From Escherichia coli (GTDB taxonomy: Bacteria > Pseudomonadota > Gammaproteobacteria > Enterobacterales > Enterobacteriaceae), in the NCBI RefSeq assembly GCF_044647545.1, contig NZ_CP172818.1: DNA of 64,000 nucleotides. The stretch is one strand, 5' to 3'. Shown here one piece after another: positions 1 through 64,000 of this stretch. The position numbers and the translations under genes were made by a program. Positions within the stretch are counted from its first letter, which is position 1. The number at the start of each line of letters is the position of its first letter. Under the pieces are notes generated by a model. That model was not told where the DNA came from. It saw only the letters and a program-made list of their open reading frames with translations, and searched no databases.

Positions 1-1182
1 TTTACCGCCATCGTGCTGTTTACCCTCGGTTCGCTGTTTTGCGCACTTTCCGCCACGTTAAACGAACTGTTGCTTGCTCGCGCGTTACAGGGCGTTGGCG
101 GCGCGATGATGGTGCCGGTCGGCAGGTTAACAGTGATGAAAATTGTTCCGCGTGAGCAATATATGGCGGCGATGACCTTTGTTACGCTGCCCGGTCAGGT
201 CGGCCCACTATTGGGTCCGGCGCTCGGCGGCCTGCTGGTGGAATACGCGTCCTGGCACTGGATCTTTTTGATCAACATACCGGTAGGGATTATCGGTGCG
301 ATTGCCACGCTGATGTTAATGCCAAACTACACCATGCAGACGCGGCGTTTCGATCTCTCCGGTTTTTTGTTGCTGGCGGTCGGCATGGCGGTATTAACGC
401 TGGCGCTGGATGGCAGTAAAGGCACGGGACTTTCACCGCTGGCGATTGCCGGACTGGCAGCGATTGGCGTGGTGGCACTGGTGCTTTATCTGCTGCACGC
501 CAGAAATAACAACCGCGCCCTGTTCAGCCTGAAACTGTTCCGCACCCGTACCTTTTCGCTGGGCCTGGCGGGGAGCTTTGCCGGACGTATCGGCAGTGGC
601 ATGTTGCCCTTTATGACACCGGTTTTCTTACAGATTGGCCTCGGTTTCTCGCCGTTCCATGCCGGACTGATGATGATCCCGATGGTGCTCGGCAGCATGG
701 GAATGAAGCGAATTGTAGTGCAGGTGGTGAATCGCTTTGGCTACCGTCGGGTACTGGTGGCGACCACGCTGGGCCTGTCGCTGGTCACCCTGCTGTTTAT
801 GACTACCGCGCTGCTGGGCTGGTACTATGTTTTGCCGTTCGTCCTGTTTTTACAAGGGATGGTCAACTCGACGCGTTTCTCCTCCATGAACACCCTGACG
901 CTGAAAGATCTCCCGGACAATCTGGCGAGCAGCGGCAACAGCCTGCTATCGATGATTATGCAATTGTCGATGAGTATCGGCGTCACTATCGCCGGGCTGT
1001 TGCTGGGACTTTTTGGTTCACAGCATGTCAGCGTCGACAGCGGCACCACACAAACCGTCTTTATGTACACCTGGCTTAGCATGGCGTTTATCATCGCCCT
1101 TCCGGCGTTCATCTTTGCCAGAGTGTCGAACGATACGCATCAAAATGTCGCTATTTCGCGGCGAAAAAGGAGCGCGCAATGA
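1..1182 (+). CDS. mdtD: MFS efflux transporter MdtD (YegB), 3' portion; 5' end lies outside the window
   Basis: ORF 13..1182 is hydrophobic with multiple TM segments; recognised as MdtD; immediately upstream of baeSR as in the mdtABCD-baeSR operon; stop overlaps baeS start. Confidence 0.85.
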
Positions 1183-2582
1183 AGTTCTGGCGACCCGGTA
1201 TTACCGGCAAACTGTTTCTGGCGATTTTCGCCACCTGCATTGTCTTGCTGATCAGTATGCACTGGGCGGTGCGTATCAGTTTTGAGCGTGGCTTTATTGA
1301 TTACATCAAGCATGGTAATGAACAACGGCTGCAAATGCTCGGCGATGCGCTTGGTGAGCAGTACGCCCAGCACGGGAACTGGCGCTTCCTGCGTAATAAC
1401 GATCGCTTTGTATTTCAGATCCTACGTTCGCTGGAGCATGATAACAACGAAGATAAGCCCGGCCCCGGTATGCCGCCACACGGCTGGCGCACGCAATTCT
1501 GGGTGGTTGATCAAAACAACAAAGTGCTGGTTGGCCCGCGAGCACCGATTCCACCAGACGGCACACGGCGGCCCATTATGGTCAATGGGGCGGAAGTGGG
1601 TGCGGTGATCGCCTCCCCTGTTGAACGACTGACCCGCAATACCGATATCAATTTTGACAGACAACAGAGGCAAACCAGTTGGCTGATTGTCGCTTTATCT
1701 ACCTTGTTAGCGGCGCTGGCGACATTCCCACTGGCGCGCGGTTTGCTGGCTCCGGTCAAACGACTGGTGGACGGTACACACAAACTGGCAGCGGGCGATT
1801 TCACTACTCGCGTGACGCCCACCAGTGAAGATGAATTGGGCAAACTGGCGCAAGACTTCAACCAGCTCGCCAGCACCCTGGAGAAAAACCAACAGATGCG
1901 CCGCGATTTTATGGCCGATATCTCCCACGAGCTGCGCACGCCTTTAGCGGTACTGCGCGGCGAACTGGAAGCTATTCAGGATGGCGTGCGTAAATTCACG
2001 CCGGAGACGGTGGCGTCTTTACAGGCGGAAGTCGGTACACTGACCAAACTGGTTGACGATCTCCATCAGTTGTCGATGTCTGATGAAGGCGCTCTCGCCT
2101 ATCAAAAAGCACCGGTAGATTTGATCCCACTGCTGGAAGTGGCGGGCGGCGCATTTCGCGAACGATTCGCCAGCCGTGGCCTGAAACTGCAATTTTCCCT
2201 GCCAGACAGTATTACCGTATTTGGCGATCGCGACCGTTTAATGCAGTTATTCAATAACTTACTGGAAAACAGCCTGCGCTACACTGACAGCGGCGGTAGC
2301 CTGAAAATCTCTGCCGAGCAGCACGACAAAACGGTGCGCCTGACCTTTGCCGACAGCGCGCCGGGCGTCAGTGACGATCAGCTACAAAAATTGTTTGAAC
2401 GTTTTTATCGCACCGAAGGCTCCCGCAACCGAGCCAGCGGCGGTTCCGGGCTGGGGCTGGCGATTTGCCTGAACATTGTTGAAGCACATAATGGTCGCAT
2501 TATTGCTGCCCATTCGCCTTTTGGCGGGGTAAGCATTACAGTAGAGTTACCGCTGGAACGGGATTTACAGAGAGAAGTATGA
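1179..2582 (+). CDS. baeS: Envelope-stress sensor histidine kinase BaeS
   Basis: 467 aa; N-terminal TM/periplasmic region, HAMP, H-box ([11 protein letters not shown]), HATPase G-boxes (GGSGLGLAI); start overlaps mdtD stop. Confidence 0.93.
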
Positions 2583-3301
2583 CCGAGTTACCAATCGACG
2601 AAAACACGCCACGTATTTTGATCGTGGAAGATGAACCGAAGCTGGGGCAGTTACTCATTGATTATCTGCGTGCTGCGAGCTATGCGCCGACGCTTATCAG
2701 CCACGGCGATCAGGTACTGCCATATGTGCGCCAGACACCACCGGATCTGATCCTGTTGGATCTGATGCTCCCTGGCACCGATGGCCTGACGTTGTGTCGG
2801 GAGATTCGTCGTTTTTCTGACATTCCGATCGTGATGGTGACAGCAAAAATCGAAGAGATCGACCGCCTGCTCGGGCTGGAGATTGGCGCAGATGACTACA
2901 TCTGCAAACCGTACAGCCCACGGGAAGTGGTAGCGCGCGTCAAAACCATTTTGCGCCGTTGCAAACCGCAGCGTGAGTTGCAGCAACAGGATGCTGAAAG
3001 CCCGTTGATTATCGACGAAGGTCGTTTTCAGGCTTCATGGCGCGGAAAAATGCTTGACCTGACGCCTGCGGAATTTCGTCTGCTGAAAACGCTCTCTCAT
3101 GAACCAGGAAAAGTGTTCTCCCGCGAGCAGTTGCTGAACCATCTTTATGACGACTACCGCGTAGTAACCGACCGCACCATCGACAGCCACATTAAAAACC
3201 TGCGCCGCAAGCTGGAATCTCTCGACGCCGAACAGTCATTTATCCGCGCCGTTTACGGCGTCGGTTACCGCTGGGAAGCCGACGCCTGCCGCATCGTTTA
3301 A
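2579..3301 (+). CDS. baeR: OmpR-family response regulator BaeR
   Basis: 240 aa; receiver domain (ILIVEDEP ... [11 protein letters not shown]) plus winged-helix C-terminus; start overlaps baeS stop. Confidence 0.93.
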
Positions 3302-3480
3302 CATTTTTACCTGCCGGAGAAGGCATTCACGCCACATCCGGCAGCATTATCCCGCGCATTGTCGGCTATCTGACATTATCTCTCCGCCCTGGCAAGCACC
3401 TGAAAATCGCTCATACTTTAATCGGCAAACAGTCCTTTTAGATGCTGTTTTCGATACGCAATTTCAATCAAGGAGTCATT

Positions 3481-3813
3481 ATGGCTGGTTGGTTTGAACT
3501 CAGTAAGAGCAGTGATAATCAATTCCGGTTTGTGCTAAAAGCGGGCAATGGTGAGACTATCCTCACCAGCGAGCTGTATACCTCAAAAGCCTCTGCGGAA
3601 AAGGGCATCGCGTCGGTACGTAGCAACAGCCCGCAAGAAGAACGCTATGAGAAAAAAACGGCAAGCAACGGCAAATTCTATTTCAATCTGAAAGCCGCCA
3701 ATCATCAAATTATCGGCTCCAGCCAGATGTACGCCACCGCGCAATCTCGTGAAACCGGAATTGCCTCCGTTAAAGCCAATGGCACAAGCCAGACGGTAAA
3801 AGATAATACGTAA
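3481..3813 (+). CDS. yegP: DUF1508/UPF0339 family protein YegP
   Basis: 110 aa from ATG at 3481, preceded by AGGAG RBS; internally duplicated ~50-aa module; the longer ORF start at 3442 lacks an RBS. Confidence 0.8.
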   Translation: MAGWFELSKSSDNQFRFVLKAGNGETILTSELYTSKASAEKGIASVRSNSPQEERYEKKTASNGKFYFNLKAANHQIIGSSQMYATAQSRETGIASVKANGTSQTVKDNT

Positions 3814-3855
3814 TGACGATGCCGGGCGTGGGTTGTTGGCGTCCGGCTTTATATC

Positions 3856-4550
<695 letters not shown>

Positions 4551-4653
4551 AACCCGCCGATTGCGCTACAATGCCCGCCCTTAAAGTGGGGGCACTCCCC
4601 TAACCGCTTCATCAGGTGAAGCGGATCTGACCTGTCATCAGAACGAGAGAATT

Positions 4654-6015
4654 ATGTTTAAACCGGAACTCCTTTCCCCGGCGGGAACGCTGAAAAATAT
4701 GCGTTACGCTTTCGCTTATGGCGCAGATGCTGTTTATGCGGGCCAGCCGCGTTACTCCCTGCGTGTGCGCAACAACGAATTCAACCACGAAAATCTTCAG
4801 CTCGGCATCAATGAAGCCCACGCGCTGGGGAAAAAGTTTTATGTCGTGGTCAACATTGCACCGCACAACGCCAAGCTGAAAACCTTTATCCGTGACCTGA
4901 AACCGGTGGTGGAGATGGGGCCGGATGCGCTGATTATGTCCGATCCAGGGCTGATTATGCTGGTGCGCGAGCACTTCCCTGAAATGCCGATCCACCTCTC
5001 GGTGCAGGCTAACGCCGTGAACTGGGCGACGGTGAAATTCTGGCAGCAAATGGGACTGACCCGCGTGATCCTCTCTCGCGAGCTGTCGCTGGAAGAGATT
5101 GAAGAGATCCGTAATCAGGTGCCGGATATGGAGATCGAGATCTTCGTTCACGGTGCGCTGTGCATGGCCTACTCCGGTCGCTGCCTGCTCTCTGGCTATA
5201 TCAACAAGCGCGACCCGAACCAGGGCACCTGCACCAACGCCTGCCGCTGGGAGTACAACGTCCAGGAAGGGAAAGAAGATGACGTTGGCAACATCGTGCA
5301 CAAGTACGAGCCGATTCCGGTGCAAAATGTTGAGCCGACGCTGGGCATCGGCGCGCCAACCGACAAAGTGTTTATGATCGAAGAAGCTCAGCGTCCGGGC
5401 GAGTATATGACTGCGTTTGAAGATGAGCACGGCACTTACATCATGAACTCGAAAGATCTGCGCGCTATCGCCCACGTTGAACGCCTGACCAAAATGGGCG
5501 TGCATTCGCTGAAAATCGAAGGTCGTACAAAATCTTTCTACTATTGCGCACGCACCGCGCAGGTTTACCGTAAAGCTATCGATGACGCAGCTGCGGGAAA
5601 ACCATTCGATACCAGCCTGCTGGAAACTCTGGAAGGTCTGGCGCATCGTGGCTATACCGAAGGTTTCCTGCGTCGTCATACTCACGACGATTATCAGAAC
5701 TACGAATACGGTTATTCAGTTTCTGACCGCCAGCAGTTTGTTGGTGAGTTTACCGGTGAGCGCAAGGGCGACCTCGCGGCGGTAGCGGTGAAAAATAAAT
5801 TCTCCGTTGGCGACAGCCTTGAGCTGATGACGCCGCAAGGGAACATTAACTTTACCCTTGAGCATATGGAAAACGCCAAAGGCGAAGCAATGCCGGTCGC
5901 ACCGGGCGATGGTTATACTGTGTGGATCCCGGTCCCGCAGGATCTTGAGCTAAATTACGCGCTGCTGATGCGTAATTTCTCCGGGGAAACCACGCGTAAC
6001 CCCCACGGTAAGTGA
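4654..6015 (+). CDS. yegQ: Peptidase U32-family protein YegQ (TrhP, tRNA ho5U34 hydroxylation)
   Basis: 453 aa; U32 family features including conserved Cys cluster (CMAYSGRCLLSGY ... CTNACRW); recognised as YegQ. Confidence 0.9.
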   Translation: MFKPELLSPAGTLKNMRYAFAYGADAVYAGQPRYSLRVRNNEFNHENLQLGINEAHALGKKFYVVVNIAPHNAKLKTFIRDLKPVVEMGPDALIMSDPGLIMLVREHFPEMPIHLSVQANAVNWATVKFWQQMGLTRVILSRELSLEEIEEIRNQVPDMEIEIFVHGALCMAYSGRCLLSGYINKRDPNQGTCTNACRWEYNVQEGKEDDVGNIVHKYEPIPVQNVEPTLGIGAPTDKVFMIEEAQRPGEYMTAFEDEHGTYIMNSKDLRAIAHVERLTKMGVHSLKIEGRTKSFYYCARTAQVYRKAIDDAAAGKPFDTSLLETLEGLAHRGYTEGFLRRHTHDDYQNYEYGYSVSDRQQFVGEFTGERKGDLAAVAVKNKFSVGDSLELMTPQGNINFTLEHMENAKGEAMPVAPGDGYTVWIPVPQDLELNYALLMRNFSGETTRNPHGK

Positions 6016-6099
6016 TTAATTTCGATTATTTTTCCCGGATGGAAAATTCTTAGAAACCGATCACATACAGCTGCATTTATTAAGGTTATCATCCGTTTC

Positions 6100-6190
6100 G
6101 CTGAAAAACATAACCCATAAAATGCTAGCTGTACCAGGAACCACCTCCTTAGCCTGTGTAATCTCCCTTACACACACGGGCTTATTTTTT
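6100..6190 (+). ncRNA. cyaR: Hfq-dependent, CRP-activated small RNA CyaR (RyeE)
   Basis: Near-exact match to remembered CyaR sequence (GCTGAAAAACATAACCCATAAAATGCTAGCTGTACCAGGAACCACCTCCTTAGCCTGTGTAATCTCCCTTACAC...GGGCTTATTTTTT) ending in hairpin plus U-tract; located just after yegQ as expected. Confidence 0.85.
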
Positions 6191-6348
6191 ATGCATAAGC
6201 CCTATCTCTGGTAACCGTCTTCCATTGACCACATCGATAGAATCCTCCTTCATAGCACGATGCCTTTCACTTATCGGCATCGTGCTCCCACAGGTTCCGG
6301 CTACGCACAGCCAGAACGCGCATGTTTGACGCTTACCAAAAAATATTC

Positions 6349-6666
6349 TCACTCTCCACATTTGAATGTCAGACGAGCGACGCCATGTAATCCTGCACCT
6401 TCTGTCTTCAGGTCAACTATCTGCATTTTTTTTCCCTGAGTAACACAGAAATGAGCTGCATCATTTTTTACTATATTTTCTGCACCAGAAATTCTGCCCC
6501 TGGCTAAAGAAGCTTCGGCTTCGGTGTAGTATTGGTTATCGAGTTTACGCTGAATATTACTTTTATATGCAAGGCCAAATTTACCGATACTTGTCTCATC
6601 ATTATGCACAGCACAACCAGACATAAGAAAAACACTAATTAATGATATAGCAGCTATCTTTTTCAT
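6349..6666 (-). CDS. yegR: Small lipoprotein YegR
   Basis: 105 aa from internal Met (MKKIAAISLISVFLMSGC: signal peptide plus lipobox); ORF-track start at 6726 is a likely over-extension. Confidence 0.75.
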   Translation of the reverse strand: MKKIAAISLISVFLMSGCAVHNDETSIGKFGLAYKSNIQRKLDNQYYTEAEASLARGRISGAENIVKNDAAHFCVTQGKKMQIVDLKTEGAGLHGVARLTFKCGE

Positions 6667-7080
6667 CTTACCTTCCCCCATTAAATACCAACGACACGCT
6701 CTGGTGTTTAAATATAATAATGGCATGATTATTATATTTGAATAGGATTATAATAAATGTTCTGTACAACATTTCCTACATAAGTAGGAATTACAGACAC
6801 GGATGCCCTTCCGGGTAACCCCATGGGGGGGTTAATATATTTTTAATAGTATATTGAAGATGCCACTGTTTAGTTGAATATTAGGTATATGCTCTTTTTT
6901 GAAATTTATCGGTGGCTGCCGTTAGTATTCGCTGTCCCCATTGCAAGCTCCTGGTGGTAACCACTGAATCTTCCATACTTGAACTGACTTTTTATCCTCC
7001 GACTTTCATCCTGTTCTGACTCTACCTTTTCTTTTCTGCTCTACACTATCTACAGACCAATCATAAAGGCACATACGATC

Positions 7081-7980
7081 ATGGCAGAATTTCCCGCCAG
7101 CTTACTGATTCTTAATGGCAAAAGTACTGACAATCTACCCCTGCGCGAAGCAATTATGCTGTTGCGTGAGGAAGGAATGACGATCCATGTGCGGGTCACC
7201 TGGGAGAAAGGCGATGCCGCACGATATGTAGAGGAGGCCCGGAAGTTGGGCGTCGCAACGGTGATTGCCGGTGGTGGCGATGGCACCATTAATGAAGTTT
7301 CTACGGCGTTGATTCAGTGTGAGGGGGATGACATACCCGTGCTGGGAATTTTGCCATTAGGAACCGCCAATGATTTTGCCACCAGTGTAGGGATTCCTGA
7401 GGCACTGGATAAGGCGCTGAAACTGGCAATTGCCGGTAACGCCATTGCGATAGATATAGCGCAGGTCAACAAACAAACCTGTTTTATTAATATGGCGACA
7501 GGCGGATTTGGGACGCGTATTACCACAGAAACGCCGGAAAAATTAAAAGCCGCGCTGGGTGGCGTCTCTTACATCATTCATGGCTTAATGCGCATGGATA
7601 CTCTGCAACCGGACCGTTGTGAAATCCGCGGTGAAAACTTTCACTGGCAAGGTGACGCCCTGGTCATTGGTATTGGTAACGGGCGTCAGGCCGGTGGCGG
7701 TCAACAATTGTGCCCGAACGCGTTAATTAACGATGGCTTGCTGCAACTGCGCATTTTTACCGGCGATGAAATTCTTCCGGCTCTCGTATCAACCTTAAAA
7801 TCTGACGAAGATAACCCGAATATTATCGAAGGCGCTTCGTCGTGGTTTGATATACAAGCCCCACACGAAATCACTTTTAATCTTGATGGCGAACCGTTGA
7901 GCGGACAAAACTTTCATATTGAAATACTTCCGGCGGCGTTGCGTTGTCGATTACCACCGGATTGTCCATTATTGCGTTAA
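7081..7980 (+). CDS. yegS: Lipid kinase YegS (DAG-kinase catalytic-domain family)
   Basis: 299 aa; diacylglycerol-kinase-like motif ([13 protein letters not shown]); recognised as YegS. Confidence 0.9.
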
Positions 7981-8014
7981 TCAAACTATTCTCTCTTGAA
8001 CCAGGGAAAATCCG

Positions 8015-8051
8015 TAATGCCGGATGCGGTGTAAACAACTTATCCGGCATA
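8015..8051. repeat. REP (repetitive extragenic palindromic) element
   Basis: Palindromic GCCGGATGCGGTGTAAACAACTTATCCGGCATAC motif between the convergent yegS and gatR. Confidence 0.6.
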
Positions 8052-8061
8052 CAGAACAATA

Positions 8062-8841
8062 CTACACCGTAATTAATTTCACTCGTGTCTTCTGCAATGC
8101 CAGTTTATCCACCTCTGACACAGCATCGTCGGTAATAATAATGTCAATTTTTTCGATTGGCAGTACCTGATTAAAACCGCGACGATTAAATTTCGATGAA
8201 TCGAGAACGGCAATCACTTTATTTGCGGCTGTGACCATCGCCCCGCTAATCGAATAGCCTTCATTAAAGGTCGTAATACCATTAACCGCATCAATACCAT
8301 CAGCACCGACAAACATTAAATCGGCATTAATATCCTGCAATGAACGCTCAGCAATGGAGCCATGCATCGAGCGCGTTTTATGGCGGACCGTGCCACCGCA
8401 GACGACCAGAGTAATGTCTTTATTTTCGGAAAGGGCAAATGCTGCCGGGAGACTGTTGGTAATCACCGTGATATTTTTGGCGGTCATTAATCCTTCGGCG
8501 ATAAGCATTGTCGTACTTCCGCTGTCGAGAATAACGGTCATCCCTTCGTGGATCATTTTGACTGCCGCCTGCGCTATTCTGTTTTTTGGCGCGCTGGCGA
8601 GCTGAAATCGCTCTTTAAACCCGACTTCCTGGGTCTCGGTTTCACTATTACCGGACATTATTTTCGCCGCACCGCCATGAAAGCGCGTAACCACGCCTTT
8701 TTGTTCGAGAAAGCGCAAATCGGCACGGATTGTCGCTTCCGAGGCAGCAAATACTCCCGCCAGATCCTGAACAAGCACGGTTCCCTGTTCATTCACTAAT
8801 TGGATGATCTTATTCCTTCGCTCGAATGAATTCATCGTCAT
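8062..8841 (-). CDS. gatR: DeoR-family repressor GatR of the galactitol operon, intact
   Basis: 259 aa uninterrupted; N-terminal HTH, C-terminal DeoR sugar-binding domain; directly upstream of gatD on the same strand. Confidence 0.88.
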   Translation of the reverse strand: MTMNSFERRNKIIQLVNEQGTVLVQDLAGVFAASEATIRADLRFLEQKGVVTRFHGGAAKIMSGNSETETQEVGFKERFQLASAPKNRIAQAAVKMIHEGMTVILDSGSTTMLIAEGLMTAKNITVITNSLPAAFALSENKDITLVVCGGTVRHKTRSMHGSIAERSLQDINADLMFVGADGIDAVNGITTFNEGYSISGAMVTAANKVIAVLDSSKFNRRGFNQVLPIEKIDIIITDDAVSEVDKLALQKTRVKLITV

Positions 8842-8940
8842 TTACCCATATTCAATTGTGGCTAGTGTAAACGAAGGGGGACCATTGGTGAATGATCTGT
8901 TTTGCACAATACCGGGCCAGCATCACGCTGGCCCGCGGTT

Positions 8941-9981
8941 TCAGGGAATGAGCAACACTTTGCCCGGCATAGCATTACGAGCGATGTCACGCACCGCCTG
9001 GGCGAAGCTTTCAAAGCTTCCACGGTGAGCGATTAATGGCTCCAGGCTTAACTTACGTTCTGTCAGCAACCGGCTCGCCGTTTCCCACTCCTGCCCCGGC
9101 CAAGGGCTGGAGTAGTTCATCCAACTGCCGATAACCGTCAGCTCTTTACGCAATATTTTGCCAAACGTTGCCGATGTTAAATGCAGATCCTGATGCAACG
9201 TGCCCACCAGCGCCAGCTGGGCATGAGGCCCGGCAATCTCTACCGCCAGTTCGACGGTTTGCGGGACGCCAGCCGTCTCGAGGATAAGCTGATTAAAGCG
9301 CAGCTCGCGTAAAACGCCCTGCATTTGCGGCGCGCTCATTTCAAGGCTGTTAAATGTTTGCATCGCACCGAAAGATTTTGCCAGTGCCAGTTTTTCTGAG
9401 CTAATGTCGATAGCCGTCACACTCTTTGCTCCCAGCGCGACAGCGCACTGAATGGCCAGCAGGCCAATGGTTCCGGCACCAATAATAATAACGTTTTTAT
9501 TCTCACAACCTTGCGCTAAATGAAAAGCATGCAGGCCAACGGTAATCGGTTCAATAAAAGCCCCTTCCTCAATAGGCATATCCGCAGGTAGAGCAAAGAC
9601 ATTTTTCCGCTTAACGACAATATATTCGGCAACCCCACCATCACGCCGTGAGCCAATAAAATCATATTTTGCGCACTGGGAATAAAACCCTTTCAGACAC
9701 TCTGGACAAGTAAAACAGGGTAATAACGGCACACAGGCAACCGCATCGCCAGGATGTAAATCATCAACACCGGATCCCACCGCATCAATATAGCCGCTAA
9801 ATTCATGGCCTAACGTTATTGGATAATAATGTGCACCATTTTTAAATATCCTGGGTAAATCGGAACCACATACGCCCGAGCTGGCAATTTTTACCCGCAC
9901 CTCATCCTGATGATTAATTTCAGGAATGACTCGTTCTTCAACGCGCACGATACCATCAGTATCATTCACCACTGATTTCAT
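8941..9981 (-). CDS. gatD: Galactitol-1-phosphate 5-dehydrogenase (Zn-dependent)
   Basis: 346 aa; MDR/Zn-ADH motifs (GHEFSG, Cys cluster CFTCPEC, Rossmann GAGTIG). Confidence 0.92.
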   Translation of the reverse strand: MKSVVNDTDGIVRVEERVIPEINHQDEVRVKIASSGVCGSDLPRIFKNGAHYYPITLGHEFSGYIDAVGSGVDDLHPGDAVACVPLLPCFTCPECLKGFYSQCAKYDFIGSRRDGGVAEYIVVKRKNVFALPADMPIEEGAFIEPITVGLHAFHLAQGCENKNVIIIGAGTIGLLAIQCAVALGAKSVTAIDISSEKLALAKSFGAMQTFNSLEMSAPQMQGVLRELRFNQLILETAGVPQTVELAVEIAGPHAQLALVGTLHQDLHLTSATFGKILRKELTVIGSWMNYSSPWPGQEWETASRLLTERKLSLEPLIAHRGSFESFAQAVRDIARNAMPGKVLLIP

Positions 9982-10029
9982 AAAAACTCCTGATTGGTTA
10001 AGGGGGATATTCTCCCCCTCAGGTAAAAA

Positions 10030-11385
10030 TTATTCTGCGAGAACGGCTTTCTCTTGTTTGGTAAAGCCGCGCGCTCTACGCCAGGTCATGAAAATACCGG
10101 TGAGATAAATGACGCCGATAATAATGAAACCGGGAATATTTTGCGGGGAGAAAACCTGAATCAGTAACCAGGTAATAGGAGAACCGCCCTGATCCATTGA
10201 AGCCACCATACCCCCGGCTTTTAACGCCCCAGCATTAGCCGCCAGTTGGGTGTGCAAACCAATAGTTTGCGTCGCGATCCACAGGGTGATGCTCATAATG
10301 ATGACACCCGAGATTAAGGTGCGGAACAGATTTCCACGATGCACCGCGACCGCCATCGCCACGAAGAAGCCGATAGTTGCAAGATCGCCAAACGGCAGCA
10401 CCTGATTACCCGGAACACAAACAGCAATTAAAATGGTGAGAGGGATAAAAATCAGGCTTGCCGATACCACCGCCGTATGCCCCAGCAACAACGCCGGATC
10501 AAGGCCAATCAGGAACTCCTGACCGCCGAACTTCGCCTGTAAACGACTACGGGCCTGCTTAGCGATGGGCGTTAAACCATCCATGATAGGTTTAATCACC
10601 CGTGGCATCAGCAGCATAACTGCCGCCGTTTTTACCGCCAGCTGCAATACACCTTTGACATCGTAACCCGCAAGGATGCCGATAATCAGCCCCATCACAA
10701 AACCCACGGTGACCGGTTCGCCAAAAGGGCCAAATTTGCGCTGAATATCATCGGCGCTAAATTTAATTCGGTTAACGCCTGGGATTTTCTCGATGATAGC
10801 ATCGACCAGCACCGCAATCGGCCCCATATACGCCGACGTACCGTGCGGAATAGCAATGCCTTCCAGCTCAAAGAAATTTCGGGTATCGCGGGCAAACCAG
10901 TCGCCGAGCTTATAAACAAACGCCGCGTGAATTACCACACCCGCCATCCCTATCATCCATGAACCGGTTGCCAGATGCAGCAACGCGCCGGTGAAGGTCA
11001 TATGCCAGATATTCCAGATATCAACATTTACCACCCGCGTCATACGGGTCAGTAACATCGCCACGTTAACCAGAATCGCAATCGGAATCGCCACCAGCGC
11101 AATTTGCGACGCCCAGGTCATGGGTGAAGAGCCCGGCCAGCCGACATCGACCACATGCAGATTCAGGTCGAAATTTTCCGCCATCGCTTTCGCCGCCGGA
11201 CCAATGGAATCCAGCATTAAGCCAATCACAAGGCCAATGCCAACAAAGCCAATCCCGATATGCAGACCCGCTTTAAAGCAATCGCCTGCCTTCATGCCTA
11301 ATATTTTAGAAAAAATAATGATGACAATCGGCAGCATCACCGTAGGGCCGAGGTCGAGAATATAACGCATGACTTCTGAAAACAT
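10030..11385 (-). CDS. gatC: PTS galactitol-specific EIIC
   Basis: 451 aa polytopic membrane protein within gat operon order. Confidence 0.92.
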   Translation of the reverse strand: MFSEVMRYILDLGPTVMLPIVIIIFSKILGMKAGDCFKAGLHIGIGFVGIGLVIGLMLDSIGPAAKAMAENFDLNLHVVDVGWPGSSPMTWASQIALVAIPIAILVNVAMLLTRMTRVVNVDIWNIWHMTFTGALLHLATGSWMIGMAGVVIHAAFVYKLGDWFARDTRNFFELEGIAIPHGTSAYMGPIAVLVDAIIEKIPGVNRIKFSADDIQRKFGPFGEPVTVGFVMGLIIGILAGYDVKGVLQLAVKTAAVMLLMPRVIKPIMDGLTPIAKQARSRLQAKFGGQEFLIGLDPALLLGHTAVVSASLIFIPLTILIAVCVPGNQVLPFGDLATIGFFVAMAVAVHRGNLFRTLISGVIIMSITLWIATQTIGLHTQLAANAGALKAGGMVASMDQGGSPITWLLIQVFSPQNIPGFIIIGVIYLTGIFMTWRRARGFTKQEKAVLAE

Positions 11386-11388
11386 AGG

Positions 11389-11673
11389 TCACCCCTGTAA
11401 GATAGTCAGAATTTTATTTTGTAATGCTTCGATACCGACACCAGAAACAAAAGGCATGCCGTGAACTAACGGAATATTGCCAAAACTACGATCCACCCTG
11501 GCAGTGGTGCATATCAAATGCACGCCATCCATATAGGTTTCTATTTCATTAACCCGACACTGGATTAATTCAACCGGAATATTATGACTCTGACACAACT
11601 CTTTAATTTCTTCCGCCGCCATCGTAGAGGTCGCAACCGCACCTCCGCAAGCGACAATAATTTTGCGTTTCAT
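11389..11673 (-). CDS. gatB: PTS galactitol-specific EIIB
   Basis: 94 aa; active-site Cys near N-terminus ([12 protein letters not shown]). Confidence 0.92.
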
Positions 11674-11703
11674 AAATAGTCCTTTTCATTGTTACAGAGG
11701 GAT

Positions 11704-12156
11704 TTATTCGTCTGAATCTAAAACATACTTTGTGAAGTATTCCTTTAACTGGGTTTCAGGAAGAGTGATTAGTGTCTCGACGATATAGGGCTGTTGTAAC
11801 TTGCCAAATAAACAGCGTAAAAGTTTCAATTGCTGCTGCGGATTTTCCACAATCAACGCAATAACCAACGATACCGCCACGTCGTTATCATCATCCGCTT
11901 GCTGAAAATGAACTTTATTTGTTGGCCTTAACAGATAAATGGCTGACGACTTAGCATGAATCGCCTCACAATGCGGTATTGCAATGGCGTGCTGCTCAAG
12001 CATTATCCCGGTAGGGAATTCTGCTTCTCTGGCAATTAATGCCTGTGGCCAGGTATCATGAACCACACCTTTCGCGAGCATCTCATTACCGATATGGGTT
12101 AAAACTTCGCTACGATCGACAAAAGAAATTCCGCTACGAACAAACAGGTTAGTCAT
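11704..12156 (-). CDS. gatA: PTS galactitol-specific EIIA
   Basis: 150 aa; EIIA mannitol/fructose-type fold, operon position. Confidence 0.92.
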   Translation of the reverse strand: MTNLFVRSGISFVDRSEVLTHIGNEMLAKGVVHDTWPQALIAREAEFPTGIMLEQHAIAIPHCEAIHAKSSAIYLLRPTNKVHFQQADDDNDVAVSLVIALIVENPQQQLKLLRCLFGKLQQPYIVETLITLPETQLKEYFTKYVLDSDE

Positions 12157-12165
12157 ATATCGTCC

Positions 12166-14365
<2,200 letters not shown>

Positions 14366-14420
14366 TCAAATGTCGAGATAACGATCACAAAAACGACAAT
14401 GTGAAAATTAATCAGAATGA

Positions 14421-14452
14421 CAGGCAAAAAAAACGGCCTCCCGGGGAAGCCG
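14421..14452 (-). terminator. Rho-independent terminator downstream of fbaB
   Basis: On minus strand: CGGCTTCC-CCGG-GGAGGCCG hairpin followed by T8. Confidence 0.6.
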
Positions 14453-14536
14453 TAACGAAGTGCGCGTGTTTTTATGCCGGATGCAACGTAAACGCCTTTT
14501 CTGTCCTACGGGGTGGTGCTGTTCATATGAGGCGCA

Positions 14537-15589
14537 TCAGGCGATAGTAATTTTGCTATCGAGATAAACGTCCTGTACGGCGTTAATCAGTTTCACGCCG
14601 TCAGCCATCGATTTCTTGAAGGCCTTACGTCCAAGAATCAGCCCCATTCCGCCTGCGCGTTTGTTGATAACCGCAGTACGCACTGCATCGCTGAGGTCAG
14701 TTTCACCGCCTGCAGCACCGCCGGAGTTTATCAACCCGGCCCGGCCCATATAGCAGTTAGCTAACTGATAACGCACCAGGTCAATCGGGTTTTCACTGGT
14801 CAGTTTGCTGTAGACTCGATCGTCGGTATAACCGTAATTAATCGCTTTATAGCCGCCGTTATTTTCCGCCATTTTTTGTTTGACGATATCTGCACCTATG
14901 GTTGCCGCCAGATGGTTCGCCTGACCAGTCAGGTCGGCGGAAACATGGTAATCAACGCCATCTTTCTTAAAGGCGGAGTTACGCAAATAGGCCCACAGCA
15001 CTGTCACCATGCCCAGCTCGTGCGCACGTTCAAAAGCCGCAGAAATTTCTTCAATCTGGCGACGTGACTCTTCCGAGCCAAAATAGATAGTCGCCCCAAC
15101 CGCCACCGCGCCCATATTGAACGCCTGCTCCACGCTGGCATACAGCGTTTGATCGTAGGTATTCGGGTAACTTAGCGTCTCGTTGTGATTAAGTTTGACG
15201 AGGAATGGAATGCGATGCGCGTAACGCCGCGATACCGATGCCAGCACGCCGTAAGTTGACGCCACACAGTTACAGCCCGCTTCGATCGCCAGTTCAACAA
15301 TGTTTTTCGGGTCAAAGTAGAGCGGGTTAGCGGCAAATGAAGCTCCGGCAGAATGCTCAACGCCCTGGTCAACCGGCAGAATAGAAAGATATCCTGTGCC
15401 AGCCAGACGCCCGGTGTTGTACAACGTCTGCATATTACGTAACACCGCTGGCGGGCGATTATTGTCAATCATCACGCGGTCTACGTAGTCATGTCCGGGG
15501 AGATAAAGCTGGTCAGAAGGAATAGTCATACAACGGTGCTGTAAAAGGTTGTCGGCGTCTTTGCCAAGCAACTGCGCAATATCTGTCAT
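14537..15589 (-). CDS. fbaB: Fructose-bisphosphate aldolase class I (FbaB)
   Basis: 350 aa from [16 protein letters not shown]; DhnA-type class I aldolase; ORF-track start (15661) over-extended by 24 codons. Confidence 0.9.
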
Positions 15590-15845
15590 TACTATGCTCC
15601 CGTAAATTCCGATTGGATATCGGCTATGGATTGTCCTGGCCCGCCTTTTGCGGGCAATCATAATCCTGGTCGTTACGGGCGAGTTTTTCCATCTTTTGGA
15701 TGTTTTTTCAGCGTTTTCTGTTGGCTCGATTCATCAGAAAAAATGTTACCGCGGTCAAGTTTTCACCGCAAAGGTATTTGAAAGGTATTATTAAGTGGTA
15801 TTGTCATCGCGTACCTTACATTACCTGTCATGAAGGAATTAAAAG

Positions 15846-17123
15846 ATGAAAACAACAGCAAAGCTGTCGTTCATGATGTTTGTTGAATGGTTTATCTGGG
15901 GCGCGTGGTTTGTGCCATTGTGGTTGTGGTTAAGTAAAAGCGGTTTTAGTGCCGGAGAAATTGGCTGGTCGTATGCCTGTACCGCCATTGCGGCGATCCT
16001 GTCGCCGATTCTGGTTGGCTCCATCACTGACCGCTTTTTCTCGGCACAGAAAGTGCTGGCGGTATTGATGTTCGCTGGTGCGGTGCTGATGTATTTCGCC
16101 GCGCAACAGACCACTTTTGCCGGGTTCTTCCCGTTACTGCTGGCCTACTCGCTAACCTATATGCCGACCATTGCGCTGACTAACAGTATCGCTTTTGCCA
16201 ACGTGCCGGATGTGGAGCGTGATTTCCCACGCATTCGTGTGATGGGGACTATCGGCTGGATTGCCTCTGGTCTGGCATGTGGATTCTTGCCGCAAATGCT
16301 GGGTTATGCCGATATCTCACCGACGAACATCCCGCTGCTGATTACTGCCGGAAGTTCTGCTCTGCTTGGTGTGTTTGCGTTTTTTCTGCCCGACACGCCA
16401 CCAAAAAGCACCGGCAAAATGGATATTAAAGTCATGCTCGGCCTGGATGCGCTGATCCTGCTGCGCGATAAGAACTTCCTCGTATTTTTCTTCTGTTCAT
16501 TCCTGTTTGCGATGCCACTGGCGTTCTATTACATCTTTGCCAACGGTTATCTGACCGAAGTTGGCATGAAAAACGCCACTGGCTGGATGACGCTCGGCCA
16601 GTTCTCTGAAATCTTCTTTATGCTGGCATTGCCGTTTTTCACTAAACGCTTTGGTATCAAAAAGGTATTGTTGCTTGGTCTAGTCACCGCTGCGATCCGC
16701 TATGGCTTCTTTATTTACGGTAGTGCGGATGAATATTTCACCTACGCGTTACTGTTCCTCGGTATTTTGCTGCACGGCGTAAGTTACGATTTTTACTACG
16801 TTACCGCTTACATCTATGTCGATAAAAAAGCTCCCGTGCATATGCGTACCGCCGCGCAGGGGCTGATCACGCTCTGCTGCCAGGGCTTCGGCAGTTTGCT
16901 CGGCTATCGTCTTGGCGGTGTGATGATGGAAAAGATGTTCGCTTATCAGGAACCGGTAAACGGACTGACTTTCAACTGGGCCGGGATGTGGACTTTCGGC
17001 GCGGTGATGATTGCCATTATCGCCGTGCTGTTCATGATTTTTTTCCGCGAATCCGACAACGAAATTACGGCTATCAAGGTCGATGATCGCGATATTGCGT
17101 TGACACAAGGGGAAGTTAAATGA
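15846..17123 (+). CDS. yegT: Nucleoside:H+ symporter-family MFS transporter YegT
   Basis: 425 aa, 12 predicted TM helices, NupG/XapB-like. Confidence 0.88.
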   Translation: MKTTAKLSFMMFVEWFIWGAWFVPLWLWLSKSGFSAGEIGWSYACTAIAAILSPILVGSITDRFFSAQKVLAVLMFAGAVLMYFAAQQTTFAGFFPLLLAYSLTYMPTIALTNSIAFANVPDVERDFPRIRVMGTIGWIASGLACGFLPQMLGYADISPTNIPLLITAGSSALLGVFAFFLPDTPPKSTGKMDIKVMLGLDALILLRDKNFLVFFFCSFLFAMPLAFYYIFANGYLTEVGMKNATGWMTLGQFSEIFFMLALPFFTKRFGIKKVLLLGLVTAAIRYGFFIYGSADEYFTYALLFLGILLHGVSYDFYYVTAYIYVDKKAPVHMRTAAQGLITLCCQGFGSLLGYRLGGVMMEKMFAYQEPVNGLTFNWAGMWTFGAVMIAIIAVLFMIFFRESDNEITAIKVDDRDIALTQGEVK

Positions 17124-18124
17124 AAACAGAACGTATTCTCGGTGCTCTTTATGGGCAGGCGTTAGGGGATGCGATGGGGATGCCCTCCGAGCTTTGGCCA
17201 CGCAGCCGCGTTAAAGCACACTTTGGCTGGATTGATCATTTTCTGCCTGGACCAAAGGAGAATAACGCGGCCTGTTATTTTAACCGCGCCGAATTCACCG
17301 ACGATACCTCGATGGCGCTGTGTCTGGCGGATGCGTTACTGGAACGTAAAGGCAAGATCGATCCGGATCTGATTGGGCGTAATATTCTCGACTGGGCGCT
17401 GCGTTTCGACGCCTTTAACAAAAACGTACTAGGTCCGACCTCGAAGATTGCGCTTAACGCCATTCGCGACGGTAAACCCGTTGCTGAACTGGAAAATAAC
17501 GGCGTGACCAACGGCGCAGCGATGCGCGTCTCGCCATTAGGTTGTTTGCTTCCGGCGCACGATATTGACTCTTTTATTGATGATGTGGCGCTGGCCTCCA
17601 GCCCGACACATAAATCCGATCTGGCGGTTGCGGGGGCGGTAGTCATCGCATGGGCGATTTCTCGTGCCATTGACGGAGAAAGCTGGTCAGCGATTGTTGA
17701 TTCACTGCCTTCAATTGCGCGACATGCTCAACAAAAACGCATCACTACCTTCAGCGCCTCACTGGCAGCACGTCTGGAGATTGCGCTGAAAATTGTGCGC
17801 AATGCCGATGGCACCGAATCCGCCAGCGAACAGCTTTACCAGGTCGTTGGCGCAGGTACCAGCACTATTGAGTCCGTTCCGTGCGCCATTGCGCTGGTTG
17901 AACTGGCACAAACCGACCCGAACCGTTGCGCCGTCCTGTGCGCTAACCTTGGCGGCGACACAGACACCATCGGTGCTATGGCGACGGCAATTTGTGGCGC
18001 GTTGCATGGCGTTAACGCTATCGATCCTGCGTTAAAGGCGGAACTGGATGCAGTAAATCAGCTTGATTTCAACCGCTATGCCACGGCGCTGGCGAAGTAT
18101 CGCCAACAACGGGAGGCGATATGA
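17120..18124 (+). CDS. yegU: ADP-ribosylglycohydrolase-family protein YegU
   Basis: 334 aa; ARH family N-terminal signature (GALYGQALGDAMGMP ... DDTSMAL); start overlaps yegT stop (ATGA). Confidence 0.88.
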   Translation: MKTERILGALYGQALGDAMGMPSELWPRSRVKAHFGWIDHFLPGPKENNAACYFNRAEFTDDTSMALCLADALLERKGKIDPDLIGRNILDWALRFDAFNKNVLGPTSKIALNAIRDGKPVAELENNGVTNGAAMRVSPLGCLLPAHDIDSFIDDVALASSPTHKSDLAVAGAVVIAWAISRAIDGESWSAIVDSLPSIARHAQQKRITTFSASLAARLEIALKIVRNADGTESASEQLYQVVGAGTSTIESVPCAIALVELAQTDPNRCAVLCANLGGDTDTIGAMATAICGALHGVNAIDPALKAELDAVNQLDFNRYATALAKYRQQREAI

Positions 18125-19086
18125 GCGGCGCTCGATTACACACGCTGCTGCCTGAATTAGCCACGCGTCAGCCGGTGATGGTCGTCGGCGCGGCGGTCAT
18201 TGATGTGATCGCCGACGCTTATGCCCTCCCCTGGCGTGGGTGCGATATCGAACTGAAACAGCAGAGCGTTAACGTTGGCGGCTGTGCACTGAATATTGCC
18301 GTGGCATTAAAGCGCCTCGGCATCGAAGCGGGTAATGCCTTGCCGCTCGGTCAGGGGGTGTGGGCGGAGATTATTCGCAACCGGATGGCAAAAGAGGACT
18401 TAATCAGCCTGATCGATAACGCCGAAGGTGATAACGGCTGGTGTCTGGCGCTGGTTGAGCCGGATGGCGAACGCACTTTTATGTCATTCAGCGGTGTGGA
18501 AAATCAGTGGAATCGCCAGTGGCTGGCGCGATTAACCGTTGCGCCTGGCAGCCTGCTCTATTTTTCCGGTTATCAACTGGCCTCGCCCTGCGGCGAATTG
18601 TTAGTGGAATGGCTGGAAGAGCTGCAAGACGTGACGCCATTTATCGATTTTGGCCCACGTATTGGCGATATCCCGGATGCATTACTGGCGCGGATCATGG
18701 CCTGTCGACCTTTAGTGTCACTCAATCGTCAGGAGGCTGAGATTGCCGCCGAACGTTTTGCTTTATCCGCAGAGATAACAACACTAGGCAAGCAATGGCA
18801 GGAGAAATTTGCTGCGCCGTTGATCGTTCGTCTCGATAAAGAGGGCGCATGGTATTTCAGCAACGACGCTTCTGGCTGCATTCCGGCATTTCCAACGCAA
18901 GTTGTAGACACCATTGGGGCGGGCGACAGTCATGCCGGCGGCGTACTTGCCGGGCTGGCCTCTGGTCTGCCACTGGCGGATGCCGTATTACTGGGCAATG
19001 CAGTGGCGTCGTGGGTTGTCGGGCATCGGGGCGGTGATTGTGCGCCAACGCGCGAGGAACTACTCCTCGCACACAAAAACGTATAG
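18121..19086 (+). CDS. yegV: PfkB/ribokinase-family sugar or nucleoside kinase YegV
   Basis: 321 aa; PfkB C-terminal motif (DTIGAGDSHAGG); start overlaps yegU stop (ATGA). Confidence 0.88.
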   Translation: MSGARLHTLLPELATRQPVMVVGAAVIDVIADAYALPWRGCDIELKQQSVNVGGCALNIAVALKRLGIEAGNALPLGQGVWAEIIRNRMAKEDLISLIDNAEGDNGWCLALVEPDGERTFMSFSGVENQWNRQWLARLTVAPGSLLYFSGYQLASPCGELLVEWLEELQDVTPFIDFGPRIGDIPDALLARIMACRPLVSLNRQEAEIAAERFALSAEITTLGKQWQEKFAAPLIVRLDKEGAWYFSNDASGCIPAFPTQVVDTIGAGDSHAGGVLAGLASGLPLADAVLLGNAVASWVVGHRGGDCAPTREELLLAHKNV

Positions 19087-19806
19087 ATCGCTGCGACAGT
19101 GGCTGATGCTGTACTCAATAGGCCGTTGCTGTTGGTCAAGCGCCACTTGCTTGATCACCAGCACCGGTACTTTGCTATCTAACTGAATATGTGACTGAAA
19201 CTCGGCATCCGGCATCCGGGCGCTAACGCGGGAACGCGTACGTTGTGGGTAAATGTGCTGGCTGCGGAAGTAGTCATAAAGAGAAATTCCGATGGCATCA
19301 ACATCATGAATTAAATGCGCCGGAACCCACGATTCCTCAATCGATACCGCTTCTTCATCGACATAGCGAATACGCTTAAGCAAAAAGACATCACTTCCCG
19401 CTTCGACCGCCAGCTGCTGCGCAACTTCTTCGGGACATTTCACGACACGCTTGTTAACCCATAGCGTATCGGGCTTTTTCCCGCGCAATACCACCTGCTG
19501 AGAAAAACCTCGCGCTTCTTTCAACGAGTATTCGAAGATGTTGTTGATCTGCGTACCGTAACCACGCGAACGCGTCACCACGCCCTCTTCTTCCAGCGCC
19601 TGCATCGCCTTGCGCACCGTAATGCGCGAAACGCCGGTTAACTGACTTAAATCACGCTCACCGGGCAAAATATTGCCATGCTCCAGCACCCCGCTGCGCA
19701 CGGCATTTTTTACCGTTTCGGCAAACTTAATATAAAGCGGCGTGTTATCCGCCGCTAAAATACGTTCGTTCAGTTGGGCAATCAGCTGGGTATGCGCTTG
19801 TTCCAT
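19060..19806 (-). CDS. yegW: GntR/HutC-family transcriptional regulator YegW
   Basis: 248 aa; N-terminal GntR wHTH (PGERDLSQLTGVSRITVRKAM), C-terminal UTRA domain; convergent with, and overlapping, yegV 3' end. Confidence 0.88.
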   Translation of the reverse strand: MEQAHTQLIAQLNERILAADNTPLYIKFAETVKNAVRSGVLEHGNILPGERDLSQLTGVSRITVRKAMQALEEEGVVTRSRGYGTQINNIFEYSLKEARGFSQQVVLRGKKPDTLWVNKRVVKCPEEVAQQLAVEAGSDVFLLKRIRYVDEEAVSIEESWVPAHLIHDVDAIGISLYDYFRSQHIYPQRTRSRVSARMPDAEFQSHIQLDSKVPVLVIKQVALDQQQRPIEYSISHCRSDLYVFVCEE

Positions 19807-19857
19807 TTGTCTTTTTCCTGCCGGGGAGTCTGGTGGGAGTATATCACTGCTTCTTAT

Positions 19858-20685
19858 TTAAGGCGTTTCTTTAATCCCATCAACGAATCCCTGCAACTCC
19901 TCCTCTGTGCCATTAAACACATTAAAATCCACCGGACCATTAATGCCATCTACCTGCCCACGGTCGGAATGCTGCCAGAAGCGCCAGGCCATGCCGTCAT
20001 TGTCCGGACGACGTTGATAGTAGTGAGCCACCCACCACGGATATTCATTGAAATAGCCCGCCAGATTCGTGTGATAAAAAACGGCTCCTGAGTAAATAAT
20101 CGGCTTTTTCCCCGTACTTTTTTCGACCATTTTTAGCCACTGACTTACCCGCTTGCGTAATTCTTTTGCCGATAATTTTCCCCGTTCTTCTACGTCCAGC
20201 ACGGCAGGGAAATCGCCTTGTGAGAAATCCACCGTTTGCAGAAATAATCTCGCCTGAACTGAAGCGGATACCGACGGGGAAAAATAATGATACGCCCCGC
20301 GCAGCAGGCCATTTTCGCGGCTTAGTTGCCAGTTACGCGAAAAATAGGGGTCCACCAGCTTTTCGCCTTCCGTCGCCTTAATAAAAGCAAACTGTAAGCG
20401 GATACCGTTGTCGCGCATTTTTGCCACCCGCTGCCAGTCGATCCGCTCCTGCCAGCGCGAAACATCTATTCCGTGAATGGTGTAACTGGCAGGAATGCGA
20501 ATAGCAAAAGATTTGACTGGACGATAACCGTAGAAGTGGATGTAGTCTTTAATCTGAATTGCTGTCGAGTAGAAAAAATTCACCGTCTGACGCGGATAAA
20601 TTGCAACGATGGAAATTAGCCCAAGAGCGCATAATAAAGCGGTGAATTTTTTTCGACTGGTGATTCTCAGCTGCATTGGTTTCAT
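19858..20685 (-). CDS. yegX: Glycoside hydrolase family 25 (lysozyme-like) protein YegX with N-terminal membrane anchor/signal
   Basis: 275 aa; hydrophobic N-terminus (FTALLCALGLISIVAIY) then GH25 catalytic region (GIDVSRWQ ... FAFIKATEG). Confidence 0.85.
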   Translation of the reverse strand: MKPMQLRITSRKKFTALLCALGLISIVAIYPRQTVNFFYSTAIQIKDYIHFYGYRPVKSFAIRIPASYTIHGIDVSRWQERIDWQRVAKMRDNGIRLQFAFIKATEGEKLVDPYFSRNWQLSRENGLLRGAYHYFSPSVSASVQARLFLQTVDFSQGDFPAVLDVEERGKLSAKELRKRVSQWLKMVEKSTGKKPIIYSGAVFYHTNLAGYFNEYPWWVAHYYQRRPDNDGMAWRFWQHSDRGQVDGINGPVDFNVFNGTEEELQGFVDGIKETP

Positions 20686-20740
20686 CCCTGAATGTCAGCG
20701 CCAAAGGCTGACAATAACCAAAGCAGCTATAGTACGGTGC

Positions 20741-21541
20741 TCACCACCAGGCGTGGAAGTGGTGAACCGGACCAATACCGTGACCAACTTCCAGCGTGTC
20801 GGCCTGGGCTAACGCCGATGAAAGCCAGCTTTTTGCCTCCTGTACGGTGTCAGCCCAGTTTGTATGGCGCGGGCGCAGTGCAGCCAACGCCGCAGAGAGC
20901 GTACAACCAGTGCCGTGAGTGTTTTTGGTCATAATGCGCGGTGCGGTAAACCGTTGTTCCCCCTCACGAGTAAACAGCCAGTCCGGGCTTTGCCCATCAT
21001 CCAGATGACCACCTTTCATTAGCACTGCGCCACAGCCCATCGCCAACAGCGATCGCCCTTGTTCCAGCATTTCCTGTTCGGTGCGCGCGTGTGGCGCGTC
21101 GAGCAAGGCGGCTGCTTCGGGCAAGTTTGGCGTTATTAATGAAACCTGTGGCAATAATCGACTGCGCAGCGTAGCAACCGCCGAAGGTGAAAGCAGCGGG
21201 TCGCCGCTTTTTGCCAGCATAACGGTGTCGAGTACCACGTTTTGGATCTGATAACGTTGCAACCGTTCTGCCACCGCTTCAACAATATCGGTTTCCGCCA
21301 ACATACCGATTTTAGTGGTGTCGATTCGCACATCACTGAACACCGAATCGAGCTGGGCGGCGACAAAATCAGGCTCAATGCGATACACCGACTGTACGCC
21401 ACGGGTATTTTGCGCCACCAGTGCAGTAATAACTGAGCAACCATAAGCGCCAAGTGCCGAGAAGGTTTTAAGATCGGCCTGAATCCCCGCACCACCACTC
21501 GGATCAGTACCGGCAATCGTCAGAGCGTTAATTCGTTTCAT
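20741..21541 (-). CDS. thiD: Hydroxymethylpyrimidine/phosphomethylpyrimidine kinase ThiD
   Basis: 266 aa; recognised ThiD; start overlaps thiM stop. Confidence 0.93.
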
Positions 21542-22326
21542 GCCTGCACCTCCTGCGTCAATTGCCAGAGCGCATCAAGGAAATGTGGAACAAAACTGCC
21601 TGGCCCCTCGCTTCTGGCAACTGCGCGTTCTCCGGCTTGTTTCATCCAGTGACAGGCAGATGCGATATTTTCCAACGTATCGCCTGGTAGCGCACAACAG
21701 GCAGCGACAACCGCCGATAATGCACAGCCAGTTCCTACCACTTTGGTCATTAGCGGATCGCCACCGTGAATGCCAACGATACGATGTCCATCGGTAACAT
21801 AATCCACCTCGCCAGTGACCACGACGATTGCGCCAGTTTCCCGTGCCAGTGTTTGTGCAGCAGGTATCGCGTTAGCTGCGGCATCAGTGGTATCCACTCC
21901 CCGTCCGCCATTAGCAACGCCAGCTAATGCCATGATTTCCGAAGCATTACCACGTATGGCGGTTGGCTTATGAGACAGAAGTTCCAGACAAAAACGGCGG
22001 CGATAATCGAGTGCACCCACCGCTACTGGATCAAGCGTCCAGGGTGTTTGAGAGCGTTTTGCCTGTTCAACGGCGGCACGCATCGCCTGTGCGCGTGGCT
22101 GCGTCAGCGTGCCAACGTTAATCAGCAACGCACTGGCGATTGCCGCAAACTGACTGGCCTCTTCGGTTTCGATGACCATCGCTGGCGATGCACCGAGCGC
22201 CAGTAAGGTATTGGCAGTAAAGGTTTGCACCACATCATTGGTCATACAGTGCACAAGGGGGGAATGTTTGTGAAAAAGATGTAACGCGTGCGCAGATTGC
22301 GCGGAACTCAGCAGGTCGACTTGCAT
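21538..22326 (-). CDS. thiM: Hydroxyethylthiazole kinase ThiM
   Basis: 262 aa; recognised ThiM; preceded by TPP riboswitch. Confidence 0.93.
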
Positions 22327-22334
22327 AGTTTGCT

Positions 22335-22455
22335 CCTGCCATAACGTGAAGAAGCAATGACCTGGTGGTCCGTGACTTCCCTACGCTGGCATTATCCAGA
22401 TCAGGTGATACGGGTATTTCTCAGCCTTCACGCAGAAGGGCACCCCGAGTCGTTT
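22335..22455 (-). promoter_or_regulatory. TPP (THI-box) riboswitch in thiMD 5' UTR
   Basis: Minus-strand sequence GGGGTGCCCTTCTGCGTGAAGGCTGAGAAATACCCGTATCACCTGATCTGGATAATGCCAGCGTAGGGAAGTCACGG matches the remembered E. coli thiM aptamer, including the CUGAGA motif. Confidence 0.85.
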
Positions 22456-22548
22456 GGTTGCGATAATAAATCGCAGAGGAGGATGGTAATGTCCAGCGCA
22501 CGCGTTGTAAACGGGGAAAAACGGCGGTATTACAATAACGTTGTGAAA

Positions 22549-22821
22549 TTATTTGATATAAGAATCCAGCACCTTCAGAACGACATCCAGATCTTCTTCA
22601 CGTTTTAGCTCATCCCCCTGGTGAACGATGTGTTCCGTCAGATGGCCTTTAATCACTTCCCGCATCAGACCGTTTACCGCGCCACGGATAGCAGCAATCT
22701 GTTGTAAAACTGCAGCGCATTCGTGCGGCTCGTCGAGCATTTTCTTGAGCGCCACGACCTGGCCCTGAATCTTACTGGCACGCGCTTTCAGTTTCTGTTT
22801 ATCACGGATGGTATGAGACAT
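22549..22821 (-). CDS. rcnR: Ni/Co-responsive repressor RcnR (CsoR/RcnR family)
   Basis: 90 aa; divergent from rcnA; recognised RcnR. Confidence 0.92.
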
Positions 22822-22869
22822 GGCAACACCTGGTTAACAAGAATATGAAAAATCATAGCACTATTAATC

Positions 22870-22904
22870 TACTGGGGGGTAGTATCAGGTACTGGGGGGG
22901 AGTA
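22870..22904. promoter_or_regulatory. Two RcnR operator sites (TACT-G6/7-N-AGTA) in rcnR-rcnA divergent promoter region
   Basis: Direct reading: TACTGGGGGGTAGTA (22870-22884) and TACTGGGGGGGAGTA (22890-22904), matching the remembered RcnR G-tract operator pattern. Confidence 0.8.
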
Positions 22905-22941
22905 GAATCAGATTGCCGAATTAATACTAAGAATTATTATC

Positions 22942-23745
22942 ATGACCGAATTTACCACTCTTCTTCAGCAAGGAAATGCCTGGTTCTTCATCCCCAGCGC
23001 CATCTTACTTGGTGCGCTTCATGGCCTGGAACCAGGGCACTCAAAAACGATGATGGCGGCGTTTATCATCGCCATCAAAGGCACCATTAAACAGGCGGTG
23101 ATGCTCGGACTGGCAGCAACCATTTCGCATACCGCGGTGGTCTGGTTGATTGCCTTTGGCGGGATGGTAATCAGCAAACGTTTTACTGCTCAATCTGCAG
23201 AACCGTGGCTCCAGTTGATTTCCGCGGTGATCATTATTGGCACCGCGTTCTGGATGTTCTGGCGTACCTGGCGCGGCGAACGCAACTGGCTGGAGAATAT
23301 GCACGAGCACGAGCACGAGCACGAGCATGATCATGAGCATCATCACCATCACGAACATGGCGAGTATCAGGATGCCCATGCACGAGCCCATTCCAATGAC
23401 ATTAAAAGACGATTTGATGGTAGAGAGGTCACCAACTGGCAAATTTTGTTATTTGGCTTAACCGGTGGCCTTATCCCCTGCCCGGCAGCAATTACCGTGC
23501 TGTTGATTTGCATTCAGTTGAAAGCCCTGACACTGGGCGCAACACTGGTCGTCAGTTTTAGCATTGGCCTGGCGTTAACGCTTGTCACCGTAGGCGTTGG
23601 CGCAGCAATCAGCGTTCAGCAGGTCGCAAAACGCTGGAGCGGATTTAACACTCTCGCTAAACGCGCCCCCTATTTTTCCAGTCTGTTGATTGGCTTAGTT
23701 GGTGTGTATATGGGCGTACATGGCTTCATGGGCATAATGCGATAA
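22942..23745 (+). CDS. rcnA: Nickel/cobalt efflux protein RcnA with His-rich cytoplasmic loop
   Basis: 267 aa; TM helices plus HEHEHEHEHDHEHHHHHEH loop encoded by hexanucleotide repeat. Confidence 0.92.
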   Translation: MTEFTTLLQQGNAWFFIPSAILLGALHGLEPGHSKTMMAAFIIAIKGTIKQAVMLGLAATISHTAVVWLIAFGGMVISKRFTAQSAEPWLQLISAVIIIGTAFWMFWRTWRGERNWLENMHEHEHEHEHDHEHHHHHEHGEYQDAHARAHSNDIKRRFDGREVTNWQILLFGLTGGLIPCPAAITVLLICIQLKALTLGATLVVSFSIGLALTLVTVGVGAAISVQQVAKRWSGFNTLAKRAPYFSSLLIGLVGVYMGVHGFMGIMR

Positions 23746-23963
23746 CTCAATCCTTTAGGCTTGCATGTTATCTTCAGCCCAGGATGATTCTTAAATCAGC
23801 TATTTCCGCTGACTCTCTGCTCGCTAAGGATGCTTTTAGAGCATCCTTTCATTTACACTTTTTACGAAATCATGGGATCACTAACAAAATATCGCTTGTC
23901 AGTTATATTGTATGGCAGGAAAGATATGCGACTGATATTACAGATCCCCAAAGTGGAGAGTTT

Positions 23964-24302
23964 ATGACCATTAAAAATAAGATGTTGCTGGGTGCGCTTT
24001 TGCTGGTTACCAGTGCCGCCTGGGCCGCACCAGCCACCGCGGGTTCGACCAATACCTCGGGAATTTCTAAGTATGAGTTAAGCAGTTTCATTGCTGACTT
24101 TAAGCATTTCAAACCAGGCGATACCGTCCCAGAGATGTACCGCACCGATGAGTACAACATTAAGCAGTGGCAGTTACGTAACCTGCCCGCGCCTGATGCC
24201 GGGACGCACTGGACCTATATGGGTGGCGCGTACGTGTTGATCAGCGACACCGACGGTAAAATCATTAAAGCCTACGACGGTGAGATTTTTTATCATCGCT
24301 AA
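23964..24302 (+). CDS. rcnB: Periplasmic Ni/Co homeostasis protein RcnB (YohN)
   Basis: 112 aa from MTIKNKMLLGALLLVTSAAWA (signal peptide); ORF-track start at 23784 over-extended. Confidence 0.85.
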   Translation: MTIKNKMLLGALLLVTSAAWAAPATAGSTNTSGISKYELSSFIADFKHFKPGDTVPEMYRTDEYNIKQWQLRNLPAPDAGTHWTYMGGAYVLISDTDGKIIKAYDGEIFYHR

Positions 24303-24335
24303 AAAAAAGCCCCCTCGAAGAGAGGGGGGAATGCA
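24303..24335. terminator. Hairpin terminator between convergent rcnB and yehA
   Basis: AAAAAAAAGCCCCCTCGAAGAGAGGGGGGAA: GC stem flanked by A-run upstream and T-rich sequence downstream; could function in both directions. Confidence 0.6.
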
Positions 24336-24383
24336 GACACCTTAATATTTTTATTATTAGCCACTTGCTCGTCTTGCTTGTTA

Positions 24384-25418
24384 TTAGTCGTATTTCACGT
24401 TGATTAATGCGGTTGCCTCCAGTGCGCCAGATTTAACTTTGTTTGTATCGTAGACGTAGTAACTGGCTGTTATCGGAATTGAAACCGTTGTATCTGTAAG
24501 TTTTGACTTCGCCGCAACTTCCTTTAAATTTGTATATCCTTTACTGCTGTTAGTGATATTTAAAAGTGTGACTGGCGAACCATTACTTTCAAGAATAAAT
24601 CCTACGCCATTATCTTCCGCACCTTTCAGTATTGTGTTGCTGTTGGTTAACAAGTCAGAACTTGATAAATACACCTGCATTTTCCGTGATGTTTGATTTT
24701 GTTGACCTAATAAATTTTTACAACGCAGAATAATATCCCCTTGTTTACTATTTATTGTTGCTTTGTTACCTGTGGCTGGTAATTGTGAAACGGGAATACT
24801 GTCTAAAGTAATTAATAAATCGTCCGGTTTGCAGGTTGTGGTTATCGGGTTGTATGACAATGTCAGATTAAAGGAATAGACACCTGCATTTTGTGCCAAT
24901 GCATTTCTGTAGCTATTTACACATGCATCCCATGACTTGCCACCTAATAAACACAGTAGAAATTGTACTGCGGCACTCCCGCGTGTCGATGATGAAGCAC
25001 TGGATAATGTCGCAACACCATTAATCATCACTGAACCGCCGCCCCCCGCAGAAACATTCACTTTTGCATTACTGGCCGCAGGTGTCACCGTAACTGAATA
25101 ACCACTGGTGAAACTGGTCTGATTATTTGACAACGTGATGTTGTTTTTATTGGTCCATTCAAAATGTAAATTTAATTTTATGGTATCGTTATAAAGTCCA
25201 ACAATAATATCCGACGGGCTCATAGGGGTGATAGTATTTGTACTTACGCATGACGAATCATTAAAATTATGCTCATATGTCGCCATTTGTGTTTGAGTAA
25301 GTGCAAAATCCCCCTGAACAACCAAGTTGTGCTGAACAGATAACTCACTATAACATGCCGCATAGCTCACAGGCATAACCATCATCATTAATATAAATAG
25401 CATTATGCGAATTTCCAT
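24384..25418 (-). CDS. yehA: Fimbrial adhesin-like protein YehA (chaperone-usher pathway)
   Basis: 344 aa; signal peptide; last gene of yehDCBA. Confidence 0.85.
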   Translation of the reverse strand: MEIRIMLFILMMMVMPVSYAACYSELSVQHNLVVQGDFALTQTQMATYEHNFNDSSCVSTNTITPMSPSDIIVGLYNDTIKLNLHFEWTNKNNITLSNNQTSFTSGYSVTVTPAASNAKVNVSAGGGGSVMINGVATLSSASSSTRGSAAVQFLLCLLGGKSWDACVNSYRNALAQNAGVYSFNLTLSYNPITTTCKPDDLLITLDSIPVSQLPATGNKATINSKQGDIILRCKNLLGQQNQTSRKMQVYLSSSDLLTNSNTILKGAEDNGVGFILESNGSPVTLLNITNSSKGYTNLKEVAAKSKLTDTTVSIPITASYYVYDTNKVKSGALEATALINVKYD

Positions 25419-25433
25419 AGAACCACCTGACTA

Positions 25434-27928
25434 TTACTGGCAAATATAATTTCTACTTTCATCAATCTCTTTACCGAAGGTGATTGTGCATGAAAGTCCT
25501 TGTTGCTTATCAATTGCTACATTAACCGATGGCGGTACTTCATTGGTGCGAATAAATAACTGGCTTCCCTGGCCGACAACACCAATATTATGACCATGGA
25601 TATCATTGACTTCATAACCAAACGTTAATGGTTGCCCATCCGCTCTTAACGCTTTTATAAACCATGGCTTGCGCTGATCGGTATCAAAATTAACCAGTAC
25701 AACCGCGCCGCGATAAGGGGCGGCAATTTTCCGGTTGCCACGTAATTCTGCTTCGCTATCGCTTTGCGACACATCCAGCATCAGGTGATTTTCCCGATAA
25801 GGTGTCATTCCGTCGTATACCACCACTCCATTACGGTTTGTTGTGCGATATTTTTGCCCATTGACATAAGCATCTTTAATTCCTGGCGCATTCATTACAG
25901 CAAACGTTTCGGAAAGACGGTTCGCCAGATTAACGCCACCCGACCAGGCGACAATGCCCCCTGAAACACTGGCTCCAGCCTGTCGATAAGTACTCGACTG
26001 ACTATAACTGCCATTCACCGTTGCCACCGGCGCGTTCCAGGTTAAATTAGCTCCAGCTGTCGTTTCATTTCCCTGATGCTGATGACTCAGGTTGACCCCA
26101 TAGTTAAATTGATCCCGGCTTCCAACGGTTCCCGATAATCCCGTATTATTTGAGGCAAAACCCTGATCATCAAACGTCGTTGAGTTAGACATATATATTT
26201 GCCGACGAGGCGTCGTAGCGTCATCACCCCAATCAAAGGGAATCGATATAAAAATATTAAAACGTTTCTCTTCATGATGATTCTCGTCATAAGCCTGGCT
26301 TGCCGCGAGGGTATAGCTTATCCGTCGCAGGTTGTTGGAATAACTCAACTGATAATCCTTACTGCTGCCGCTACGCCCCCAGTAATCTCGCCATAACGTA
26401 CTTAAGGACACAGAACCCCAGCCTTCTGGCAATGACTGGCTCATATTGGCAGAAAAGCTATTTTTACGGCCAAAATCGTTCTGGTAATAATCGGCAATGT
26501 CATAGATATCGTTTTCATCACGGCGATATTTATCTTTATTGTTTGCCCAAACGTGATCGTTAAATGTCCGGTAATCACGCGACGAATAACGCCAGGCCGC
26601 CAGACCAAAACGCGTCGACGTTTGGCTCACAAATTTGTTGTAGGCAATTTGATAACTTTGCCCGTCAAACACATCGCCGTTGTCTTGTTTACTATGCGAC
26701 TTCGTGGCATCGACGGAAATGGCACCAATGCGTGTATTCCAGCCAGTCCCCAAAGTGAACGCGTAATAATTATTCGCGACCATCGATCCGCCATACAGCG
26801 TCAATAAGTTATTAAAACCATACTGATAACCCGCCTGAACAAAATCACTTTGTTTGCTCGCCCCTTCAATATGGCTACGACCTGCCGCAAAATCATATTT
26901 CGACACGCCGGGTTGCAGCATATTCGGCACCGCTGCATAAGGCACCAGATAGGTGGTTACCGAACCGTCCGCCTCTTTCACGCTGACATCAAGATCTGCT
27001 CCACCACCGGCCAACTGCAAATCTGTAATCGCAAACGGGCCAGGAGGAACCTCTTTCTGATAAACCACAAAACCGTTCTGTTCAATAGTTACCAGCGCGT
27101 TACTCTGAGCAATCCCCTGCACCCGTGGAGTAAAATTTTGTTTCGAGTTAGGCAACATCTGCATATCACGAAACAACCGCACACCGCTGAAGCGAACAGA
27201 ATCAAAAATATCGCTTGATGTGTACATATCACCCACGCGAAGCGTGCCGAGAAGTTGGGCAAATCCACGTTCCAGATACAGGGTATTGCTTTTCCACACC
27301 CCTGGATTGCTATTTGTTTTACTGAAACTGGCATCAGAATGCAGTTGCCACCCCAGTAAGTTTAACCCGCTGTTAAAACGTACATATGTACTCTTGCTAT
27401 TACCCGACGCTTTATAGTCGCTGTAATACTGACTCACATAATAAGAGGTATAAAACGCATTAATACCCCGCTCCCAGTTTTCCGGTGGAACATAGCCACT
27501 TTCCAGTTCTTCCACCCACGCCTGCGGGACACTGAAATCGAGACGAAAAACTCCGATATCCCAGGTATAGCTCCCCCCTGAACAAGTTGCTCAAATGTTA
27601 AACATTGCTTACCGCTGGCAAAGTTATCGGTATTAATGCCTAACCGCTTGATAATTTCCCTTGATATACATGTTTCTTGCAGGTTGTCTTTAACAATAAT
27701 CTCATATTTCCCGCGCCATTGCTTATTGACATAAATATCGATGTCATACTGCCCCGGCAAGGGTTGATTATCATCAAGACGAATATTTGCAACCTGCTGG
27801 TCTTTCATTCCACCTATCATAAAATGGGTATCAAAGGTTTCTTCAGCTGCATAAGCTTCAATGCCGAGCAATAACGCTACGATTGCTGATGCAAGTGGGG
27901 TCATTCTCAACATAGGCAGCTCCTGCAA
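25434..27928 (-). pseudogene. yehB: Outer-membrane fimbrial usher YehB, disrupted by a single-base frameshift in a homopolymer (or sequencing error)
   Basis: Two ORFs in different frames (27434..27928 N-terminal fragment, 25434..27515 remainder); frame switches at C6 run 27573-27578 (minus-strand G6); restoring one G gives continuous ...FEQLVQGG-SYTWDIGVFRLDFSVPQAWVEELESGY... Confidence 0.8.
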
Positions 27929-28603
27929 TTAAATTTTGTCACTAATATAGTTGCCATGGTCATCGATAATGGTCAGATGCCAGTTATTCGCATTATTACT
28001 TTTGACATTAATACTCTGACTTTCTAAGGGGGCAATCATAATAGTTTCATAATTGACTTTGACATTATTAGCTTTGACATCCGAAATCGTCACCCAATTT
28101 GCTGAGTCATTTTTTATCACCAATCCATTGCCACTGCGATTTACCAGTAACTTTTTAAATGTCGCTTTATTTACCGGTGCAATACCCGCAGGCCGGTAAA
28201 ACAATTTGATTCTGTTTTGCATTGCAAATTTCAGTGCATTCTTGCCCTCTTGCTCTGGACTATTTGGTGGAATATCCAGAACATTCAGATAAAAAATGCT
28301 CTCTTTATTAGTGGGCAGTTTATTCGGCATAATTTTGATTTTTACTTGCTGCCCGGAATTTGCCCCTATTTTTGCCACTGGTGGCGTTAACATGAAAGGA
28401 ACCTGAATTTTTTCTGGTGGTAACGACGTATCGCCATCATCAATCCACGCCTGCAGCAGCGAAGAACGGTTTCCCTGGTTCATCAACTGCACCATCACTT
28501 CTTTATTTTCTGCCGGGTAAATAATGCGCGTCCCATAGATAACAATTCCGGCATGCGCAGGAAGGACCATAGAAGAAATGAGTAAAGCTAATAATCCTTT
28601 CAT
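27929..28603 (-). CDS. yehC: Periplasmic fimbrial chaperone YehC (PapD-like)
   Basis: 224 aa; signal peptide; PapD-like chaperone. Confidence 0.88.
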   Translation of the reverse strand: MKGLLALLISSMVLPAHAGIVIYGTRIIYPAENKEVMVQLMNQGNRSSLLQAWIDDGDTSLPPEKIQVPFMLTPPVAKIGANSGQQVKIKIMPNKLPTNKESIFYLNVLDIPPNSPEQEGKNALKFAMQNRIKLFYRPAGIAPVNKATFKKLLVNRSGNGLVIKNDSANWVTISDVKANNVKVNYETIMIAPLESQSINVKSNNANNWHLTIIDDHGNYISDKI

Positions 28604-28683
28604 CTTAATGCCTCTTAAATTAAAAGGCCGCCATGGGGATAGCGGCCATGTTTATTACCTGGAGAAACTTGAAATTTTATTTA

Positions 28684-29226
28684 TTAATCCTGCGCCACAC
28701 GCATAACCAGAGAAGATAACACATCACCTGATTGCACTGAATTATCTGTCAGCTTCAGGTATTTTGCTTTAAACGGAATAGCATATTGACCTTCCGCTGT
28801 TTTATAACTCTCAATGTTAAAAGGTGCAGAAACATCCAGGACATCGCTGTTATCACCTAAATAGAGATAGTACCCCACGGTATCGTTGCTACTGGCTATC
28901 GCCTTATCGTTTCCGGTTATTTTCTCGTTGGTAATCAACGAGAGTTTTACACCAGCAACTTCTTTCGGACAGCTAATTTTTAACATGCTGCTGGTTACAC
29001 CGACTGCATCATCATAGGTCGAGTATTTAGCTTTACCTTCAAAGACAGTGGTTGGTACAGTTGGCATATTAATACTTACTGAATCGCCACCCGCTTCGAA
29101 TTTACACGGAGATTCTGCAATATTCCCTTTAATGGTTAATGTTCCGGTATCAACGTCTGCGGCAAATACCCCAGCGCTCATAAAAAAAGAAGAAAAGACA
29201 GCGGCAGCAATAATTGAACGTTTCAT
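28684..29226 (-). CDS. yehD: Fimbrial major subunit-like protein YehD
   Basis: 180 aa; signal peptide (MKRSIIAAAVFSSFFMSAGVFA), pilin fold with conserved Cys pair. Confidence 0.88.
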   Translation of the reverse strand: MKRSIIAAAVFSSFFMSAGVFAADVDTGTLTIKGNIAESPCKFEAGGDSVSINMPTVPTTVFEGKAKYSTYDDAVGVTSSMLKISCPKEVAGVKLSLITNEKITGNDKAIASSNDTVGYYLYLGDNSDVLDVSAPFNIESYKTAEGQYAIPFKAKYLKLTDNSVQSGDVLSSLVMRVAQD

Positions 29227-29521
29227 AATATGTTCCTTAATAAAATTTATTTTTTGGTTGTTAAGAGTCTGTATCTCTTGGAAACAAATTTCTCACATCA
29301 AAAAAGTTGCCGCAATGTAAACATATTGTTTTATTGATTTAAAACAAATTAACTATTGCAATATAAATACAACAAATACTTAAGCATATTAAATATTTAT
29401 CACATCTATTAATTAATGCAGATTTTTGTAAATGATATTATTGATATCAATAAAAAAGCTGAAATCATTCACACGAATGATTTCAGCTTTCTAAATCCGA
29501 TTAAAAAACCAGGGTGGCAAA

Positions 29522-29803
29522 TTAATCGTAGCGATTTAACACGATTCGACGTTTGCTATCGCTACCTGCAACAACCACTTCTGTCGTTACACCTTTGACT
29601 GGCGAAGAAACCTGATGACGGGTATCAACATCATACGTTAACTGACCACAATGCTGTTGAGGTTGTCCATTAACCATAGCCATACTGCATGTTGGGGGAC
29701 TGATCCTGCCATTAATCGTTAATGTGGCAGTCTGTGAAGAGAACGCGGGAGAAGCCATTCCATAGGCAAGAAAAATAATTCCTGACAGCCAGTACTTATT
29801 CAT
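29522..29803 (-). CDS. yehE: Small secreted protein YehE (DUF2574)
   Basis: 93 aa; signal peptide; upstream of yehD in AT-rich region; hairpin terminator at ~29458-29490. Confidence 0.75.
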   Translation of the reverse strand: MNKYWLSGIIFLAYGMASPAFSSQTATLTINGRISPPTCSMAMVNGQPQQHCGQLTYDVDTRHQVSSPVKGVTTEVVVAGSDSKRRIVLNRYD

Positions 29804-30065
29804 TGAACGTTATCCCTGTAGTAAAGGTTATGCCTGGATAGAATGAGTGCATAACAAACTATAGCTGTACATCCACTACACAGCCACGAAGGATGATAAT
29901 GAAGCATTGCCTGTACGATCAATCGACTTTATAGAGTTTCGGACGAAGGTCCGCAGAATATTTGCAGCATTAAATAAGTGTTCATTAATGCGGCAAAAAC
30001 AAATACACCGCATCAATGTAACATCTCTGCGGTGTATGAAAAGCAACCAAAAAGGTTAATACGCG

Positions 30066-31175
30066 TTAGACCGCGCGGAAGGAAATCTCGCCAGGAATGA
30101 CTTCTCCCTGCCAATAAAGCTGGGCTGCAACGCGGTCAGCCAGCTGGCGGTAGATAGCGGTAAATTCGCTCTCCGGACGGCTGATAACCGTTGGCGTGCC
30201 TTTATCGAGATCTTCACGTAAGGAGATGTGTAACGGCATCTGCCCCAGCAACTGCGTGTGGTATTTCTCGGCCAGTTTCTCTGCACCACCGGTACCGAAA
30301 ATCGGTTCATGGTGACCACAGTTACTGCAAATATGCACACTCATGTTCTCGACAATACCGAGCACCGGAACCTCGACTTTCTCGAACATCACAATGCCTT
30401 TTTTCGCATCGATCAACGCAATGTCCTGCGGGGTGGTGACCACTACCGCGCCAGTTACTGGAATGTTTTGTGCCAGTGTCAATTGAATGTCACCAGTGCC
30501 TGGCGGCATATCAAGCACCAGATAGTCGAGATCCGGCCACAAGGTTTCCTGCAACATTTGCATTAACGCCTTGCTCGCCATCGGACCACGCCACACCATC
30601 GCATTGTCGTCAGTGACCAGATAACCAATTGAATTGGTTGCAAGGCCATGAGACATAATCGGTGCCATGTGGGTACCGTCCGGCGAAGTTGGACGCTGAT
30701 TTTCTGCACCCAGCATGGTGGGTATTGATGGGCCGTAGATATCGGCGTCCAGAATGCCGACTTTCGCCCCTTCCGCCGCGAGTGCCAACGCCAGGTTTAC
30801 CGCCGTGGAAGATTTACCCACGCCGCCTTTACCGGAACTGACCGCAATGATGTTCTTCACGCCATTAATACCCGGCTGATTCTTCACGCGTTTTAAGGTG
30901 GCGATATTGTGCGACAGTTTCCAGTCGATAGCTTTCGCCCCGGTGATACGAAGCAGTTCGGCGCTACATTGCTCTTTTAACTCTTCGAACGCGCTATGCC
31001 AGACGAATGGCATAACCAGTTCCACATGCAACGTGTCGTCCATCCAGGCGACATGGTGCAACGCTTTCAGCGTGGTGAGGTTATGCTTCAGGGTTGGGTG
31101 CTGAAAATTGGCCAGTGTCCCGGCGACCATTGCGCGCAAGGCTTCTGGTGATTTGGCCTGGGATTGTTCGTTCAT
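30066..31175 (-). CDS. mrp: Fe-S cluster carrier ATPase Mrp/ApbC
   Basis: 369 aa from MNEQSQAKSPEALRAM; deviant Walker A (SGKGGVGKSS), C-terminal CxxC; divergent from metG. Confidence 0.92.
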   Translation of the reverse strand: MNEQSQAKSPEALRAMVAGTLANFQHPTLKHNLTTLKALHHVAWMDDTLHVELVMPFVWHSAFEELKEQCSAELLRITGAKAIDWKLSHNIATLKRVKNQPGINGVKNIIAVSSGKGGVGKSSTAVNLALALAAEGAKVGILDADIYGPSIPTMLGAENQRPTSPDGTHMAPIMSHGLATNSIGYLVTDDNAMVWRGPMASKALMQMLQETLWPDLDYLVLDMPPGTGDIQLTLAQNIPVTGAVVVTTPQDIALIDAKKGIVMFEKVEVPVLGIVENMSVHICSNCGHHEPIFGTGGAEKLAEKYHTQLLGQMPLHISLREDLDKGTPTVISRPESEFTAIYRQLADRVAAQLYWQGEVIPGEISFRAV

Positions 31176-31306
31176 CCCGACTCCTTTTTTGTATAGATAA
31201 ACCATCAGCTGATAGTTTACCTGAAGAATATAGAGAAGTACTTACTTAACATTTTCCCATTTGGTACTATCTAACCCCTTTTCACTATTAAGAAGTAATG
31301 CCTACT

Positions 31307-33340
31307 ATGACTCAAGTCGCGAAGAAAATTCTGGTGACGTGCGCACTGCCGTACGCTAACGGCTCAATCCACCTCGGCCATATGCTGGAGCACATCCAGG
31401 CTGATGTCTGGGTCCGTTACCAGCGAATGCGCGGCCACGAGGTCAACTTCATCTGCGCCGACGATGCCCACGGTACACCGATCATGCTGAAAGCTCAGCA
31501 GCTCGGTATCACCCCGGAGCAGATGATTGGCGAAATGAGTCAGGAGCATCAGACTGATTTCGCAGGCTTTAACATCAGCTATGACAACTATCACTCGACG
31601 CACAGTGAAGAGAACCGCCAGTTGTCAGAACTTATCTACTCTCGCCTGAAAGAAAACGGTTTTATTAAAAACCGCACTATTTCTCAGCTGTACGATCCGG
31701 AAAAAGGCATGTTCCTGCCGGACCGTTTTGTGAAAGGCACCTGCCCGAAATGTAAATCCCCGGATCAATACGGCGATAACTGCGAAGTCTGCGGCGCGAC
31801 CTACAGCCCGACTGAATTGATCGAGCCGAAATCGGTGGTTTCTGGCGCTACGCCGGTAATGCGTGATTCTGAACACTTCTTCTTTGATCTGCCCTCTTTC
31901 AGCGAAATGTTGCAGGCATGGACCCGCAGCGGTGCGTTGCAGGAGCAGGTGGCAAATAAAATGCAGGAGTGGTTTGAATCCGGCCTGCAACAGTGGGATA
32001 TCTCCCGCGACGCGCCGTACTTCGGTTTTGAAATTCCGAACGCGCCGGGTAAATATTTCTACGTCTGGCTGGATGCGCCGATTGGCTATATGGGTTCTTT
32101 CAAGAATCTGTGCGACAAGCGCGGCGACAGCGTAAGCTTCGATGAATACTGGAAGAAAGACTCCACCGCCGAGCTGTACCACTTCATCGGTAAAGATATT
32201 GTTTACTTCCACAGCCTGTTCTGGCCAGCAATGCTGGAAGGCAGCAACTTCCGCAAGCCGACCAACCTGTTTGTTCATGGCTATGTGACGGTGAACGGCG
32301 CGAAGATGTCTAAGTCTCGCGGTACCTTTATTAAGGCCAGCACCTGGCTGAATCATTTTGACGCCGACAGCCTGCGTTACTACTACACTGCGAAACTCTC
32401 TTCGCGCATTGATGATATCGATCTCAACCTGGAAGATTTCGTTCAGCGCGTGAATGCCGATATCGTTAACAAAGTGGTTAACCTGGCCTCTCGTAATGCG
32501 GGCTTTATCAACAAGCGTTTTGACGGCGTGCTGGCAAGCGAACTGGCTGACCCGCAGTTGTACAAAACCTTCACTGATGCCGCTGAAGTGATTGGTGAAG
32601 CGTGGGAAAGCCGCGAATTTGGTAAAGCAGTACGCGAAATCATGGCGCTGGCTGATCTGGCTAACCGCTATGTCGATGAACAGGCTCCGTGGGTGGTGGC
32701 AAAACAGGAAGGCCGCGATGCCGACCTGCAGGCAATTTGCTCAATGGGCATAAACCTGTTCCGCGTGCTGATGACTTACCTGAAGCCGGTACTGCCGAAA
32801 CTGACCGAGCGCGCAGAAGCATTCCTCAATACAGAACTGACCTGGGATGGTATCCAGCAACCGCTGCTGGGCCACAAAGTGAATCCGTTCAAAGCGCTGT
32901 ATAACCGCATCGATATGAAGCAGGTTGAAGCACTGGTGGAAGCGTCTAAAGAAGAAGTGAAAGCAGCTGCCGCGCCAATTACTGGCCCACTGGCAGATGA
33001 TCCGATTCAGGAAACCATCACCTTTGACGACTTCGCCAAAGTTGACCTGCGCGTGGCGCTGATCGAAAACGCAGAGTTTGTTGAAGGTTCTGACAAACTG
33101 CTGCGCCTGACGCTGGATCTCGGCGGTGAAAAACGCAATGTCTTCTCCGGCATTCGTTCTGCTTACCCGGATCCGCAGGCACTGATTGGTCGTCACACCA
33201 TTATGGTGGCTAACCTGGCACCACGTAAAATGCGCTTCGGTATCTCCGAAGGCATGGTGATGGCTGCCGGTCCTGGCGGGAAAGATATCTTCCTGCTAAG
33301 CCCGGATGCTGGTGCTAAACCGGGTCATCAGGTGAAATAA
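31307..33340 (+). CDS. metG: Methionyl-tRNA synthetase
   Basis: 677 aa from [28 protein letters not shown] (HIGH motif), KMSKS present, Zn knuckle CPKC...CEVC, C-terminal tRNA-binding domain. Confidence 0.95.
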
Positions 33341-33348
33341 TCCCCCTT

Positions 33349-33380
33349 CAAGGCGCTGCATCGACAGCGCCTTTTCTTTA
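33349..33380 (+). terminator. Rho-independent terminator of metG
   Basis: AAGGCGCTG-CATCGAC-AGCGCCTT hairpin followed by TTCTTTA. Confidence 0.7.
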
Positions 33381-33480
33381 TAAATTCCTAAAGTTGTTTT
33401 CTTGCGATTTTGTCTCTCTCTAACCCGCATAAATACTGGTAGCATCAGCATTCAACTGGATAAAATTACAGGGATGCAGA

Positions 33481-36400
33481 ATGAAACACTTTATCTATCA
33501 GGACGAAAAATCACATAAATTCTGGGCGGTGGAGCAGCAGGGAAACGAGTTGCATATCTGTTGGGGAAAAGTTGGCACCAAAGGGCAAAACCAGGTAAAA
33601 AGTTTTGCGGATGCTGCGGCGGCGGAAAAAGCGGAGCTGAAGCTGATTGCGGAGAAGGTGAAGAAGGGATATGTGGAGCAAGCGAAGGATAATTCTTTGC
33701 AACCTTCCCAAACGGTAACGGACTCTCTCAAGGTAGCGGACTTATCCACCATTATTCAGGAACAACCCTCTTTCGTAGCAGAAACCCGTGCGGCTGACAA
33801 AAATACAGACGTTATTTTACCGTGGCTGGCAAAAGATATTGCTGTCGTTTTTCCGCTTGAAGTCGTACCCACCACCTTAAGCCATCGCCGCTTTCCCGGA
33901 GATCCTGTTACACCTGTAGATAAATTAACCCAGTTACGTCGCTTAGCCTGTGGCGTGTCGCAACGGGATAACAAAACAGCTACATTTGACTTCAGCGCCT
34001 GTACTTTAGAGTGGCAAAACTTCATCGCTCAGGCGATCGATCTGATTAACAGCCCGAAAACGACAAAATTACCATCACCGGTAATGGCTGTACTCGCGGC
34101 ACTTGAACTGCACTGTACGAGATATAAAGAGCGTGAGGATGTTATGGATCAGATTATTCAGGAAGGCGGTCTGGAATATGCTACTGATGTAATAATACAT
34201 CTTCAACAAATATCTATTGAATGGGATTATGTCAACAATAATATTGTTTTCCTGTCGTCTGGCATTTCACCTGATTACTTGCAGCAATATTCCAGCTTTG
34301 AATTACGCCTACGTAAACATTTATCACTGGCGGAAGAGTCTCTCTGGCAAAAATGTGCACAAAAACTTATTGCCGCAGTTCCACATATTCCAGAATGGCG
34401 GCAACCATTAATTGCTTTGTTATTACCCGAAAAACCAGAAATTGCACATGAAATTGCCCAGCGTCTACTGGGGCAAAAGAAATTACCCTCGCTTGAGTGG
34501 CTAAAAATAGTGGCGACTGATGAGCACATTCTTGCCTCATTAGAAAAATATCACGAGCCATATGCCATTTTTGATGATTACTATTGTGGTGCGATATGGT
34601 CAGCCACCGTATTACAGGAGCAAGGTGTTGCAGCCCTGCCCCGATTTGCACCCTATGTCGCAAGTGACTACTGCGCCGATGTGTTGAGTCATATCAATCA
34701 TCCGTTCGCATTAACACTGCTTATACGTGTAGCCGGGCATACTAAACGCTGTCACGATCGAATGACGAAAGCCTGCGCTGCGTTCCCACACGCAGCACTG
34801 GCAGCACTGGCGGAACTTCTAGTGCAAAAAGAAGAGAATAGTTGGCGCATTATGCTAATGACGATGCTTATCTCGCAACCTACACTAGCAGAACAGGTCA
34901 TTCCCTGGCTTTCGACACCCGCAGTTGCAGTGCTGAAATCATGCCAGCAACAACTGAAACAGCCCTCAAACCATGCCAGTGCCGATCTACTGCCGGCCAT
35001 AGTAGTCTCCCCACCATGGCTTTCGAAAAAGAAAAAATCGCCGATTCCGGTGCTTGATTTAGCACCGCTCAACCTCGAATCCATATGCACAATAACCGAC
35101 ACAGAAGCTAAAGAGTTTCAAACTCATTGGGACTGGGAACCGCATAAGCCAGGTGAAGGTGCTAAAGATTTCCTTTACTCGCTGGGGTATCGCCGCTGGG
35201 ATTTTGACACATATAAATATATCGGCGCTTCTGACTCGGCAATTGACGCATGGGAACGTGAGGACTTCGCTACACTCATCCAAATGTTTAAAGCCCACCA
35301 TGCACCGTATCAGGGGGAGTGGCATCTCAACTCACTTCCCTTTTTACCTATGCAAAAAGCGATTAAACTATGGGAATTTCTCAGCAAAGAGCCGCATACC
35401 GCGGTAAAACCTGTCATGCTTTATTTGCGACTGGCAGGTATGAGTGGTTTTCTACACTCGTTTTCACGCTACCCTCAAGAAGGTTTTGCGGTTGCTAATT
35501 ATTTTGCCGCAACGGAACTGGCTCCTGCCGTCGCCCGCGCCTTTAACAAACTCAAAACTCTACGACAAGACGCCCGCACCTGGCTGCTGAAATATCCGGA
35601 ACATGCCATTACCGGCCTGTTGCCTGCGGCACTCGGCAAAGCCGGTGAATCCCAGGATAACGCCCGTGCCGCTTTACGTATGTTGATTGAAAATGGTTAT
35701 CCGTCATTACTGCAAGAAATCGCCCAGCGTTATAACCAGCCGGAAGTAACCGATGCGGTGAACGCTCTACTTGCGCTCGATCCCTTAGATAATCACCCGA
35801 CTAAAATCCCGACACTTCCGGCCTTTTATCAGCCATCGCTCTGGACGCGCCCGGTATTAAAAGCAAACGCCCAATCACTGCCAGATAGCGCCCTCTTCCA
35901 CCTCGGTGAAATGCTCCGCTTCCCTCAGGAAGATACGCTGTATCCGGGGTTATTACAGGTGAAAGACGCCTGTACTGCCGACTCACTGGCTGAGTTTGCC
36001 TGGGATCTGTTTACCGCCTGGCAGACCGCTGGCGTGCCGTCGAAAGAGAGCTGGGCGTTCACTGCATTAGGTGTTCTTGGCAACGGTGACACCGCCCGCA
36101 AACTGACGCCATTAATCCGCGCCTGGCCTGGCGAATCTCAGCATAAACGTGCCACCGTTGGGTTGGATATTCTCGCTGCTATCGGCAGCGATATCGCCCT
36201 GATGCAGCTTAACGGCATCGCCCAGAAACTGAAATTCAAAGCCTTACAGGAGCGGGCGAAAGAAAAAATTGCCGACATTGCCGAAAGTCGCGAACTCACA
36301 GTGGCAGAACTTGAAGATCGGTTAGCACCGGATCTCGGTCTGGATGATAACGGTTCGCTGCTGCTGGATTTCGGGCCACGGCAGTTCACCGTCAGCTTTG

Positions 36401-37269
36401 ATGAAACCTTAAAACCGTTTGTGCGTGATGCTTCCGGCAGCCGCCTGAAAGACTTGCCTAAACCGAACAAAAGCGATGATGAAACCCAAGCGAACGATGC
36501 AGTTAACCGCTACAAACTGTTGAAAAAAGATGCGCGTACCGTTGCCGCCCAGCAGGTAGCAAGGCTGGAATCCGCCATGTGCCTACGCCGCCACTGGTCG
36601 CCGGAAAACTTCCAGCTATTCCTGGTTGAGCATCCGCTGGTTCGCCACTTAACCCGCCGTCTGATTTGGGGCGTTTATAGCACCGAAAACGAGCTACTGG
36701 CCTGTTTCCGGGTGGCAGAAGATAACAGCTACAGCACCGCTGACGATGATCTTTTCACCCTGCCGGAAGGCGATATCTCTATTGGTATTCCTCACGTTCT
36801 GGAAATATCACCGACGGATGCCGCCGCCTTTGGTCAGCTTTTTGCCGACTACGAACTTTTACCGCCGTTCCGTCAGCTCGACCGCAACAGTTATGCCCTG
36901 ACTGAAGTCGAACGCAACGCCAGCGAACTAACCCGCTGGGCAGGCAGAAAATGCCCGAGCGGTCGGGTTATGGGGCTGTCGAATAAAGGCTGGGTGCGTG
37001 GTGAACCGCAGGACGGTGGCTGGATCGGCTGGATGATCAAACCTCTGGGCCGCTGGTCATTAATCATGGAAATCGATGAAGGATTTGCAGTTGGTATGTC
37101 GCCAGCCGAACTCAGTGCCGAGCAACTCTTAAGCAAGCTGTGGCTATGGGAAGGCAAAGCAGAAAGCTATGGCTGGGGGAGTCATTCAACACAGGAAGCG
37201 CAGTTCTCCGCACTCGATGACATCACCGCCAGCGAGTTGATTAACGATATTGAAGCCCTGTTTGAATAA
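33481..37269 (+). CDS. molR: Giant WGR-domain + DUF4132 protein MolR (intact form of the K-12 molR/yehG-yehH pseudogene)
   Basis: 1262 aa single ORF; N-terminal WGR-like segment (HKFWAVEQQGNELHICWGKVGTKGQ); remainder collinear with yehI. Confidence 0.85.
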   Translation: MKHFIYQDEKSHKFWAVEQQGNELHICWGKVGTKGQNQVKSFADAAAAEKAELKLIAEKVKKGYVEQAKDNSLQPSQTVTDSLKVADLSTIIQEQPSFVAETRAADKNTDVILPWLAKDIAVVFPLEVVPTTLSHRRFPGDPVTPVDKLTQLRRLACGVSQRDNKTATFDFSACTLEWQNFIAQAIDLINSPKTTKLPSPVMAVLAALELHCTRYKEREDVMDQIIQEGGLEYATDVIIHLQQISIEWDYVNNNIVFLSSGISPDYLQQYSSFELRLRKHLSLAEESLWQKCAQKLIAAVPHIPEWRQPLIALLLPEKPEIAHEIAQRLLGQKKLPSLEWLKIVATDEHILASLEKYHEPYAIFDDYYCGAIWSATVLQEQGVAALPRFAPYVASDYCADVLSHINHPFALTLLIRVAGHTKRCHDRMTKACAAFPHAALAALAELLVQKEENSWRIMLMTMLISQPTLAEQVIPWLSTPAVAVLKSCQQQLKQPSNHASADLLPAIVVSPPWLSKKKKSPIPVLDLAPLNLESICTITDTEAKEFQTHWDWEPHKPGEGAKDFLYSLGYRRWDFDTYKYIGASDSAIDAWEREDFATLIQMFKAHHAPYQGEWHLNSLPFLPMQKAIKLWEFLSKEPHTAVKPVMLYLRLAGMSGFLHSFSRYPQEGFAVANYFAATELAPAVARAFNKLKTLRQDARTWLLKYPEHAITGLLPAALGKAGESQDNARAALRMLIENGYPSLLQEIAQRYNQPEVTDAVNALLALDPLDNHPTKIPTLPAFYQPSLWTRPVLKANAQSLPDSALFHLGEMLRFPQEDTLYPGLLQVKDACTADSLAEFAWDLFTAWQTAGVPSKESWAFTALGVLGNGDTARKLTPLIRAWPGESQHKRATVGLDILAAIGSDIALMQLNGIAQKLKFKALQERAKEKIADIAESRELTVAELEDRLAPDLGLDDNGSLLLDFGPRQFTVSFDETLKPFVRDASGSRLKDLPKPNKSDDETQANDAVNRYKLLKKDARTVAAQQVARLESAMCLRRHWSPENFQLFLVEHPLVRHLTRRLIWGVYSTENELLACFRVAEDNSYSTADDDLFTLPEGDISIGIPHVLEISPTDAAAFGQLFADYELLPPFRQLDRNSYALTEVERNASELTRWAGRKCPSGRVMGLSNKGWVRGEPQDGGWIGWMIKPLGRWSLIMEIDEGFAVGMSPAELSAEQLLSKLWLWEGKAESYGWGSHSTQEAQFSALDDITASELINDIEALFE

Positions 37270-37278
37270 GGAAAGAAC

Positions 37279-40200
37279 ATGGACAAGGAATTACCGTGGC
37301 TGGCGGATAACGCCCAACTGGAACTGAAATATAAAAAAGGCAAAACACCACTCAGCCATCGCAATTGGCCGGGCGAACCGGTGCCTGTTATCACTGAAAA
37401 CCTCATCCAGACACTGGGTGATAAATTGCTACACATTGCTGAGAAGAAAAAAAACATTGTCTGGCGTTATGAAAATTTTTCACTGGAATGGCAGTCCGCC
37501 ATCACGCAGGCCATCAACTTGATCGGCGAGCACAAACCCTCAATTCCGGCCCGGACAATGGCGGCGCTAGCCTGTATCGCGCAAAATGATAGCCAACAGT
37601 TACTCGACGAAATCGTCCAACAAGAGGGACTGGAATATGCGACTGAAGTGGTGATTGCACGCCAGTTTATTGTACGGTGTTATGAGAGTGATCCTCTGGT
37701 AGTAACATTGCAGTATCAGAAGGAGGACTATGGCTATGGCTATGGCTATGGTTATCGCTCAGAAACCTATAACGAATTCGATCTCCGACTGCGTAAGCAT
37801 CTCTCTCTGGCAGAGGAAAGCTGCTGGCAGCGTTGCGCCGACAAACTCATTGCCGCACTGCCAGGACTACCCCAAGTTCGCCGTCCTTTTATTGCACTCA
37901 TCCTCCCGGAAAAACCAGAAATCGCCAATGAGTTGGTAGGCCTTGAATGCCCGTGGACTCATTTTCATTCTAAGGAGTGGTTAAAAGTTGTTGCTACTGA
38001 CCACAGGGCAGTGGGAAAACTCGAACGCTACTGGAGCCAGGATATATTTAGCGATCGCGAAGCCAGCTACATGTCGCATGAAAACCACTTCGGCTACGCG
38101 GCCTGCGCCGCCCTTTTGCGCGAACAAGGAATTGCAGCCGTTCCACGCCTCGCGATGTATGCCCATAAAGAAGATTGCGGTAGCCTGCTGGTAAAAATTA
38201 ACCATCCGCAGGTCATCCGCACCCTGCTGTTAGTTGCTGATAAAAACAAACCCAGCCTGCAACGTGTGGCTAAATACAGTAAAAACTTCCCCCATGCGAC
38301 GCTTGCCGCACTGGCAGAGCTTCTGGCGTTAAAAGAACCGCCTGCACGCCCTGGTTATCCAATCATCGAAGACAAAAAGCTGCCTGCACAGCAAAAAGCT
38401 CGAGATGAATACTGGCGTACGCTGTTACAAACGCTGATGGCATCGCAGCCACAACTGGCAGAAGAGGTGATGCCGTGGTTAAGTACTCAAGCCCAGGCAG
38501 TGCTGGATAGTTATTTATCGGCACCGCCCAAAACGGTTATTGATAGCACCGATAACATCCAAATGCCTGAAATCCTCGTTTCACCACCGTGGCGTAGTAA
38601 GAAAAAAATGACAGTTCCACGTCTTGATTTGGCACCGTTCGAATTAACGCCGCAAGTTTACTGGCAACCAGGCGAACGAGAGAGGCTTGCCGCCACTGAG
38701 TCTGCCCGTTATTTCAGCACGGAATCTCTTGCGGAACGCATGGAACAAAAAAGTGGACGAGTTGTATTACAGGAGCTGGGTTTTGGAGATGATGTATGGC
38801 TGTTTTTGAATTATATACTCCCCGGAAAACTGGATGCTGCACGCAATTCACTCATTGTTCAGTGGCATTACTACCCAGGGCGGGTTGAAGAGATCATGAA
38901 TGGCTGGAGCTCCCCGGAAGCTCAATTAGCAGAACAGGCGCTTCGCAACGGTCACGTAGAAGTGTTAATTAACATATGGGAAAATGACAGCTACTCACGC
39001 TATCGTCGGGAAAAGAGTATCTGGAACCTGTATTTATTGGCGCAGTTGCCGCGTGAGATGGCTTTGACTTTCTGGCTACGTATCAATGAGAAAAAGCATC
39101 TGTCTGCGGGAGAGGACTATTTTCTCAGTATCTTCGGATTGGATGCTCTACCAGGTCTGCTGTTGGCTTTTTCACATCGTCCAAAAGAAACATTTCCATT
39201 AATTTTAAATTTCGGCGCAACAGAACTGGCCCTGCCCGTTGCCCGCGTCTGGCGACGTTTCGCGGCGCAGCGTGATCTGGCTCGCCAGTGGATTTTACAT
39301 TGGTCGGAACATACAGCTACTGCACTTATCCCTCTTGTCTTCACCAAATCCAGCGATAATAGCGAAGCTGCATTACTTGCCCTGCGTTTACTTTACGAAC
39401 AGGGACATGGCGAGTTACTGCAAACCGTGGCAAACCGCTGGCAGCGTACAGATGTATGGCCTGCCCTGGAGCAATTACTTAAACAGAGTCCAATAGAGAT
39501 TTACCCGACACGCATTCCAAAAGCCCCTGATTTCTGGCAGCCGGCAATGTGGTCCAGACCGAGACTTATCACGAATAATCAACCTGTTACTGATGATGCT
39601 CTGGAAATTATCGGCGAAATGCTGCGCTTTACCCAGGGCGGACGTTTTTATTGTGGGCTGGAACAACTGAAAACGTTCTGCCAGCCACAAACGCTGGCCG
39701 CTTTTGCCTGGGATCTCTTTACCGCGTGGCAACAAGTTGGCGCCCCCGCAAAAGACAACTGGGCATTTCTGGCGTTAAGTCTCTTCGGTGACGAAAGCAC
39801 GGCTCGGGATCTGACAACACAGATCCTCGCCTGGCCACAGGAAGGCAAATCTGCCCGTGCCGTCAGTGGCCTGAACATACTTACCCTGATGAATAATGAT
39901 ATGGCGCTGATACAGCTGCATCATATATCGCAACGGGCGAAATCCCGTCCCTTACGTGATAACGCGGCGGAATTTCTTCAGGTGGTCGCAGAAAATCGTG
40001 GACTAAGCCAGGAAGAGTTAGCGGACAGATTAGTCCCAACACTGGGCCTGGATGATCCGCAGGCGTTGATATTTGATTTTGGTCCCCGGCAGTTTACCGT
40101 TCGCTTCGATGAAAACCTCAACCCGGTTATCTTTGATCAGCAAAACGTTCGCCAGAAAAGCATTCCCCGGTTGCGCGCCGATGACGATCAGCTGAAAGCG

Positions 40201-40923
40201 CCCGAGGCTCTGGCCCGACTTAAAGGGCTAAAAAAAGATGCCACTCAGGTGAGCAAAAACCTGCTCCCGCGTCTTGAAACAGCCCTACGCACCACCCGAC
40301 GCTGGTCGCTGGCAGATTTTCATTCTCTGTTTGTTAATCATCCCTTTACCCGTCTGGTTACCCAGCGATTAATATGGGCGGTTTATCCAGCAAATGAACC
40401 GCGTCGTTTACTCAACGCCTTTCGTGTGGCCGCAGAGGGGGAATTCTGCAACGCACAAGATGAGCCAATTGACCTGCCTGCCGATGCCCTGATTGGCATT
40501 GCCCACCCGTTAGAAATGACAGCAGAAATGCGCAGTGAATTTGCACAGCTTTTTGCCGATTACGAAATTATGCCGCCTTTTCGCCAGTTGACGCGGCGCA
40601 CAGTGCTGCTCACGCCTGACGAGTCAGCCAGTAATAGTTTGAATCGCTGGGAAGGTAAATCTGCTACCGTTGGGCAACTTATGGGAATGCGATACAAAGG
40701 CTGGGAGTCAGGCTATGAGAACGCATTTGTCTATGACCTGGGCGAGTACCGGCTGGTCCTTAAGTTTTCATCCGGTTTTAACCACTACAATGTTGATAGC
40801 AAAGCGCTAATGAGCTTCCGTTCTCTTCATGTATACCGTGACAATAAATCTGTCACTTTTGCCGAACTTGATGTGTTTGATTTGAGTGAAGCGTTAAGCG
40901 CACCCGACGTCATTTTCCATTAA
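37279..40923 (+). CDS. yehI: Giant DUF4132 protein YehI, tandem paralog of MolR lacking the WGR domain
   Basis: 1214 aa; long collinear similarity to MolR (DLRLRKHLSLAEES.WQ.CA.KLIAA.P ... FPHA.LAALAELL ... FGPRQFTV.FDE); internal GYGYGYGY repeat. Confidence 0.85.
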   Translation: MDKELPWLADNAQLELKYKKGKTPLSHRNWPGEPVPVITENLIQTLGDKLLHIAEKKKNIVWRYENFSLEWQSAITQAINLIGEHKPSIPARTMAALACIAQNDSQQLLDEIVQQEGLEYATEVVIARQFIVRCYESDPLVVTLQYQKEDYGYGYGYGYRSETYNEFDLRLRKHLSLAEESCWQRCADKLIAALPGLPQVRRPFIALILPEKPEIANELVGLECPWTHFHSKEWLKVVATDHRAVGKLERYWSQDIFSDREASYMSHENHFGYAACAALLREQGIAAVPRLAMYAHKEDCGSLLVKINHPQVIRTLLLVADKNKPSLQRVAKYSKNFPHATLAALAELLALKEPPARPGYPIIEDKKLPAQQKARDEYWRTLLQTLMASQPQLAEEVMPWLSTQAQAVLDSYLSAPPKTVIDSTDNIQMPEILVSPPWRSKKKMTVPRLDLAPFELTPQVYWQPGERERLAATESARYFSTESLAERMEQKSGRVVLQELGFGDDVWLFLNYILPGKLDAARNSLIVQWHYYPGRVEEIMNGWSSPEAQLAEQALRNGHVEVLINIWENDSYSRYRREKSIWNLYLLAQLPREMALTFWLRINEKKHLSAGEDYFLSIFGLDALPGLLLAFSHRPKETFPLILNFGATELALPVARVWRRFAAQRDLARQWILHWSEHTATALIPLVFTKSSDNSEAALLALRLLYEQGHGELLQTVANRWQRTDVWPALEQLLKQSPIEIYPTRIPKAPDFWQPAMWSRPRLITNNQPVTDDALEIIGEMLRFTQGGRFYCGLEQLKTFCQPQTLAAFAWDLFTAWQQVGAPAKDNWAFLALSLFGDESTARDLTTQILAWPQEGKSARAVSGLNILTLMNNDMALIQLHHISQRAKSRPLRDNAAEFLQVVAENRGLSQEELADRLVPTLGLDDPQALIFDFGPRQFTVRFDENLNPVIFDQQNVRQKSIPRLRADDDQLKAPEALARLKGLKKDATQVSKNLLPRLETALRTTRRWSLADFHSLFVNHPFTRLVTQRLIWAVYPANEPRRLLNAFRVAAEGEFCNAQDEPIDLPADALIGIAHPLEMTAEMRSEFAQLFADYEIMPPFRQLTRRTVLLTPDESASNSLNRWEGKSATVGQLMGMRYKGWESGYENAFVYDLGEYRLVLKFSSGFNHYNVDSKALMSFRSLHVYRDNKSVTFAELDVFDLSEALSAPDVIFH

Positions 40924-40983
40924 AACACAGCGGGCAGTGATGCGACTGCCCGTTATTAACACGACCTGCCACCGGGGGAAGCG

Positions 40984-41304
40984 ATGATCGTGCAAAAAGA
41001 GCTGGTCACTATTTACGATTATGAGGCCCCTGTACCTGAAGAGCCGTTTTCCTTCAGACTTGAGATCCATAAATGCTCTGAATTATTTACAGGTTCCATC
41101 TACCGGCTGGAGCGATTCCGGCTACATCCAACATTTCATCAACGTGATCGAGAGGATATCGACCCGCTAATAAATGATGCGTTGATTTATATAAGAGATG
41201 AGTTTATTGATGAGCGAAAATTACGGGGCGAATCACCAGAAACGGTAATAGCCATTTTTAATCGTGAACTACAGAATATATTCAACCAAGAAATAGAAAA
41301 ATAG
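40984..41304 (+). CDS. yehK: Small uncharacterized protein YehK
   Basis: 106 aa; no recognisable domain; AT-rich codon usage unlike neighbours; hairpin terminator immediately downstream (~41309-41336). Confidence 0.7.
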   Translation: MIVQKELVTIYDYEAPVPEEPFSFRLEIHKCSELFTGSIYRLERFRLHPTFHQRDREDIDPLINDALIYIRDEFIDERKLRGESPETVIAIFNRELQNIFNQEIEK

Positions 41305-41469
41305 CTTTATTAAAGGGGGAAACGGTATTCCCCTTTAGATGTGTTTTATTTTCCCGTTACTCAAAAAAATAAATAAACCGAAAAAAAGCCACTAATAGCT
41401 CCAGTACGGAAATAAGCAGGGTTAATTTTTTGTCAGTGTGTCCATCCCTTCTCTTTATAAAGGAGGGCA

Positions 41470-41560
41470 ACACCACTTTTTACCTACCCCCCCCTTTATT
41501 TTTTTTATTCGAACCATTTCCCCCCCGAAGGCCCCCCCCCCCCCCCCCCAACCCTTGAAA
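41470..41560. other. Anomalous low-complexity stretch with poly-C (17 nt), poly-T and C-rich runs; probable sequencing/assembly artefact
   Basis: Direct reading: ...tacctacccccccctttattttttttattcgaaccatttcccccccgaaggcccccccccccccccccaaccc...; same character as the 3856-4550 anomaly. Confidence 0.55.
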
Positions 41561-41704
41561 TGGGTTCGATCCGGCGCAACGTCCCAACAGTCAGGATTAT
41601 AAATCTCATTATCTTAATTGCAACGGGGTCCACCGATGGTTATAATTCGTTCGTTGGAACACGATGTTGCACAGGCCGTGGTGTTAGGCCTGAAAGTAGT
41701 AAAT

Positions 41705-41738
41705 AAAAGAACCTGCCTCACCAGCAGGTTTTTTTATT
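41705..41738 (+). terminator. Rho-independent terminator-like hairpin upstream of yehL
   Basis: AACCTGC-CTCACCA-GCAGGTT followed by T7; ~110 bp upstream of yehL start. Confidence 0.55.
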
Positions 41739-41846
41739 TACTGTGATCTGTTTCCCAGATATTTTCCGCTCAAACAACTAATGCGCCAAACATTTATTGC
41801 GCGTAAAATATCGTTTATTTCATTAATACATTTCAGGGATGAATAT

Positions 41847-42935
41847 ATGTCACCGCAGAATAATCATCTGCAGCGTCCGCCTGTCGCTGTGTTATACGCC
41901 GATGAACTGGCAAAATTAAAACAAAATGATCACGCACCTTGCCCGCCCGGTTGGCAGTTAAGTTTGCCTGCGGCCCGTGCTTTTATCCTTGGCGATAGCG
42001 CGCAAAATATTAGCCGTAAAGTGGTGATTAGTCCCTCCGCTGTCGAACGCATGTTAGTCACTCTTGCCACCGGGCGCGGTTTGATGTTGGTGGGGGAACC
42101 TGGCACCGCAAAATCTCTCCTGTCTGAATTACTGGCAACCGCTATTAGCGGCGATGCCGGGTTAACCATCCAGGGCGGCGCATCTACCACTGAAGATCAA
42201 ATCAAGTACGGCTGGAACTACGCTCTGCTTATCAACCATGGTCCGTCAACGGAAGCACTGGTCCCTGCCCCGCTTTACCAGGGAATGCGCGACGGCAAAA
42301 TCGTCCGTTTTGAAGAGATAACGCGTACACCGCTGGAAGTACAAGACTGTCTGTTAGGTATGCTTTCTGACAGGGTAATGACGGTGCCGGAACTCACTGG
42401 TGAAGCCAGTCAGCTCTATGCGCGAGAAGGCTTTAATATTATTGCCACTGCCAATACCCGCGATCGCGGCGTCAATGAAATGAGCGCTGCGCTAAAGCGT
42501 CGATTCGATTTTGAAACGGTCTTTCCGATTATGGATTTCGCCCAGGAACTGGAACTGGTCGCCAGTGCTTCGGCGCGTTTATTGGCCCATAGTGGCATTC
42601 CGCATAAAGTGCCTGACGCGGTACTGGAGTTACTGGTACGCACCTTCCGCGATCTGCGTGCCAACGGCGAAAAGAAAACGTCAATGGATACACTGACAGC
42701 GATTATGTCCACCGCTGAAGCCGTGAACGTAGCCCACGCTGTGGGTGTCCGCGCCTGGTTTTTAGCGAATCGCGCAGGTGAGCCAGCCGATCTGGTGGAC
42801 TGTATTGCCGGAACCATCGTTAAAGATAACGAAGAAGATCGCGCTCGTCTGCGCCGTTACTTCGAACAGCGTGTCGCCACACATAAAGAAGCTCACTGGC
42901 AGGCTTATTATCAAGCCCGCCACCGCCTGCCGTGA
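41847..42935 (+). CDS. yehL: MoxR-family AAA+ ATPase YehL
   Basis: 362 aa from MSPQNNHLQRPP; Walker A LVGEPGTAKS; Walker B region IVRFEEITRTPLEVQDCLLGML; MoxR-like C-terminal helical region. Confidence 0.88.
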   Translation: MSPQNNHLQRPPVAVLYADELAKLKQNDHAPCPPGWQLSLPAARAFILGDSAQNISRKVVISPSAVERMLVTLATGRGLMLVGEPGTAKSLLSELLATAISGDAGLTIQGGASTTEDQIKYGWNYALLINHGPSTEALVPAPLYQGMRDGKIVRFEEITRTPLEVQDCLLGMLSDRVMTVPELTGEASQLYAREGFNIIATANTRDRGVNEMSAALKRRFDFETVFPIMDFAQELELVASASARLLAHSGIPHKVPDAVLELLVRTFRDLRANGEKKTSMDTLTAIMSTAEAVNVAHAVGVRAWFLANRAGEPADLVDCIAGTIVKDNEEDRARLRRYFEQRVATHKEAHWQAYYQARHRLP

Positions 42936-42945
42936 GGAAAGATGC

Positions 42946-45225
42946 ATGAGCGAGCCGTTAATTGTCGGCATCCGGCATCATAGCCCGGCCTGCGCCCGGC
43001 TGGTGAAATCGTTAATCGAAAGCCAGCGGCCACGATACGTGTTGATTGAAGGCCCGGCTGATTATAATGACCGGGTAGACGAACTGTTTTTAGCCCACCA
43101 GCTTCCGGTAGCTATTTACAGTTATTGCCAGTATCAGGACGGTGCAGCCCCCGGGCGTGGTGCCTGGACGCCATTTGCTGAATTTTCGCCGGAGTGGCAG
43201 GCGCTACAAGCCGCTCGTCGTATTCAGGCACAAACTTACTTCATCGATTTGCCTTGCTGGGCGCAGAGTGAAGAAGAGGACGATTCGCCTGATACGCATG
43301 AGGAAAGCCAGACCTTGCTGCTGCATGCCACCCGCATGGATAACAGCGACACCCTGTGGGATCACTTGTTCGAAGATGAAAGCCAGCAAACTGCATTACC
43401 CTCTGCACTGGCGCACTATTTTGCCCAACTGCGGGGCGACTCCCCCGGAGATGCTCTCAATCGTCAGCGCGAAGCCTTTATGGCCCGCTGGATTGCATGG
43501 GCGATGCAGCAAAATAATGGCGACGTGTTAGTTGTCTGCGGTGGCTGGCACGCTCCGGCACTGGCAAAAATGTGGCGCGAATGCCCGCAAGAAATTAACA
43601 AGCCAGAATTGCCGTCGCTGGCAGATGCCGTTACAGGTTGCTATCTCACGCCATACAGTGAAAAGCGCCTTGATGTGCTGTCAGGATACCTTTCAGGAAT
43701 GCCTGCCCCGGTCTGGCAAAACTGGTGCTGGCGGTGGGGCTTGCAGCAGGCAGGTGAACAACTACTGAAAACGGTTCTTACCCGTTTGCGCCAGCACCAC
43801 TTGCCTGCTTCAACAGCGGATATGGCTGCCGCTCATCTGCATGCGATGGCACTGGCACAGTTGCGCGGTCATACACTACCGTTACGCACTGACTGGCTGG
43901 ATGCTATAGCCGGCTCGCTGATCAAAGAAGCCCTGAACGCGCCGTTGCCGTGGAGCTATCGCGGCGTTATTCATCCCGATACCGATCCGATTCTGCTAAC
44001 GTTGATAGACACATTAGCGGGTGACGGATTCGGTAAACTTGCCCCCTCGACGCCACAGCCACCTCTGCCAAAAGATGTCACCTGCGAACTGGAACGTACC
44101 GGAATCTCTTTTCCGGCGGAGCTTACCTTAAATCGCTTTACCCCCGATGGACTGGCGCAAAGTCAGGTGTTACATCGGCTGGTAATACTGGAGATCCCAG
44201 GGGTTGTGCGCCAGCAGGGAAGTACACTGACACTTGCAGGCAACGGTGAAGAACGCTGGAAATTAACCCGCCCGCTTAGCCAACATGCGGCATTAATTGA
44301 GGCCGCCTGCTTTGGTGCCACACTCCAGGAAGCCGCACGCCATAAATTAGAAGCCGATATGCTGGACGCGGGTGGAATCGGCAGTATCACCACATGTCTT
44401 AGCCAGGCGGCGTTAGCGGGTCTGGCGTCCTTCAGTCAACAATTACTGGAGCAACTTACATTATTAATCGCCCAGGAAAATCAGTTTGCCGAAATGGGCC
44501 AGGCGCTGGAAGTGCTATACGCCTTATGGCGGCTGGATGAAATTAGCGGTATGCAAGGCGCGCAGATATTACAGACGACGTTATGCGCAGCTATCGATCG
44601 CACACTCTGGCTGTGTGAATCCAACGGCAGACCGGATGAAAAGGAGTTTCACGCTCACCTGCATAGCTGGCAAGCGCTTTGCCATATCCTGCGCGATCTA
44701 CATAGCGGCGTTAATTTACCCGGCGTTTCGCTTTCTGCGGCGGTAGCCTTACTGGAGCGCCGCAGTCAGGCGATTCATGCCCCGGCGCTGGATCGCGGCG
44801 CGGCTCTTGGCGCACTAATGCGTCTGGAACATCCCAACGCCAGTGCCGAAGCGGCGCTGACGATGCTGGCGCAGTTATCCCCGGCACAATCCGGCGAGGC
44901 GCTGCACGGTTTGCTGGCATTAGCCCGTCATCAACTGGCCTGTCAGCCGGCATTTATCGCCGGTTTCAGTAGTCATTTAAATCAACTGAGTGACGACGAT
45001 TTTATTAACGCCCTGCCCGATTTACGCGCGGCGATGGCCTGGCTACCACCACGAGAACGCGGGACGCTGGCGCATCAGGTGCTTGAGCATTACCAGCTCG
45101 CACAGCTTCCCATTTCAGCGCTGCAAATGCCGTTGCATTGTCCACCGCAAGCCATTGCACATCATCAACAACTCGAACAGCAGGCACTGGCATCGCTGCA
45201 ACACTGGGGAGTTTTCCATGTCTGA
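42946..45225 (+). CDS. yehM: Large uncharacterized protein YehM
   Basis: 759 aa from MSEPLIVGIRHHSPA (ATG at 42946, 10 bp after yehL stop); no domain I can assign; stop overlaps yehP start. Confidence 0.8.
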   Translation: MSEPLIVGIRHHSPACARLVKSLIESQRPRYVLIEGPADYNDRVDELFLAHQLPVAIYSYCQYQDGAAPGRGAWTPFAEFSPEWQALQAARRIQAQTYFIDLPCWAQSEEEDDSPDTHEESQTLLLHATRMDNSDTLWDHLFEDESQQTALPSALAHYFAQLRGDSPGDALNRQREAFMARWIAWAMQQNNGDVLVVCGGWHAPALAKMWRECPQEINKPELPSLADAVTGCYLTPYSEKRLDVLSGYLSGMPAPVWQNWCWRWGLQQAGEQLLKTVLTRLRQHHLPASTADMAAAHLHAMALAQLRGHTLPLRTDWLDAIAGSLIKEALNAPLPWSYRGVIHPDTDPILLTLIDTLAGDGFGKLAPSTPQPPLPKDVTCELERTGISFPAELTLNRFTPDGLAQSQVLHRLVILEIPGVVRQQGSTLTLAGNGEERWKLTRPLSQHAALIEAACFGATLQEAARHKLEADMLDAGGIGSITTCLSQAALAGLASFSQQLLEQLTLLIAQENQFAEMGQALEVLYALWRLDEISGMQGAQILQTTLCAAIDRTLWLCESNGRPDEKEFHAHLHSWQALCHILRDLHSGVNLPGVSLSAAVALLERRSQAIHAPALDRGAALGALMRLEHPNASAEAALTMLAQLSPAQSGEALHGLLALARHQLACQPAFIAGFSSHLNQLSDDDFINALPDLRAAMAWLPPRERGTLAHQVLEHYQLAQLPISALQMPLHCPPQAIAHHQQLEQQALASLQHWGVFHV

Positions 45226-46354
45226 ACTGAACGATCTTCTGACCACCCGTGAGCTACAACGCTGGCGATTAATTCTTGGCGAAGCGGCAGAAACGACGCT
45301 TTGTGGGCTGGATGACAACGCCCGGCAGATAGACCACGCGCTGGAGTGGCTGTACGGGCGCGATCCTGAACGGCTCCAGCGTGGTGAACGCTCCGGTGGA
45401 TTAGGTGGCTCAAATCTCACCACCCCTGAGTGGATCAACAGTATTCACACGCTGTTTCCGCAACAGGTGATTGAACGGCTGGAAAGCGATGCCGTACTGC
45501 GCTACGGCATTGAAGATGTGGTGACAAATCTCGACGTGCTGGAACGTATGCAGCCTTCGGAAAGCCTGCTACGCGCCGTTTTGCACACCAAACATCTGAT
45601 GAATCCCGAAGTACTGGCTGCCGCCCGCCGGATAGTACGCCAGGTTGTGGAAGAAATTATGGCGCGACTGGCAAAGGAAGTTCGTCAGGCTTTTTCTGGT
45701 GTCCGCGATCGCCGTCGCCGCTCATTTATTCCACTGGCGCGAAACTTTGATTTCAAAAGTACTCTGCGCGCCAACCTGCAACACTGGCACCCGCAACACG
45801 GCAAGTTGTATATCGAATCCCCCCGCTTTAACAGCCGCATTAAACGCCAAAGCGAACAATGGCAACTGGTCTTACTGGTTGATCAAAGCGGATCAATGGT
45901 GGACTCGGTGATCCACTCAGCGGTGATGGCGGCCTGTTTATGGCAGTTACCCGGTATTCGTACCCATCTGGTGGCGTTTGACACCAGCGTGGTTGATCTC
46001 ACGGCAGACGTTGCCGATCCGGTAGAGTTATTAATGAAAGTGCAATTAGGCGGCGGAACCAATATCGCCAGTGCCATGGAATATGGTCGGCAACTTATTG
46101 AACAACCAGCGAAAAGCGTCATCATCCTCGTGAGCGATTTTTACGAAGGGGGTTCATCATCATTACTGACGCATCAGGTGAAAAAGTGTGTCCAGAGCGG
46201 CATCAAAGTGCTGGGACTGGCGGCGCTCGATAGCACCGCAACACCTTGCTATGACCACGATACGGCCCAGGCGCTAGTTAATGTCGGCGCACAAATAGCC
46301 GCCATGACACCGGGCGAGCTGGCGGCCTGGCTTGCGGAGAATCTTCAGTCATGA
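45218..46354 (+). CDS. yehP: von Willebrand factor A (VWA) domain protein YehP
   Basis: 378 aa; C-terminal VWA with MIDAS DxSxS (LVLLVDQSGSM), further ...GGGTN... and ILVSDFYEGG; start ATG overlaps yehM stop (ATGTCTGA). Confidence 0.88.
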   Translation: MSELNDLLTTRELQRWRLILGEAAETTLCGLDDNARQIDHALEWLYGRDPERLQRGERSGGLGGSNLTTPEWINSIHTLFPQQVIERLESDAVLRYGIEDVVTNLDVLERMQPSESLLRAVLHTKHLMNPEVLAAARRIVRQVVEEIMARLAKEVRQAFSGVRDRRRRSFIPLARNFDFKSTLRANLQHWHPQHGKLYIESPRFNSRIKRQSEQWQLVLLVDQSGSMVDSVIHSAVMAACLWQLPGIRTHLVAFDTSVVDLTADVADPVELLMKVQLGGGTNIASAMEYGRQLIEQPAKSVIILVSDFYEGGSSSLLTHQVKKCVQSGIKVLGLAALDSTATPCYDHDTAQALVNVGAQIAAMTPGELAAWLAENLQS

Positions 46355-48351
46355 ATTCACTACGTCCGGAATTATTAGAACTGACGCCGCAGGCCCTGAC
46401 GGCGTTAAGCAATGCCGGTTTTGTTAAACGCAGTCTTAAGGAACTGGAAAATGGCAACGTCCCGGAAATCAGCCATAAGAACGGCGCTTTAATCGCCACC
46501 TTCAGTGACGGTGTCCGTACCCAGCTGGCGAACGGTCAGGCACTGAAAGAGGCTCAATGCAGCTGCGGGGCCAGCGGCATGTGCCGCCATCGCGTGATGC
46601 TGGTTTTAAGTTATCAGCGACTTTGCGCCACCACCCAGCCTACGGAAAAAGAAGAAGAGTGGGATCCGGCAATCTGGCTAGAAGAACTGGCTACCCTTCC
46701 CGATGCCACCCGCAAACGCGCGCAGGCGCTGGTCGCTAAAGGCATCACCATTGAGTTGTTCTGTACGCCGGGCGAAATTCCCTCTGCCCGCTTACCGATG
46801 AGCGATGTACGTTTTTATTCCCGCAGCAGCATTCGTTTCGCACGCTGTGATTGTATTGAAGGAACACTTTGCGAACATGTTGTGCTGGCAGTACAGGCCT
46901 TTGTCCAGGCCAAAGCGCAGCAAGCAGAATTTAACCATTTAATCTGGCAGATGCGCAGCGAACACGTCACATCATCTGACGATCCGTTTGCCAGCGAAGA
47001 GGGCAACGCGTGTCGTCAATATGTTCAGCAACTAAGCCAGGCATTATGGCTGAGCGGCATCAGCCAGCCGCTTATTCATTACGAGGCCGCTTTCAGCCGC
47101 GCGCAGCAAGCGGCGGAACGCTGCAACTGGCGCTGGGTAAGTGAATCACTACGACAGCTACGGGCAAGCGTTGATGCCTTCCACGCCCGCGCCAGTCACT
47201 ATCATGCCGGAGAATGCTTACGTCAGCTTGCGGCATTAAACAGTCGATTAAATTGCGCACAAGAGATGGCGCGGCGCGACAGTGTTGGTGAAGTTCCTCC
47301 TGTGCCGTGGCGCACGGTCGTTGGCGCTGGCATTGCCGGAGAAGCAAAGCTTGATCATCTGCGGCTGGTGTCTTTAGGTATGCGTTGCTGGCAGGATATT
47401 GAGCAGTATGGTTTACGCATCTGGTTCACCGATCCCGACACCGGCAGTATTTTGCATCTTTCGCGTAGTTGGCCGAGAAGCGAACAGGAAAATTCACCGG
47501 CAGCGACGCGTCGGCTGTTTAGTTTTCTGGCTGGCGCACTGGCAGGTGGGCAAATTGTTTCACAAGCAGCAAAACGCAGTGCCGATGGCGAACTGCTATT
47601 AGCTACCCGCAACCGCTTGAGTAGTGTTGTGCCGCTGTCGCCAGACGCCTGGCAAATGTTGAGCGCGCCATTGCGCCAGCCGGGCATTGTGGCTTTGCGG
47701 GAATATTTACGCCAGCGTCCCCCCGCCTGCATACGGCCTCTTAATCAGGTGGATAACTTATTTATTCTGCCAGTCGCTGAGTGTATTTCACTCGGTTGGG
47801 ATAGCAGCCGCCAGACACTGGATGCGCAGGTAATCAGCGGCGAAGGTGAAGATAACGTGCTGACATTATCCCTACCAGCCTCTGCCTGTTCGCCCTTTGC
47901 TGTTGAACGCATGGCGGCGCTTTTGCAACAAACAGACGACCCCGTGAGTCTGGTTTCTGGCTTTGTCAGCTTTGTAGAGGGGCAATTGACACTGGAACCA
48001 CGGGTGATGATGACAAAAAACCGCGCCTGGGCGCTGGACGCAGAAACTGCGCCTGTGGCACCGCTACCTTCTGCCAGCGTTTTGCCTGTGCCGTCTACCG
48101 CTCATCAGTTGCTGATGCGCTGCCAGGCGTTACTTATTCAACTGCTCCATAACGGCTGGCGCTATCAGGAACAGAGTGCTATTGGTCAGGCAGAGTTGCT
48201 GGCGAATGACCTCACCGCGGTGGGTTTTTATCGGCTGGCACATGTGTTGGCACAATTTCGTAATACAGAAAGCGAGGCACGGGTAGAAGCAATGAATAAC
48301 GGTGTTTTGATTTGCGAACAATTATTCCCCATGCTTCAGCAACAAGGATGA
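46351..48351 (+). CDS. yehQ: SWIM zinc-finger domain protein YehQ
   Basis: 666 aa as ORF; two CxC...CxH SWIM-like motifs (CSCGASGMCRHRVM and CDCIEGTLCEHVVLAV); start overlaps yehP stop (ATGA). Confidence 0.85.
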   Translation: MNSLRPELLELTPQALTALSNAGFVKRSLKELENGNVPEISHKNGALIATFSDGVRTQLANGQALKEAQCSCGASGMCRHRVMLVLSYQRLCATTQPTEKEEEWDPAIWLEELATLPDATRKRAQALVAKGITIELFCTPGEIPSARLPMSDVRFYSRSSIRFARCDCIEGTLCEHVVLAVQAFVQAKAQQAEFNHLIWQMRSEHVTSSDDPFASEEGNACRQYVQQLSQALWLSGISQPLIHYEAAFSRAQQAAERCNWRWVSESLRQLRASVDAFHARASHYHAGECLRQLAALNSRLNCAQEMARRDSVGEVPPVPWRTVVGAGIAGEAKLDHLRLVSLGMRCWQDIEQYGLRIWFTDPDTGSILHLSRSWPRSEQENSPAATRRLFSFLAGALAGGQIVSQAAKRSADGELLLATRNRLSSVVPLSPDAWQMLSAPLRQPGIVALREYLRQRPPACIRPLNQVDNLFILPVAECISLGWDSSRQTLDAQVISGEGEDNVLTLSLPASACSPFAVERMAALLQQTDDPVSLVSGFVSFVEGQLTLEPRVMMTKNRAWALDAETAPVAPLPSASVLPVPSTAHQLLMRCQALLIQLLHNGWRYQEQSAIGQAELLANDLTAVGFYRLAHVLAQFRNTESEARVEAMNNGVLICEQLFPMLQQQG

Positions 48352-48475
48352 AATAGTGCTTTTTACTAAGAGTTCTACTCCAGTTCCGGACTGCTCACGC
48401 CACAGTATTAGGCATATCCTATATAGCCCCTGGTGAGAGTCACCAGTTCCTTGATTAAATAAAATGGAGTTTTAC

Positions 48476-48937
48476 ATGAAGGCTTTCAATAAGCTGTTTT
48501 CCCTTGTTGTTGCATCTGTTCTGGTTTTCTCTCTTGCTGGCTGCGGTGACAAAGAAGAATCAAAGAAATTCAGCGCCAATCTGAACGGCACTGAAATTGC
48601 CATTACCTATGTCTACAAAGGTGACAAGGTGCTTAAGCAATCTTCTGAAACCAAAATTCAATTTGCCTCCATTGGTGCAACCACCAAAGAAGATGCCGCC
48701 AGGACACTTGAGCCGTTAAGCGCCAAATACAAAAACATCGCGGGTGTTGAAGAAAAATTAACCTATACCGATACCTACGCGCAGGAAAACGTGACTATTG
48801 ATATGGAAAAAGTGGATTTTAAAGCCCTGCAGGGTATTTCAGGAATCAACGTTTCTGCTGAAGATGCCAAAAAAGGTATCACTATGGCGCAAATGGAACT
48901 GGTGATGAAAGCCGCTGGTTTTAAAGAAGTGAAATAA
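48476..48937 (+). CDS. yehR: Lipoprotein YehR (DUF1307)
   Basis: 153 aa from MKAFNKLFSLVVASVLVFSLAGC (lipobox LAGC). Confidence 0.85.
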   Translation: MKAFNKLFSLVVASVLVFSLAGCGDKEESKKFSANLNGTEIAITYVYKGDKVLKQSSETKIQFASIGATTKEDAARTLEPLSAKYKNIAGVEEKLTYTDTYAQENVTIDMEKVDFKALQGISGINVSAEDAKKGITMAQMELVMKAAGFKEVK

Positions 48938-48941
48938 TCTG

Positions 48942-48972
48942 TCGGCGGCCATGTTTCGCATGGCCGCCATAC
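48942..48972. terminator. Bidirectional hairpin terminator between convergent yehR and yehS
   Basis: GGCGGCCATG-TTTCG-CATGGCCGCC perfect 10-bp stem. Confidence 0.65.
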
Positions 48973-48977
48973 CCGTC

Positions 48978-49448
48978 TTAGCTTTTCTTCACATGCTGGC
49001 GCGCTGCCAGTCCACGCAGAAAATAACGTAAAAATTGATCGCCGCATTCGCGGAAGTTTTTATGATCCGGTGCACGCATCATCGCCGTAATTTCCGGCAT
49101 CGAAACGCGGAACTGCTGTTCGGTGAGGATTGCCAGAATGTCATCGGTTTTAAGCGAAAACGCGATGCGTAATTTTTTCAGCACGATGTTGTTATTAATG
49201 CGACGTTCCGGCTCCAGTGCCGGAGCAGACTCATCCTTGCCGCGTTTTTCATAAATCAGGCCATTGAGGAATGACGACAAAACAATGTCCGGACAACGCT
49301 GAAAACCCTCTTCGTCTTCTTTACGTAGCCAGACGGCGATCTGTTCCGCGGTGGCTTCGACATTACCCAGCGCCAGAATACGCACCAGGTCATTATTATT
49401 GGCTTTCAAAATGTAGCGCACGCTGCGCAGAATATCGTTACTTAGCAT
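48978..49448 (-). CDS. yehS: DUF1456 protein YehS
   Basis: 156 aa from MLSNDILRSVRYIL; duplicated DUF1456 module. Confidence 0.82.
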   Translation of the reverse strand: MLSNDILRSVRYILKANNNDLVRILALGNVEATAEQIAVWLRKEDEEGFQRCPDIVLSSFLNGLIYEKRGKDESAPALEPERRINNNIVLKKLRIAFSLKTDDILAILTEQQFRVSMPEITAMMRAPDHKNFRECGDQFLRYFLRGLAARQHVKKS

Positions 49449-49494
49449 GAGGCCTTCAGGTGTTGATGAGGCAAAAAGCCATTTTAGCAGTCTT

Positions 49495-50214
49495 TTACAG
49501 GCCAATCGCCTCTTTTAAGCTTTTCAGATAACGGCGGCTGACCGGCACGGTTAAGCCATTACGCAAAATCAACTCGGCCTGGCCGTTATCTTCCAGACGA
49601 ATCTCCTGTAAATGCGCGAGGTTAACCAGATACTGACGATGGCAGCGCAGTAATGGTGTACGACTTTCCAGGGTACGTAATGTCAGTTCGGTAAAGCCCT
49701 CTTTCCCTTCGTGACTGGTAACGTAGACACCGCTCATCCGACTGCTGACAAATGCCACATCTTTCATTTGCAGCAAATAAATCCGACTATGCCCCGTACA
49801 AGGGATAAATTTCAGCGCCTGTTGATTTTCCGGTAACAGCGAAACATCCTGCTTGCTGCGCTCCTGACGCAATCGCGCCAGCGTTTTCTCCAGTCGCACT
49901 TCATCAATTGGCTTCAGCAGATAATCAAAGGCATGTTCTTCAAAGGCTTTAATGGCGTATTCGTCAAACGCGGTGAGAAAAACAATATACGGGCGATGTT
50001 CCGGGTCGAGCATCCCCACCATTTCCAGACCACTGATGCGCGGCATCTGGATATCGAGAAACAGCACATCCGGGCGCAGTTTATGCACCGCGCCGATCCC
50101 TTCTACGGCGTTTGAACACTCTCCAACGATTTCAATATCGCTCTGCTCCTGCAAAAATACGCGCAGGTTCTCCCGTGCTAACGGTTCATCATCGACAATT
50201 AAGACTTTAATCAT
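49495..50214 (-). CDS. btsR: LytTR-family response regulator BtsR (YehT)
   Basis: 239 aa from [16 protein letters not shown]; receiver plus LytTR DNA-binding domain; start overlaps btsS stop. Confidence 0.92.
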
Positions 50215-51896
50215 GCCTCGTCCCTCCATGGTAGTCGTAACGTTATTCGGGTGTAACTATCAGGCTCACAGGCGACGCTTATCCCATAGTCATCGCCAAA
50301 CCGTTCACGTAAACGCTTATCCACCAGATTCATCCCCAGCCCACTGGCATTGGTTACCGGTTGATACAAACCGGCATTGTCTTCGATCTCCAGCATCAAA
50401 TGTTGCCCCTCACGTCGGGCGCTGATTGCCACTCGCCCTGTATCCAGCAGTTGTGATGTCCCATGTTTAATGGCGTTTTCCACTATCGGTTGCAGGGTAA
50501 ACGCGGGCAATTGCTGCTGGGATAATTCTTGCGGAATAGCAATGTTGACCTGCAACCGCGACTGGAAGCGCGCCTTTTCAATTTGCAGATAAGCGTTCAC
50601 ATGTTCAATTTCGTCGGCGAGAGTAACAAACTCCGAAGGCCGCTTTAAGTTTTTGCGGAAAAAAGTGGAAAGATACTGCACCAGCTGGCTGGCCTGTTCG
50701 CTGTCGCGGCGGATCACCGCTTTAATGGTGTTAAGCGCATTAAACAAAAAATGGGGATTCACCTGGGCGTGAAGCAGTTTGATCTCTGACTGGGTGAGCA
50801 TCGCTTTTTGCCGCTCATATTGCCCGGCGAGGATCTGCGCCGAAAGCAGTTGCGCAATCCCCTCGCCCAGCGTGCGGTTGATTGAACTGAATAAACGGTT
50901 TTTGGCTTCATACAATTTGATGGTACCCATCACTCGCTGATTTTCACCACGCAACGGAATGACCAGCGTCGACCCCAGTTTGCATTGCGGATGCAAAGAG
51001 CAACGGTAAGGCACTTCGTTGCCATCAGCGTAGACCACTTCACCGGTTTCAATCGCTTTTAAGGTATAAGTTGAAGAAATCGGTTTGCCGGGTAAATGGT
51101 GGTCGTCACCAATTCCGGTAAAGGCCAGCAATTTCTCTCGATCGGTAATCGCGACTGCACCAATATCCAGCTCCTGATACAGCACCTGTGCCACTTTCAT
51201 GCTGTTCTCTTCGTTAAACCCCTGGCGCAAAATGCCTTCCGTCGAGGCCGCCACTTTCAGCGCAGTGGCAGAAAAAGCCGAAGTGTATTTTTCAAACATC
51301 GCGCGTTTATCGAGCAATATACGCATAAACAGTGCCGCGCCGACGGTATTGGTGACCATCATTGGCGCAGCAATATTACTCACCAGACGCACCGCATCTT
51401 CATAAGGTCGGGCGATCGCCAGGATGATCAACATTTGCACCATTTCAGCGACGAACGTGACGGCACCGGCGGTAATGGGGTTAAAGACTTTATCAGTGCG
51501 CCCGCGACGGATCAGGATGCTGTGTACCAGGCCGCCGAGCAATCCTTCAACGATGGTCGAGATCATGCAACTTAGCGCGGTCATGCCCCCCATCGAATAT
51601 CGATGTAACCCGCCGGTCAGACCAACCAGCCCACCGACGACCGGACCGCCGAGTAAGCCGCCCATTACCGCGCCTATCGCACGGGTATTGGCAATAGAAT
51701 CGTCAATGTGCAACCCAAACCAGGTGCCCATGATGCAGAAGATGGAAAAGACGATGTAGCAGAGAAATTTATGCGGCAGACGAACCGTGACCTGCATTAG
51801 CGGTATGAATAATGGCGTTTTACTCATTAACCACGCAATGACTAAAAAAACGCACATCTGCTGAAGCAGCAGCAACACCAGATTAAAATCGTACAT
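50211..51896 (-). CDS. btsS: LytS-type sensor histidine kinase BtsS (YehU), pyruvate sensing
   Basis: 561 aa; 5TM-LytS N-terminus, GAF, His kinase core. Confidence 0.92.
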
Positions 51897-52117
51897 ACCC
51901 GCAAACCACACTTCCCTTTAAAACGCGTAACATACATTGCTTGCGTTTAACTTTCTTTGAACTCTTGCAGAAAAATGAGAATTCGTGAGTACGATCACTC
52001 AAAATCGCCTGGCAAAAATAAAATCACCCTATAGATGCACAAAAAACGGGCAAAACTACCTGGTTCGCAAAACTGCGTCTAAAGTTAAACCGGGACCTCG
52101 CGAGCAAGGGTGAGACG

Positions 52118-52849
52118 ATGGCGCTTTACACAATTGGTGAAGTGGCGTTGCTTTGTGATATTAACCCTGTCACGTTACGCGCGTGGCAGAGGCGTTACGG
52201 ATTGCTGAAACCGCAACGGACAGACGGCGGTCATCGGCTGTTCAATGATGCCGATATTGACCGTATCCGCGAGATCAAACGCTGGATCGACAACGGCGTG
52301 CAGGTCAGCAAAGTTAAAATGCTGCTCAGTAATGAAAATGTTGATGTGCAGAACGGCTGGCGCGATCAGCAAGAAACATTACTGACTTACCTGCAAAGCG
52401 GCAATCTGCATAGCCTGCGAACGTGGATCAAAGAGCGCGGTCAGGATTACCCCGCCCAGACACTCACCACGCACCTGTTTATTCCTCTGCGCCGACGACT
52501 TCAGTGCCAACAACCGACTCTCCAGGCGCTGCTGGCGATTCTCGACGGCGTACTGATCAACTACATCGCCATTTGCCTGGCTTCGGCACGTAAAAAACAG
52601 GGTAAAGATGCGCTGGTGGTTGGCTGGAATATTCACGATACCACCCGTCTGTGGCTGGAGGGCTGGATTGCCAGTCAACAAGGATGGCGCATTGATGTCC
52701 TCGCCCACTCGCTCAATCAACTACGCCCTGAACTGTTCGAAGGCCGTACATTGCTGGTGTGGTGCGGTGAAAATCGAACCTCTGCCCAACAGCAGCAACT
52801 CACCAGTTGGCAGGAACAAGGCCATGATATTTTCCCACTCGGCATTTAA
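52118..52849 (+). CDS. mlrA: MerR-family transcriptional regulator MlrA (YehV), curli/csgD activator
   Basis: 243 aa; N-terminal MerR HTH (YTIGEVALLCDINPVTLRAWQRRYGLL). Confidence 0.9.
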   Translation: MALYTIGEVALLCDINPVTLRAWQRRYGLLKPQRTDGGHRLFNDADIDRIREIKRWIDNGVQVSKVKMLLSNENVDVQNGWRDQQETLLTYLQSGNLHSLRTWIKERGQDYPAQTLTTHLFIPLRRRLQCQQPTLQALLAILDGVLINYIAICLASARKKQGKDALVVGWNIHDTTRLWLEGWIASQQGWRIDVLAHSLNQLRPELFEGRTLLVWCGENRTSAQQQQLTSWQEQGHDIFPLGI

Positions 52850-52908
52850 TGATTCGTTAACAAATGCGCTTTACTGTACAATCCTTTCGTTAACATAAGG
52901 AGTGCATT

Positions 52909-53016
52909 ATGCGCATAGCTAAAATTGGGGTCATCGCCCTGTTCCTGTTTATGGCGTTAGGTGGAATTGGTGGCGTCATGCTCGCAGGTTATACCTTTAT
53001 TTTGCGTGCTGGCTAA
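52909..53016 (+). CDS. yohO: Small membrane protein YohO (35 aa)
   Basis: ATG at 52909 with RBS TAAGGAG 8 nt upstream; encodes [35 protein letters not shown]; 3' end overlaps yehW 3' end on opposite strand by 20 bp; not in supplied ORF track (below length cutoff). Confidence 0.75.
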
Positions 53017-53728
53017 GTGCCTGCACCAGCCTTTCAAACAGGCGGTCTGCGATGATCGCCGCCAGTGCCACCAGTAACGCCCCCTGGATCACATACGCGG
53101 TATTAAATCCGCTAAGCCCGATGATGATCGGCGTACCCAGCGTGCTGGCCCCTACCGTTGAGGCGATCGTCGCCGTACCAATGTTGATAATCACCGAAGT
53201 TCGCACGCCCGCCAGAATCACCGGAGCCGCCAGCGGTAGCTCGACCTTACGCAGTCGCTGACCACGACTCATTCCCATACCTTTCGCAACTTCTGTCACG
53301 CTGGCATCAATCGCTCCCAGCCCGGCAAGTGTCGCCTGCAGGACGGGCAGCACGCCGTAAAGGATCAAGGCGATAATCGCGGGTTGCAGACCAAAGCCGA
53401 TCACCGGAACGGCAATCGCCAGCACTGCAACGGGCGGAAAAGTCTGCCCAACGGCGGCAATAGTTTCCACCAGTGGGCGAAATTCCGCGCCCCACGGGCG
53501 AGTGACCGCAATTCCGGCACCAGTACCAATGATCACCGCAAACAAACTCGAAATTCCCACCAGCCAGAAATGAGCCAGTGCCAGAGCTGCAAAACTCTCT
53601 TGCTGATAAACGGGTCGTGGCAGTTGTGGGAACAAGGCAGCAAACAGCGGCTGGCTGTAAGGTAGCCAGAAAATCAGCACCACAAACAGAGCAATCAGCC
53701 AGAACAGCGGATCGCGCAACATCTTCAT
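52997..53728 (-). CDS. yehW: Glycine betaine ABC transporter permease YehW
   Basis: 243 aa; ABC permease; operon osmF-yehYXW. Confidence 0.9.
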
Positions 53729-53732
53729 ACGC

Positions 53733-54659
53733 TTACGCCTCCTCCAGCAGATCCTGAAAATGCAGCGTGCCGCAAGGCTGGCCCTGCGTGTTCACCACCG
53801 GCAGCACCTCGCATCCCCGCGCGACAAACAGAGAAAGCGCATCGCGTAGCGTCATCTCTTCTGCCAGTGCCTCACCTTCTGCCCGTTCTTCGCGACGCAC
53901 GTAATCCGCCACACTACGTAACGAAAGCAGGCGCACACCCAGTTCACTACGTCCAAAAAACTGGCGGACAAAATCATTCACCGGACGAGTCAGCATCGTC
54001 AGCGGATTACCCTGCTGCACCACTTCACCGTGATCCATCAATACAAGATGTTCTGCCAGCCGTAGCGCCTCATCAATATCATGAGTGACCAGCACAATAG
54101 TACGCCCCAGCAAACGGTGAATGCGCGTCATCTCTTGTTGCAACGCACCGCGCGTTACCGGGTCCAGTGCGCCAAAAGGTTCATCCATCAGTAAGACTTG
54201 CGGATCGGCAGCCAGTGCGCGCGCCACTCCCACACGTTGCTGCTGACCACCGGAAAGCTGATGCGGATAACGCTCACGTAAATTTGACTCCAGCCCCAGT
54301 AGCGCCATTAATTCGTCGATACGATCGTCAATCCTCGCCCGCGACCATTTTTGTAATTGCGGCACGGTAGCGATGTTTTGCGCCACGCTCCAGTGGGGGA
54401 ACAGGCCAATAGATTGAATGGCATAGCCCATCCGGCGGCGCAACTCCAGTACTGGCAGCGAGCGAATTTCTTCTCCGGCAAAGCGGATCACGCCGCTGTC
54501 ATGCTCCACCAGGCGGTTAATCATTTTCAGGGTGGTGGATTTGCCGGAGCCAGATGTGCCAATCAGCACCGAAAAACTCCCTTCCTGAAAATTGAGATTG
54601 AGATCGTTAACGGCTTTTTGTGCGCCGAACAGTTTGCTGACATGGCTAAATTCAATCAT
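53733..54659 (-). CDS. yehX: Glycine betaine ABC transporter ATP-binding protein YehX
   Basis: 308 aa; Walker [13 protein letters not shown] signature LSGGQQQR, Walker B LLMDEP. Confidence 0.92.
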
Positions 54660-55809
54660 TACGTTTCACCTTCAGCAGTGCGATAAGCAAATCGAACAGC
54701 GCGTCGGTAAGCACCGCCAGAACAATTACCGGGATCACCCCCAGCAACACTAAATCAATGGCACTGCTTAGCAGCCCCTGGAAAACCAGCGCACCAAAAC
54801 CGCCTGCACCGATTAACGCCGCAATCACCGCCATACCTACAGTTTGCACCATCACCACCCGCAGGCTGCGCAGAAATACCGGTAACGCCAGCGGTAACTG
54901 AACATGCAGGAATCGCTGCGCCCCGCTCATCCCCATCGCTCTGGCGCTCTCCAGCACATCGCGCGGGATCTGGTTCAAGCCGACTACCACGCCGCGCACC
55001 AGCGGCAGCAAGGCATAGAGCACCAGCGCAATCAGTGCGGGTGTCATTCCGGTTCCTGCTATGCCCAGCTTACCCAGCCACGGAAAGGCCGTAACCAGCG
55101 CGGCAAGCGGCGCAATCAACAGGCCAAAGAGCGCCACCGAAGGCACGGTCTGAATGACATTGAGTAGCGAAAAAATCGCCCCCTGCCGCGCAGTGGAAAA
55201 GTAGCACCAGACGCCCAGCGGCACACCAATCACTAACGCAGGCAGCACCGCACCAAACAGCAACGTCAGATGTTGTGCCAGCGCGTCATCAAACACATCC
55301 TGACGGTTGGCGTATTCTTTCATTAGCGAGAGATCGTTAAGCGCGCCGGAATACAGCAACCACAGCGGAATGATGGCAATCTGCATATGCAACAACCAGC
55401 GCCACAGCGGATGCGTGGAGATTCGTCGGATGGCATCGCTACAGGCAAGCAATGCCAGCGCCGCAGCCAGCCAGAAACCACTGCCGAGGCTGGTACGCGC
55501 CAGCGCACTGCCATTTTGCGCCAGTTGGGTCGCCGCTTTTCCCGCTCCCCACACCAGCAATACGAAGACGAGTTGCGCCAGGATGAGTGCAAAAATGCTG
55601 CCTTTTTTAGCGGGAATAAAACAGGCTGTCAGCCAGGCGCAACATACGCCCACCAGCATCCAGATCGTTTGCGGCCACAGCTGCCAGAGATGACGCCCCT
55701 CACCCGAAACTAAACGATTAGGCGCGTAACTGATAAACGGCAGCGCCGCTGCGATTGCCGTCAGCAACAGCAGCAGCGCCAGAACAGGATTAATACGTAG
55801 ATAAGTCAC
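54652..55809 (-). CDS. yehY: Glycine betaine ABC transporter permease YehY
   Basis: 385 aa; polytopic permease; overlaps yehX start. Confidence 0.9.
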
Positions 55810-55815
55810 GGGAAA

Positions 55816-56733
55816 TTACTTCGTCCACCCTTTTTGTTTCAGGTAGTCGGCAGCCACTTTTTTGGCATCCAGTCCTTCAACTGCAATGCTGGCATTCAGT
55901 TGCTGCAATGTTTTTTCATCGAGGCTGGCGAAGACTGGCTGTAGCCACTGTGCCATTTGCGGATACTCCTTCAACACCGATTCACGAACCACTGGTGCAG
56001 GCGCGTAGATAGGTTGCACGCCTTGCGGATCGCTTAAGGTTTGCAACCCCAGTGCCGCGACCGGACCGTCAGTGCCGTAAGCCATTGCGGCATTAACGCC
56101 AGAAGTTTGCTGGGCAGCGGCTTTAATCGTCACCGCCGTGTCGCCACCAGCCAGTGACAGTAACTGATCCTGATCGAGTTTAAAGTCGTAGGCTTTTTCA
56201 AACGCGGGTAACGCATCGGCGCGTTCGATAAACTCTGCCGAGGCTGCCAGTTTGAAGGTGCCGCCCTCTTTCAGATAACGACTCAGGTCAGCAAGCGAAG
56301 TGAGTTTGTTTTTCTCTACCACATCCTGACGCACGGCGATGGTCCAGGTGTTATTTGCAGGCGCGGGCGTCAGCCAGATTAACTTGTTTTGCTCTGCATC
56401 GAGTTTTTTGACTTTCTCATAGCCTTGCTGCGCGTTTTTCCATGCCGTATCGTTTTCATCTTTAAAGAAAAACGCGCCATTGCCAGTATATTCCGGATAG
56501 ATATCCAGCTCACCAGAAGTGATCGCCCCGCGCACTACGGGAGTCGTTCCCAATTGCACTTTATTTACCGTAGGAACGCCGTGACTTTCCAGCACCTGCA
56601 AAATGATATTGCCGAGCAGCGCGCCTTCGGTATCGATTTTTGAACCGACTTTAACGGGGGAAGCCGCCTGTAGCGGCAGGCTCACGGCTGCCAACAAAAC
56701 CAGTGAACCTGCCCAGACCTTTGAGAGTGGCAT
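55816..56733 (-). CDS. osmF: Periplasmic glycine betaine-binding protein OsmF (YehZ)
   Basis: 305 aa; signal peptide; OpuAC-like substrate-binding protein. Confidence 0.9.
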   Translation of the reverse strand: MPLSKVWAGSLVLLAAVSLPLQAASPVKVGSKIDTEGALLGNIILQVLESHGVPTVNKVQLGTTPVVRGAITSGELDIYPEYTGNGAFFFKDENDTAWKNAQQGYEKVKKLDAEQNKLIWLTPAPANNTWTIAVRQDVVEKNKLTSLADLSRYLKEGGTFKLAASAEFIERADALPAFEKAYDFKLDQDQLLSLAGGDTAVTIKAAAQQTSGVNAAMAYGTDGPVAALGLQTLSDPQGVQPIYAPAPVVRESVLKEYPQMAQWLQPVFASLDEKTLQQLNASIAVEGLDAKKVAADYLKQKGWTK

Positions 56734-56869
56734 GATGCTTTCCTCATTCTTTTACTGTTGTTTTCAGCGAATTAAGAGAAAAGCATAGTTGATAATGGCG
56801 GGGTTAGCCTGAGCGGAAGGATTCAGTTGCAGAATCAGATAAATACTTAAAGGGCATATTTTGCCCGGC

Positions 56870-56980
<111 letters not shown>

Positions 56981-57005
56981 CAAACATCGCGCCCTGACTA
57001 AAGTA

Positions 57006-59303
57006 TTACAGCAATTCAAACTCGCCTTTCTTAACGCGTGCGGAATCAGTGCCGATAAAGACATTGAACTTGCCAGGCTCGGCGTCATATTTCATCTGTT
57101 GATTCCAGAACTTCAGCGCCTCGATATCAATCGGGAAGCTGACGGTCTGGGTTTCGCCCGGTTTCAGGGTGATTTTCTCAAAGCCTTTCAGCTGTTTTAC
57201 CGGGCGACTCATGGAAGCCGTCACATCCTGCAGGTACATCTGAACTACCGTCGCCCCTTCGCGCTTACCGGTGTTCGTCACCTGCACGCTGGCGGTCACT
57301 TTGCCGTCACGCTTCATGGTCGGCGCAGAAAGTTTCACATCAGAGACGGTGAAAGTGGTATAGCTCAGACCATAGCCGAACGGATAAAGCGCCCCGTTAG
57401 CTTCATCAAAATAACGCGAAGTGTATTTGTTCGGCTTGTCGGCATTATACGGGCGACCGGTATTCAGATGACTGTAGTACACCGGGATCTGCCCGACAGA
57501 ACGCGGGAAGGACATCGGCAGCTTGCCGGACGGGTTGTAATCGCCAAACAATACATCGGCAATTGCATTACCGCCTTCAGTCCCCGCAAACCAGGTTTCC
57601 AGAATCGCATCCGCCTGCTGATCTTCTTTCACCAGCGCCAGCGGACGCCCGTTCATCAGCACCAGCACCAGCGGTTTACCGGTGGCTTTCAGCGCCGCAA
57701 TCAAGTCACGTTGGCTTTGCGGAATAGTGATATCGGTACGGCTGGAGGCCTCGTGCGCCATCCCCTGAGCTTCACCGACCACAGCCACCACCACATCAGA
57801 TTGCTTCGCGGTTTGCACCGCTTCATCAATCATCTCTTGCGGCGAGCGCGGGTCGACTTTGACCGCCTCTTCATACTGATTCAGGAAATCGATAATGCCT
57901 TTGTCACTGGTGACGTTCGCCCCTTTGGCGTACAACACTTTACCGTTTTCACCGACGGCATTTTTAATCCCGGTCAGTACGGTCACGGATTGATCGGCAA
58001 CACCGGCTGCGGACCAGCTGCCCATCACGTCACGTTTGCTGTCCGCCAATGGCCCAACCACCGCAATGGTGGCTGATTTTTTCAGCGGTAACGTTTCGAG
58101 ACGGTTTTTCAGCAACACCAGGCTTTCGCGTGCCACTTCACGCGCTTCTTTGCGGTGCAGGCGGCTTTCGGCATTGGTATCCACCGGGGCAGACTCTTTC
58201 GGACCGAGATGGCTGTACGGGTCGTTAAACAACCCCATATCATATTTAACGTTCAGTACATGACGGGCAGCGTCATCCAGCTCTTCCATCGTCACTTTGC
58301 CGGATTTGATCAACCCAGGCAGATACTTCGAGTAATACTCGTCGCTCATACTCATGTTGATGCCGGATTTCAGCGCCACGCGCACCGCATCTTCCGGGTC
58401 TGCCGCTGTGCCATGTTTAATCAGCTCTTTGATTGCGCCGTGATCGGAAACGGTGATGCCTTTAAAGCCCCACTGGTCGCGCAGGACATCTTTCAGCAGC
58501 CAGGAATCGGAGGTGGCTGGCGTGCCGTTCAGCGAGTTCAGCGCCACCATCACCGCGCCGCTGCCTGCGTCCAGCCCCGCTTTGTACGGCGGCATATAAT
58601 CATTAAACAGGCGCTGCGGACTCATATCGACGGTGTTGTACTCTTTACCGCCTTCTACCGCGCCGTAAGCGGCAAAGTGTTTGACGCTGGTCATCACCGA
58701 GTAGCGATCTGCCGGACTTTTACCCTGCATCGCTTGCACCATGGTTTTACCCATTATTGAGGTGAGATACGTATCTTCGCCAAAACCTTCGGAAGCACGT
58801 CCCCAGCGCGGATCGCGCGAGACATCGACCATCGGTGCCCAGGTCATATTCAGGCCATCATCTGCCGCTTCATAAGCAGAGACACGCCCGACTGTTTTCA
58901 CTGCATCGAGGTTAAAAGACGAGGCCAGACCGAGACTAATCGGGAACACCGTGCGCTGACCGTGCAGCACGTCGTAAGCAAAGAAAAGAGGAATTTTCAG
59001 GCGGCTTAATTCCATCACCTGATCCTGCATGGCGCGGATATCCTGACGGGTTACGGTGTTGAAAATCGCCCCAACCTGACCGTCTTTGATCATCTCGCGG
59101 ATCGCCTCTTTCGGGTTATCCGGGCCGACGCTGATTAAGCGCAGCTGACCAATTTTCTCATCAACTGTCATTTTCTTAAGCAGTTCGGTGACGAACGCAT
59201 CCCGCGCTTCGGGCGTTAATGGATGGTTGCCGAATAAATCATCCGCCAGTGCTGGCTGCAGGGCCAGACTCACCGCGATTCCTACTGAACATAGCCATTT
59301 CAT
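57006..59303 (-). CDS. bglX: Periplasmic beta-glucosidase BglX (GH3)
   Basis: 765 aa from MKWLCSVGIAVSLALQPALA (signal peptide); GH3 N- and C-terminal domains. Confidence 0.93.
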   Translation of the reverse strand: MKWLCSVGIAVSLALQPALADDLFGNHPLTPEARDAFVTELLKKMTVDEKIGQLRLISVGPDNPKEAIREMIKDGQVGAIFNTVTRQDIRAMQDQVMELSRLKIPLFFAYDVLHGQRTVFPISLGLASSFNLDAVKTVGRVSAYEAADDGLNMTWAPMVDVSRDPRWGRASEGFGEDTYLTSIMGKTMVQAMQGKSPADRYSVMTSVKHFAAYGAVEGGKEYNTVDMSPQRLFNDYMPPYKAGLDAGSGAVMVALNSLNGTPATSDSWLLKDVLRDQWGFKGITVSDHGAIKELIKHGTAADPEDAVRVALKSGINMSMSDEYYSKYLPGLIKSGKVTMEELDDAARHVLNVKYDMGLFNDPYSHLGPKESAPVDTNAESRLHRKEAREVARESLVLLKNRLETLPLKKSATIAVVGPLADSKRDVMGSWSAAGVADQSVTVLTGIKNAVGENGKVLYAKGANVTSDKGIIDFLNQYEEAVKVDPRSPQEMIDEAVQTAKQSDVVVAVVGEAQGMAHEASSRTDITIPQSQRDLIAALKATGKPLVLVLMNGRPLALVKEDQQADAILETWFAGTEGGNAIADVLFGDYNPSGKLPMSFPRSVGQIPVYYSHLNTGRPYNADKPNKYTSRYFDEANGALYPFGYGLSYTTFTVSDVKLSAPTMKRDGKVTASVQVTNTGKREGATVVQMYLQDVTASMSRPVKQLKGFEKITLKPGETQTVSFPIDIEALKFWNQQMKYDAEPGKFNVFIGTDSARVKKGEFELL

Positions 59304-59498
59304 ATGGATTTTTCTTCCTTTGTTGCCCGACGTGGCAGCGAAAATGGTGCAAAAACCGTAGTTTGCCATAAGCATGATGGAGAGAGAAAAAGAATGCTCA
59401 GTTTATTGTCTGAATTTTCAAAATATTCACTCGCTGAATTGTCATACAAGGCGCTATTCTAGTTTGTGATATTTTTTCGCCACCACAAGGAGTGGAAA

Positions 59499-61214
59499 AT
59501 GTCTTCCATGACAACAACTGATAATAAAGCCTTTTTGAATGAACTTGCCCGTCTGGTCGGTCATTCACACCTGCTCACCGATCCCGCAAAAACGGCCCGC
59601 TATCGCAAGGGCTTCCGTTCTGGTCAGGGCGACGCGCTGGCTGTCGTTTTCCCTGGCTCACTACTGGAATTGTGGCGGGTGCTGAAAGCCTGCGTCACCG
59701 CCGACAAAATTATTCTGATGCAGGCCGCCAATACAGGTCTGACCGAAGGCTCGACGCCAAACGGTAACGACTATGATCGCGATATCGTGATCATCAGCAC
59801 CCTGCGTCTCGATAAGTTGCACGTTCTCGGCAAGGGCGAACAAGTGCTGGCCTATCCGGGCACCACGCTTTATTCGCTGGAAAAAGCACTCAAACCGCTG
59901 GGACGCGAACCGCACTCGGTGATTGGATCATCGTGTATAGGCGCATCGGTCATCGGCGGTATTTGTAACAACTCCGGCGGCTCGCTGGTGCAGCGTGGCC
60001 CGGCGTATACCGAAATGTCGTTATTCGCGCGTATAAATGAAGACGGCAAACTGACGCTGGTGAACCATCTCGGGATTGATCTGGGCGAAACGCCGGAGCA
60101 GATCCTTAGCAAGCTGGATGACGATCGCATCAAAGATGACGATGTGCGTCACGATGGCCGTCACGCCCACGATTATGACTATGTCCACCGCGTTCGTGAT
60201 ATTGAAGCCGACACGCCCGCACGTTATAACGCCGATCCGGATCGGTTATTTGAATCTTCTGGTTGCGCCGGGAAGCTGGCCGTCTTTGCGGTACGTCTTG
60301 ATACCTTCGAAGCGGAAAAAAATCAGCAGGTGTTTTATATCGGCACCAACCAGCCGGAAGTACTGACCGAAATCCGCCGTCATATTCTGGCTAATTTCGA
60401 AAATCTGCCGGTTGCCGGGGAATATATGCACCGGGATATCTACGATATTGCGGAAAAATACGGCAAAGACACCTTCCTGATGATTGATAAGTTAGGCACC
60501 GACAAGATGCCATTCTTCTTTAATCTCAAGGGGCGCACCGATGCGATGCTGGAGAAAGTGAAATTCTTCCGTCCCCATTTTACCGACCGTGCGATGCAAA
60601 AATTCGGTCACCTGTTCCCCAGCCATTTACCGCCGCGCATGAAAAACTGGCGCGATAAATACGAACATCATCTGCTGTTAAAAATGGCGGGCGATGGCGT
60701 CGGTGAAGCCAAATCGTGGCTGGTGGATTATTTCAAACAGGCCGAAGGCGATTTCTTTGTCTGTACGCCGGAGGAAGGTAGCAAAGCGTTTTTACACCGT
60801 TTCGCCGCTGCGGGCGCAGCAATTCGTTATCAGGCGGTGCATTCCGATGAAGTCGAAGACATTCTGGCACTGGATATCGCTCTGCGGCGTAACGACACCG
60901 AGTGGTATGAGCATTTACCGCCGGAGATCGACAACCAACTGGTGCACAAGCTCTATTACGGCCATTTTATGTGCTATGTCTTCCATCAGGATTACATCGT
61001 TAAAAAAGGCGTGGATGTGCATGCGTTGAAAGAACAGATGCTGGAACTGCTGCAGCAGCGTGGCGCGCAATACCCTGCCGAGCATAACGTCGGTCATTTG
61101 TATAAAGCACCGGAGACGTTGCAGAAGTTCTATCGCGAGAACGATCCGACCAACAGTATGAATCCGGGGATCGGTAAAACCAGTAAGCGGAAAAACTGGC
61201 AGGAAGTGGAGTAA
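59499..61214 (+). CDS. dld: FAD-dependent D-lactate dehydrogenase Dld
   Basis: 571 aa from MSSMTTTDNKAFLNEL; RBS AAGGAG upstream. Confidence 0.93.
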   Translation: MSSMTTTDNKAFLNELARLVGHSHLLTDPAKTARYRKGFRSGQGDALAVVFPGSLLELWRVLKACVTADKIILMQAANTGLTEGSTPNGNDYDRDIVIISTLRLDKLHVLGKGEQVLAYPGTTLYSLEKALKPLGREPHSVIGSSCIGASVIGGICNNSGGSLVQRGPAYTEMSLFARINEDGKLTLVNHLGIDLGETPEQILSKLDDDRIKDDDVRHDGRHAHDYDYVHRVRDIEADTPARYNADPDRLFESSGCAGKLAVFAVRLDTFEAEKNQQVFYIGTNQPEVLTEIRRHILANFENLPVAGEYMHRDIYDIAEKYGKDTFLMIDKLGTDKMPFFFNLKGRTDAMLEKVKFFRPHFTDRAMQKFGHLFPSHLPPRMKNWRDKYEHHLLLKMAGDGVGEAKSWLVDYFKQAEGDFFVCTPEEGSKAFLHRFAAAGAAIRYQAVHSDEVEDILALDIALRRNDTEWYEHLPPEIDNQLVHKLYYGHFMCYVFHQDYIVKKGVDVHALKEQMLELLQQRGAQYPAEHNVGHLYKAPETLQKFYRENDPTNSMNPGIGKTSKRKNWQEVE

Positions 61215-61252
61215 AAATTACGGATGGCAGAGTATCGCCATCCGTACTTCAC

Positions 61253-62185
61253 TTAATCGTTCTGCGCCGTCTGCCCCGCCGCCGCCATCTGGGCGGCTTT
61301 TTGTTTTTTATAGCTCAACGCTGCTGCCGGAACAGGCATCACTTTACCGGTCTCAATCCAGGTACGCAGGCGGCTGGCATCGGCAAAATGGGTATATTTG
61401 CCAAACGCGTCCATTACTACCAGCGCCACCGGTTTATTATTGATAACCGTACGCATCACCAGACAATGGCCCGCCGCATTGGTAAAGCCGGTTTTGGTTA
61501 ACTGAATATTCCAGTTATCGCGATACACCAGATGGTTAGTATTGCGGAACGGCAGCGTATACGTCGGGTTAGAGAAGGTTGCCATATCTTCCCGGGTGGT
61601 ACTTAACTGCCCGATCAACGGATATTGTTTGCTGGCAATGAGCAGTTTGGTTAAGTCACGGGCAGTTGAAACGTTATGCACCGACAATCCGGTAGGTTCA
61701 ACAAAGCGCGTGTTGTTCATTCCGAGCGATTTCGCTTTCGCATTCATTGCCTTAATAAAGGCTTTGTAACCACCGGGATAATGGTGCGCAAGGCTTGCCG
61801 CCGCGCGGTTTTCTGAAGACATCAGCGCCAGCAACAGCATATCTTTACGGCTGATTTCGCTGTTCAGTCGTACGCGCGAATAGACCCCTTTCATCTCCGG
61901 CGTCTGGCTGATATCCACTTTTAGTTTTTCATCCAGCGGCAGTCGTGCATCCAGCACAACCATCGCGGTCATTAATTTGCTGATAGACGCAATCGGACGC
62001 ACCAGATCCGGGTGGTTCGAATAGATCACTTTGTTGGTATTCAGATCAACAATCATCGCGCTACCGGAGGCAATTTCCGGCTGTGAAGCGGTGGTAGCGG
62101 CTGCCGTTTTCGCAACGGCCTGCGGTGCCAAAGGCACAGCCAGCATCAGGGCCAGGCTAAATAAAGAAACTCGAAATTTCGGCAT
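61253..62185 (-). CDS. pbpG: D-alanyl-D-alanine endopeptidase PBP7 (PbpG)
   Basis: 310 aa; signal peptide; SxxK motif ([10 protein letters not shown]), SxN and KTG motifs. Confidence 0.92.
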
Positions 62186-62358
62186 GATGAGCATTCAGAT
62201 AGTGGTTCACGCGCACGGGTTGCGCACCGCCGGAGTAAGGATTTACTGAGGCTAGCGACGCCATCATAACGAGCAAAAAGTGCGATCGTCAAAGGAGAAT
62301 CGTGAGGAAATGCTGCATTGCTGACATTTACGCCAGCAATGCAACTCAAAAGAACTTT

Positions 62359-62946
62359 CTAGAACAAACGATAACCGTAGCCCCATAGTATAACGGTAAG
62401 GGCGAGCAGCACTTCCAGCACCAGCACGCCTATCGCCAGCGTCGAACTGGAGAAGCTAAGTCCTTCCTCTTTGTTGATATTCAGGAAGCTCGGAATACCG
62501 AGATACAGCAGGTAGCCGGTGTAAAACAGCGCCACCGTGCCGACCAGCGCACACAACCAGACCAGCGGGTAAAGCGCCACCAGACCGCTTAAAAACAGCG
62601 GAGTTGCAACGTAGCCCGCGAAGACCATGCAGTGCGCAAGTGACGGACGCTGCGGGTAATTGCGCGCCATCCACCAGATGACCCGCCCCATCACCGCGAC
62701 CCCAGCCAGCATAACGCCATAAAACAAGACAGCCAGCGCCAGTCCGGTAAACCAGGATAACTTCAGGATAGTGCCATCGCCAAAATTCCAGCCAATCTGT
62801 GTAGTGCCAATGAAGGCGCAAATCACCGGAATCGCCGCCATCAGCAAAACGTGGTGGGTGTAGTGATGAGAAATCGTTTCGTTTTCGCGATTAATCACCT
62901 GCATTTCACGATCGGGATGGGAAAACAGTCCCCAGACATGGCTCAT
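62359..62946 (-). CDS. yohC: Inner-membrane protein YohC (Yip1 family)
   Basis: 195 aa from MSHVWGLFSHPD; five predicted TM helices. Confidence 0.85.
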   Translation of the reverse strand: MSHVWGLFSHPDREMQVINRENETISHHYTHHVLLMAAIPVICAFIGTTQIGWNFGDGTILKLSWFTGLALAVLFYGVMLAGVAVMGRVIWWMARNYPQRPSLAHCMVFAGYVATPLFLSGLVALYPLVWLCALVGTVALFYTGYLLYLGIPSFLNINKEEGLSFSSSTLAIGVLVLEVLLALTVILWGYGYRLF

Positions 62947-63115
62947 ACCGCCCCCTTGTTGTGAGTTCATGAACCTGACAGTTCAAGTATAAGTCAGCTT
63001 GTGATTATTTTTTGTTCGCTCATGTAATTTGCACCGTCTGATGTACGTCCTTTTTCAGCGTGAATGATTCACAGGGTGTATGCTTACAGGCAAGCAAAGG
63101 GAGACAGACTGTCCT

Positions 63116-63694
63116 ATGGATCTCAATACACTCATCTCACAATATGGTTATGCCGCGCTGGTTATCGGTAGCCTGGCGGAAGGTGAAACCGTGACTTTGC
63201 TGGGAGGCGTTGCGGCACATCAGGGGCTATTAAAGTTCCCGCTGGTGGTACTTTCTGTGGCGCTTGGCGGCATGATTGGCGACCAGGTGCTTTATCTGTG
63301 CGGGCGGCGGTTTGGCGGCAAGCTGTTACGCCGTTTCTCGAAACATCAGGATAAAATTGAGCGGGCGCAGAAACTTATCCAACGCCATCCGTATCTGTTT
63401 GTCATTGGTACGCGTTTTATGTATGGCTTTCGGGTCATTGGCCCGACGCTGATTGGTGCCAGCCAGCTGCCGCCGAAAATCTTTCTGCCGCTGAATATTC
63501 TCGGCGCATTTGCCTGGGCGCTGATTTTTACCACTATCGGTTACGCTGGTGGGCAGGTGATTGCGCCGTGGTTGCACAATCTCGACCAGCATTTGAAGCA
63601 CTGGGTCTGGTTGATTCTGGTCGTGGTTCTGGTGGTAGGCGTGCGCTGGTGGCTGAAACGGCGCGGGAAGAAAAAGCCGGATCATCAGGCGTAA
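63116..63694 (+). CDS. yohD: DedA-family inner-membrane protein YohD
   Basis: 192 aa from MDLNTLISQYGYAALVIGSLAEGE; DedA/SNARE-associated motif. Confidence 0.85.
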   Translation: MDLNTLISQYGYAALVIGSLAEGETVTLLGGVAAHQGLLKFPLVVLSVALGGMIGDQVLYLCGRRFGGKLLRRFSKHQDKIERAQKLIQRHPYLFVIGTRFMYGFRVIGPTLIGASQLPPKIFLPLNILGAFAWALIFTTIGYAGGQVIAPWLHNLDQHLKHWVWLILVVVLVVGVRWWLKRRGKKKPDHQA

Positions 63695-63745
63695 AGCAGT
63701 TGCCACAGATAAGCATTCACGCCACATCCGGCACCGGATGTTCCA

Positions 63746-63782
63746 TGCCTGATGCGACGCTGGCGTGTCTTATCTGGCCTAA
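63746..63782. repeat. REP element
   Basis: GCCTGATGCGACGCTGGCGTGTCTTATCTGGCCTAAC canonical REP palindrome. Confidence 0.7.
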
Positions 63783-63812
63783 CCCATTGAAATAACCACG
63801 CGCCTCACTGCG

Positions 63813-64000
63813 CTATTCTGGGTTGAACTGCGGATTCGCCAACATAAAGCCGCCATCCACTATCAACGACTGCCCGGTGGTGTAATTTGCGCCCTCCGAA
63901 CAAAGCCATACCACCAGGCTGGCAATCTCATGCGTTGTGCCAAAACGTCGCAAGGGAATCGAAGGCTCCGCGTCAGGCTTCACGTCGCCGCCATCCATGC
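63813..64000 (-). CDS. yohF: Short-chain dehydrogenase/reductase YohF, C-terminal end; rest lies beyond window
   Basis: C-terminal SDR sequence (...PLRRFGTTHEIASLVVWLCSEGANYTTGQSLIVDGGFMLANPQF); ORF open to window edge. Confidence 0.75.
   Translation of the reverse strand, partial: MDGGDVKPDAEPSIPLRRFGTTHEIASLVVWLCSEGANYTTGQSLIVDGGFMLANPQFNPE

Follow-up and report, generated by a model that had tools for sequence, protein, structure and literature searches.

A missing G in the yehB fimbrial usher gene of an Escherichia coli genome record is probably a repeat-length error and not a mutation

The usher gene of the yeh fimbrial operon, yehB, cannot be read through in one Escherichia coli genome record, its frame breaking at a run of six G. 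The first-pass annotation had left open whether a sequencing error or a real slipped-strand event stands behind the break, and the evidence assembled here leans to error, with a real event still possible as the less probable of the two. We analysed a stretch of 64,000 nucleotides (the window) that covers the E. coli region mdtD-baeSR-yegP...gat-fbaB-yegTUV-thiMD-rcnRAB-yehABCDE-apbC-metG-yehI...btsSR-osmF-bglX-dld-yohF, and in which the yehD-yehC-yehB-yehA operon lies on the minus strand between rcnB and yehE-apbC-metG. Upstream of yehB on the same strand are yehD, the major fimbrial subunit (28684–29226; intact, 180 aa; Fimbrial domain), whose exact protein is found on at least 1,000 contigs, and yehC, the periplasmic chaperone (27929–28603; intact, 224 aa), both named after the annotation of relatives, with PapD_N and PapD_C matches to yehC on homologous loci. 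Downstream follows yehA, a putative tip adhesin (24384–25418; intact, 344 aa; Fimbrial domain), present as the K-12 allele in an ST648-type backbone. At the homologous place, between yehA and yehC, the gene is named yehB in more than 5,000 RefSeq genomes.

Locus and gene order are those of the E. coli Yeh fimbriae (yehDCBA; gamma4 chaperone-usher class, with Stc as the Salmonella counterpart), from which the window departs in that the usher frame breaks after codon 114 and in that the adhesin allele is of K-12 type whereas the rest of the operon is of ST648 type. Wurpel et al. 2013 (PMC3559732) place Yeh among the core-associated fimbriae and call it “functional but cryptic”; its induced or forced expression yields thin flexible fimbriae and increases adhesion to HeLa cells (Elpers and Hensel 2020, PMC7098969).

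We read the frame break directly from the sequence, a kind of observation to which a chance test does not apply. Plus-strand positions 27570–27579 read gctcccccct, which gives a C6 run at 27573–27578 and hence G6 on the coding minus strand. The run falls in codons 112–114 of the 826-codon gene (25434–27913), in the 5′ coding part of a gene for a surface structure, and relatives with an intact gene have CAG GGG GGG AGC at this site. The open reading frame that starts at the ATG at 27913 begins MLRMTPLASA, and by eye its N-terminus (MLRMTPLASAIVALLLGIEAYA/AEE) looks like a putative Sec leader. Its native part ends in CLTFEQLVQGG, after which 45 unrelated residues lead to a TGA at 27434–27436, giving an N-terminal fragment of 159 aa (27434–27913; 114 native and 45 out-of-frame residues). 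The frame adjoining the break continues SYTWDIGVFRLDFSVPQAWVEELESGYVPPENWERG... and is free of stops on the minus strand down to 25434. This remainder (25434–27572; codons 115–826 in the original frame, 712 codons) encodes what is left of the N-terminal domain together with the Usher and C-terminal domains, and has neither a start codon nor a signal peptide of its own. In relatives with G6, gene callers mark here a 667-aa, GTG-started piece that overlaps the upstream stop, which is probably a construct of the gene caller. As written, translation would leave the frame after residue 114 and end 45 codons on.

Insertion of one G after CAG yields a single 826-aa frame, in which PapC_N (PF13954) is matched at residues 26–161, Usher (PF00577) at 177–743 and PapC_C (PF13953) at 753–813. 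Taking these three domains over about 800–880 aa as the mark of the usher family, the repaired product is a full member, and it scores 1748.5 bits against NCBIfam NF011763 (cut-off 933) with coverage of 1–826 of 826. In the gene as written, only residues 26–114 match Pfam PapC_N, corresponding to profile positions 1–98 of 146. The repaired YehB equals WP_022645863.1 of ST648-type E. coli in all but the last residue. Orthologues are intact at 826 aa in DFL.5, MS6198 and the loci L034–L040, the usher being intact in all seven NCBI loci sampled via the ST648-type yehA; against these the window’s frame is broken and ends at a premature stop, which makes it a frameshift pseudogene as written. The first-pass annotation had named the broken gene as the yehB usher, placed the break at the C run, read ...FEQLVQGG upstream with continuation in the next frame, and held that a single missing G suffices; the NF011763 match, the RefSeq annotations, a second reading of both frames on the minus strand and the one-base repair bear it out on each of these points.

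The state from which the base went missing is itself restricted within the species. Most E. coli have no homopolymer at this site (CAG GGT GGG AGC), and a 34-mer carrying GGGTGGG occurs in at least 3,630 of 5,426 complete genomes. The G7 tract is derived and lineage-specific: in codon 113 of the common GGGTGGG form, GGT became GGG, which is a synonymous change. The first-pass annotation had proposed comparing tract length among isolates, and with the window’s own flanks (exact 82-mer) this gave 83 complete genomes with G7, among them the ST648-type MS6198 and the strain “ST648”, one with G6 and none with G8. Its assumption that G7 is the intact state is sound for the window’s lineage, where intact relatives have G7, and fails for the species at large, where GGGTGGG prevails. 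About 60 complete genomes have a yehB that is the same as the window’s apart from one base more (G7), and 12 have G7 on a second yehB haplotype. The single complete genome with G6, N4220121, is annotated “frameshifted”. At the tract, TTCAGGGGGGAGCT represents G6 and TTCAGGGGGGGAGCT represents G7. A query with the G7 34-mer returned no matches, which contradicts the 82-mer count; we discarded that result and attribute it to low-complexity masking in BLAST.

What surrounds the missing base in this record was assessed against E. coli DFL.5 (NZ_CP104843.1), a genome reached by look-up of the window’s exact GatD. Over about 62 kb the two show zero substitutions, and DFL.5 has an intact yehB with G7. 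They differ by six events: two patches of junk sequence, an (AC)2 insertion, a G5>G4 contraction, a patch of K-12 sequence and the G7>G6 contraction in yehB. The first junk patch (3906–4544) replaces the parD/parE toxin-antitoxin pair of relatives; it begins as a slightly wrong copy and decays rightward into runs of C9, G27, A14, A28, A18 and T10, with the exact match resuming at 4545, and it lies wholly within an ST648-specific insertion (3848–4562) that is absent from K-12. The second (41334–41553), in the yehK-yehL spacer, likewise decays from left to right (runs C8, T8, C7 and C18) before an abrupt return to exact match, and it lies wholly within a segment (41304–41554) present in ST648-type genomes and lacking in K-12. 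Exact look-up in the protein collection of the open reading frames of these patches, and of the 694-aa GTG-started C-terminal frame of yehB (with M as first residue), found none of them.

The four-base (AC)2 insertion (6174–6177) is in the yegQ-yegR intergenic region, where the window has (AC)4 at 6170–6177 against (AC)2 in DFL.5, MS6198, N4220121 and AR_0077; the longer form was seen in no compared genome. The G5>G4 contraction (14443–14446) is in the gatY-fbaB intergenic region, with CCCGGGGAAG and CCCGGGGGAAG as the alternatives; among the roughly 12 relatives checked, G4 is confined to the window and ST648-type relatives have G5. The K-12 patch spans 976 bp (24468–25443), covers yehA and the last three yehB codons, and is 100% identical to MG1655 and also to C600, J53, TG1 and many natural strains. 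The adhesin allele of DFL.5 (WP_022645862.1) aligns to the window’s yehA in the C-terminal half only, with 47% identity. Chimerism of the record would account for the patch, as would a very recent replacement of the allele. A K-12-referenced consensus was considered as its source and rejected, the K-12-specific IS3 in gatR and the ogrK remnant being missing from the window.

One substitution-like difference from other relatives was also followed. GatD has GGVAEY at window position 9633, compared with GGFAEY in MS6198, N4220121 and AR_0077. We considered an error at a homopolymer boundary and rejected it, since the exact protein is widespread (listed in 1,664 blocks of the protein collection) and DFL.5 has it.

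Mutation accumulation in E. coli yields about ten substitutions per indel. Three repeat-length indels with zero substitutions reverse this natural ratio; taken with the K-12 patch and the junk sequence, they indicate that the record, and not the organism, has been altered, and the position of both junk patches inside segments present in ST648 and absent from K-12 points to a problem of process and not to biology. At yehB itself the indel is confined to a homopolymer and is missing from DFL.5 and from the approximately 60 genomes with an otherwise identical gene, and the same record carries the further error-like features described above. We consider it probable that the missing G is a repeat-length error at the level of the record, one that arose during base-calling, assembly or downstream processing of the data, rather than a mutation that the cell carried; we infer that it shares its origin with the other differences from DFL.5. 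The case resembles known homopolymer-length errors of assemblies in that a G/C run is one base short where the nearest relative’s is not, in that another G contraction and junk occur in the same record, and in that public sequencing runs which shorten other tracts contain this contraction too. It differs from them in that most long homopolymers are correct and in that the allele also occurs in apparently clean data. Among runs of at least 5 bases, length relative to DFL.5 was changed in 2 of 50 G/C runs and in 0 of 250 A/T runs; the window’s other G7 runs (6825 and 22894) and all A/T runs of 7–8 keep their length, which means that the record is not error-prone at homopolymers in general.

The occurrence of G6 elsewhere counts against an error and supports a real pseudogene, in which slipped-strand mispairing during replication would have dropped one G from G7 in the source strain, putting the usher, and thereby the cryptic Yeh fimbriae, out of action. 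Given the poor expression of yeh, such a loss would be nearly neutral and could persist. The exact 159-aa product occurs on more than 20 contigs in public collections. Contigs with G6 were produced by many runs, spread over three archives, and represent at least five sub-backgrounds of the ST648-type haplotype; they include clean Logan contigs of 6–65 kb from several archives (L041/L008, L044, L049 and L007), several of which are clean across 6–22 kb. G6 is found as well on the second yehB haplotype (P0005; at least 60 contigs, loci L020–L025), whose intact relatives have G7. The shared allele in the complete genome N4220121 and in clean contigs of many independent runs, on several sub-backgrounds and a second haplotype, argues for genuine loss in some strains, and over 64 kb N4220121 departs in run length from MS6198 at the yehB tract alone. 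Further states of the tract fit a mutable run: L045 has G9, and L042 has a G7A>G8 deletion with the same protein product as G6. The gene is also frameshifted at other sites, by T4>T3 at the equivalent of window position 25789 in AR_0077 and by an A deletion at 27003 in strain N3, both annotated “frameshifted”, and the yeh cluster was intact in only 92% of the strains in one dataset (PMC3559732). Real G6 alleles probably exist, and the window’s source could be such a clone.

The same survey also holds evidence against a cellular origin. N4220121 has at least 99.96% identity to the window outside the three patches and also reads G6. We considered it as the nearest relative, which would have confirmed G6 by descent, and rejected this: with AR_0077 as outgroup it groups with MS6198, which has G7. 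At 15323 and 48744 the window has the outgroup state, while MS6198 and N4220121 share the derived one, and the sole character common to the window and N4220121 alone is G6 itself, so that the two G6 alleles are independent and that of N4220121 did not reach the window by descent. Separately, look-ups of the 159-aa and 667-aa fragments found no G6 contig with the window’s K-12-type yehA except L012, in which the 3′ end of yehB differs from the window’s. Another conceivable route to G6, loss of the T in GGGTGGG, is unlikely, as the intact relatives of both G6 haplotypes have G7; contig L019 carries a different deletion, GGGTGG.

Part of the public signal has the look of error too. In three G6 contigs (L046, L047 and L048), other G or A runs, at 22874, 22894, 24301 and 24324, are shortened as well, which shows that the yehB tract is under-called in error-prone data; on this pattern the public G6 signal is at least partly technical. 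The tract appears fragile in cells and in sequencers alike, which illustrates that runs vulnerable both biologically and technically can arise through a synonymous change. A real loss starts from a low prior, with G6 in 1 of 84 complete genomes having the haplotype’s flanks and in 1 of 5,426 overall, and the chance of an error per run (several percent) exceeds the population frequency of G6 (~1%), which favours an artefact. The zero-substitution relative DFL.5 has G7, and all other differences from it look technical. A true slipped-strand pseudogene in the source strain is on these grounds a possibility to which we give some weight, but which we regard as doubtful.

Clustering of the 159-aa product at 90% identity gave 85 members, in which the one-base deletions differ but fall in the same 60-nt stretch and all members share one out-of-frame stop; the corresponding region for these relatives (proteins P0002–P0015) is window 27380–27620. 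The deletions are located in the G run, in ACC TGG (a CCTGG Dcm site; ...SYTGIS...) and in the T5 run of GTTTTTCG (...DIGVFVSIS...). The class at the Dcm site may represent methylation-related base-calling errors.

Length variation of a poly-G tract early in a surface-structure gene can also be read as reversible switching, in which slippage would turn Yeh ON (G7) and OFF (G6 or G9). Slipped-strand contingency genes with poly-G tracts are familiar from surface genes of Neisseria, Haemophilus and Campylobacter, and yehB is like them in having such a tract in the 5′ coding part of a surface-organelle gene, with several lengths among isolates. G6, G7 and G9 all occur in public data on closely related backgrounds, and G6 appears repeatedly and independently. 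Unlike in those genes, the yehB tract is only 7 bases long and variation affects ~1% of genomes; lengths other than G7 are rare (83 complete genomes with G7, one with G6 and none with G8), and some of the variation comes from runs with other homopolymer errors. The GGGTGGG of most E. coli cannot slip, and the tract is accordingly not a conserved design feature. Phase variation as an established property of the locus is extremely unlikely. A related reading, in which the GGT>GGG change would have made yehB a nascent contingency locus in ST648-type and some other E. coli, with recurrent OFF variants of the G6, G8-like and G9 kind, we regard as very unlikely.

A homopolymer at the junction of two frames is the sole point in favour of programmed recoding, in which full-length YehB would be recovered from the G6 template through +1 frameshifting by the ribosome or slippage during transcription. 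Orthologues, the closest relatives included, are single-frame, and the two-frame arrangement is not conserved among them. In E. coli, transcriptional slippage is known to be efficient on longer A/T runs. Recoding is close to negligible as an account of the break.

The two main readings differ in what they would mean. If the record is in error, the annotation alone is affected, and yehB would be wrongly labelled a pseudogene; the damage to the window’s record in several places means that single-base anomalies in it need read-level support. If the loss is real, the product would be a 159-aa periplasmic fragment in which a portion of the usher N-terminal domain is followed by a nonsense tail; the plug, barrel and C-terminal domains would not be made, no Yeh pili would be assembled, and there may be a polar effect on yehA. 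Since yeh is cryptic, such a loss would cost little, and it would add one further case to the neutral losses of cryptic fimbrial ushers, homopolymer slippage being a well-known route to pseudogenes. In both cases it is an ordinary kind of event and of little importance.

Fimbrial pseudogenes of other Enterobacteriaceae, in Shigella and Salmonella Typhi, are alike in that a one-base frameshift disables an essential assembly gene in an otherwise intact operon. Shigella is described in one preprint as retaining adherence operons of E. coli in which one or more critical components are affected (bioRxiv 10.1101/514679), and the fimbrial clusters of S. Typhi are the subject of PMC5809473. In those host-restricted pathogens the losses are part of a decay across the whole genome, whereas the yehB event is isolated, rare and possibly not real.

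Repeat-associated differences among relatives were also seen elsewhere in the window. In the rcnR-rcnA intergenic region (22890–22904) the window has TACT-G7-AGTA, which we take to resemble the RcnR operator motif; N4220121 has GGGAGGG there, and two Logan runs have G6. Relatives differ in the number of in-frame 6-bp GCACGA units at 23295–23312, in the His-rich region of rcnA, with products of 267 or 269 aa, and in the number of in-frame 6-bp CTATGG units at 37728–37745, in a DUF4132 gene.

Follow-up and report, generated by a model that had tools for sequence, protein, structure and literature searches.

What do the products of the seven co-directional genes between metG and the yehR, yehS, btsR and btsS genes of Escherichia coli do, and do they act together? 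The window analysed here, a 64,000-nucleotide stretch of E. coli DNA, carries molR, yehI, yehK, yehL, yehM, yehP and yehQ at positions 33481–48351 as intact open reading frames on the plus strand (Table 1). The open reading frames of the window coincide with those annotated by RefSeq on an E. coli chromosome that is 99.8% identical, and the boundaries and flanks of the cluster given in an earlier note proved exact. Its list of parts is likewise upheld by the Pfam domain search, with the exception of YehM. The coding region of yehP overlaps that of yehM by 8 nt and that of yehQ by 4 nt. The earlier note described the genes as one co-directional cluster; the common orientation holds, but a spacer containing a toxin-antitoxin locus divides the cluster into molR-yehI-yehK and yehLMPQ. 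In the literature, no experimental work was found on any Yeh protein.

Table 1. Features of the yeh cluster and the adjoining upstream DNA (positions in the window; residue ranges in brackets).
Feature	Position	Strand	Length	Assignment or basis
LexA (SOS) box-like palindrome	33455..33474	+		AACTGGATAAAATTACAGGG; 7 nt upstream of molR ATG; read directly
molR	33481-37269	+	1262 aa	Pfam WGR + DUF4132
MolR WGR domain (aa 1-80)	33481-33720			match to PDB 2ra8
MolR mosaic hypervariable segment (~aa 500-700)	~34978-35580			
yehI	37279-40923	+	1214 aa	Pfam DUF4132, without WGR
yehK	40984-41304	+	106 aa	Pfam: none
yehK-yehL spacer	41305-41846	.	542 bp	Rfam, promoter/terminator scan, alignment to relatives
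Terminator in spacer	41310-41338			terminator scan
zorO remnant in spacer	~41357-41445	-		
Divergent promoter-like sites in spacer	41596-41646			promoter scan
orzO antitoxin sRNA in spacer	41660-41735	+		
Terminator in spacer	41697-41743			terminator scan
yehL	41847-42935	+	362 aa	Pfam AAA_5
YehL Walker A (aa 83-90)	42093-42116			GEPGTAKS
YehL Walker B position (aa 154-157)	42306-42317			R-F-E-E
yehM	42946-45225	+	759 aa	Pfam DUF5682
YehM N-terminal domain (~aa 1-250)	42946-43695			putative hydrolase fold
yehP	45218-46354	+	378 aa	Pfam VWA_CoxE + VWA_2
YehP MIDAS	45881-45895			D222-x-S-x-S226
yehQ	46351-48351	+	666 aa	SWIM
YehQ SWIM 1 (aa 56-88)	46516-46614			C70xCx5CxH80
YehQ SWIM 2 (aa 160-183)	46828-46899			C166xCx5CxH176
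YehQ beta-rich region (~aa 330-560)	~47338-48030			

A survey of about 85 loci from four phyla (Gamma-/Betaproteobacteria, Myxococcota, Actinobacteria), 84 of which lie outside E. coli, shows a strict order of one to three DUF4132 genes followed by yehL, yehM, yehP and yehQ. Almost all complete loci keep the latter four together, and a DUF4132 gene adjoins them in nearly all of the approximately 85 loci. The same order appears in the seven neighbourhoods that were annotated with Pfam around homologues from outside E. coli (31–48% identity). No sixth neighbour is conserved, and no further gene family recurs across taxa. Co-occurrence across genomes, which the earlier note had named as a check, is found. 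The cluster is real and widely conserved, far beyond chance, with purifying selection and a gene order kept across phyla, and constitutes a five-component, horizontally transferable machine that we name the Yeh system. YehK is an add-on of Escherichia and its close relatives outside this conserved core; no homologue of it was found at the 84 loci outside E. coli.

The E. coli copies could also represent a functionless relic, that is, a horizontally acquired block in decay. Frameshifts, stops and deletions hit different genes of the cluster in different strains, and about 26% of E. coli genomes cover less than 80% of the region. Nevertheless, all seven frames are intact not only in the window but also in FDAARGOS_497 and W21, and the dN/dS values with respect to K-12 are 0.04–0.19 for all genes, despite dS values of 0.13–0.21. 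The catalytic motifs are invariant across phyla, and cluster sizes in the protein collection indicate that about 89% of E. coli-type YehM sequences are full length. A decaying relic is, therefore, hardly credible.

The mean column identity is 66–67% for the YehL ATPase and the YehP VWA protein, versus 34–39% for the other three core components, which evolve about twice as fast. The description of YehL as a MoxR-type AAA+ ATPase and of YehP as a VWA/MIDAS protein is confirmed by Pfam and by the invariant motifs. In YehL, these include Walker A, a sensor and Arg residues, invariant in 28 homologues, with E-E at the Walker B position instead of the canonical D-E. In YehP, the MIDAS is intact and its motif residues, along with T249, T256, T281 and D307, are invariant in 26 homologues. 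The name 'YehL subfamily' is established, and YehL is formally one of seven MoxR subfamilies (PMC3893208). That the pair works with large partners, as the earlier note held, agrees with the linkage of YehL, YehM, YehP and YehQ, the adjoining DUF4132 genes, the start/stop overlaps and the natural YehM-YehP fusion proteins that exist in some loci.

Every characterised MoxR-VWA pair is a maturation factor, and Yeh may correspond to a classical maturation chaperone for metal or cofactor insertion (cf. CoxD-CoxE, NorQ-NorD, CbbQ-CbbO, BchI-BchD). The old gene name 'molybdate metabolism regulator' fits this function, as do the VWA_CoxE domain of YehP, its weak match to a cobaltochelatase model and the weak match of YehL to GvpN. 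RavA-ViaA, the other E. coli MoxR-VWA pair, CbbQ-CbbO, NorQ-NorD and CoxD-CoxE likewise place a MoxR AAA+ gene beside a MIDAS-VWA gene. These pairs, however, act on a known enzyme client that is usually encoded nearby or identified, whereas none of the roughly 85 Yeh loci has a linked candidate client enzyme; Yeh is instead locked to DUF5682, SWIM and DUF4132 proteins, and differs also in the E-E of its Walker B. The WGR, SWIM and OB-like regions and the TIKI-like hydrolase have no precedent among maturation chaperones. Furthermore, most molybdoenzyme genetics was done in a K-12 background, in which molR is a pseudogene, and the molybdenum genes of Deinococcus did not co-vary with its DUF4132/WGR genes. 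Such a role is consequently quite improbable.

YehM, which the earlier note considered domain-less, is a DUF5682 protein (Pfam, E 6e-99) with a recognisable fold. The modelled structure shows a putative TIKI/TraB-like hydrolase-fold domain at the N-terminus, also related to ChaN and EreA, and a HEAT-like scaffold formed by a C-terminal solenoid (~aa 446–759). The middle region is similar to a portion of AAA+ proteins that may be the lid. The N-terminal domain has invariant His, Glu and Arg residues, in agreement with the 2His/2Glu + Arg signature reported for active TIKI enzymes. YehM thus appears to carry a predicted hydrolase-type domain that was unrecognised before. It differs from the TIKI/TraB-PrgY/ChaN/EreA-B/RRSP/HopBA1 superfamily in that its sequence reaches the threshold of none of the TIKI-family models in Pfam/NCBIfam, and in its fusion to a HEAT-like region within an AAA+/VWA machine.

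The remaining components are the DUF4132 giants and YehQ. The earlier assignment of MolR as a WGR-like and DUF4132 protein, with YehI as its paralogue, is corroborated by Pfam, by the match of the WGR domain to PDB 2ra8 (E 1.9e-16) and by the 36% identity between the two proteins. The family alignment shows a poorly conserved middle region in MolR and a strongly conserved C-terminal region (~aa 680–1262) that contains DUF4132. Tandem paralogues are typical of the family, and some E. coli strains have a third copy. An N-terminal WGR domain is found on a DUF4132 giant in about two-thirds of the loci and is missing in about one-third. MolR shares this domain with PARPs, but the PARP catalytic domain is absent from Yeh. 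In YehQ, the double SWIM reported before is present in the window protein; across the family, however, only SWIM 1 is invariant, and 20 of 42 homologues have a complete SWIM 2. The SWIMs are followed by helical bundles and then by the beta-rich region, which is predicted, with weak scores and on purely structural grounds, to resemble the tandem OB folds of the DNA binders HIN, RPA70 and POT1. Because WGR is absent in about one-third of the loci and SWIM 2 in half, not all of these modules can be essential.

WGR, SWIM and the OB-like region might alternatively be protein-protein adaptors in a protein-only remodelling or quality-control machine, which would extract, unfold or process a client in loose analogy to Midasin/Rea1 or to the proteasome regulatory particle (AAA ATPase, VWA, solenoids and hydrolase). 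The closest solved relatives of YehL are indeed the AAA_5-type modules of Midasin, the eukaryotic ribosome-assembly remodeller. The Midasin AAA modules work with a MIDAS domain and pull proteins off a large assembly. The intact MIDAS of YehP, the dispensability of WGR and the abundance of HEAT-like solenoids (the YehM C-terminus, the HEAT_2 partners in some loci and faint matches in the DUF4132 paralogues) are also consistent with this function. Midasin, however, packs six AAA modules into one giant polypeptide and acts on pre-ribosomes, whereas Yeh is built from several subunits, one of them hydrolase-like. The joint presence of three independent kinds of module, each normally associated with nucleic acids, and the inclusion of family members in the DNA-damage regulons of two distant bacteria, make a protein-only machine unlikely.

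A conserved LexA box, missed by the earlier note, precedes molR. An exact CTGT-N8-ACAG scan returned no matches because the box is a CTGG-N8-ACAG variant. It is present in all eight E. coli loci compared, with a single spacer change in one of them, and molR is on a list of genes with a 'known SOS box' (PMC6590174). No LexA box was found upstream of non-Escherichia clusters, and the box is thus confined to Escherichia. In Deinococcus, a DUF4132 protein (DRA0166) and a WGR protein (DR2173) are induced by mitomycin C through DdrO/IrrE. Taken with the confirmed WGR and the weakly OB-like region of YehQ, the box and the Deinococcus induction lend some support to the nucleic-acid involvement proposed earlier.

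The conserved order, autonomy, intact catalytic motifs, YehM fold, YehM-VWA coupling, WGR, SWIM and OB-like modules, damage wiring and purifying selection lead us to favour, tentatively, that Yeh may be a self-contained remodelling and hydrolase complex driven by ATP and cued by nucleic acid. The DUF4132 giants (WGR and variable middle) and YehQ (SWIM and OB-like region) would be the sensing or targeting subunits, and their cue may be nucleic acid, for example DNA ends, ssDNA, or DNA that is damaged or foreign. The MIDAS site of YehP would grip an acidic residue of a partner, as in CbbQ-CbbO and the AAA_5/MIDAS protein Midasin, and a YehL hexamer would remodel the assembly by ATP. This remodelling would switch on the YehM hydrolase or feed it substrate, YehM being the presumed catalytic output, of protease or esterase type. 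Because the LexA box ties molR-yehI-yehK to SOS in E. coli, Yeh most likely responds to damaged or aberrant DNA, which could be the cell's own (damage tolerance/repair) or an invader's (immunity). The patchiness of WGR and SWIM 2, the restriction of the LexA box to Escherichia, the position of YehM below the TIKI thresholds and the E-E of the YehL Walker B argue against such a complex.

The evolution of the locus bears on a dedicated anti-phage or anti-mobile-element immunity, in which the giants and YehQ would sense, YehL-YehP would license and YehM would kill the phage or the cell. The system is patchily distributed (at least 559 of 100,044 species genomes), in genomic contexts that differ among lineages, and the inactivating lesions of E. 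coli strains are scattered over different genes. The number of DUF4132 paralogues varies, the mosaic segment of MolR is about 50% identical between E. coli alleles with flanks at 92–99%, and synonymous divergence exceeds that of the right flank. A logic of sensor, NTPase and hydrolase would fit, and conflict genes are commonly under SOS. However, PADLOC gives no matches among the seven proteins, and only three of 40 flanking ORFs from 22 genera match (a generic kinase and two partial matches), forming no system. Eight Pfam-annotated neighbourhoods contain no defence genes. The cluster occupies one chromosomal site in 5425 of 5426 E. coli genomes, was found on virtually no phages and is rare on plasmids, and the dN/dS values give no sign of gene-wide positive selection.

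The MoxR-vWA ternary conflict systems (VMAP, iSTAND and others; Kaur et al. 2020, PMC7159879) share with Yeh the MoxR + vWA core, large partners and a strict order. Both kinds of system occur frequently in actinobacteria and myxobacteria, and both can have paralogous copies in one genome. By contrast, Yeh has neither VMAP/iSTAND nor variable effector domains on its vWA, which evolves as slowly as MoxR, and its fixed architecture shows no effector displacement. The paper by Kaur et al. does not mention YehL, SWIM, WGR, DUF4132 or the Yeh cluster. The conflict or defence reading of the earlier note is not sustained by these data: a phage-defence role is possible, but the genomic surroundings give it no support, and dedicated immunity seems somewhat unlikely.

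The spacer between yehK and yehL houses the type I toxin-antitoxin locus zorO-orzO (Rfam RF02083, 98.9 bits), an embedded element that is new relative to the earlier note.

ORF calling on the window gave seven ORFs on the + strand whose coordinates agree exactly with those of the earlier note, and the RefSeq annotation of a near-identical chromosome confirms the seven-gene block at this position. The region is 99.8% identical to that of strain FDAARGOS_497 and about 94% identical to that of K-12, and of 5426 complete E. coli genomes, 5425 have a match to the locus. The window carries all seven genes in intact form, whereas in K-12 molR is frameshifted and yehQ carries an internal stop, which may account for the absence of a phenotype over decades of K-12 genetics. 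The Yeh genes are among the largest uncharacterised genes of E. coli, and literature searches found no functional study of yehL, yehM, yehP, yehQ, DUF4132, DUF5682 or the combination MoxR + SWIM + WGR. The annotated cluster as an object and the named subfamily of YehL are already known; what is new is the definition of a five-gene core across phyla, together with the fold assigned to YehM, the OB-like region in YehQ, the mosaicism of MolR, and the zor-orz and SOS context. Domain calls are precomputed Pfam matches on identical proteins.

Features of the Yeh region in the window (RefSeq, annotation of a near-identical chromosome)
Feature	Position	Strand	Assignment	Basis
LexA (SOS) box-like AACTGGATAAAATTACAGGG	33455-33474, seven bases 5' of the molR ATG		one-mismatch LexA box	CTGG-N8-ACAG
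molR (MolR)	between metG and yehR/yehS/btsR/btsS	+	DUF4132 protein; WGR + DUF4132	RefSeq; Pfam
yehI (YehI)	between metG and yehR/yehS/btsR/btsS	+	DUF4132	RefSeq; Pfam
yehK		+		RefSeq
yehK-yehL spacer	41305-41846 (542 bp)		zorO-orzO type I toxin-antitoxin locus	
zorO remnant	about 41357-41445	-		alignment to relatives
orzO (OrzO antitoxin sRNA)	41660-41735	+		Rfam RF02083, 98.9 bits
yehL (YehL)		+	ATP-binding; AAA_5	RefSeq; Pfam
YehL Walker B position	42306-42317	+	R154-F-E156-E157 (canonical hhhhDE)	invariant in 28 diverse homologues
yehM (YehM)		+	DUF5682	RefSeq; Pfam, E 6e-99
yehP (YehP)		+	VWA; VWA_CoxE + VWA_2	RefSeq; Pfam
yehQ (YehQ)		+	SWIM (faint in Pfam)	RefSeq; Pfam

The family of YehM homologues is moderately large (2270 clusters at 50% identity), and a scan of one genome per species finds YehM relatives in at least 559 species. 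Contigs encoding homologues at 31-48% identity were looked up and the Pfam calls of the neighbouring genes compared. The same set recurs in unrelated contexts, and consists of a (WGR-)DUF4132 protein, an AAA_5 ATPase, a DUF5682 protein, a VWA_CoxE protein and a YehQ-related protein of ~650 aa. About 80-84 loci from Gamma- and Betaproteobacteria, Myxococcota and Actinobacteria were compared by searching their ORFs with the window proteins. Almost every locus displays one order, with DUF4132 (one to three copies) followed by YehL, YehM, YehP and YehQ, so that the gene linkage, for which the earlier note had proposed a co-occurrence check, is upheld in all four groups. YehM and YehP are fused in some relatives into a single protein of ~1180 aa, and in the window the coding sequences overlap by 8 nt (yehM/yehP) and 4 nt (yehP/yehQ). 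No YehK counterpart was found outside E. coli among the compared loci. Clustered flanking ORFs recur only within single genera, as within-genus synteny, and the loci therefore contain no linked client enzyme or sixth component. The Yeh cluster is thus an autonomous five-part module kept across phyla: the conserved set and order, the absent sixth gene, the fusions and the overlaps define a self-contained unit whose products very probably form one complex.

A cofactor-maturation chaperone, third in rank among the alternatives, would be expected to resemble systems of the CoxD/CoxE type. Genetic linkage to a client enzyme is what such systems would be expected to show; no neighbour family recurs at the Yeh loci beyond the five core genes. 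The best-supported reading, which we hold tentatively, is that Yeh would act as a nucleic-acid-cued, ATP-driven remodelling complex, with a TIKI-like hydrolase in YehM as its putative catalytic output, and that in E. coli the complex would be partly wired to the SOS response.

By sequence, YehL matches Pfam AAA_5 and has the Walker A motif, the sensor and the Arg residues expected of such an AAA+ domain. Its Walker A motif, GxPGTxKS, is invariant, as are G83, P85, G86, T87, K89, S90, N203, R218, R219 and R271 (28 homologues). At the Walker B position of the same homologues the aligned residues retain the acidic pair, with Glu instead of Asp. Among PDB entries, Midasin has the AAA modules closest to it in sequence, and YehL gives its name to one of seven recognised MoxR subfamilies (PMC3893208). 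MoxR ATPases are typified by an adjoining gene for a VWA/MIDAS co-factor, and YehL has such a partner: yehP lies two genes 3' of yehL in the window, and the linkage of the two is kept in nearly all 84 loci. YehP has the DxSxS...T...D MIDAS motif, and its 26 aligned homologues all keep D222, S224, S226, T249, T256, T281 and D307. The mean column identity is 66% for YehL and 67% for YehP, compared with 39% for YehM, 34% for YehQ and 37% for the DUF4132 giants, these last three components evolving about twice as fast.

YehM, which had been described in the earlier note as domain-less, belongs to a Pfam family, and the proposed profile-HMM annotation and structure prediction bore fruit in part: a TIKI-like fold emerged from the structure, but membership of the TIKI family did not follow from the sequence profiles. 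The AlphaFold2 model is confident (pLDDT 91.5), and its N-terminal domain adopts an alpha/beta fold with the parallel beta-sheet core common to the TIKI/TraB/ChaN/EreA superfamily. An alignment of 48 diverse homologues reveals as invariant R10-H11-(H12)-S13-P14, E35-G-P, H51, S81-P-E83, D101, R163, R175-E176 and G199-G-x-H202, a pattern that resembles TIKI/TraB enzymes. A paper on the structure of RRSP lists for the TIKI superfamily essentially the set of proteins to which YehM is likened here, and reports that active members share a 2His/2Glu site and a conserved basic residue (PMC6254334). Candidates for these positions are H11 and H202, E35 with E83 or E176, and R10 or R175; all 48 homologues keep them unchanged, and they occur in the expected order along the sequence. 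Sequence profiles gave only sub-threshold Pfam matches to the superfamily (at E <= 0.1, three of the 48 members matched ChaN and one matched TraB), and there was no TIKI-family match in NCBIfam and no sequence match in the PDB. Of the rest of YehM, one stretch resembles a portion, possibly the lid, of AAA+ proteins (BchI, ORC, MCM and dynein matches), and another resembles a HEAT-like solenoid (symplekin, Scc2 and huntingtin matches). The TIKI-like hydrolase of YehM is thus a candidate catalytic subunit with point-mutable residues (H11, E35 and H202). Should the module turn out to act in immunity or in the response to DNA damage, the TIKI fold would gain a new cellular context.

YehQ contains SWIM zinc finger sequences (Pfam E values of 9.7e-4 and 0.21), and its description as a double-SWIM protein holds for the window protein, which has two CxCx5CxH motifs, but less so for the family: C70-C72-C78-H80 is invariant in 42/42 homologues, whereas the second motif, C166-C168-C174-H176, is complete in only 20/42. 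The YehQ model (pLDDT 91.6) includes a beta-rich region, for which the best Foldseek matches are almost exclusively tandem-OB DNA binders, among them the HIN domains of Ifi202, p202, MNDA and AIM2, RPA70 AB, LEF-3, POT1 and CST. These matches are weak, with E values of 1e-3 to 0.1, probabilities of at most 0.99 and low TM-scores. A remodelling machine for proteins alone ranks second among the alternatives, after anti-phage immunity.

The WGR domain of MolR (Pfam PF05406) matches PDB entry 2ra8 with an E value of 1.9e-16 (5.9e-24 with a profile) and the WGR of PARP3 with 0.0095; YehI has no WGR. PDB-wide searches with single sequences and profiles of YehM, YehQ and MolR returned nothing besides WGR. 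Proteins of the MolR type consist of the WGR, a poorly conserved middle and a C-terminal part of ~580 aa (aa 680-1262) in which conservation is strong and DUF4132 lies. The WGR occurs in about two thirds of the loci and is missing, for example, in Glycomyces and Actinomadura, whose paralogues show only DUF4132 and faint HEAT signals. Profile-profile comparison found no domain shared between the DUF4132 giants and either YehM or YehQ. MolR is mosaic, in that residues ~500-700 are only ~50% identical between the window allele and the K-12/W21 type, whereas the adjoining segments are 92-99% identical.

A second Yeh-like module occurs in tandem in some genomes (15598-23468 of compared locus L007 and 3-3591 of L094), in which a ~500-aa protein and a HEAT_2 protein of 580-693 aa occupy the position of the DUF4132 giants. 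This arrangement gives a hint that the giants serve as helical-repeat adaptors that can be exchanged for one another. A gene for an ATP-dependent DNA ligase C-terminal domain lies near the module in L007, as a single observation. The locus of E. coli GPT24-01 (482-11788) has three DUF4132 paralogues, with an extra WGR-DUF4132 gene upstream that is 47% identical to MolR, and a deletion there removes yehK and yehL entirely and cuts off yehI at its end and yehM at its start.

Each of the eight E. coli loci compared has the LexA-type box of molR, in one case with a single spacer change, and molR figures in published reviews under genes with a "known SOS box" (PMC6590174). The conserved box and this listing place molR in the E. 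coli SOS regulon. The control probably reaches yehI and yehK too, and the evidence for it concerns this first group of genes, not yehLMPQ. The block is not uninterrupted, as the earlier note had it, for the yehK-yehL spacer holds the OrzO sRNA, promoter-like sites and terminators. Promoter and terminator scans assign orzO its own promoter-like site and terminator (41697-41743), and a divergent promoter-like site to the toxin mRNA; molR-yehI-yehK and yehLMPQ are therefore probably separate transcription units. Close relatives have, on the opposite strand, an intact zorO gene for a toxin of 29 aa, and in K-12 a 251-bp toxin part is gone and the orzO-like part kept. The molR-type box is absent upstream of the cluster in other genera. 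A scan of ~80 other loci (gamma-type box with <=1 mismatch, actinobacterial box with <=2) found only scattered, chance-level matches, which argues that SOS control is not family-wide. In D. radiodurans, DRA0166 (DUF4132) and DR2173 (WGR) are DdrO targets induced by mitomycin C. The module thus acquires a candidate nucleic-acid-binding subunit and an SOS link, which, together with its definition and the candidate catalytic subunit, turn "function unknown" into testable hypotheses.

Within the spacer, the window is anomalous at ~41335-41555 with respect to FDAARGOS_497, with which the remainder of the 16 kb shares 99.8% identity. In this segment dozens of substitutions lead toward homopolymer runs (poly-A, poly-T and ~18 consecutive C), 31 nt are deleted and zorO is frameshifted. 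It has the look of either a toxin gene in decay or a patch of low assembly quality.

A dedicated anti-phage immune system is a possible alternative, though not the default one, and we consider it unlikely. Its patchy phylogeny, paralogue expansion, mosaic MolR segment and recurrent decay are all typical of conflict genes. Against these traits, PADLOC-DB v2.0.0 gave no match at E <= 0.01 for any of the seven proteins, and NCBIfam matches were far below cutoff. The 40 flanking ORFs from 22 genera yielded no defence system, only one generic Ser/Thr kinase and two partial, weak PADLOC matches, and the genes of the Pfam-annotated neighbourhoods serve metabolism, transport or regulation. Phage genomes lack the module, save for prophage records that overshoot into the chromosome, and it is rare on plasmids, those being mostly megaplasmids. 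Every Yeh protein has a near-identical PHROG family. A phage link was rejected, since the only phage record with these genes is the VT1-Sakai prophage entry with chromosomal flanks; this record, AP000400, begins (1-2920) with chromosomal yehP, yehQ and yehV. The likeliest explanation is that the PHROG matches reflect prophage records of this kind, although AP000400 covers only yehP and yehQ of the Yeh cluster; the matches do not count as evidence of phage origin. A link to viral contigs was likewise rejected, the sole match being E. coli chromosome sequence.

Published MoxR-vWA conflict systems are characterised by VMAP or iSTAND partners, effector displacement and a fast-evolving vWA (Kaur et al. 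2020, PMC7159879); the paper makes no mention of the Yeh cluster or of its partners DUF5682, SWIM and DUF4132. By contrast, the Yeh partners are these three families in an architecture fixed in 84 loci, with neither VMAP nor iSTAND, and there are no variable effector fusions and no effector displacement. The vWA evolves markedly faster than MoxR in the published systems, whereas YehP and YehL are equally conserved in comparable taxon sets. The conflict-system reading raised in the earlier note is thus disfavoured by the PADLOC result, by the lack of defence-gene enrichment and by the absence of these traits. A broader proposal, about as doubtful as dedicated immunity, is that Yeh would be a new class of innate immunity or genome surveillance, distinct from every catalogued defence system. 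Polymorphic WGR-DUF4132 giants and a SWIM/OB protein would detect foreign or broken DNA and a MoxR-VWA motor would then unleash a TIKI-family protease, in nearly all E. coli and hundreds of soil species, with K-12 silent only through its molR and yehQ pseudogenes. To our knowledge, the roles ascribed to the MoxR-VWA family have so far been limited to the maturation of enzymes and to conflict systems that are predicted, and an immune or DNA-damage machine would constitute a new mechanistic branch of it.

A decaying relic, last in rank among the alternatives, is contradicted by purifying selection on every yeh gene (dN/dS 0.04-0.19 with respect to K-12). Two of six annotated E. coli records are fully intact and the others have lesions in different genes; cluster sizes put the full-length share of E. 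coli-type YehM sequences at ~89%. In ST131 clade C2 sublineage L1a, the blaCTX-M-15 transposon TnMB1860 lies in the "metG/DUF4132/yeh" region and disrupts it in 184 isolates (PMC9334617). The dS values with respect to K-12 are uneven: apbC has 0.23 and metG 0.10, the yeh genes range over 0.13-0.21, and yehR, yehS, btsR and btsS reach only 0.04-0.07. This contrast between 30066-48351 and 48464-51896 points to an old haplotype block with a separate inheritance and an end at yehQ/yehR. Just left of apbC, at 28000-30000 of the window, the GC content falls to 0.36-0.40, in a segment that corresponds by synteny with FDAARGOS_497 to the yehD/yehE end of a fimbrial operon.

What the first reader, a model, noticed from the sequence alone, without database searches (positions are those of the whole stretch)
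33481..40923. molR and yehI are tandem giant paralogs; molR is intact here and only it carries the N-terminal WGR domain
The two proteins are collinear over ~1100 aa with conserved blocks (LRLRKHLSLAEES, FPHA.LAALAELL, SPPW.SKKK, FGPRQFTV.FDE, LFADYE..PPFRQL). MolR has an extra ~130-aa N-terminus with a WGR-like motif. K-12 carries molR as a fragmented pseudogene as I recall, so this strain retains a possibly functional ancestral copy. Duplication with domain loss suggests subfunctionalisation.
Basis: partly seen in the sequence, partly recalled or inferred. Interest (0 to 1): 0.6.

Follow-up and report, generated by a model that had tools for sequence, protein, structure and literature searches.

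The report
SOS-controlled array of giant WGR/DUF4132 paralogs
The two giant neighbouring genes are real, intact paralogs (molR with a PARP-like WGR head, yehI without), a fact already in the databases; they belong to a variable tandem gene array behind a DNA-damage (LexA) operator and sit next to a conserved AAA+ ATPase/VWA gene set whose function is still unknown.

Summary
Window 33481-37269 is an intact 1262-aa MolR and 37279-40923 a 1214-aa YehI. They share 38% identity over 1183 columns. Only MolR has a WGR domain (aa 7-69); both have DUF4132. The extra N-terminus is 109 aa, not ~130. K-12 molR has two lesions: TTA>TGA at codon 275 and a +G frameshift at codon ~947.

The interpretation needs correcting on three points:
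- Intact molR is the usual state in the strains sampled, not a special retention.
- The locus is a copy-number-variable array, not a simple pair. E. coli has at least three WGR-bearing classes plus YehI; 1630 of 5426 genomes carry an extra copy.
- WGR is ancestral, and the WGR-less YehI type also occurs in Klebsiella.

Further findings:
- A LexA box (33456-33471) precedes the first copy in all nine E. coli loci examined.
- The WGR head and the C-terminal 560 aa are conserved; the helical middle is hypervariable.
- In 49 of 69 loci across several phyla a DUF4132 gene lies within 10 kb of YehL (MoxR AAA+), YehM, YehP (VWA) and YehQ (SWIM) orthologs.

Most likely these are DNA-tethered scaffold or adaptor subunits of that machine; this step is inferred. 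The finding as stated is already known. The array picture is moderately interesting.

The parts
33350..33373 (+). metG intrinsic terminator-like hairpin followed by a T-run. It separates metG from the molR transcription unit.
   Evidence: 9-bp stem, 6 GC pairs, T-rich tail; sequence
33454..33473 (+). LexA (SOS) box AACTGGATAAAATTACAGGG. The CTG-N10-CAG core is at 33456-33471 and ends 9 nt before the molR ATG.
   Evidence: Sequence. The box is found before the first array copy in all 9 E. coli loci examined, including one with an otherwise diverged upstream region. No box lies between copies. It is also present in K. oxytoca and Escherichia sp. E1V33. molR is listed among LexA-regulated genes with a known SOS box in PMC6590174 Table 1.
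33481..37269 (+). molR (class 'MolR-B'), intact, 1262 aa
   Evidence: It is 100% identical to the annotated CDS WP_022645865.1 of E. coli FDAARGOS_497.
33499..33687 (+). WGR domain (aa 7-69), motif W28-G29-K30. It is followed by a low-confidence linker (aa 71-103).
33790..35580 (+). Variable helical-repeat (HEAT-like) region, aa ~104-700. Between paralog classes it is only 10-50% identical.
   Evidence: Within-species pN 0.11-0.33 and pS 0.36-0.68. Paralog mosaic. AlphaRep/HEAT profile matches. Helical secondary structure.
35065..35505 (+). Hypervariable cassette of molR (aa ~529-675). It is ~45-48% nucleotide identical to K-12, so megablast loses it.
   Evidence: 88-89% coverage in 2 pieces; pN 0.30-0.33 at codons 551-650
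35578..37266 (+). Conserved C-terminal module (aa ~700-1262): helical repeats followed by a mixed alpha/beta part. DUF4132 lies at 36436-36993.
34303..34305 (+). Codon L275, the site of the K-12 TTA>TGA nonsense mutation. It is intact here.
   Evidence: The exact K-12 60-mer occurs in 706 of 5426 genomes.
36319..36321 (+). Codon R947 in the LEDRLAPD motif, the site of the K-12 +G frameshift. It is intact here.
   Evidence: The exact K-12 61-mer occurs in 352 genomes, and the rows listed are mostly K-12 laboratory derivatives.
37279..40923 (+). yehI, 1214 aa. This is the WGR-less paralog and the last member of the array. DUF4132 lies at 40150-40704.
   Evidence: Present in 5330 of 5426 genomes, single copy. 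The variable region is codons 401-650.
40984..41304 (+). yehK (106 aa). It matches no family in PADLOC or NCBIfam and is absent from the Klebsiella locus, so it is probably not part of the conserved system.
41847..42935 (+). yehL, a MoxR-type AAA+ ATPase (YehL subfamily)
   Evidence: Annotation. Orthologs carry Pfam AAA_5. The nearest solved relatives are midasin AAA domains. Named as a MoxR subfamily in PMC3893208.
42946..45225 (+). yehM, DUF5682 protein (759 aa)
   Evidence: Pfam 6.4e-99; no relative in the PDB
45218..46354 (+). yehP, VWA-domain protein (378 aa)
   Evidence: Annotation. Orthologs carry Pfam VWA_CoxE and VWA_2.
46351..48351 (+). yehQ, SWIM zinc-finger protein. It is intact here (666 aa); K-12 has a TAG stop at codon 615.
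   Evidence: Pfam SWIM 9.7e-4

Best explanation
molR and yehI are two members of a tandem, copy-number-variable family of ~1200-aa proteins. These proteins form the fast-evolving part of a widely conserved gene module: [WGR-DUF4132]n followed by YehL (MoxR AAA+ ATPase), YehM (DUF5682), YehP (VWA) and YehQ (SWIM).

Each array protein has three parts:
- a conserved PARP-type WGR head (missing in YehI);
- a hypervariable HEAT-like helical middle;
- a conserved C-terminal module that contains DUF4132.

In Escherichia and Klebsiella the whole array appears to be read from one promoter that carries a LexA operator, so it would be switched on by DNA damage.

Proposed mechanism (inferred, not shown): the WGR head tethers the protein to nicked or broken DNA, as it does in PARPs. 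The variable solenoid binds a partner or ligand. The conserved C-terminal module docks onto the YehL/YehP ATPase-VWA motor, which remodels or assembles the complex in the way midasin, CbbQ-CbbO or RavA-ViaA act on their clients. YehI would be a head-less, non-DNA-tethered variant of the same subunit.
For: Shown by tool results:
- Paralogy and domain content.
- WGR fold matching PARP1 and PARP3 and conservation of the W-G-[RK] motif.
- No enzyme-like fold in the confident model of the C-terminal half (pLDDT 95). HEAT-like repeats in the middle.
- Synteny. 49 of 69 DUF4132 loci have YehL/M/P orthologs within 10 kb, 42 have all three, and where all are detected the order is L, M, P, Q. The loci come from Enterobacterales, Burkholderiales, Xanthomonadales, Myxococcota, Acidobacteriota, Actinomycetota and Alphaproteobacteria. 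Pfam-labelled examples are L015, L017, L014 and L020. Stop and start are 2 nt apart in L015.
- The core genes are much better conserved (YehL 62-75%, YehP 54-67% identity) than the DUF4132 proteins (30-41%).
- The LexA box is conserved before the first copy in 9 of 9 E. coli loci and in K. oxytoca. Gaps between copies are 9-12 nt.
- Literature: molR is listed as LexA-regulated (PMC6590174). A DUF4132 gene and a WGR gene are induced by DdrO depletion in Deinococcus (PMC8533742).
- Purifying selection on the WGR and C-terminal parts (pN/pS 0.03-0.19) against a variable middle (0.3-0.6).
- Correlated decay. K-12 has molR lesions plus a yehQ stop. O157:H7 has two MolR pseudogenes plus a yehM stop. 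BL21 and this window have everything intact.
Against: - No experiment or interaction prediction links the DUF4132 proteins physically to YehLMPQ. Synteny is the only evidence.
- In E. coli the array and yehLMPQ are separated by yehK, a type I toxin-antitoxin locus and terminator-like hairpins, so co-regulation is not assured.
- 20 of 69 loci show no YehLMP nearby. Some are short contigs or extra Massilia arrays; L011 and L013 are standalone.
- The LexA box is confined to Escherichia and Klebsiella.
- MolR has K in place of the R of the W-G-R motif.
- DNA binding by bacterial WGR domains is assumed from PARPs, not demonstrated.
- The correlated decay rests on four lineages only.
Confidence: 0.5

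Rival explanations
1. The array is the variable sensor set of a conflict system (anti-phage, anti-plasmid or inter-bacterial). The diversifying middle regions recognise foreign molecules or DNA ends, and the YehLMPQ motor executes the response.
For: - Strong within-species protein divergence: MolR-B alleles are 75-95% identical and YehI alleles 81-99%, against dN 0.001-0.004 for MetG.
- Copy-number variation and repeated lineage-specific expansions.
- Frequent pseudogenisation, IS hits and deletion.
- Some neighbours are conflict genes: AbiEii in L015, and Rhs/PAAR toxins with SMI1 and SUFU-type genes in L011.
- A zor-orz type I toxin-antitoxin locus lies inside the E. coli cluster.
Against: - No PADLOC match for any of the seven cluster proteins.
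- No recognisable toxin, nuclease or protease effector.
- The locus sits in the chromosomal backbone at a fixed site (metG...btsSR), is present in 5419 of 5426 E. coli genomes and is syntenic in Klebsiella.
- It is absent from 50,697 phage records and rare on plasmids.
- No sliding window reached pN/pS > 1.
- No statistical test of defence-island enrichment was run.
Confidence: 0.2
2. MolR and YehI act in SOS-linked DNA repair or damage tolerance on their own (WGR as a break sensor, solenoid as a scaffold). The proximity to yehLMPQ is historical rather than functional in E. coli.
For: The LexA box and the literature listing. The PARP-like WGR fold. The Deinococcus DdrO-regulon link. In E. coli, yehLMPQ lies behind its own promoter-like and terminator-like sites.
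Against: The order DUF4132 then L, M, P, Q is kept across several phyla, often with overlapping or abutting genes. That is hard to explain without a functional link. YehI lacks the WGR yet is the better-retained paralog. The LexA box is absent outside Escherichia and Klebsiella.
Confidence: 0.15
3. The genes are slowly decaying remnants without a current function. The variability reflects relaxed constraint.
For: Pseudogenes in K-12 and O157:H7, truncated remnants in L018/L019, IS insertions and one deletion. Overall dN/dS of 0.14-0.33 is well above that of the neighbouring genes.
Against: Open frames of 3.6-3.8 kb persist in most strains sampled and in distant phyla. The C-terminal 560 codons and the WGR show pN/pS of 0.03-0.19. 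The family has 8861 50%-identity clusters, with invariant residues across them.
Confidence: 0.05
4. MolR is a transcription factor that regulates molybdate metabolism. This is the historical name and is still seen as 'MolR family transcriptional regulator'.
For: Only the inherited name. I did not read the 1990 genetics paper; it is not held in the library.
Against: There is no helix-turn-helix or other classical DNA-binding regulator domain; Pfam finds only WGR and DUF4132. The gene is a two-lesion pseudogene in K-12. The K-12 background of the original genetics is my recollection. Conserved neighbours are a MoxR/VWA/SWIM set, and no molybdenum genes appeared in any Pfam-labelled context.
Confidence: 0.03

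Closest known systems
PARP-family WGR domain (PARP1/2/3; Pfam PF05406)
   Different: No ADP-ribosyl-transferase or helical regulatory domain follows it. Instead there is a ~1100-aa helical solenoid plus DUF4132. The motif has K30 in place of R. DNA binding is untested.
MoxR AAA+ / VWA two-component remodelling systems (RavA-ViaA, CbbQ-CbbO, NorQ-NorD, CoxD-CoxE; eukaryotic midasin/Rea1)
   Same: The adjacent yehL is the type member of the YehL subfamily of MoxR ATPases (PMC3893208). It is paired with a VWA protein (YehP; orthologs match VWA_CoxE). Its nearest solved relatives are midasin AAA domains. As in those systems, the ATPase-VWA pair is conserved while the accompanying genes define the client.
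   Different: The client or adaptor here would be a giant WGR/DUF4132 protein that comes in tandem arrays. Two further large unknown proteins (DUF5682, SWIM) are always present. No substrate or phenotype is known for the YehL subfamily.
LexA (SOS) regulon genes of E. coli
   Same: A CTG-N10-CAG operator overlaps the ribosome-binding region. molR is listed with a known SOS box (PMC6590174, after Fernandez de Henestrosa 2000 and Courcelle 2001).
   Different: Unlike the core SOS genes, this one is a pseudogene in K-12, is hypervariable and varies in copy number. The operator is restricted to Escherichia and Klebsiella.
2ra8_A, Bacteroides fragilis Q64V53 (uncharacterised structural-genomics protein)
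   Different: It is a 362-aa protein without DUF4132, and its function is also unknown.

Membership tests
WGR domain (PF05406) | Significant match to the Pfam HMM | tested here: met
   MolR 7-69, i-E 5.1e-17, 62 bits. YehI has no match.
WGR domain (PF05406) | WGR fold (antiparallel sheet plus helix) as in the PARPs | tested here: met
WGR domain (PF05406) | Central W-G-R motif | tested here: met
   The window has W28-G29-K30, a conservative R>K change. The family consensus RWGRIGT aligns to PARP3 RWGRVGE.
WGR domain (PF05406) | Binding to DNA nicks or breaks | not testable with these tools
   This needs EMSA or fluorescence anisotropy with the purified domain.
DUF4132 (PF13569) | Significant match to the Pfam HMM | tested here: met
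   MolR 986-1171, 4.8e-50. YehI 958-1142, 5.9e-47.
YehL-subfamily MoxR AAA+/VWA module | Adjacent MoxR-type AAA_5 ATPase gene and VWA gene | tested here: met
   yehL and yehP lie downstream. Orthologs are labelled AAA_5 and VWA_CoxE/VWA_2. The YehL subfamily is named in PMC3893208.
YehL-subfamily MoxR AAA+/VWA module | Conserved linkage of the DUF4132 gene to the module across taxa | tested here: met
   49 of 69 loci have YehL/M/P within 10 kb and 42 have all three. Where all are detected the order is L, M, P, Q.
YehL-subfamily MoxR AAA+/VWA module | Physical interaction with, or remodelling by, the ATPase-VWA pair | not testable with these tools
   No complex prediction or experiment was available.
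LexA regulon | LexA operator (CTG-N10-CAG, AT-rich centre) in the promoter region | tested here: met
   AACTGGATAAAATTACAGGG at 33454-33473. The strict CTGT-N8-ACAG form has one mismatch. It is conserved in 9 of 9 E. coli loci.
LexA regulon | LexA binding and damage-inducible transcription | not tested
   Only literature listings are available (PMC6590174, PMC11039860, PMC4576408). The primary papers were not readable here.
Known or candidate anti-phage defence systems (PADLOC-DB 2.0) | HMM match of any component | tested here: not met
   0 families for MolR, YehI, YehK, YehL, YehM, YehP and YehQ at E <= 0.01.
PARP enzymes | ADP-ribosyl-transferase catalytic domain following the WGR | tested here: not met
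Transcriptional regulator of molybdate metabolism ('MolR family') | Classical DNA-binding regulator domain and linkage to molybdenum genes | tested here: not met
   Pfam finds only WGR and DUF4132. No molybdenum-related genes appeared in the labelled neighbourhoods.

The most novel reading that the evidence does not exclude
The molR/yehI array is a set of diversifying receptors of a DNA-damage- or foreign-DNA-triggered system of a new kind. The constant WGR head reads DNA ends, the hypervariable solenoids recognise different invaders or lesions, and the constant C-terminal module couples them to a split, midasin-like AAA+/VWA motor (YehLMPQ). On this reading the tandem expansion, allelic hypervariability and recurrent loss are the footprint of an arms race.
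Probability: 0.2. Interest if true: 0.75.

Novelty: already known. Interest (0 to 1): 0.4.

Why it matters
The stated finding is already visible in public annotation: the two paralogs, WGR only in MolR, and the K-12 pseudogene. RefSeq names these proteins 'WGR and DUF4132 domain-containing protein', the Pfam WGR entry (as I recall it) cites E. coli MolR, and molR is a listed LexA-regulon gene.

What is worth keeping is the wider picture. One of the largest uncharacterised gene clusters in the E. coli backbone combines:
- a PARP-type DNA-break-sensing domain;
- an SOS operator;
- hypervariable, copy-number-variable giant proteins;
- a MoxR/VWA/SWIM gene set conserved across several phyla.

K-12, the strain in which most genetics is done, carries lesions in molR and in yehQ. 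This may be one reason no phenotype is on record. In the library searched, only four open-access papers mention DUF4132 and none mentions DUF5682. The data here identify intact reference loci (this strain, BL21(DE3), O104:H4) and give concrete, testable predictions for the function of the YehL MoxR subfamily.

Tried and rejected
I re-ran it on the first 1200 residues.
- The word-indexed homolog search was swamped by near-identical E. coli clusters and gave no distant relatives. The representative-library search was used instead.
- The strict LexA patterns CTGT-N8-ACAG and TACTG(TA)5CAGTA with up to 3 mismatches found nothing in the window. The real box is CTGG-N8-ACAG and was found by reading the sequence.
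- PADLOC gave no hits. NCBIfam gave only a WGR-region hit to a Leptospira family far below its cutoff, plus weak AAA and VWA hits.
- Sequence search of the PDB found nothing for YehM or YehQ.
- The sliding-window Nei-Gojobori analysis found no window with pN/pS > 1. This neither proves nor excludes site-specific positive selection, because pS is near saturation and recombination is evident.
- A LexA-like box was sought upstream of 59 non-E. coli loci. Only Klebsiella oxytoca and Escherichia sp. have a convincing one, so I rejected SOS control as a general property of the family.
- I considered that L015's second, WGR-less DUF4132 gene might be a YehI ortholog. It is closer to MolR (39%) than to YehI (31%), so WGR loss has probably happened more than once.
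- The 1990 molR paper (PMC208707) is not held.
- One representative (P0151) could not be located on a contig.
Full report
**1. The observation**

The window holds two long same-strand ORFs 9 nt apart: 33481-37269 (1262 aa) and 37279-40923 (1214 aa).
- BLASTP aligns MolR 110-1202 with YehI 2-1167 at 38% identity (446/1183, E = 0).
- Pfam finds WGR (aa 7-69, 5.1e-17) and DUF4132 (986-1171, 4.8e-50) in MolR. In YehI it finds only DUF4132 (958-1142, 5.9e-47).
- The MolR-specific N-terminus is 109 residues, not ~130. It consists of the WGR and a linker that the structure model leaves at pLDDT < 50 (aa 71-103).
- The region is E. coli. molR is 100% identical to an annotated CDS of strain FDAARGOS_497.
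- The gene order there is yehABCDE (-), apbC (-), metG, molR, yehI, yehK, yehL, yehM, yehP, yehQ.

**2. K-12**

In the K-12 derivative TG1 the gene is flagged 'frameshifted; internal stop'. Compared with the intact, closely related BL21(DE3) allele it has two lesions, which break it into three pieces:
- TTA>TGA at codon 275, inside the conserved FELRLRKH block. This corresponds to window 34303-34305.
- A single G inserted at nt 2846, in the LEDRLAPD block. This corresponds to window codon R947, 36319-36321.

The exact K-12 60-mer carrying the TGA occurs in 706 of 5426 complete E. coli genomes, including isolates from chickens, cattle and patients. The exact 61-mer carrying the +G occurs in 352 genomes, and the rows listed are mostly K-12 laboratory strains. 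So the nonsense mutation is a natural allele, and the frameshift looks like a later addition in the K-12 lineage.

**3. Intact molR is not unusual**
- BL21(DE3), O104:H4, MS 200-1, MFDS1022581, MZ1211 and GN03204 all have intact copies.
- The protein collection holds many 1262-aa clusters, and several are each seen on 1000 or more contigs.
- What is unusual is the allele. Only 66 records are at least 99% identical to the window's molR, and 5045 fall in the 90-95% band, usually with an ~11% stretch that megablast cannot align.

**4. The locus is a variable array, not a pair**

Several strains carry three tandem giant genes after metG: a 1265-1269-aa copy ('MolR-A'), the window type ('MolR-B') and YehI.
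- MolR-A is 44-45% identical to the window MolR.
- O157:H7 has the three-slot form with both MolR copies inactivated.
- A third WGR-bearing class exists ('MolR-C', 1246 aa, 46% to MolR-B). It sits in four-slot arrays where the MolR-B slot is a truncated remnant.
- MolR-A DNA covers at least 80% of the query in 1630 of 5426 genomes.
- One strain has lost molR through the 5' part of yehL next to an IS1 element. IS3 and IS5 insertions occur in others.
- A resistance transposon sits in this region in an ST131 sublineage (PMC9334617).
- YehI is single-copy and the better retained gene: 5222 of 5426 genomes have at least 80% coverage, against 4008 for MolR-B.

**5. Age and direction of the change**
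- Klebsiella oxytoca has three WGR+DUF4132 genes followed by a WGR-less 1199-aa gene that is 55% identical to YehI. These are directly followed by AAA_5, DUF5682, VWA and SWIM genes and then yehR/S/btsRS homologs.
- So the WGR-less last-in-array paralog appears to predate the Escherichia-Klebsiella split, unless it was transferred between the two.
- WGR is the common state in the family. 111 of the 150 best 50%-identity cluster representatives have it at the N-terminus, one has it internally after a histidine-kinase fusion, and 59 of 69 genomic loci have it.
- 'Domain loss in YehI' is therefore supported. A distant locus (L015) has its own WGR-less second copy that is closer to MolR than to YehI, so the loss has probably happened more than once.

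**6. Anatomy and evolution of the proteins**

| Part | Between paralog classes | Within E. coli |
|---|---|---|
| WGR head (first 50 aa) | 88% identical | pN/pS 0.15 |
| Helical middle (aa ~100-700) | 10-50% identical | pN 0.11-0.33, pS 0.36-0.68 |
| C-terminal module (aa ~840-1140) | 64-88% identical | pN/pS 0.03-0.19 (codons ~700-1262) |

- Within-species variation in MolR-B peaks at codons 551-650, which is window ~35065-35505. That stretch is only ~45-48% nucleotide identical to K-12.
- YehI has its own variable stretch at codons 401-650.
- Overall dN/dS is 0.14-0.33 for molR and yehI, against 0.01-0.05 for metG and yehL. No window exceeded 1.
- Synonymous divergence between paralog classes is lower in the WGR segment (pS 0.32-0.58) than in the C-terminal region (0.58-0.73). 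MolR-A DNA matches other genomes only over its first ~200 nt. Both results suggest partial homogenisation of the 5' ends, but with only 65 codons this is no more than suggestive.

Structure:
- A profile of the family also hits designed alphaRep (HEAT-like) proteins and the PARP3 WGR by sequence.

**7. Regulation**
- The metG terminator-like hairpin (33350-33373) is followed by a LexA box, AACTGGATAAAATTACAGGG (33454-33473). Its CTG-N10-CAG core ends 9 nt before the ATG.
- The box is present before the first array gene in all nine E. coli loci examined, whichever paralog class comes first, and even where the rest of the upstream region has diverged. There is none in the 9-12-nt gaps between copies.
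- The same box at the same distance occurs in K. oxytoca and Escherichia sp. E1V33. It does not occur in Erwinia, Serratia, Burkholderiales or the other phyla sampled.
- Reviews list molR among LexA-regulated genes with a known SOS box (PMC6590174; also PMC11039860 and PMC4576408). I could not read the primary papers.
- In Deinococcus, a DUF4132 gene and a WGR gene are strongly induced when the damage-response repressor DdrO is depleted (PMC8533742).

**8. Genomic association**

A scan of one genome per species returned 69 loci. They come from Enterobacterales, Burkholderiales, Xanthomonadales, Myxococcota, Acidobacteriota, Actinomycetota and Alphaproteobacteria.
- 49 loci contain orthologs of YehL, YehM or YehP within 10 kb, and 42 contain all three. 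Where all are detected the order is L, M, P, Q, usually starting within a few hundred bases of the DUF4132 stop codon.
- 24 loci have more than one DUF4132 core, and Massilia has up to seven hits per locus.
- Pfam-labelled contigs show the same pattern.
- The core genes are far better conserved than the DUF4132 genes: YehL 62-75% and YehP 54-67%, against 30-41%.
- YehL is the name-giving member of one of the seven MoxR AAA+ subfamilies (PMC3893208), and its nearest solved relatives are midasin AAA domains.
- YehM is DUF5682, YehQ has a SWIM zinc finger, and neither has a solved relative.
- Decay is correlated in the few lineages looked at. K-12 has the molR lesions plus a TAG at yehQ codon 615, and that exact 60-mer is in 348 genomes, about the same number as the molR frameshift. 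O157:H7 has two MolR pseudogenes plus a TAG at yehM codon 510. BL21 and the window have everything intact.

**9. What it most likely is**

Shown: molR and yehI belong to a fast-evolving, copy-number-variable family. That family is the variable partner of a conserved MoxR-AAA+/DUF5682/VWA/SWIM gene set. In Escherichia and Klebsiella the array lies behind a LexA operator.

Inferred:
- The WGR head tethers the protein to nicked or broken DNA, as in PARPs.
- The variable solenoid binds a partner.
- The conserved C-terminal module docks onto the ATPase-VWA motor, which remodels the complex.
- YehI is a head-less version of the same subunit.

I put about 0.5 on this package. Most of that rests on the module membership, and much less on the mechanistic steps.

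**10. Rivals**
- A conflict or defence role (about 0.2) fits the hypervariability, copy-number changes, recurrent loss and some neighbouring genes. Against it: no PADLOC match, no recognisable effector, a fixed backbone location in 5419 of 5426 genomes, no phage homologs and rare plasmid carriage.
- An SOS repair role independent of yehLMPQ (about 0.15) is hard to square with the cross-phylum synteny.
- Neutral decay (about 0.05) is contradicted by strong constraint on the WGR and C-terminal parts.
- The historical 'molybdate regulator' label (about 0.03) has no support in domain content or gene context.

**11. Novelty**

The finding as written restates what public annotation already shows, so I rate it 'already known'. 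I found no paper in the searchable library that describes these proteins beyond passing mention: four papers mention DUF4132 and none mentions DUF5682. The added picture is an SOS-fronted, hypervariable, copy-variable array of giant WGR proteins coupled to the uncharacterised YehL MoxR module, with K-12 defective in two components. It gives a moderately interesting and directly testable lead.

Noticed in passing
window 41330-41560 (yehK-yehL intergenic region); compare L001 16850-17107: This stretch differs from the otherwise 99.8-100% identical strain FDAARGOS_497 in a peculiar 'homopolymerised' way. Many bases are turned into A/T runs, there is an 18-C run near 41533-41552, and the stretch is 33 nt shorter. 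In L001 the minus strand encodes a perfect 29-aa ZorO type I toxin (MDTLTQKLTVLIAVLELLVALLRLIDLLK). In the window the same ORF (41357-41445, minus strand) is riddled with changes and loses 1 nt in an A-run. It looks like low-quality base calls or an assembly artefact in the window's source rather than biology.
   Followed up: partly
window 41660-41735 (+): The OrzO-P antitoxin sRNA (Rfam RF02083, 98.9 bits against a gathering score of 60) is present, so a zor-orz type I toxin-antitoxin locus sits between yehK and yehL. K-12 lacks ~240 nt here. PMC2887945 describes the locus in O157:H7 and its absence from MG1655.
   Followed up: yes
window 46351-48351 (yehQ); L090 5126-7126; L092 4385-6664: yehQ is intact here, but K-12 has GAG>TAG at codon 615, and that exact 60-mer is in 348 genomes. 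O157:H7 has CAG>TAG at yehM codon 510. Both lineages also have inactivated molR copies, which suggests the whole cluster decays together.
   Followed up: partly
L010 (strain 50EVAW) 7069-7838; hits H17 and H41: IS elements repeatedly hit the array. An IS1-flanked deletion removes molR through the 5' end of yehL. IS3 and IS5 insertions lie inside MolR copies in other strains. The literature reports a blaCTX-M-15 transposon (TnMB1860) inserted in this region in ST131 sublineage L1a.
   Followed up: no
L003 13492-13808; L008 14465-14781; L007 14465-14770: yehK is flagged frameshifted in two B2-like strains. In MZ1211 the same position is annotated as a 'hypothetical protein' with a different protein accession. 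Klebsiella has no yehK at all. yehK therefore looks like a dispensable Escherichia-specific insert.
   Followed up: no
L014 6883-12213: A metagenomic relative fuses a histidine-kinase module (HisKA/HATPase_c) to the N-terminus of a WGR-DUF4132 protein (1776 aa). It is preceded by a response-regulator gene and followed by YehL and YehM orthologs. This hints that some versions signal through phosphorelay.
   Followed up: no
L011/L012 (Massilia frigida) and L049-L052, L056: Massilia species carry many DUF4132 loci, including tandem arrays with up to seven core hits and no YehLMPQ within 10 kb. One standalone copy lies among Rhs/PAAR toxin genes and SMI1/KNR4- and SUFU-type genes.
   Followed up: no
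L015 390-1870: In one distant locus, an AbiEii-family gene and a small upstream ORF lie 28 nt before the WGR-DUF4132 gene that begins the full DUF4132, L, M, P, Q, DUF4132 cluster.
   Followed up: no
window 28000-29500: G+C drops to 36-40% upstream of the cluster, against ~50-55% elsewhere. By offset from L001 this falls at the yehD/yehE end of the yeh fimbrial operon. I did not examine it.
   Followed up: no

Follow-up and report, generated by a model that had tools for sequence, protein, structure and literature searches.

An in-frame hexanucleotide repeat of variable length within yehI of Escherichia coli

Results

The yehI locus and its neighbourhood

The window analysed here is a stretch of 64,000 nucleotides from an Escherichia coli genome. 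Its plus strand carries an open reading frame matching the gene that RefSeq names 'yehI: DUF4132 domain-containing protein YehI'. The encoded protein matches Pfam family PF13569 (DUF4132) with 161.5 bits, the gathering cut-off being 27. The genes of the locus are the following:

33481..37269, plus strand: intact MolR-type paralogue of 1262 aa, with WGR and DUF4132 domains and no YG tract, directly upstream of yehI
37279..40923, plus strand: yehI, 1214 aa, DUF4132 at aa 958-1142, N-terminal 460 aa modelled as mostly helical
41781..48351, plus strand: yehL-yehM-yehP-yehQ, downstream of yehI, encoding a MoxR-type AAA_5 ATPase, a DUF5682 protein, a VWA_CoxE protein and a SWIM zinc finger protein

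The yehK gene is also found downstream of yehI, before yehL. The yehL-yehQ genes are genomic context of yehI only, with no sign of an interaction with the repeat described below. A search of PADLOC-DB with YehI, MolR, YehK, YehL, YehM, YehP and YehQ gave no match at E <= 0.01. The yehI sequence of the window is identical to those of FDAARGOS_497 and MS6198, genomes encoding WP_022645866.1, and the three genomes are the same over 7.2 kb around the repeat, save for the last few bases.

A hexanucleotide repeat encoding alternating Tyr and Gly

Within the first part of yehI, the window at positions 37726-37761 reads, in the frame of the gene, GAC, three times TAT GGC, then TAT GGT, TAT CGC and TCA. 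Two overlapping features can be defined in it:

37728..37751, plus strand: perfect period-6 tract of 24 nt, CTATGG x4 (TATGGC x3 + TATGG), the slippage-prone core
37729..37758, plus strand: five-unit array in the yehI frame, TATGGC x3, TATGGT and TATCGC, coding for YGYGYGYG-YR (codons 151-160)

Tandem Repeats Finder (TRF) reported the region 37728-37759, with period 6, 5.3 copies and a score of 50. Codon 151 begins at position 37729, so that the tract lies in frame with yehI and the peptide across it is D150, YGYGYGYGY (residues 151-159) and R160; the fourth unit carries a synonymous change and the fifth a change of Gly to Arg. The initial annotation had described four perfect TATGGC units followed by a degenerate fifth, which holds in the shifted phase CTATGG but not in the codon phase, where three units are perfect and the fourth is TATGGT. 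Its reading of the repeat as an alternation of Gly and Tyr within yehI was borne out by the sequence, the frame and TRF, the GYGYGYGY that it named being residues 152-159. It was also right that the tract is missing from the paralogue, since MolR aligned at this position reads FLSSGIS, a three-position gap and PDYLQQYSSFELRLRK, without any YG run.

The run of period-6 self-matches in the tract covers 18 positions, whereas the longest run was 11 both when the codons of yehI were shuffled 2,000 times and when the full window was shuffled 300 times. The tract therefore has at least three head-to-tail copies of a short unit, beyond what is expected by chance, as in a microsatellite or VNTR. The tract and its vicinity contain no promoter-like site, no Rfam family matched at the repeat, and no stable single-strand DNA structure was detected there (z = 0.28).

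Copy number across complete E. coli genomes

A query of 211 bp centred on the repeat had matches in 4,727 of 5,426 complete E. coli genomes, only 56 of them at an identity of 99% or more. Most matches spanned 199 bp and one spanned 229 bp; reading of the sequences confirmed that spans of 199, 211 and 229 bp correspond to 2, 4 and 7 YG units. Further queries were built with 7, 3, 1 and 2 units, and 16 genomes were read base by base. Allele-specific counting by short-flank queries was discarded, since large gaps make BLAST break an alignment up, and identity bands become misleading. The numbers of genomes per allele given below were derived from the lengths and identity bands of BLAST matches; both are distorted where large gaps split the alignments, so that only bands and rows where this effect was recognisable were used. 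The counts leave aside about 2 genomes that the 211-bp query matched at 95-99%.

2 YG units: about 98% of genomes (by subtraction; 38 of 40 evenly spaced rows), including K-12, BL21 and C
3 YG units: 19 genomes, including IAI39 and CE10
4 YG units: about 56 genomes, including 'ST648', IMT16316, MS6198, FDAARGOS_497 and the window
5 YG units: 3 genomes
6 YG units: 1 genome
7 YG units: 17 genomes, including SMS-3-5
8 YG units: 4 genomes
9 YG units: 2 genomes
12 YG units: 1 genome (SCU-301)

Nine length alleles of yehI, with 2-9 and 12 YG units, are thus present among the 4,727 complete genomes, and the repeat, which had been put forward as a candidate for length variation, does vary in copy number. 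A one-unit query with K-12 flanks rendered no 1-unit allele, its best matches being 2-unit alleles at 97.0%, and no alleles of 10, 11 or more than 12 units were found among the complete genomes matched by the 7- and 3-unit queries. The variation is far from species-wide: expanded alleles are found almost wholly on one group of related yehI haplotypes, that of IAI39, ST648-type genomes and SMS-3-5. We take IAI39, SMS-3-5, CE10 and the ST648-type strains to belong to phylogroup F.

Whole-unit changes on identical flanks

Among the expanded alleles that were read, only the number of TATGGC units differs, the GAC on the 5' side and the TATGGT TAT CGC that serves as 3' anchor being constant in every one of them. 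Flanking sequences, compared with confirmation on a MAFFT alignment, showed no difference over 3,178 bp among the strains with 5, 6, 7, 8 and 9 units, and two differing sites between these and the 12-unit strain. The flanks of the window (4 units) and of strain 806883-9-2019 (5 units) are likewise identical. Copy number therefore differs among strains, and does so by whole units on conserved flanks, as is typical of VNTR loci; whole-unit changes on identical flanks are the signature expected of slippage that outpaces point mutation. The yehI CDS is annotated as intact in the genomes with 3 to 12 units that were examined.

The SMS-3-5-type haplotype differs from that of the window at 16 of about 2,030 yehI positions, and the IAI39 haplotype at 34-40. 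No window-type flank with 2 units was present among the complete genomes. A length other than the mode was found in 11 of the 28 genomes with the 7-unit haplotype and in about 1 of 57 with the 4-unit haplotype, while the 2-unit form is essentially fixed elsewhere.

Two very different yehI backgrounds, both mosaic, likewise carry alleles of 3 units, and one of these reads DDGYGYGY; expansion has thus taken place more than once. The yehI genes of MFDS1022581 and EC42405, for which RefSeq does not use the name yehI, are about 19% divergent from that of the window over 2 kb of the gene and 98.5-99.5% identical to it in the 205 bp around the repeat; given such identity despite the divergence of the gene, they look mosaic, that is, recombinant.

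Predicted structure and family context of the tract

The N-terminal region of YehI (residues 1-460) was modelled with AlphaFold2 (AF2) for two alleles, both models being good overall:

4-unit allele: mean pLDDT 83.9, pTM 0.83; tract modelled as coil, with pLDDT <50 at residues 152-158, between a strand (141-145) and a helix (166-177)
12-unit allele: mean pLDDT 82.8, pTM 0.82; tract modelled as coil, with pLDDT <50 at residues 152-175, and the same flanking elements, shifted by 16 residues

The predicted fold is unchanged between the two models. A structured prediction would have spoken against the flexible linker that had been suggested for this region, and what AF2 returned for both alleles is low-confidence coil. 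The suggestion is nevertheless to be modified in one respect, since the predicted coil does not join two domains but lies inside the N-terminal helical region, where the YG tract would form a floppy surface loop between a beta-hairpin (131-145) and the helix at 166-177. Low pLDDT at positions where the alignment contains only gaps is weak evidence for disorder, and the aggregation-prone character that had also been suggested is speculative.

Word-indexed protein searches rendered mostly truncated E. coli fragments with little depth across species, and were replaced by an exhaustive search of representative sequences with the N-terminal 460 residues, which yielded 136 relatives. When 34 of these were aligned, the tract was located in the segment of lowest conservation, which is also the richest in gaps and indels, between a conserved GLEYATEVVIARQ helix and a conserved E-x-x-LR-x-HL...W-x-x-C helix. 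The YG run is absent from the Klebsiella oxytoca/spallanzanii orthologues, as it is from MolR. Other Escherichia-type YehI proteins have YGYGY or GYGY followed by RSETY, and this conservation of a GYGYRSETY core suggests that the shortest form may be under some constraint. A Foldseek search of the N-terminal region against the PDB gave nothing significant, the best hit having an E-value of 0.11 and a vague resemblance to ARM/PUF-like solenoids.

Other observations in the window

Several features lie outside the yehI repeat. The Rfam family of the OrzO-P antitoxin RNA matches at 41660-41735 on the plus strand, over its full length and with 98.9 bits (gathering score 60). A type I toxin-antitoxin locus, zor-orz (zorO-orzO), is reported to lie between yehI and yehL in most E. 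coli, K-12 being an exception (PMC2887945), and the position of the match agrees with it. The ORF of the zorO toxin may sit in a corrupted-looking stretch at 41440-41560, in the yehK-yehL intergenic region, which has a run of 18 C and T/C homopolymers and no good match in any complete genome; the window diverges from FDAARGOS_497 and MS6198 from about 41334 onward. Another low-complexity, homopolymer-rich stretch occupies positions 4100-4560, and among its runs are one of about 27 G and one of about 28 A; none of the 5,426 complete E. coli genomes matches it over its full length. At that position, ST648-type genomes have a RelE/ParE-ParD toxin-antitoxin pair next to yegQ. This stretch has the look of an artefact of the source record (corrupted sequence or misassembly) and not of a biological feature. 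The usher gene of the yehABCD fimbrial cluster (25434..27928, minus strand) seems to be divided between two ORFs (693 and 164 aa), which suggests a frameshift or a pseudogene.

Many public YehI proteins of the 4-unit haplotype are truncated to 350 aa. They diverge after KYSK (codon about 336) and reach a stop 15 codons later, the divergence point corresponding to about 38280-38330 of the window (yehI codons about 334-350). This pattern implies a 1-nt indel in a short homopolymer of those other assemblies; in the window and in the complete ST648-type genomes checked, yehI is intact.

In rcnA (22942..23745, plus strand) positions 23301-23339 hold a further in-frame hexamer repeat, GCACGA x4.5, which encodes HEHEHEHEH within the His-rich loop of RcnA, a Ni/Co efflux protein. 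The surrounding stretch, 231 bp in the window, is 252, 276, 279 or 303 bp long in other E. coli genomes, and these differences in span indicate that the RcnA loop is variable in length too, across most of the species.

Discussion

Slippage in a tolerant loop as the probable origin of the alleles

It is probable that the tract is an in-frame hexanucleotide microsatellite whose length is driven by slippage, located in a tolerant loop of YehI and with changes that are probably close to neutral. The ancestral state in Escherichia would have been a short and imperfect TATGGC-TATGGT-TAT, coding for YGYGY. A TATGGC unit would then have been duplicated on the group of related haplotypes represented by IAI39, the ST648-type genomes and SMS-3-5. 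With three or more perfect units available, slippage of the strands during replication may have added and removed whole units, as the pattern of alleles suggests, and it would have become more frequent as the tract grew, giving rise to alleles of 3 to 12 YG pairs. The rate of microsatellite slippage rises with tract length. Lengths other than the mode are common at 7 units, rare at 4 and essentially absent at 2, and this is what length-dependent slippage would predict.

With regard to the protein, each step would only lengthen or shorten a poorly ordered and non-conserved loop of the N-terminal helical region. Because the unit has 6 nt, every change of length keeps the reading frame, and this, together with the poor order and low conservation of the loop, leads us to judge the changes tolerated and probably near-neutral. 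Loop length may still affect YehI.

Alternative explanations

The number of YG pairs might on the other hand be under selection, with the length of the loop or its content in Tyr modulating the activity of YehI or its interaction with a partner, for instance YehL-YehP. There are precedents in E. coli, where in-frame repeat variation in tolA, mutL and ahpC changes the phenotype (PMC3477136), and several of the present observations are consistent with such a role: successful lineages carry expanded alleles in fixed form (4 units in about 56 genomes, 7 units in 17), the window-type haplotype was never met with 2 units, and the GYGYRSETY core is conserved across Escherichia. We nevertheless consider it unlikely. 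The literature that mentions yehI with E. coli gives no function or phenotype for the gene; in K-12, the two downstream genes yehL and yehM are subject to silencing by H-NS/StpA and are de-repressed in hns/stpA mutants (PMC3686432); within the family, the tract sits where conservation is lowest and indels are most frequent, and neither the paralogue nor the Klebsiella orthologue has it; and the spread of lengths around the mode on identical flanks resembles mutational drift more than selection of a single length. A bolder version, according to which the tract is a lineage-specific evolvable length module that, through the reach or the Tyr content of a surface loop, tunes how YehI works with the adjacent YehL-YehQ, and the ST648- and SMS-3-5-type expansions are adaptive instead of the result of drift, appears less probable still. 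It is quite improbable, too, that the Y-G run constitutes an ordered element, whether a beta-arm, a Tyr ladder or a driver of self-association or condensation. Beta structure can arise where aromatic and small residues alternate, low-complexity regions rich in Tyr and Gly are known to favour self-association of other proteins, and the tract follows a predicted beta-hairpin (131-145); but AF2 gave coil with pLDDT <50 along the full length of the tract, also in its 25-residue form, a run of 5-25 residues is short, and the homologues have nothing comparable.

Could the differences in copy number be errors of assembly or sequencing in the resolution of the repeat? The two obviously corrupted homopolymer-rich stretches of the window indicate that the source record is not free of error. 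However, the tract measures 12-72 nt, far below any read length, the window agrees with FDAARGOS_497 and MS6198 over the 7.2 kb around the repeat, and the alleles recur in complete genomes that different laboratories obtained independently (4 units in about 56, 7 units in 17 and 8 units in 4), including isolates from Germany and Thailand-type CUVET isolates. Since identical alleles recur in many independent genomes and track the haplotype of the flanks, an artefact is very unlikely. A perfect short tandem repeat that lies within a gene and varies between strains also recalls the loci of phase variation, at which yehI would be switched on and off. Such a frame-switching contingency locus can be excluded for practical purposes, because a unit of 6 nt cannot shift the frame, all the alleles read differing by whole units, and because the examined genomes with 3 to 12 units have an intact CDS; nor is there a promoter-like site at the tract through which expression could be switched.

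Comparison with known repeats

Intragenic repeats that have been described in E. coli include a 15-bp unit in tolA, present in 8-16 copies among 234 isolates, CTGGCG x3 in mutL and TCT x4 in ahpC, and the number of repeats in tolA alters stress tolerance (PMC3477136). The yehI tract resembles them in being a short repeat within a coding region that changes by whole units in frame and differs in copy number among natural isolates, and the unit of mutL is a hexamer as well. It departs from them in that it varies on minority haplotypes only, about 98% of the genomes being fixed at 2 units, and in that changes of copy number have a demonstrated phenotype in tolA, mutL and ahpC but are not known to have one in yehI. 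The repeat of rcnA comes close to that of yehI, as an in-frame hexamer that codes for an alternating dipeptide (HE) in a loop and differs in length among E. coli genomes; unlike the yehI tract, however, it varies across most of the species and has an evident role in metal binding, according to the annotation of the family.

In Haemophilus, Neisseria and Campylobacter, phase-variable contingency loci turn genes on and off by means of simple-sequence repeats. They would share with yehI slipped-strand mispairing at a perfect short repeat and an instability that rises with length, but the yehI unit is a multiple of three and lies outside a promoter, so that it gives a series of protein lengths and not an on/off switch.

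VNTR loci such as those of GECM-10 (CVN001-CVN017) are used for MLVA typing of E. coli (PMC3877011), and in them, as in yehI, the copy number of a short unit separates lineages and also close relatives within a lineage. With about 98% of the genomes at one allele, the yehI tract would be poor as a general typing locus, and, unlike the MLVA loci, it is informative only within the group of IAI39, ST648 and SMS-3-5. In the literature searched, whose MLVA papers name neither genes nor repeat sequences and do not mention yehI, nothing links yehI or the sequence of its repeat to a tandem-repeat or MLVA locus.

Significance of the yehI repeat

No description of the yehI repeat, or of its sequence, was found in the literature searched, and the tract is apparently an in-frame repeat polymorphism of a well-known kind that had not been described before. 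Nothing yet indicates that the cell is affected by it, and it does not illuminate the role of YehI. Its practical value is modest and mainly that of a lineage marker for the group of IAI39, ST648 and SMS-3-5, with 3, 4 and about 7 units, respectively; given the fast variation within the SMS-3-5-type haplotype, the tract could help to discriminate close relatives there. Besides, the alleles constitute a natural slippage series, from a stable 2-unit form to an unstable form of at least 5 units on identical flanks, suited to measuring the rate of slippage against tract length in E. coli, and the tract marks a site in YehI that tolerates insertions and would be useful for tagging the protein.

What the first reader, a model, noticed from the sequence alone, without database searches (positions are those of the whole stretch)
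41440..41700. Second anomalous homopolymer-rich stretch in the yehK-yehL intergenic region
Contains poly-C (17 nt), C7 and T8 runs, the same character as the 3856-4550 anomaly, followed by ~140 bp of sequence I cannot place (…gggttcgatccggcgcaacgtcccaacagtcagg…gaacacgatgttgcacaggccgtggtgttaggcctgaaagtag). The spacer is ~540 bp versus ~300 bp as I recall in K-12. Most likely an artefact, but it sits at the promoter-proximal side of yehLMPQ, so a real indel would affect the system's regulation.
Basis: seen in the sequence. Interest (0 to 1): 0.45.

Follow-up and report, generated by a model that had tools for sequence, protein, structure and literature searches.

The report
Garbled copy of zor-orz toxin locus
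The homopolymer-rich stretch is almost certainly a local sequencing or assembly error laid over an ordinary, already described small toxin-antitoxin locus (zor-orz) that most E. coli carry between yehK and yehL, so there is no new biology here.

Summary
The runs are real in the text of the window: C18, C8, C7, T8 and two A7, against a maximum of 8 in the other 63 kb. They belong to a 220-nt block, 41334-41553, that is a degraded rendering of normal E. coli sequence. The window is otherwise nearly identical to ST648-like genomes such as FDAARGOS_497, with 0 differences over the 22,447 nt downstream and 100% identity over the 11.3 kb upstream. Inside the block, identity falls stepwise from 0.97 to 0.47 and then jumps back to 1.0. 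Of 45 substitutions, 40 copy a neighbouring base. G is halved and 33 nt are lost. No public genome or metagenome reproduces the tract.

What truly lies there is the known type I toxin-antitoxin locus zor-orz:
- the Orz antitoxin sRNA, intact (41653-41735; Rfam OrzO-P, 98.9 bits);
- back-to-back promoters sharing a palindromic -35, intact;
- the first 35 nt of the zor mRNA, intact;
- the rest of the 174-nt 5' UTR, the 29-aa toxin ORF and the terminator stem, all garbled.

K-12 is shorter (306 nt against 542 nt) because it lacks zor, not because of the artefact. The other anomaly (3906-4544) is the same kind of garbling, over a parDE toxin-antitoxin operon. That coincidence is unexplained.

The parts
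40984..41304 (+). yehK coding sequence (left flank), intact
   Evidence: ORF; annotated yehK in relatives; 100% identical to at least 15 genomes.
41310..41338 (.). Hairpin between the convergent yehK and zor genes, a likely bidirectional terminator. The first base error (41334, C->T) falls in its right arm.
   Evidence: Terminator-like site; first difference from the reference at 41334.
41334..41553 (.). The garbled block: 220 nt standing in for 253 nt of normal sequence (FDAARGOS_497 L003 42084-42336). It holds all the long homopolymer runs (A7, A7, C8, T8, C7, C18).
   Evidence: Identity ramps from 0.97 to 0.47 and then jumps to 1.0 at 41554. 40 of 45 substitutions copy an adjacent base (p = 2e-6). 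33 nt net loss. G count falls from 53 to 27. The most garbled core still resembles the reference (z = 3.2, 0 of 1000 shuffles reach it).
41357..41445 (-). Remnant of the zor toxin ORF. The ATG is at 41445-41443 and the original stop at 41359-41357. It is 89 nt instead of 90 and reads MDTLTKN* as written. The relative encodes MDTLTQKLTVLIAVLELLVALLRLIDLLK.
   Evidence: Translations; alignment; ZorO variants T3S (ZorP) and A20S (ZorQ) as described in PMC11264685.
41446..41553 (-). Garbled part of the zor 5' UTR (mRNA positions about +36 to +174). The Orz pairing site (+83..+102 in the relative) and the EAP region are unrecognisable. The Shine-Dalgarno region is altered.
   Evidence: The published anatomy is a 174-nt UTR, EAP at +73..+102 and RBS at +164..+169 (PMC5397157).
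41554..41588 (-). Intact first ~35 nt of the zor mRNA. The TSS is inferred at 41588, 7-8 nt after the -10 box, which gives the published 174-nt UTR in the relative.
   Evidence: 100% identity to many genomes; TSS inference.
41596..41623 (-). zor promoter: -35 TTGCAA (41623-41618), 16-nt spacer, -10 TATAAT (41601-41596).
   Evidence: 10 of 12 matches to consensus.
41618..41646 (+). orz promoter: -35 TTGCAA (41618-41623; the same palindromic hexamer serves both promoters), 17-nt spacer, -10 TATAAT (41641-41646).
   Evidence: 10 of 12 matches to consensus.
41653..41735 (+). Orz antitoxin sRNA gene, intact. V1 triplet ACG lies at 41661-41663, which is the OrzP type. The intrinsic terminator lies at 41709-41735.
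   Evidence: Rfam RF02083 OrzO-P, 98.9 bits against a gathering score of 60, at 41660-41735. The 5' end at 41653 is inferred from V1 = +9..+11 (PMC3919570) and from the -10 position. Terminator.
41847..42935 (+). yehL coding sequence (right flank), intact. Its upstream 41736-41846 is identical to relatives.

Best explanation
Window 41334-41553 is a base-calling or assembly artefact. It is a low-quality, homopolymer-smeared rendering of the normal E. coli sequence, not a real insertion, deletion or repeat tract.

The DNA that really lies between yehK and yehL in this strain is a single-copy zor-orz type I toxin-antitoxin locus. A 29-aa hydrophobic toxin (Zor) is transcribed leftward with a 174-nt structured 5' UTR. 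An ~83-nt antitoxin sRNA (Orz) is transcribed rightward from a back-to-back promoter. The 5' end of Orz pairs with +83..+102 of the toxin mRNA to block its translation and trigger RNase III cleavage; that mechanism is taken from the literature.

Shown here:
- the identity of orz and of both promoters;
- near-identity of the window to clean relatives everywhere else;
- the non-biological error signature;
- the absence of the tract from other public sequence.

Inferred:
- that the strain's true sequence equals that of its relatives;
- the cause of the errors. A consensus built from one or a few decaying reads running left to right and joined abruptly to good sequence fits best. The platform cannot be determined.
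For: 1. Flanks are identical to relatives. 30000-41330 is 100.0% identical to at least 15 complete genomes. 41554-64000 shows 0 differences over 22,447 nt against FDAARGOS_497. Apart from one fimbrial allele, the whole 64 kb has only about 6 other small differences.
2. Inside the block there are 45 substitutions and 33 deleted bases in 220-253 nt. Identity ramps 0.97, 0.78, 0.88, 0.82, 0.72, 0.50, 0.47 and then returns to 1.0 abruptly.
3. The error signature is not evolutionary. 40 of 45 substitutions convert a base into its neighbour (p = 2e-6). Only 14 of 45 are transitions. G is halved.
4. The worst part is still significantly similar to the reference, with the C18 run sitting where the relative has the C-rich CACCACCCGTCCGGTAGCC. 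It is therefore a degraded copy, not foreign DNA.
5. The natural 253-nt segment occurs in 3399 of 5426 complete genomes, and all but one matching record are at least 90% identical. No genome covers 80% or more of 41440-41660. A garbled 23-mer is absent from genome contigs and metagenome contigs.
6. The same signature, more extreme (G27, A28), occurs at 3906-4544 over parDE. A C6-versus-C7 homopolymer indel splits yehB at 27572.
7. Locus identity. Rfam OrzO-P scores 98.9 bits. The promoters were found. The relative's toxin peptide, UTR length, RBS and pairing-site positions match PMC3919570 and PMC5397157.
Against: No reads, quality values or assembly metadata are available, so 'artefact' rests on comparative evidence only. 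Both garbled blocks in the window coincide with its only two toxin-antitoxin loci, which a purely random technical failure does not predict. That hints at a cause linked to the loci themselves, although the cause may still be technical, for example toxin genes that are refractory to cloning. The source assembly was not found in the RefSeq complete-genome set, so its method is unknown.
Confidence: 0.9

Rival explanations
1. The artefact is real as an artefact, but it is caused by the biology of the loci. Toxin genes (zor, parE) are under-represented or unclonable in a clone-based or otherwise biased library. These spots would then be covered only by low-quality read tails or a single gap-closing read, which was kept in the consensus. 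This is a sub-hypothesis about cause and is compatible with the best explanation.
For: Both garbled blocks fall on the only two toxin-antitoxin loci in the window. ParD/ParE is the only annotated TA pair among 61 features. Orz is the only antitoxin sRNA found. The rough chance of two random blocks doing this is of the order of 1e-3 or less, from 1.2 kb of TA sequence in 64 kb (my estimate). Good sequence resumes 6 nt before the parE stop and inside the zor 5' UTR upstream of the toxin ORF, as expected if viable fragments must exclude the toxin. zor is not annotated in RefSeq records, so a link through annotation keywords cannot explain the coincidence. That toxic genes cause gaps in shotgun clone coverage is established knowledge (Sorek 2007, Kimelman 2012, Sberro 2013; cited from memory and not retrieved here; PMC4148067 alludes to it).
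Against: n = 2. An intact parDE operon with its antitoxin is normally clonable. ST648-like genomes are mostly from the clone-free NGS era. The homopolymer indel in yehB suggests a long-read or flow-based platform rather than Sanger shotgun. No reads were available to test coverage.
Confidence: 0.25
2. The sequence is correct: this strain carries a heavily mutated, pseudogenised zor toxin gene and 5' UTR, as real decay or targeted hypermutation of the toxin after loss of selection.
For: As written the toxin ORF is frameshifted (MDTLTKN*) and the antitoxin pairing site is gone, while orz is intact. That is superficially like the natural 'orz-only' state found in more than 30% of E. coli (PMC11264685; K-12).
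Against: A strain with 0 differences in the adjacent 22 kb cannot have accumulated about 80 changes in 220 nt by ordinary mutation. The changes copy neighbouring bases, are transversion-rich and ramp directionally. Natural orz-only strains have a clean deletion, not a smear. None of 3399 genomes shows an intermediate. An identical signature destroys parDE 37 kb away.
Confidence: 0.03
3. The poly-C and poly-T tracts are a genuine simple-sequence contingency locus, or a real indel, that modulates expression of yehLMPQ.
For: Long C or T tracts upstream of operons act as phase-variation switches in some bacteria (general knowledge). The tract lies in the intergenic region upstream of yehL.
Against: No other E. 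coli genome has any such tract here. The tract is about 300 nt from the yehL ATG and is separated from it by the orz gene and its terminator. It aligns position for position with ordinary C-rich sequence in relatives. E. coli does not normally maintain runs longer than 8-10 nt, and the maximum in the rest of the window is 8.
Confidence: 0.01

Closest known systems
zorO-orzO / zorP-orzP type I toxin-antitoxin loci of E. coli O157:H7 EDL933 (Fozo 2010; Wen 2014, PMC3919570; Wen 2017, PMC5397157; PMC11264685)
   Same: The Orz sRNA matches Rfam RF02083 at 98.9 bits. The arrangement is divergent, with back-to-back sigma-70 promoters. In the nearest clean relative there is a 29-aa toxin with T3 and A20 (the ZorO protein variant), a 174-nt 5' UTR, an RBS at +163..169 and an Orz pairing site at +83..+102. 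The chromosomal position between yehK and yehL is the same as in the duplicated O111/O157-type loci.
   Different: The locus is single-copy here, whereas it is a tandem pair in EDL933/O111-type strains. The sRNA has the OrzP-type V1 triplet (ACG) while the toxin peptide is the ZorO variant. Pairing with its own mRNA in the relative is 13 contiguous plus 4 nt with one internal mismatch. In the window as written, the toxin ORF and the pairing site are destroyed, which I attribute to sequence error.
orz-only ('orphan antitoxin') loci, e.g. E. coli K-12 MG1655 (PMC11264685)
   Same: The orz gene, both promoters and the first ~40 nt of the zor transcript are retained, next to yehL.
   Different: K-12 has a clean ~270-nt deletion that removes zor (spacer 306 nt). 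The window keeps the full-length region, but in corrupted form.
tisB-istR1 and shoB-ohsC type I loci
   Same: The antitoxin sRNA is divergently encoded with limited complementarity to a long, processed 5' UTR carrying a standby-like site. This comparison is made in PMC3919570 and PMC5397157.
   Different: The sequences and toxin peptides are unrelated. This is not a membership claim.
Low-quality read-tail or unpolished-consensus artefacts in deposited assemblies
   Same: Errors increase directionally, homopolymers are smeared, there is net base loss, good sequence resumes abruptly, and the pattern recurs elsewhere in the same record.
   Different: The platform and cause could not be established. 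The co-location with two toxin-antitoxin loci is unusual.

Membership tests
zor-orz type I toxin-antitoxin locus | Orz antitoxin sRNA matching Rfam RF02083 (OrzO-P) above the gathering score | tested here: met
   98.9 bits against a gathering score of 60, full-length model 1-76, at window 41660-41735 on the + strand.
zor-orz type I toxin-antitoxin locus | Divergently transcribed 29-aa hydrophobic Zor toxin ORF | tested here: not met
   As written the ORF reads MDTLTKN*. In FDAARGOS_497, which has identical flanks, the ORF is intact: MDTLTQKLTVLIAVLELLVALLRLIDLLK. I attribute the failure to sequence error, so the strain very probably is a member even though the deposited text is not.
zor-orz type I toxin-antitoxin locus | Long (~174 nt) zor 5' UTR carrying a site complementary to the Orz 5' end within the EAP region (+73..+102) | tested here: not met
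   CACGATGTTGCAC occurs only once in the window, inside orz itself. The UTR copy lies in the 31-nt gap of the alignment. In the relative the site lies at +83..+102 with the ATG at +175.
zor-orz type I toxin-antitoxin locus | Back-to-back sigma-70 promoters for zor and orz | tested here: met
   Two sites with 10 of 12 matches, sharing TTGCAA at 41618-41623. 100% identical to relatives.
zor-orz type I toxin-antitoxin locus | Toxicity of Zor on overproduction and rescue by Orz | not testable with these tools
   Experimental; shown for EDL933 zorO-orzO in PMC3919570.
Sequencing or assembly artefact | Absent from otherwise identical relatives and from all other public sequence | tested here: met
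Sequencing or assembly artefact | Non-evolutionary error signature: neighbour-copying substitutions, net deletion, directional ramp, abrupt recovery | tested here: met
   40 of 45 substitutions copy a neighbour (p = 2e-6). 33 deletions and 0 insertions. Identity runs from 0.97 to 0.47 and then to 1.0.
Sequencing or assembly artefact | Recurrence of the same signature elsewhere in the same record | tested here: met
   3906-4544 over parDE. A homopolymer indel in yehB.
Sequencing or assembly artefact | Low coverage or low base quality in the underlying reads | not testable with these tools
   No reads or quality values are available.
Phase-variable simple-sequence contingency locus | Homopolymer tract present, with length variation, at the same site in related strains, and placed within a promoter spacer or the 5' end of a coding sequence | tested here: not met
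   No other genome carries the tract. It lies about 300 nt upstream of yehL, behind orz and its terminator.

The most novel reading that the evidence does not exclude
The garbling is not random. Something physical about toxin-antitoxin loci in this isolate made exactly these two loci unreadable, or the strain really carries hypermutated TA loci. Candidate causes are a DNA modification or lesion, a stable structure, population heterogeneity at TA loci, or targeted mutagenesis that inactivates toxins.
Probability: 0.02. Interest if true: 0.75.

Novelty: not a real feature. Interest (0 to 1): 0.08.

Why it matters
There is little biological significance. The homopolymer tract should not be interpreted as an indel affecting yehLMPQ regulation, and the toxin gene should not be scored as a pseudogene in this strain.

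There are two practical lessons:
1. The 'extra' DNA relative to K-12 is the well-studied zor-orz type I toxin-antitoxin locus, which standard annotation leaves unmarked (no feature in the RefSeq records inspected).
2. This record contains local stretches of garbage that break real genes (zor, parD/parE, probably yehB), so gene-content or pseudogene calls from it need caution.

The one point of mild curiosity is that both garbage blocks sit on toxin-antitoxin loci. If this held genome-wide, it would point to a toxin-linked sequencing bias.

Tried and rejected
- tRNA fragment. The 'GGTTCGATCC' motif at 41565 looks like a tRNA T-arm, but ARAGORN found no tRNA or tmRNA in the window. The stretch is simply the start of the zor 5' UTR, conserved in all E. 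coli.
- Leader or attenuator. Weak Rfam hits to Thr_leader and Trp_leader (25 and 21 bits, below gathering) overlap orz and only reflect its terminator.
- Foreign insertion. Rejected because the most garbled core still aligns significantly with the reference.
- Real allelic divergence by recombination. The window does contain one such case, yehA at 24467-25441. That block looks like normal sequence and matches a common allele at 99.5%, unlike the block in question.
- Identifying the source assembly. No RefSeq complete E. coli genome contains the tract. Exact-pattern scans of genome contigs and metagenome contigs found nothing. These collections are not exhaustive for E. coli isolates, since genome contigs holds one genome per species.
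- Literature on toxic genes causing cloning gaps. The search did not retrieve the key papers, so that point rests on my own knowledge.
- Failed calls. One search failed on a file-name error and was rerun.

Full report
**Observation**

Reading 40800-42300 shows the reported runs. A run-length census gives C18 at 41532-41549, C8 at 41487-41494, C7 at 41520-41526 and T8 at 41499-41506, plus A7 at 41363 and A7 at 41381. Apart from this block and the block at 3906-4544, the ~63 kb window has no run longer than 8 and only 15 runs of 7 or more. The equivalent stretch of the nearest relative has no run longer than 4. yehK ends at 41304 and yehL starts at 41847, so the spacer is 542 nt. It is 306 nt in K-12 MG1655.

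**Where the abnormality starts and ends**

The window is almost identical to ST648-like E. coli genomes:
- 30000-41330 is 100.0% identical to at least 15 complete genomes.
- A BLAST of the whole window against the FDAARGOS_497 region gives 0 differences over 41554-64000 (22,447 nt).
- Only three discordant blocks appear: 3906-4544, 24467-25441 and 41334-41553. There are six other small events.

**Nature of the block**

The block was aligned to the relative.
- It has 45 substitutions, 33 deleted bases and no insertions, so 220 nt stand in for 253 nt.
- Identity in 40-column bins runs 0.97, 0.78, 0.88, 0.82, 0.72, 0.50 and 0.47, then returns abruptly to 1.0.
- 40 of the 45 substitutions turn a base into the identity of an adjacent base. 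At most about 56% would be expected by chance (binomial p = 2e-6).
- Only 14 of 45 substitutions are transitions.
- G falls from 53 to 27.
- The most degraded core (41485-41553) still aligns to the reference better than any of 1000 shuffles (z = 3.2). The C18 run sits where relatives have the C-rich CACCACCCGTCCGGTAGCC.

This is a smeared copy of the normal sequence. It is not foreign DNA, and it is not evolutionary divergence.

The natural 253-nt segment is found in 3399 of 5426 complete genomes, and all but one matching record are at least 90% identical. No genome covers 80% or more of 41440-41660. A 23-mer from the garbled part has no exact match in genome contigs or metagenome contigs.

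**The other anomaly**

3906-4544 shows the same behaviour in a more extreme form. The first errors are single-base deletions. Identity then ramps down to about 0.5, with G27, A28 and A18 runs, and recovers abruptly. Residual similarity to the reference is strong (z = 8.5). This block covers the parD/parE type II toxin-antitoxin operon between yegP and yegQ, starting about 108 nt upstream of the parD ATG. Good sequence resumes 6 nt before the parE stop. A C6-versus-C7 difference at 27572 also splits the usher gene yehB. This record therefore has local sequence-quality problems.

**What is really there**

Rfam places the OrzO-P antitoxin sRNA (RF02083) at 41660-41735 on the + strand, with 98.9 bits against a gathering score of 60.

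The consensus scan finds exactly two promoter-like sites, back to back, sharing the palindromic -35 hexamer TTGCAA at 41618-41623:
- the rightward promoter for orz, with -10 at 41641-41646;
- the leftward promoter for zor, with -10 at 41601-41596.

The literature (PMC3919570) places the V1 specificity triplet at +9..+11 of the sRNA, as GAA in OrzO and ACG in OrzP. The window has ACG at 41661-41663. The sRNA therefore starts at 41653, seven nt after the -10 box, and is of the OrzP type.

In the clean relative the leftward transcript has these features:
- a 174-nt leader if it starts 7-8 nt after its -10 box;
- a Shine-Dalgarno at +163..169;
- the ATG at +175;
- the peptide MDTLTQKLTVLIAVLELLVALLRLIDLLK;
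- a sense copy of the Orz 5' end at +83..+102.

These match the published 174-nt UTR, the RBS at +164..169 and the EAP region at +73..102 where Orz pairs (PMC5397157). The ZorO protein variant is defined by T3 and A20 (PMC11264685).

The locus is thus the known zor-orz type I toxin-antitoxin system, single-copy here and duplicated in O111/O157-type strains. Its mechanism comes from the literature and was not tested here. Orz pairs with the toxin mRNA leader, blocking standby or ribosome loading and triggering RNase III-dependent cleavage. 5' processing (delta-28) activates translation of a small membrane-damaging peptide.

**Consequences for the window as written**

Intact: the orz gene, both promoters and +1..+35 of the zor mRNA. 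Everything from +36 through the toxin ORF to the right arm of the yehK/zor terminator hairpin is corrupted. The ORF reads MDTLTKN* and the Orz pairing site is gone. I attribute this to error, not to pseudogenisation.

**Comparison with K-12**

K-12 keeps orz, the promoters and about 40 nt of the zor leader, but has a clean deletion of about 270 nt that removes zor. This is the 'orz-only' state reported for more than 30% of E. coli genomes (PMC11264685). It is consistent with 3399 of 5426 genomes having the zor segment while 5231 have the promoter segment. The artefact actually shortens the spacer by 33 nt.

**Relation to yehL**

The garbled block ends about 290 nt upstream of the yehL ATG. It is separated from yehL by orz and its strong terminator, and 41554-41846 is identical to relatives. 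There is no basis for an effect on yehLMPQ regulation.

**Unexplained**

Both garbled blocks coincide with the only two toxin-antitoxin loci in the window. ParD/ParE is the only annotated pair among 61 features, and Orz is the only antitoxin RNA. By my rough estimate the chance of this is 1e-3 or less.

A toxin-linked technical bias is a plausible cause, for example unclonable toxin genes leaving only poor read tails or a single gap-closing read. I cite that phenomenon from memory. zor is not annotated in the RefSeq records inspected, so a link through annotation keywords cannot explain the coincidence. With n = 2 and no reads, this cannot be settled.

**Verdict**

The homopolymer-rich stretch is not a real feature (confidence about 0.9). 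The underlying locus is an already known zor-orz toxin-antitoxin system. Interest is low.

Noticed in passing
It lies over a parD/parE type II toxin-antitoxin operon between yegP and yegQ. It runs from about 108 nt upstream of the parD ATG (4014) to 6 nt before the parE stop. Both garbage blocks in the window sit on its only two TA loci.
   Followed up: partly
window 24467-25441: The fimbrial adhesin gene yehA is a completely different allele from that of the otherwise near-identical FDAARGOS_497. It is clean sequence and 99.5% identical to the common allele (e.g. strain EcN_Sk; K-12-derived NEB Turbo at 99.2%). It looks like an ordinary recombinational allele exchange bounded by identical flanks.
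   Followed up: partly
window 27572-27577 (yehB): A C6 run where the relative has C7 splits the fimbrial usher gene yehB into two ORFs (25434-27515 and 27434-27928). This is either a homopolymer-length sequencing error or a real frameshift.
   Followed up: partly
window 6170-6173 (within CyaR sRNA, 6098-6187): An extra ACAC (an (AC)4 repeat instead of (AC)2) lies in the 3' terminator region of the CyaR/RyeE sRNA relative to FDAARGOS_497. It could be repeat slippage or an error.
   Followed up: no
L005 (K-12 MG1655) 8291-8596, aligned to window 41554-41846: K-12 retains an intact-looking orz antitoxin sRNA gene, both promoters and about 40 nt of the zor leader, but no toxin. This is an orphan antitoxin, already reported as 'orz-only' in more than 30% of E. 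coli (PMC11264685). It is unannotated in the RefSeq K-12 record inspected.
   Followed up: partly
window 41618-41623: The divergent zor and orz promoters share a single palindromic -35 hexamer (TTGCAA), so RNA polymerase binding at one promoter should exclude the other. This is a possible built-in competition between toxin and antitoxin transcription.
   Followed up: no
window 41653-41672 versus L003 42270-42289: In this lineage the Orz sRNA (OrzP-type V1) pairs with its own zor leader over 13 contiguous plus 4 nt, with one internal mismatch and a further mismatch at position 2. That is at the published lower limit for repression (17 nt discontinuous), while the toxin peptide is the ZorO variant.
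   Followed up: partly
window 62190-62270 (-) and 22361-22457 (-): Rfam also finds a Peptidase-S11 cis-regulatory RNA upstream of pbpG and the TPP riboswitch upstream of thiM. Both are expected for this region.
   Followed up: no
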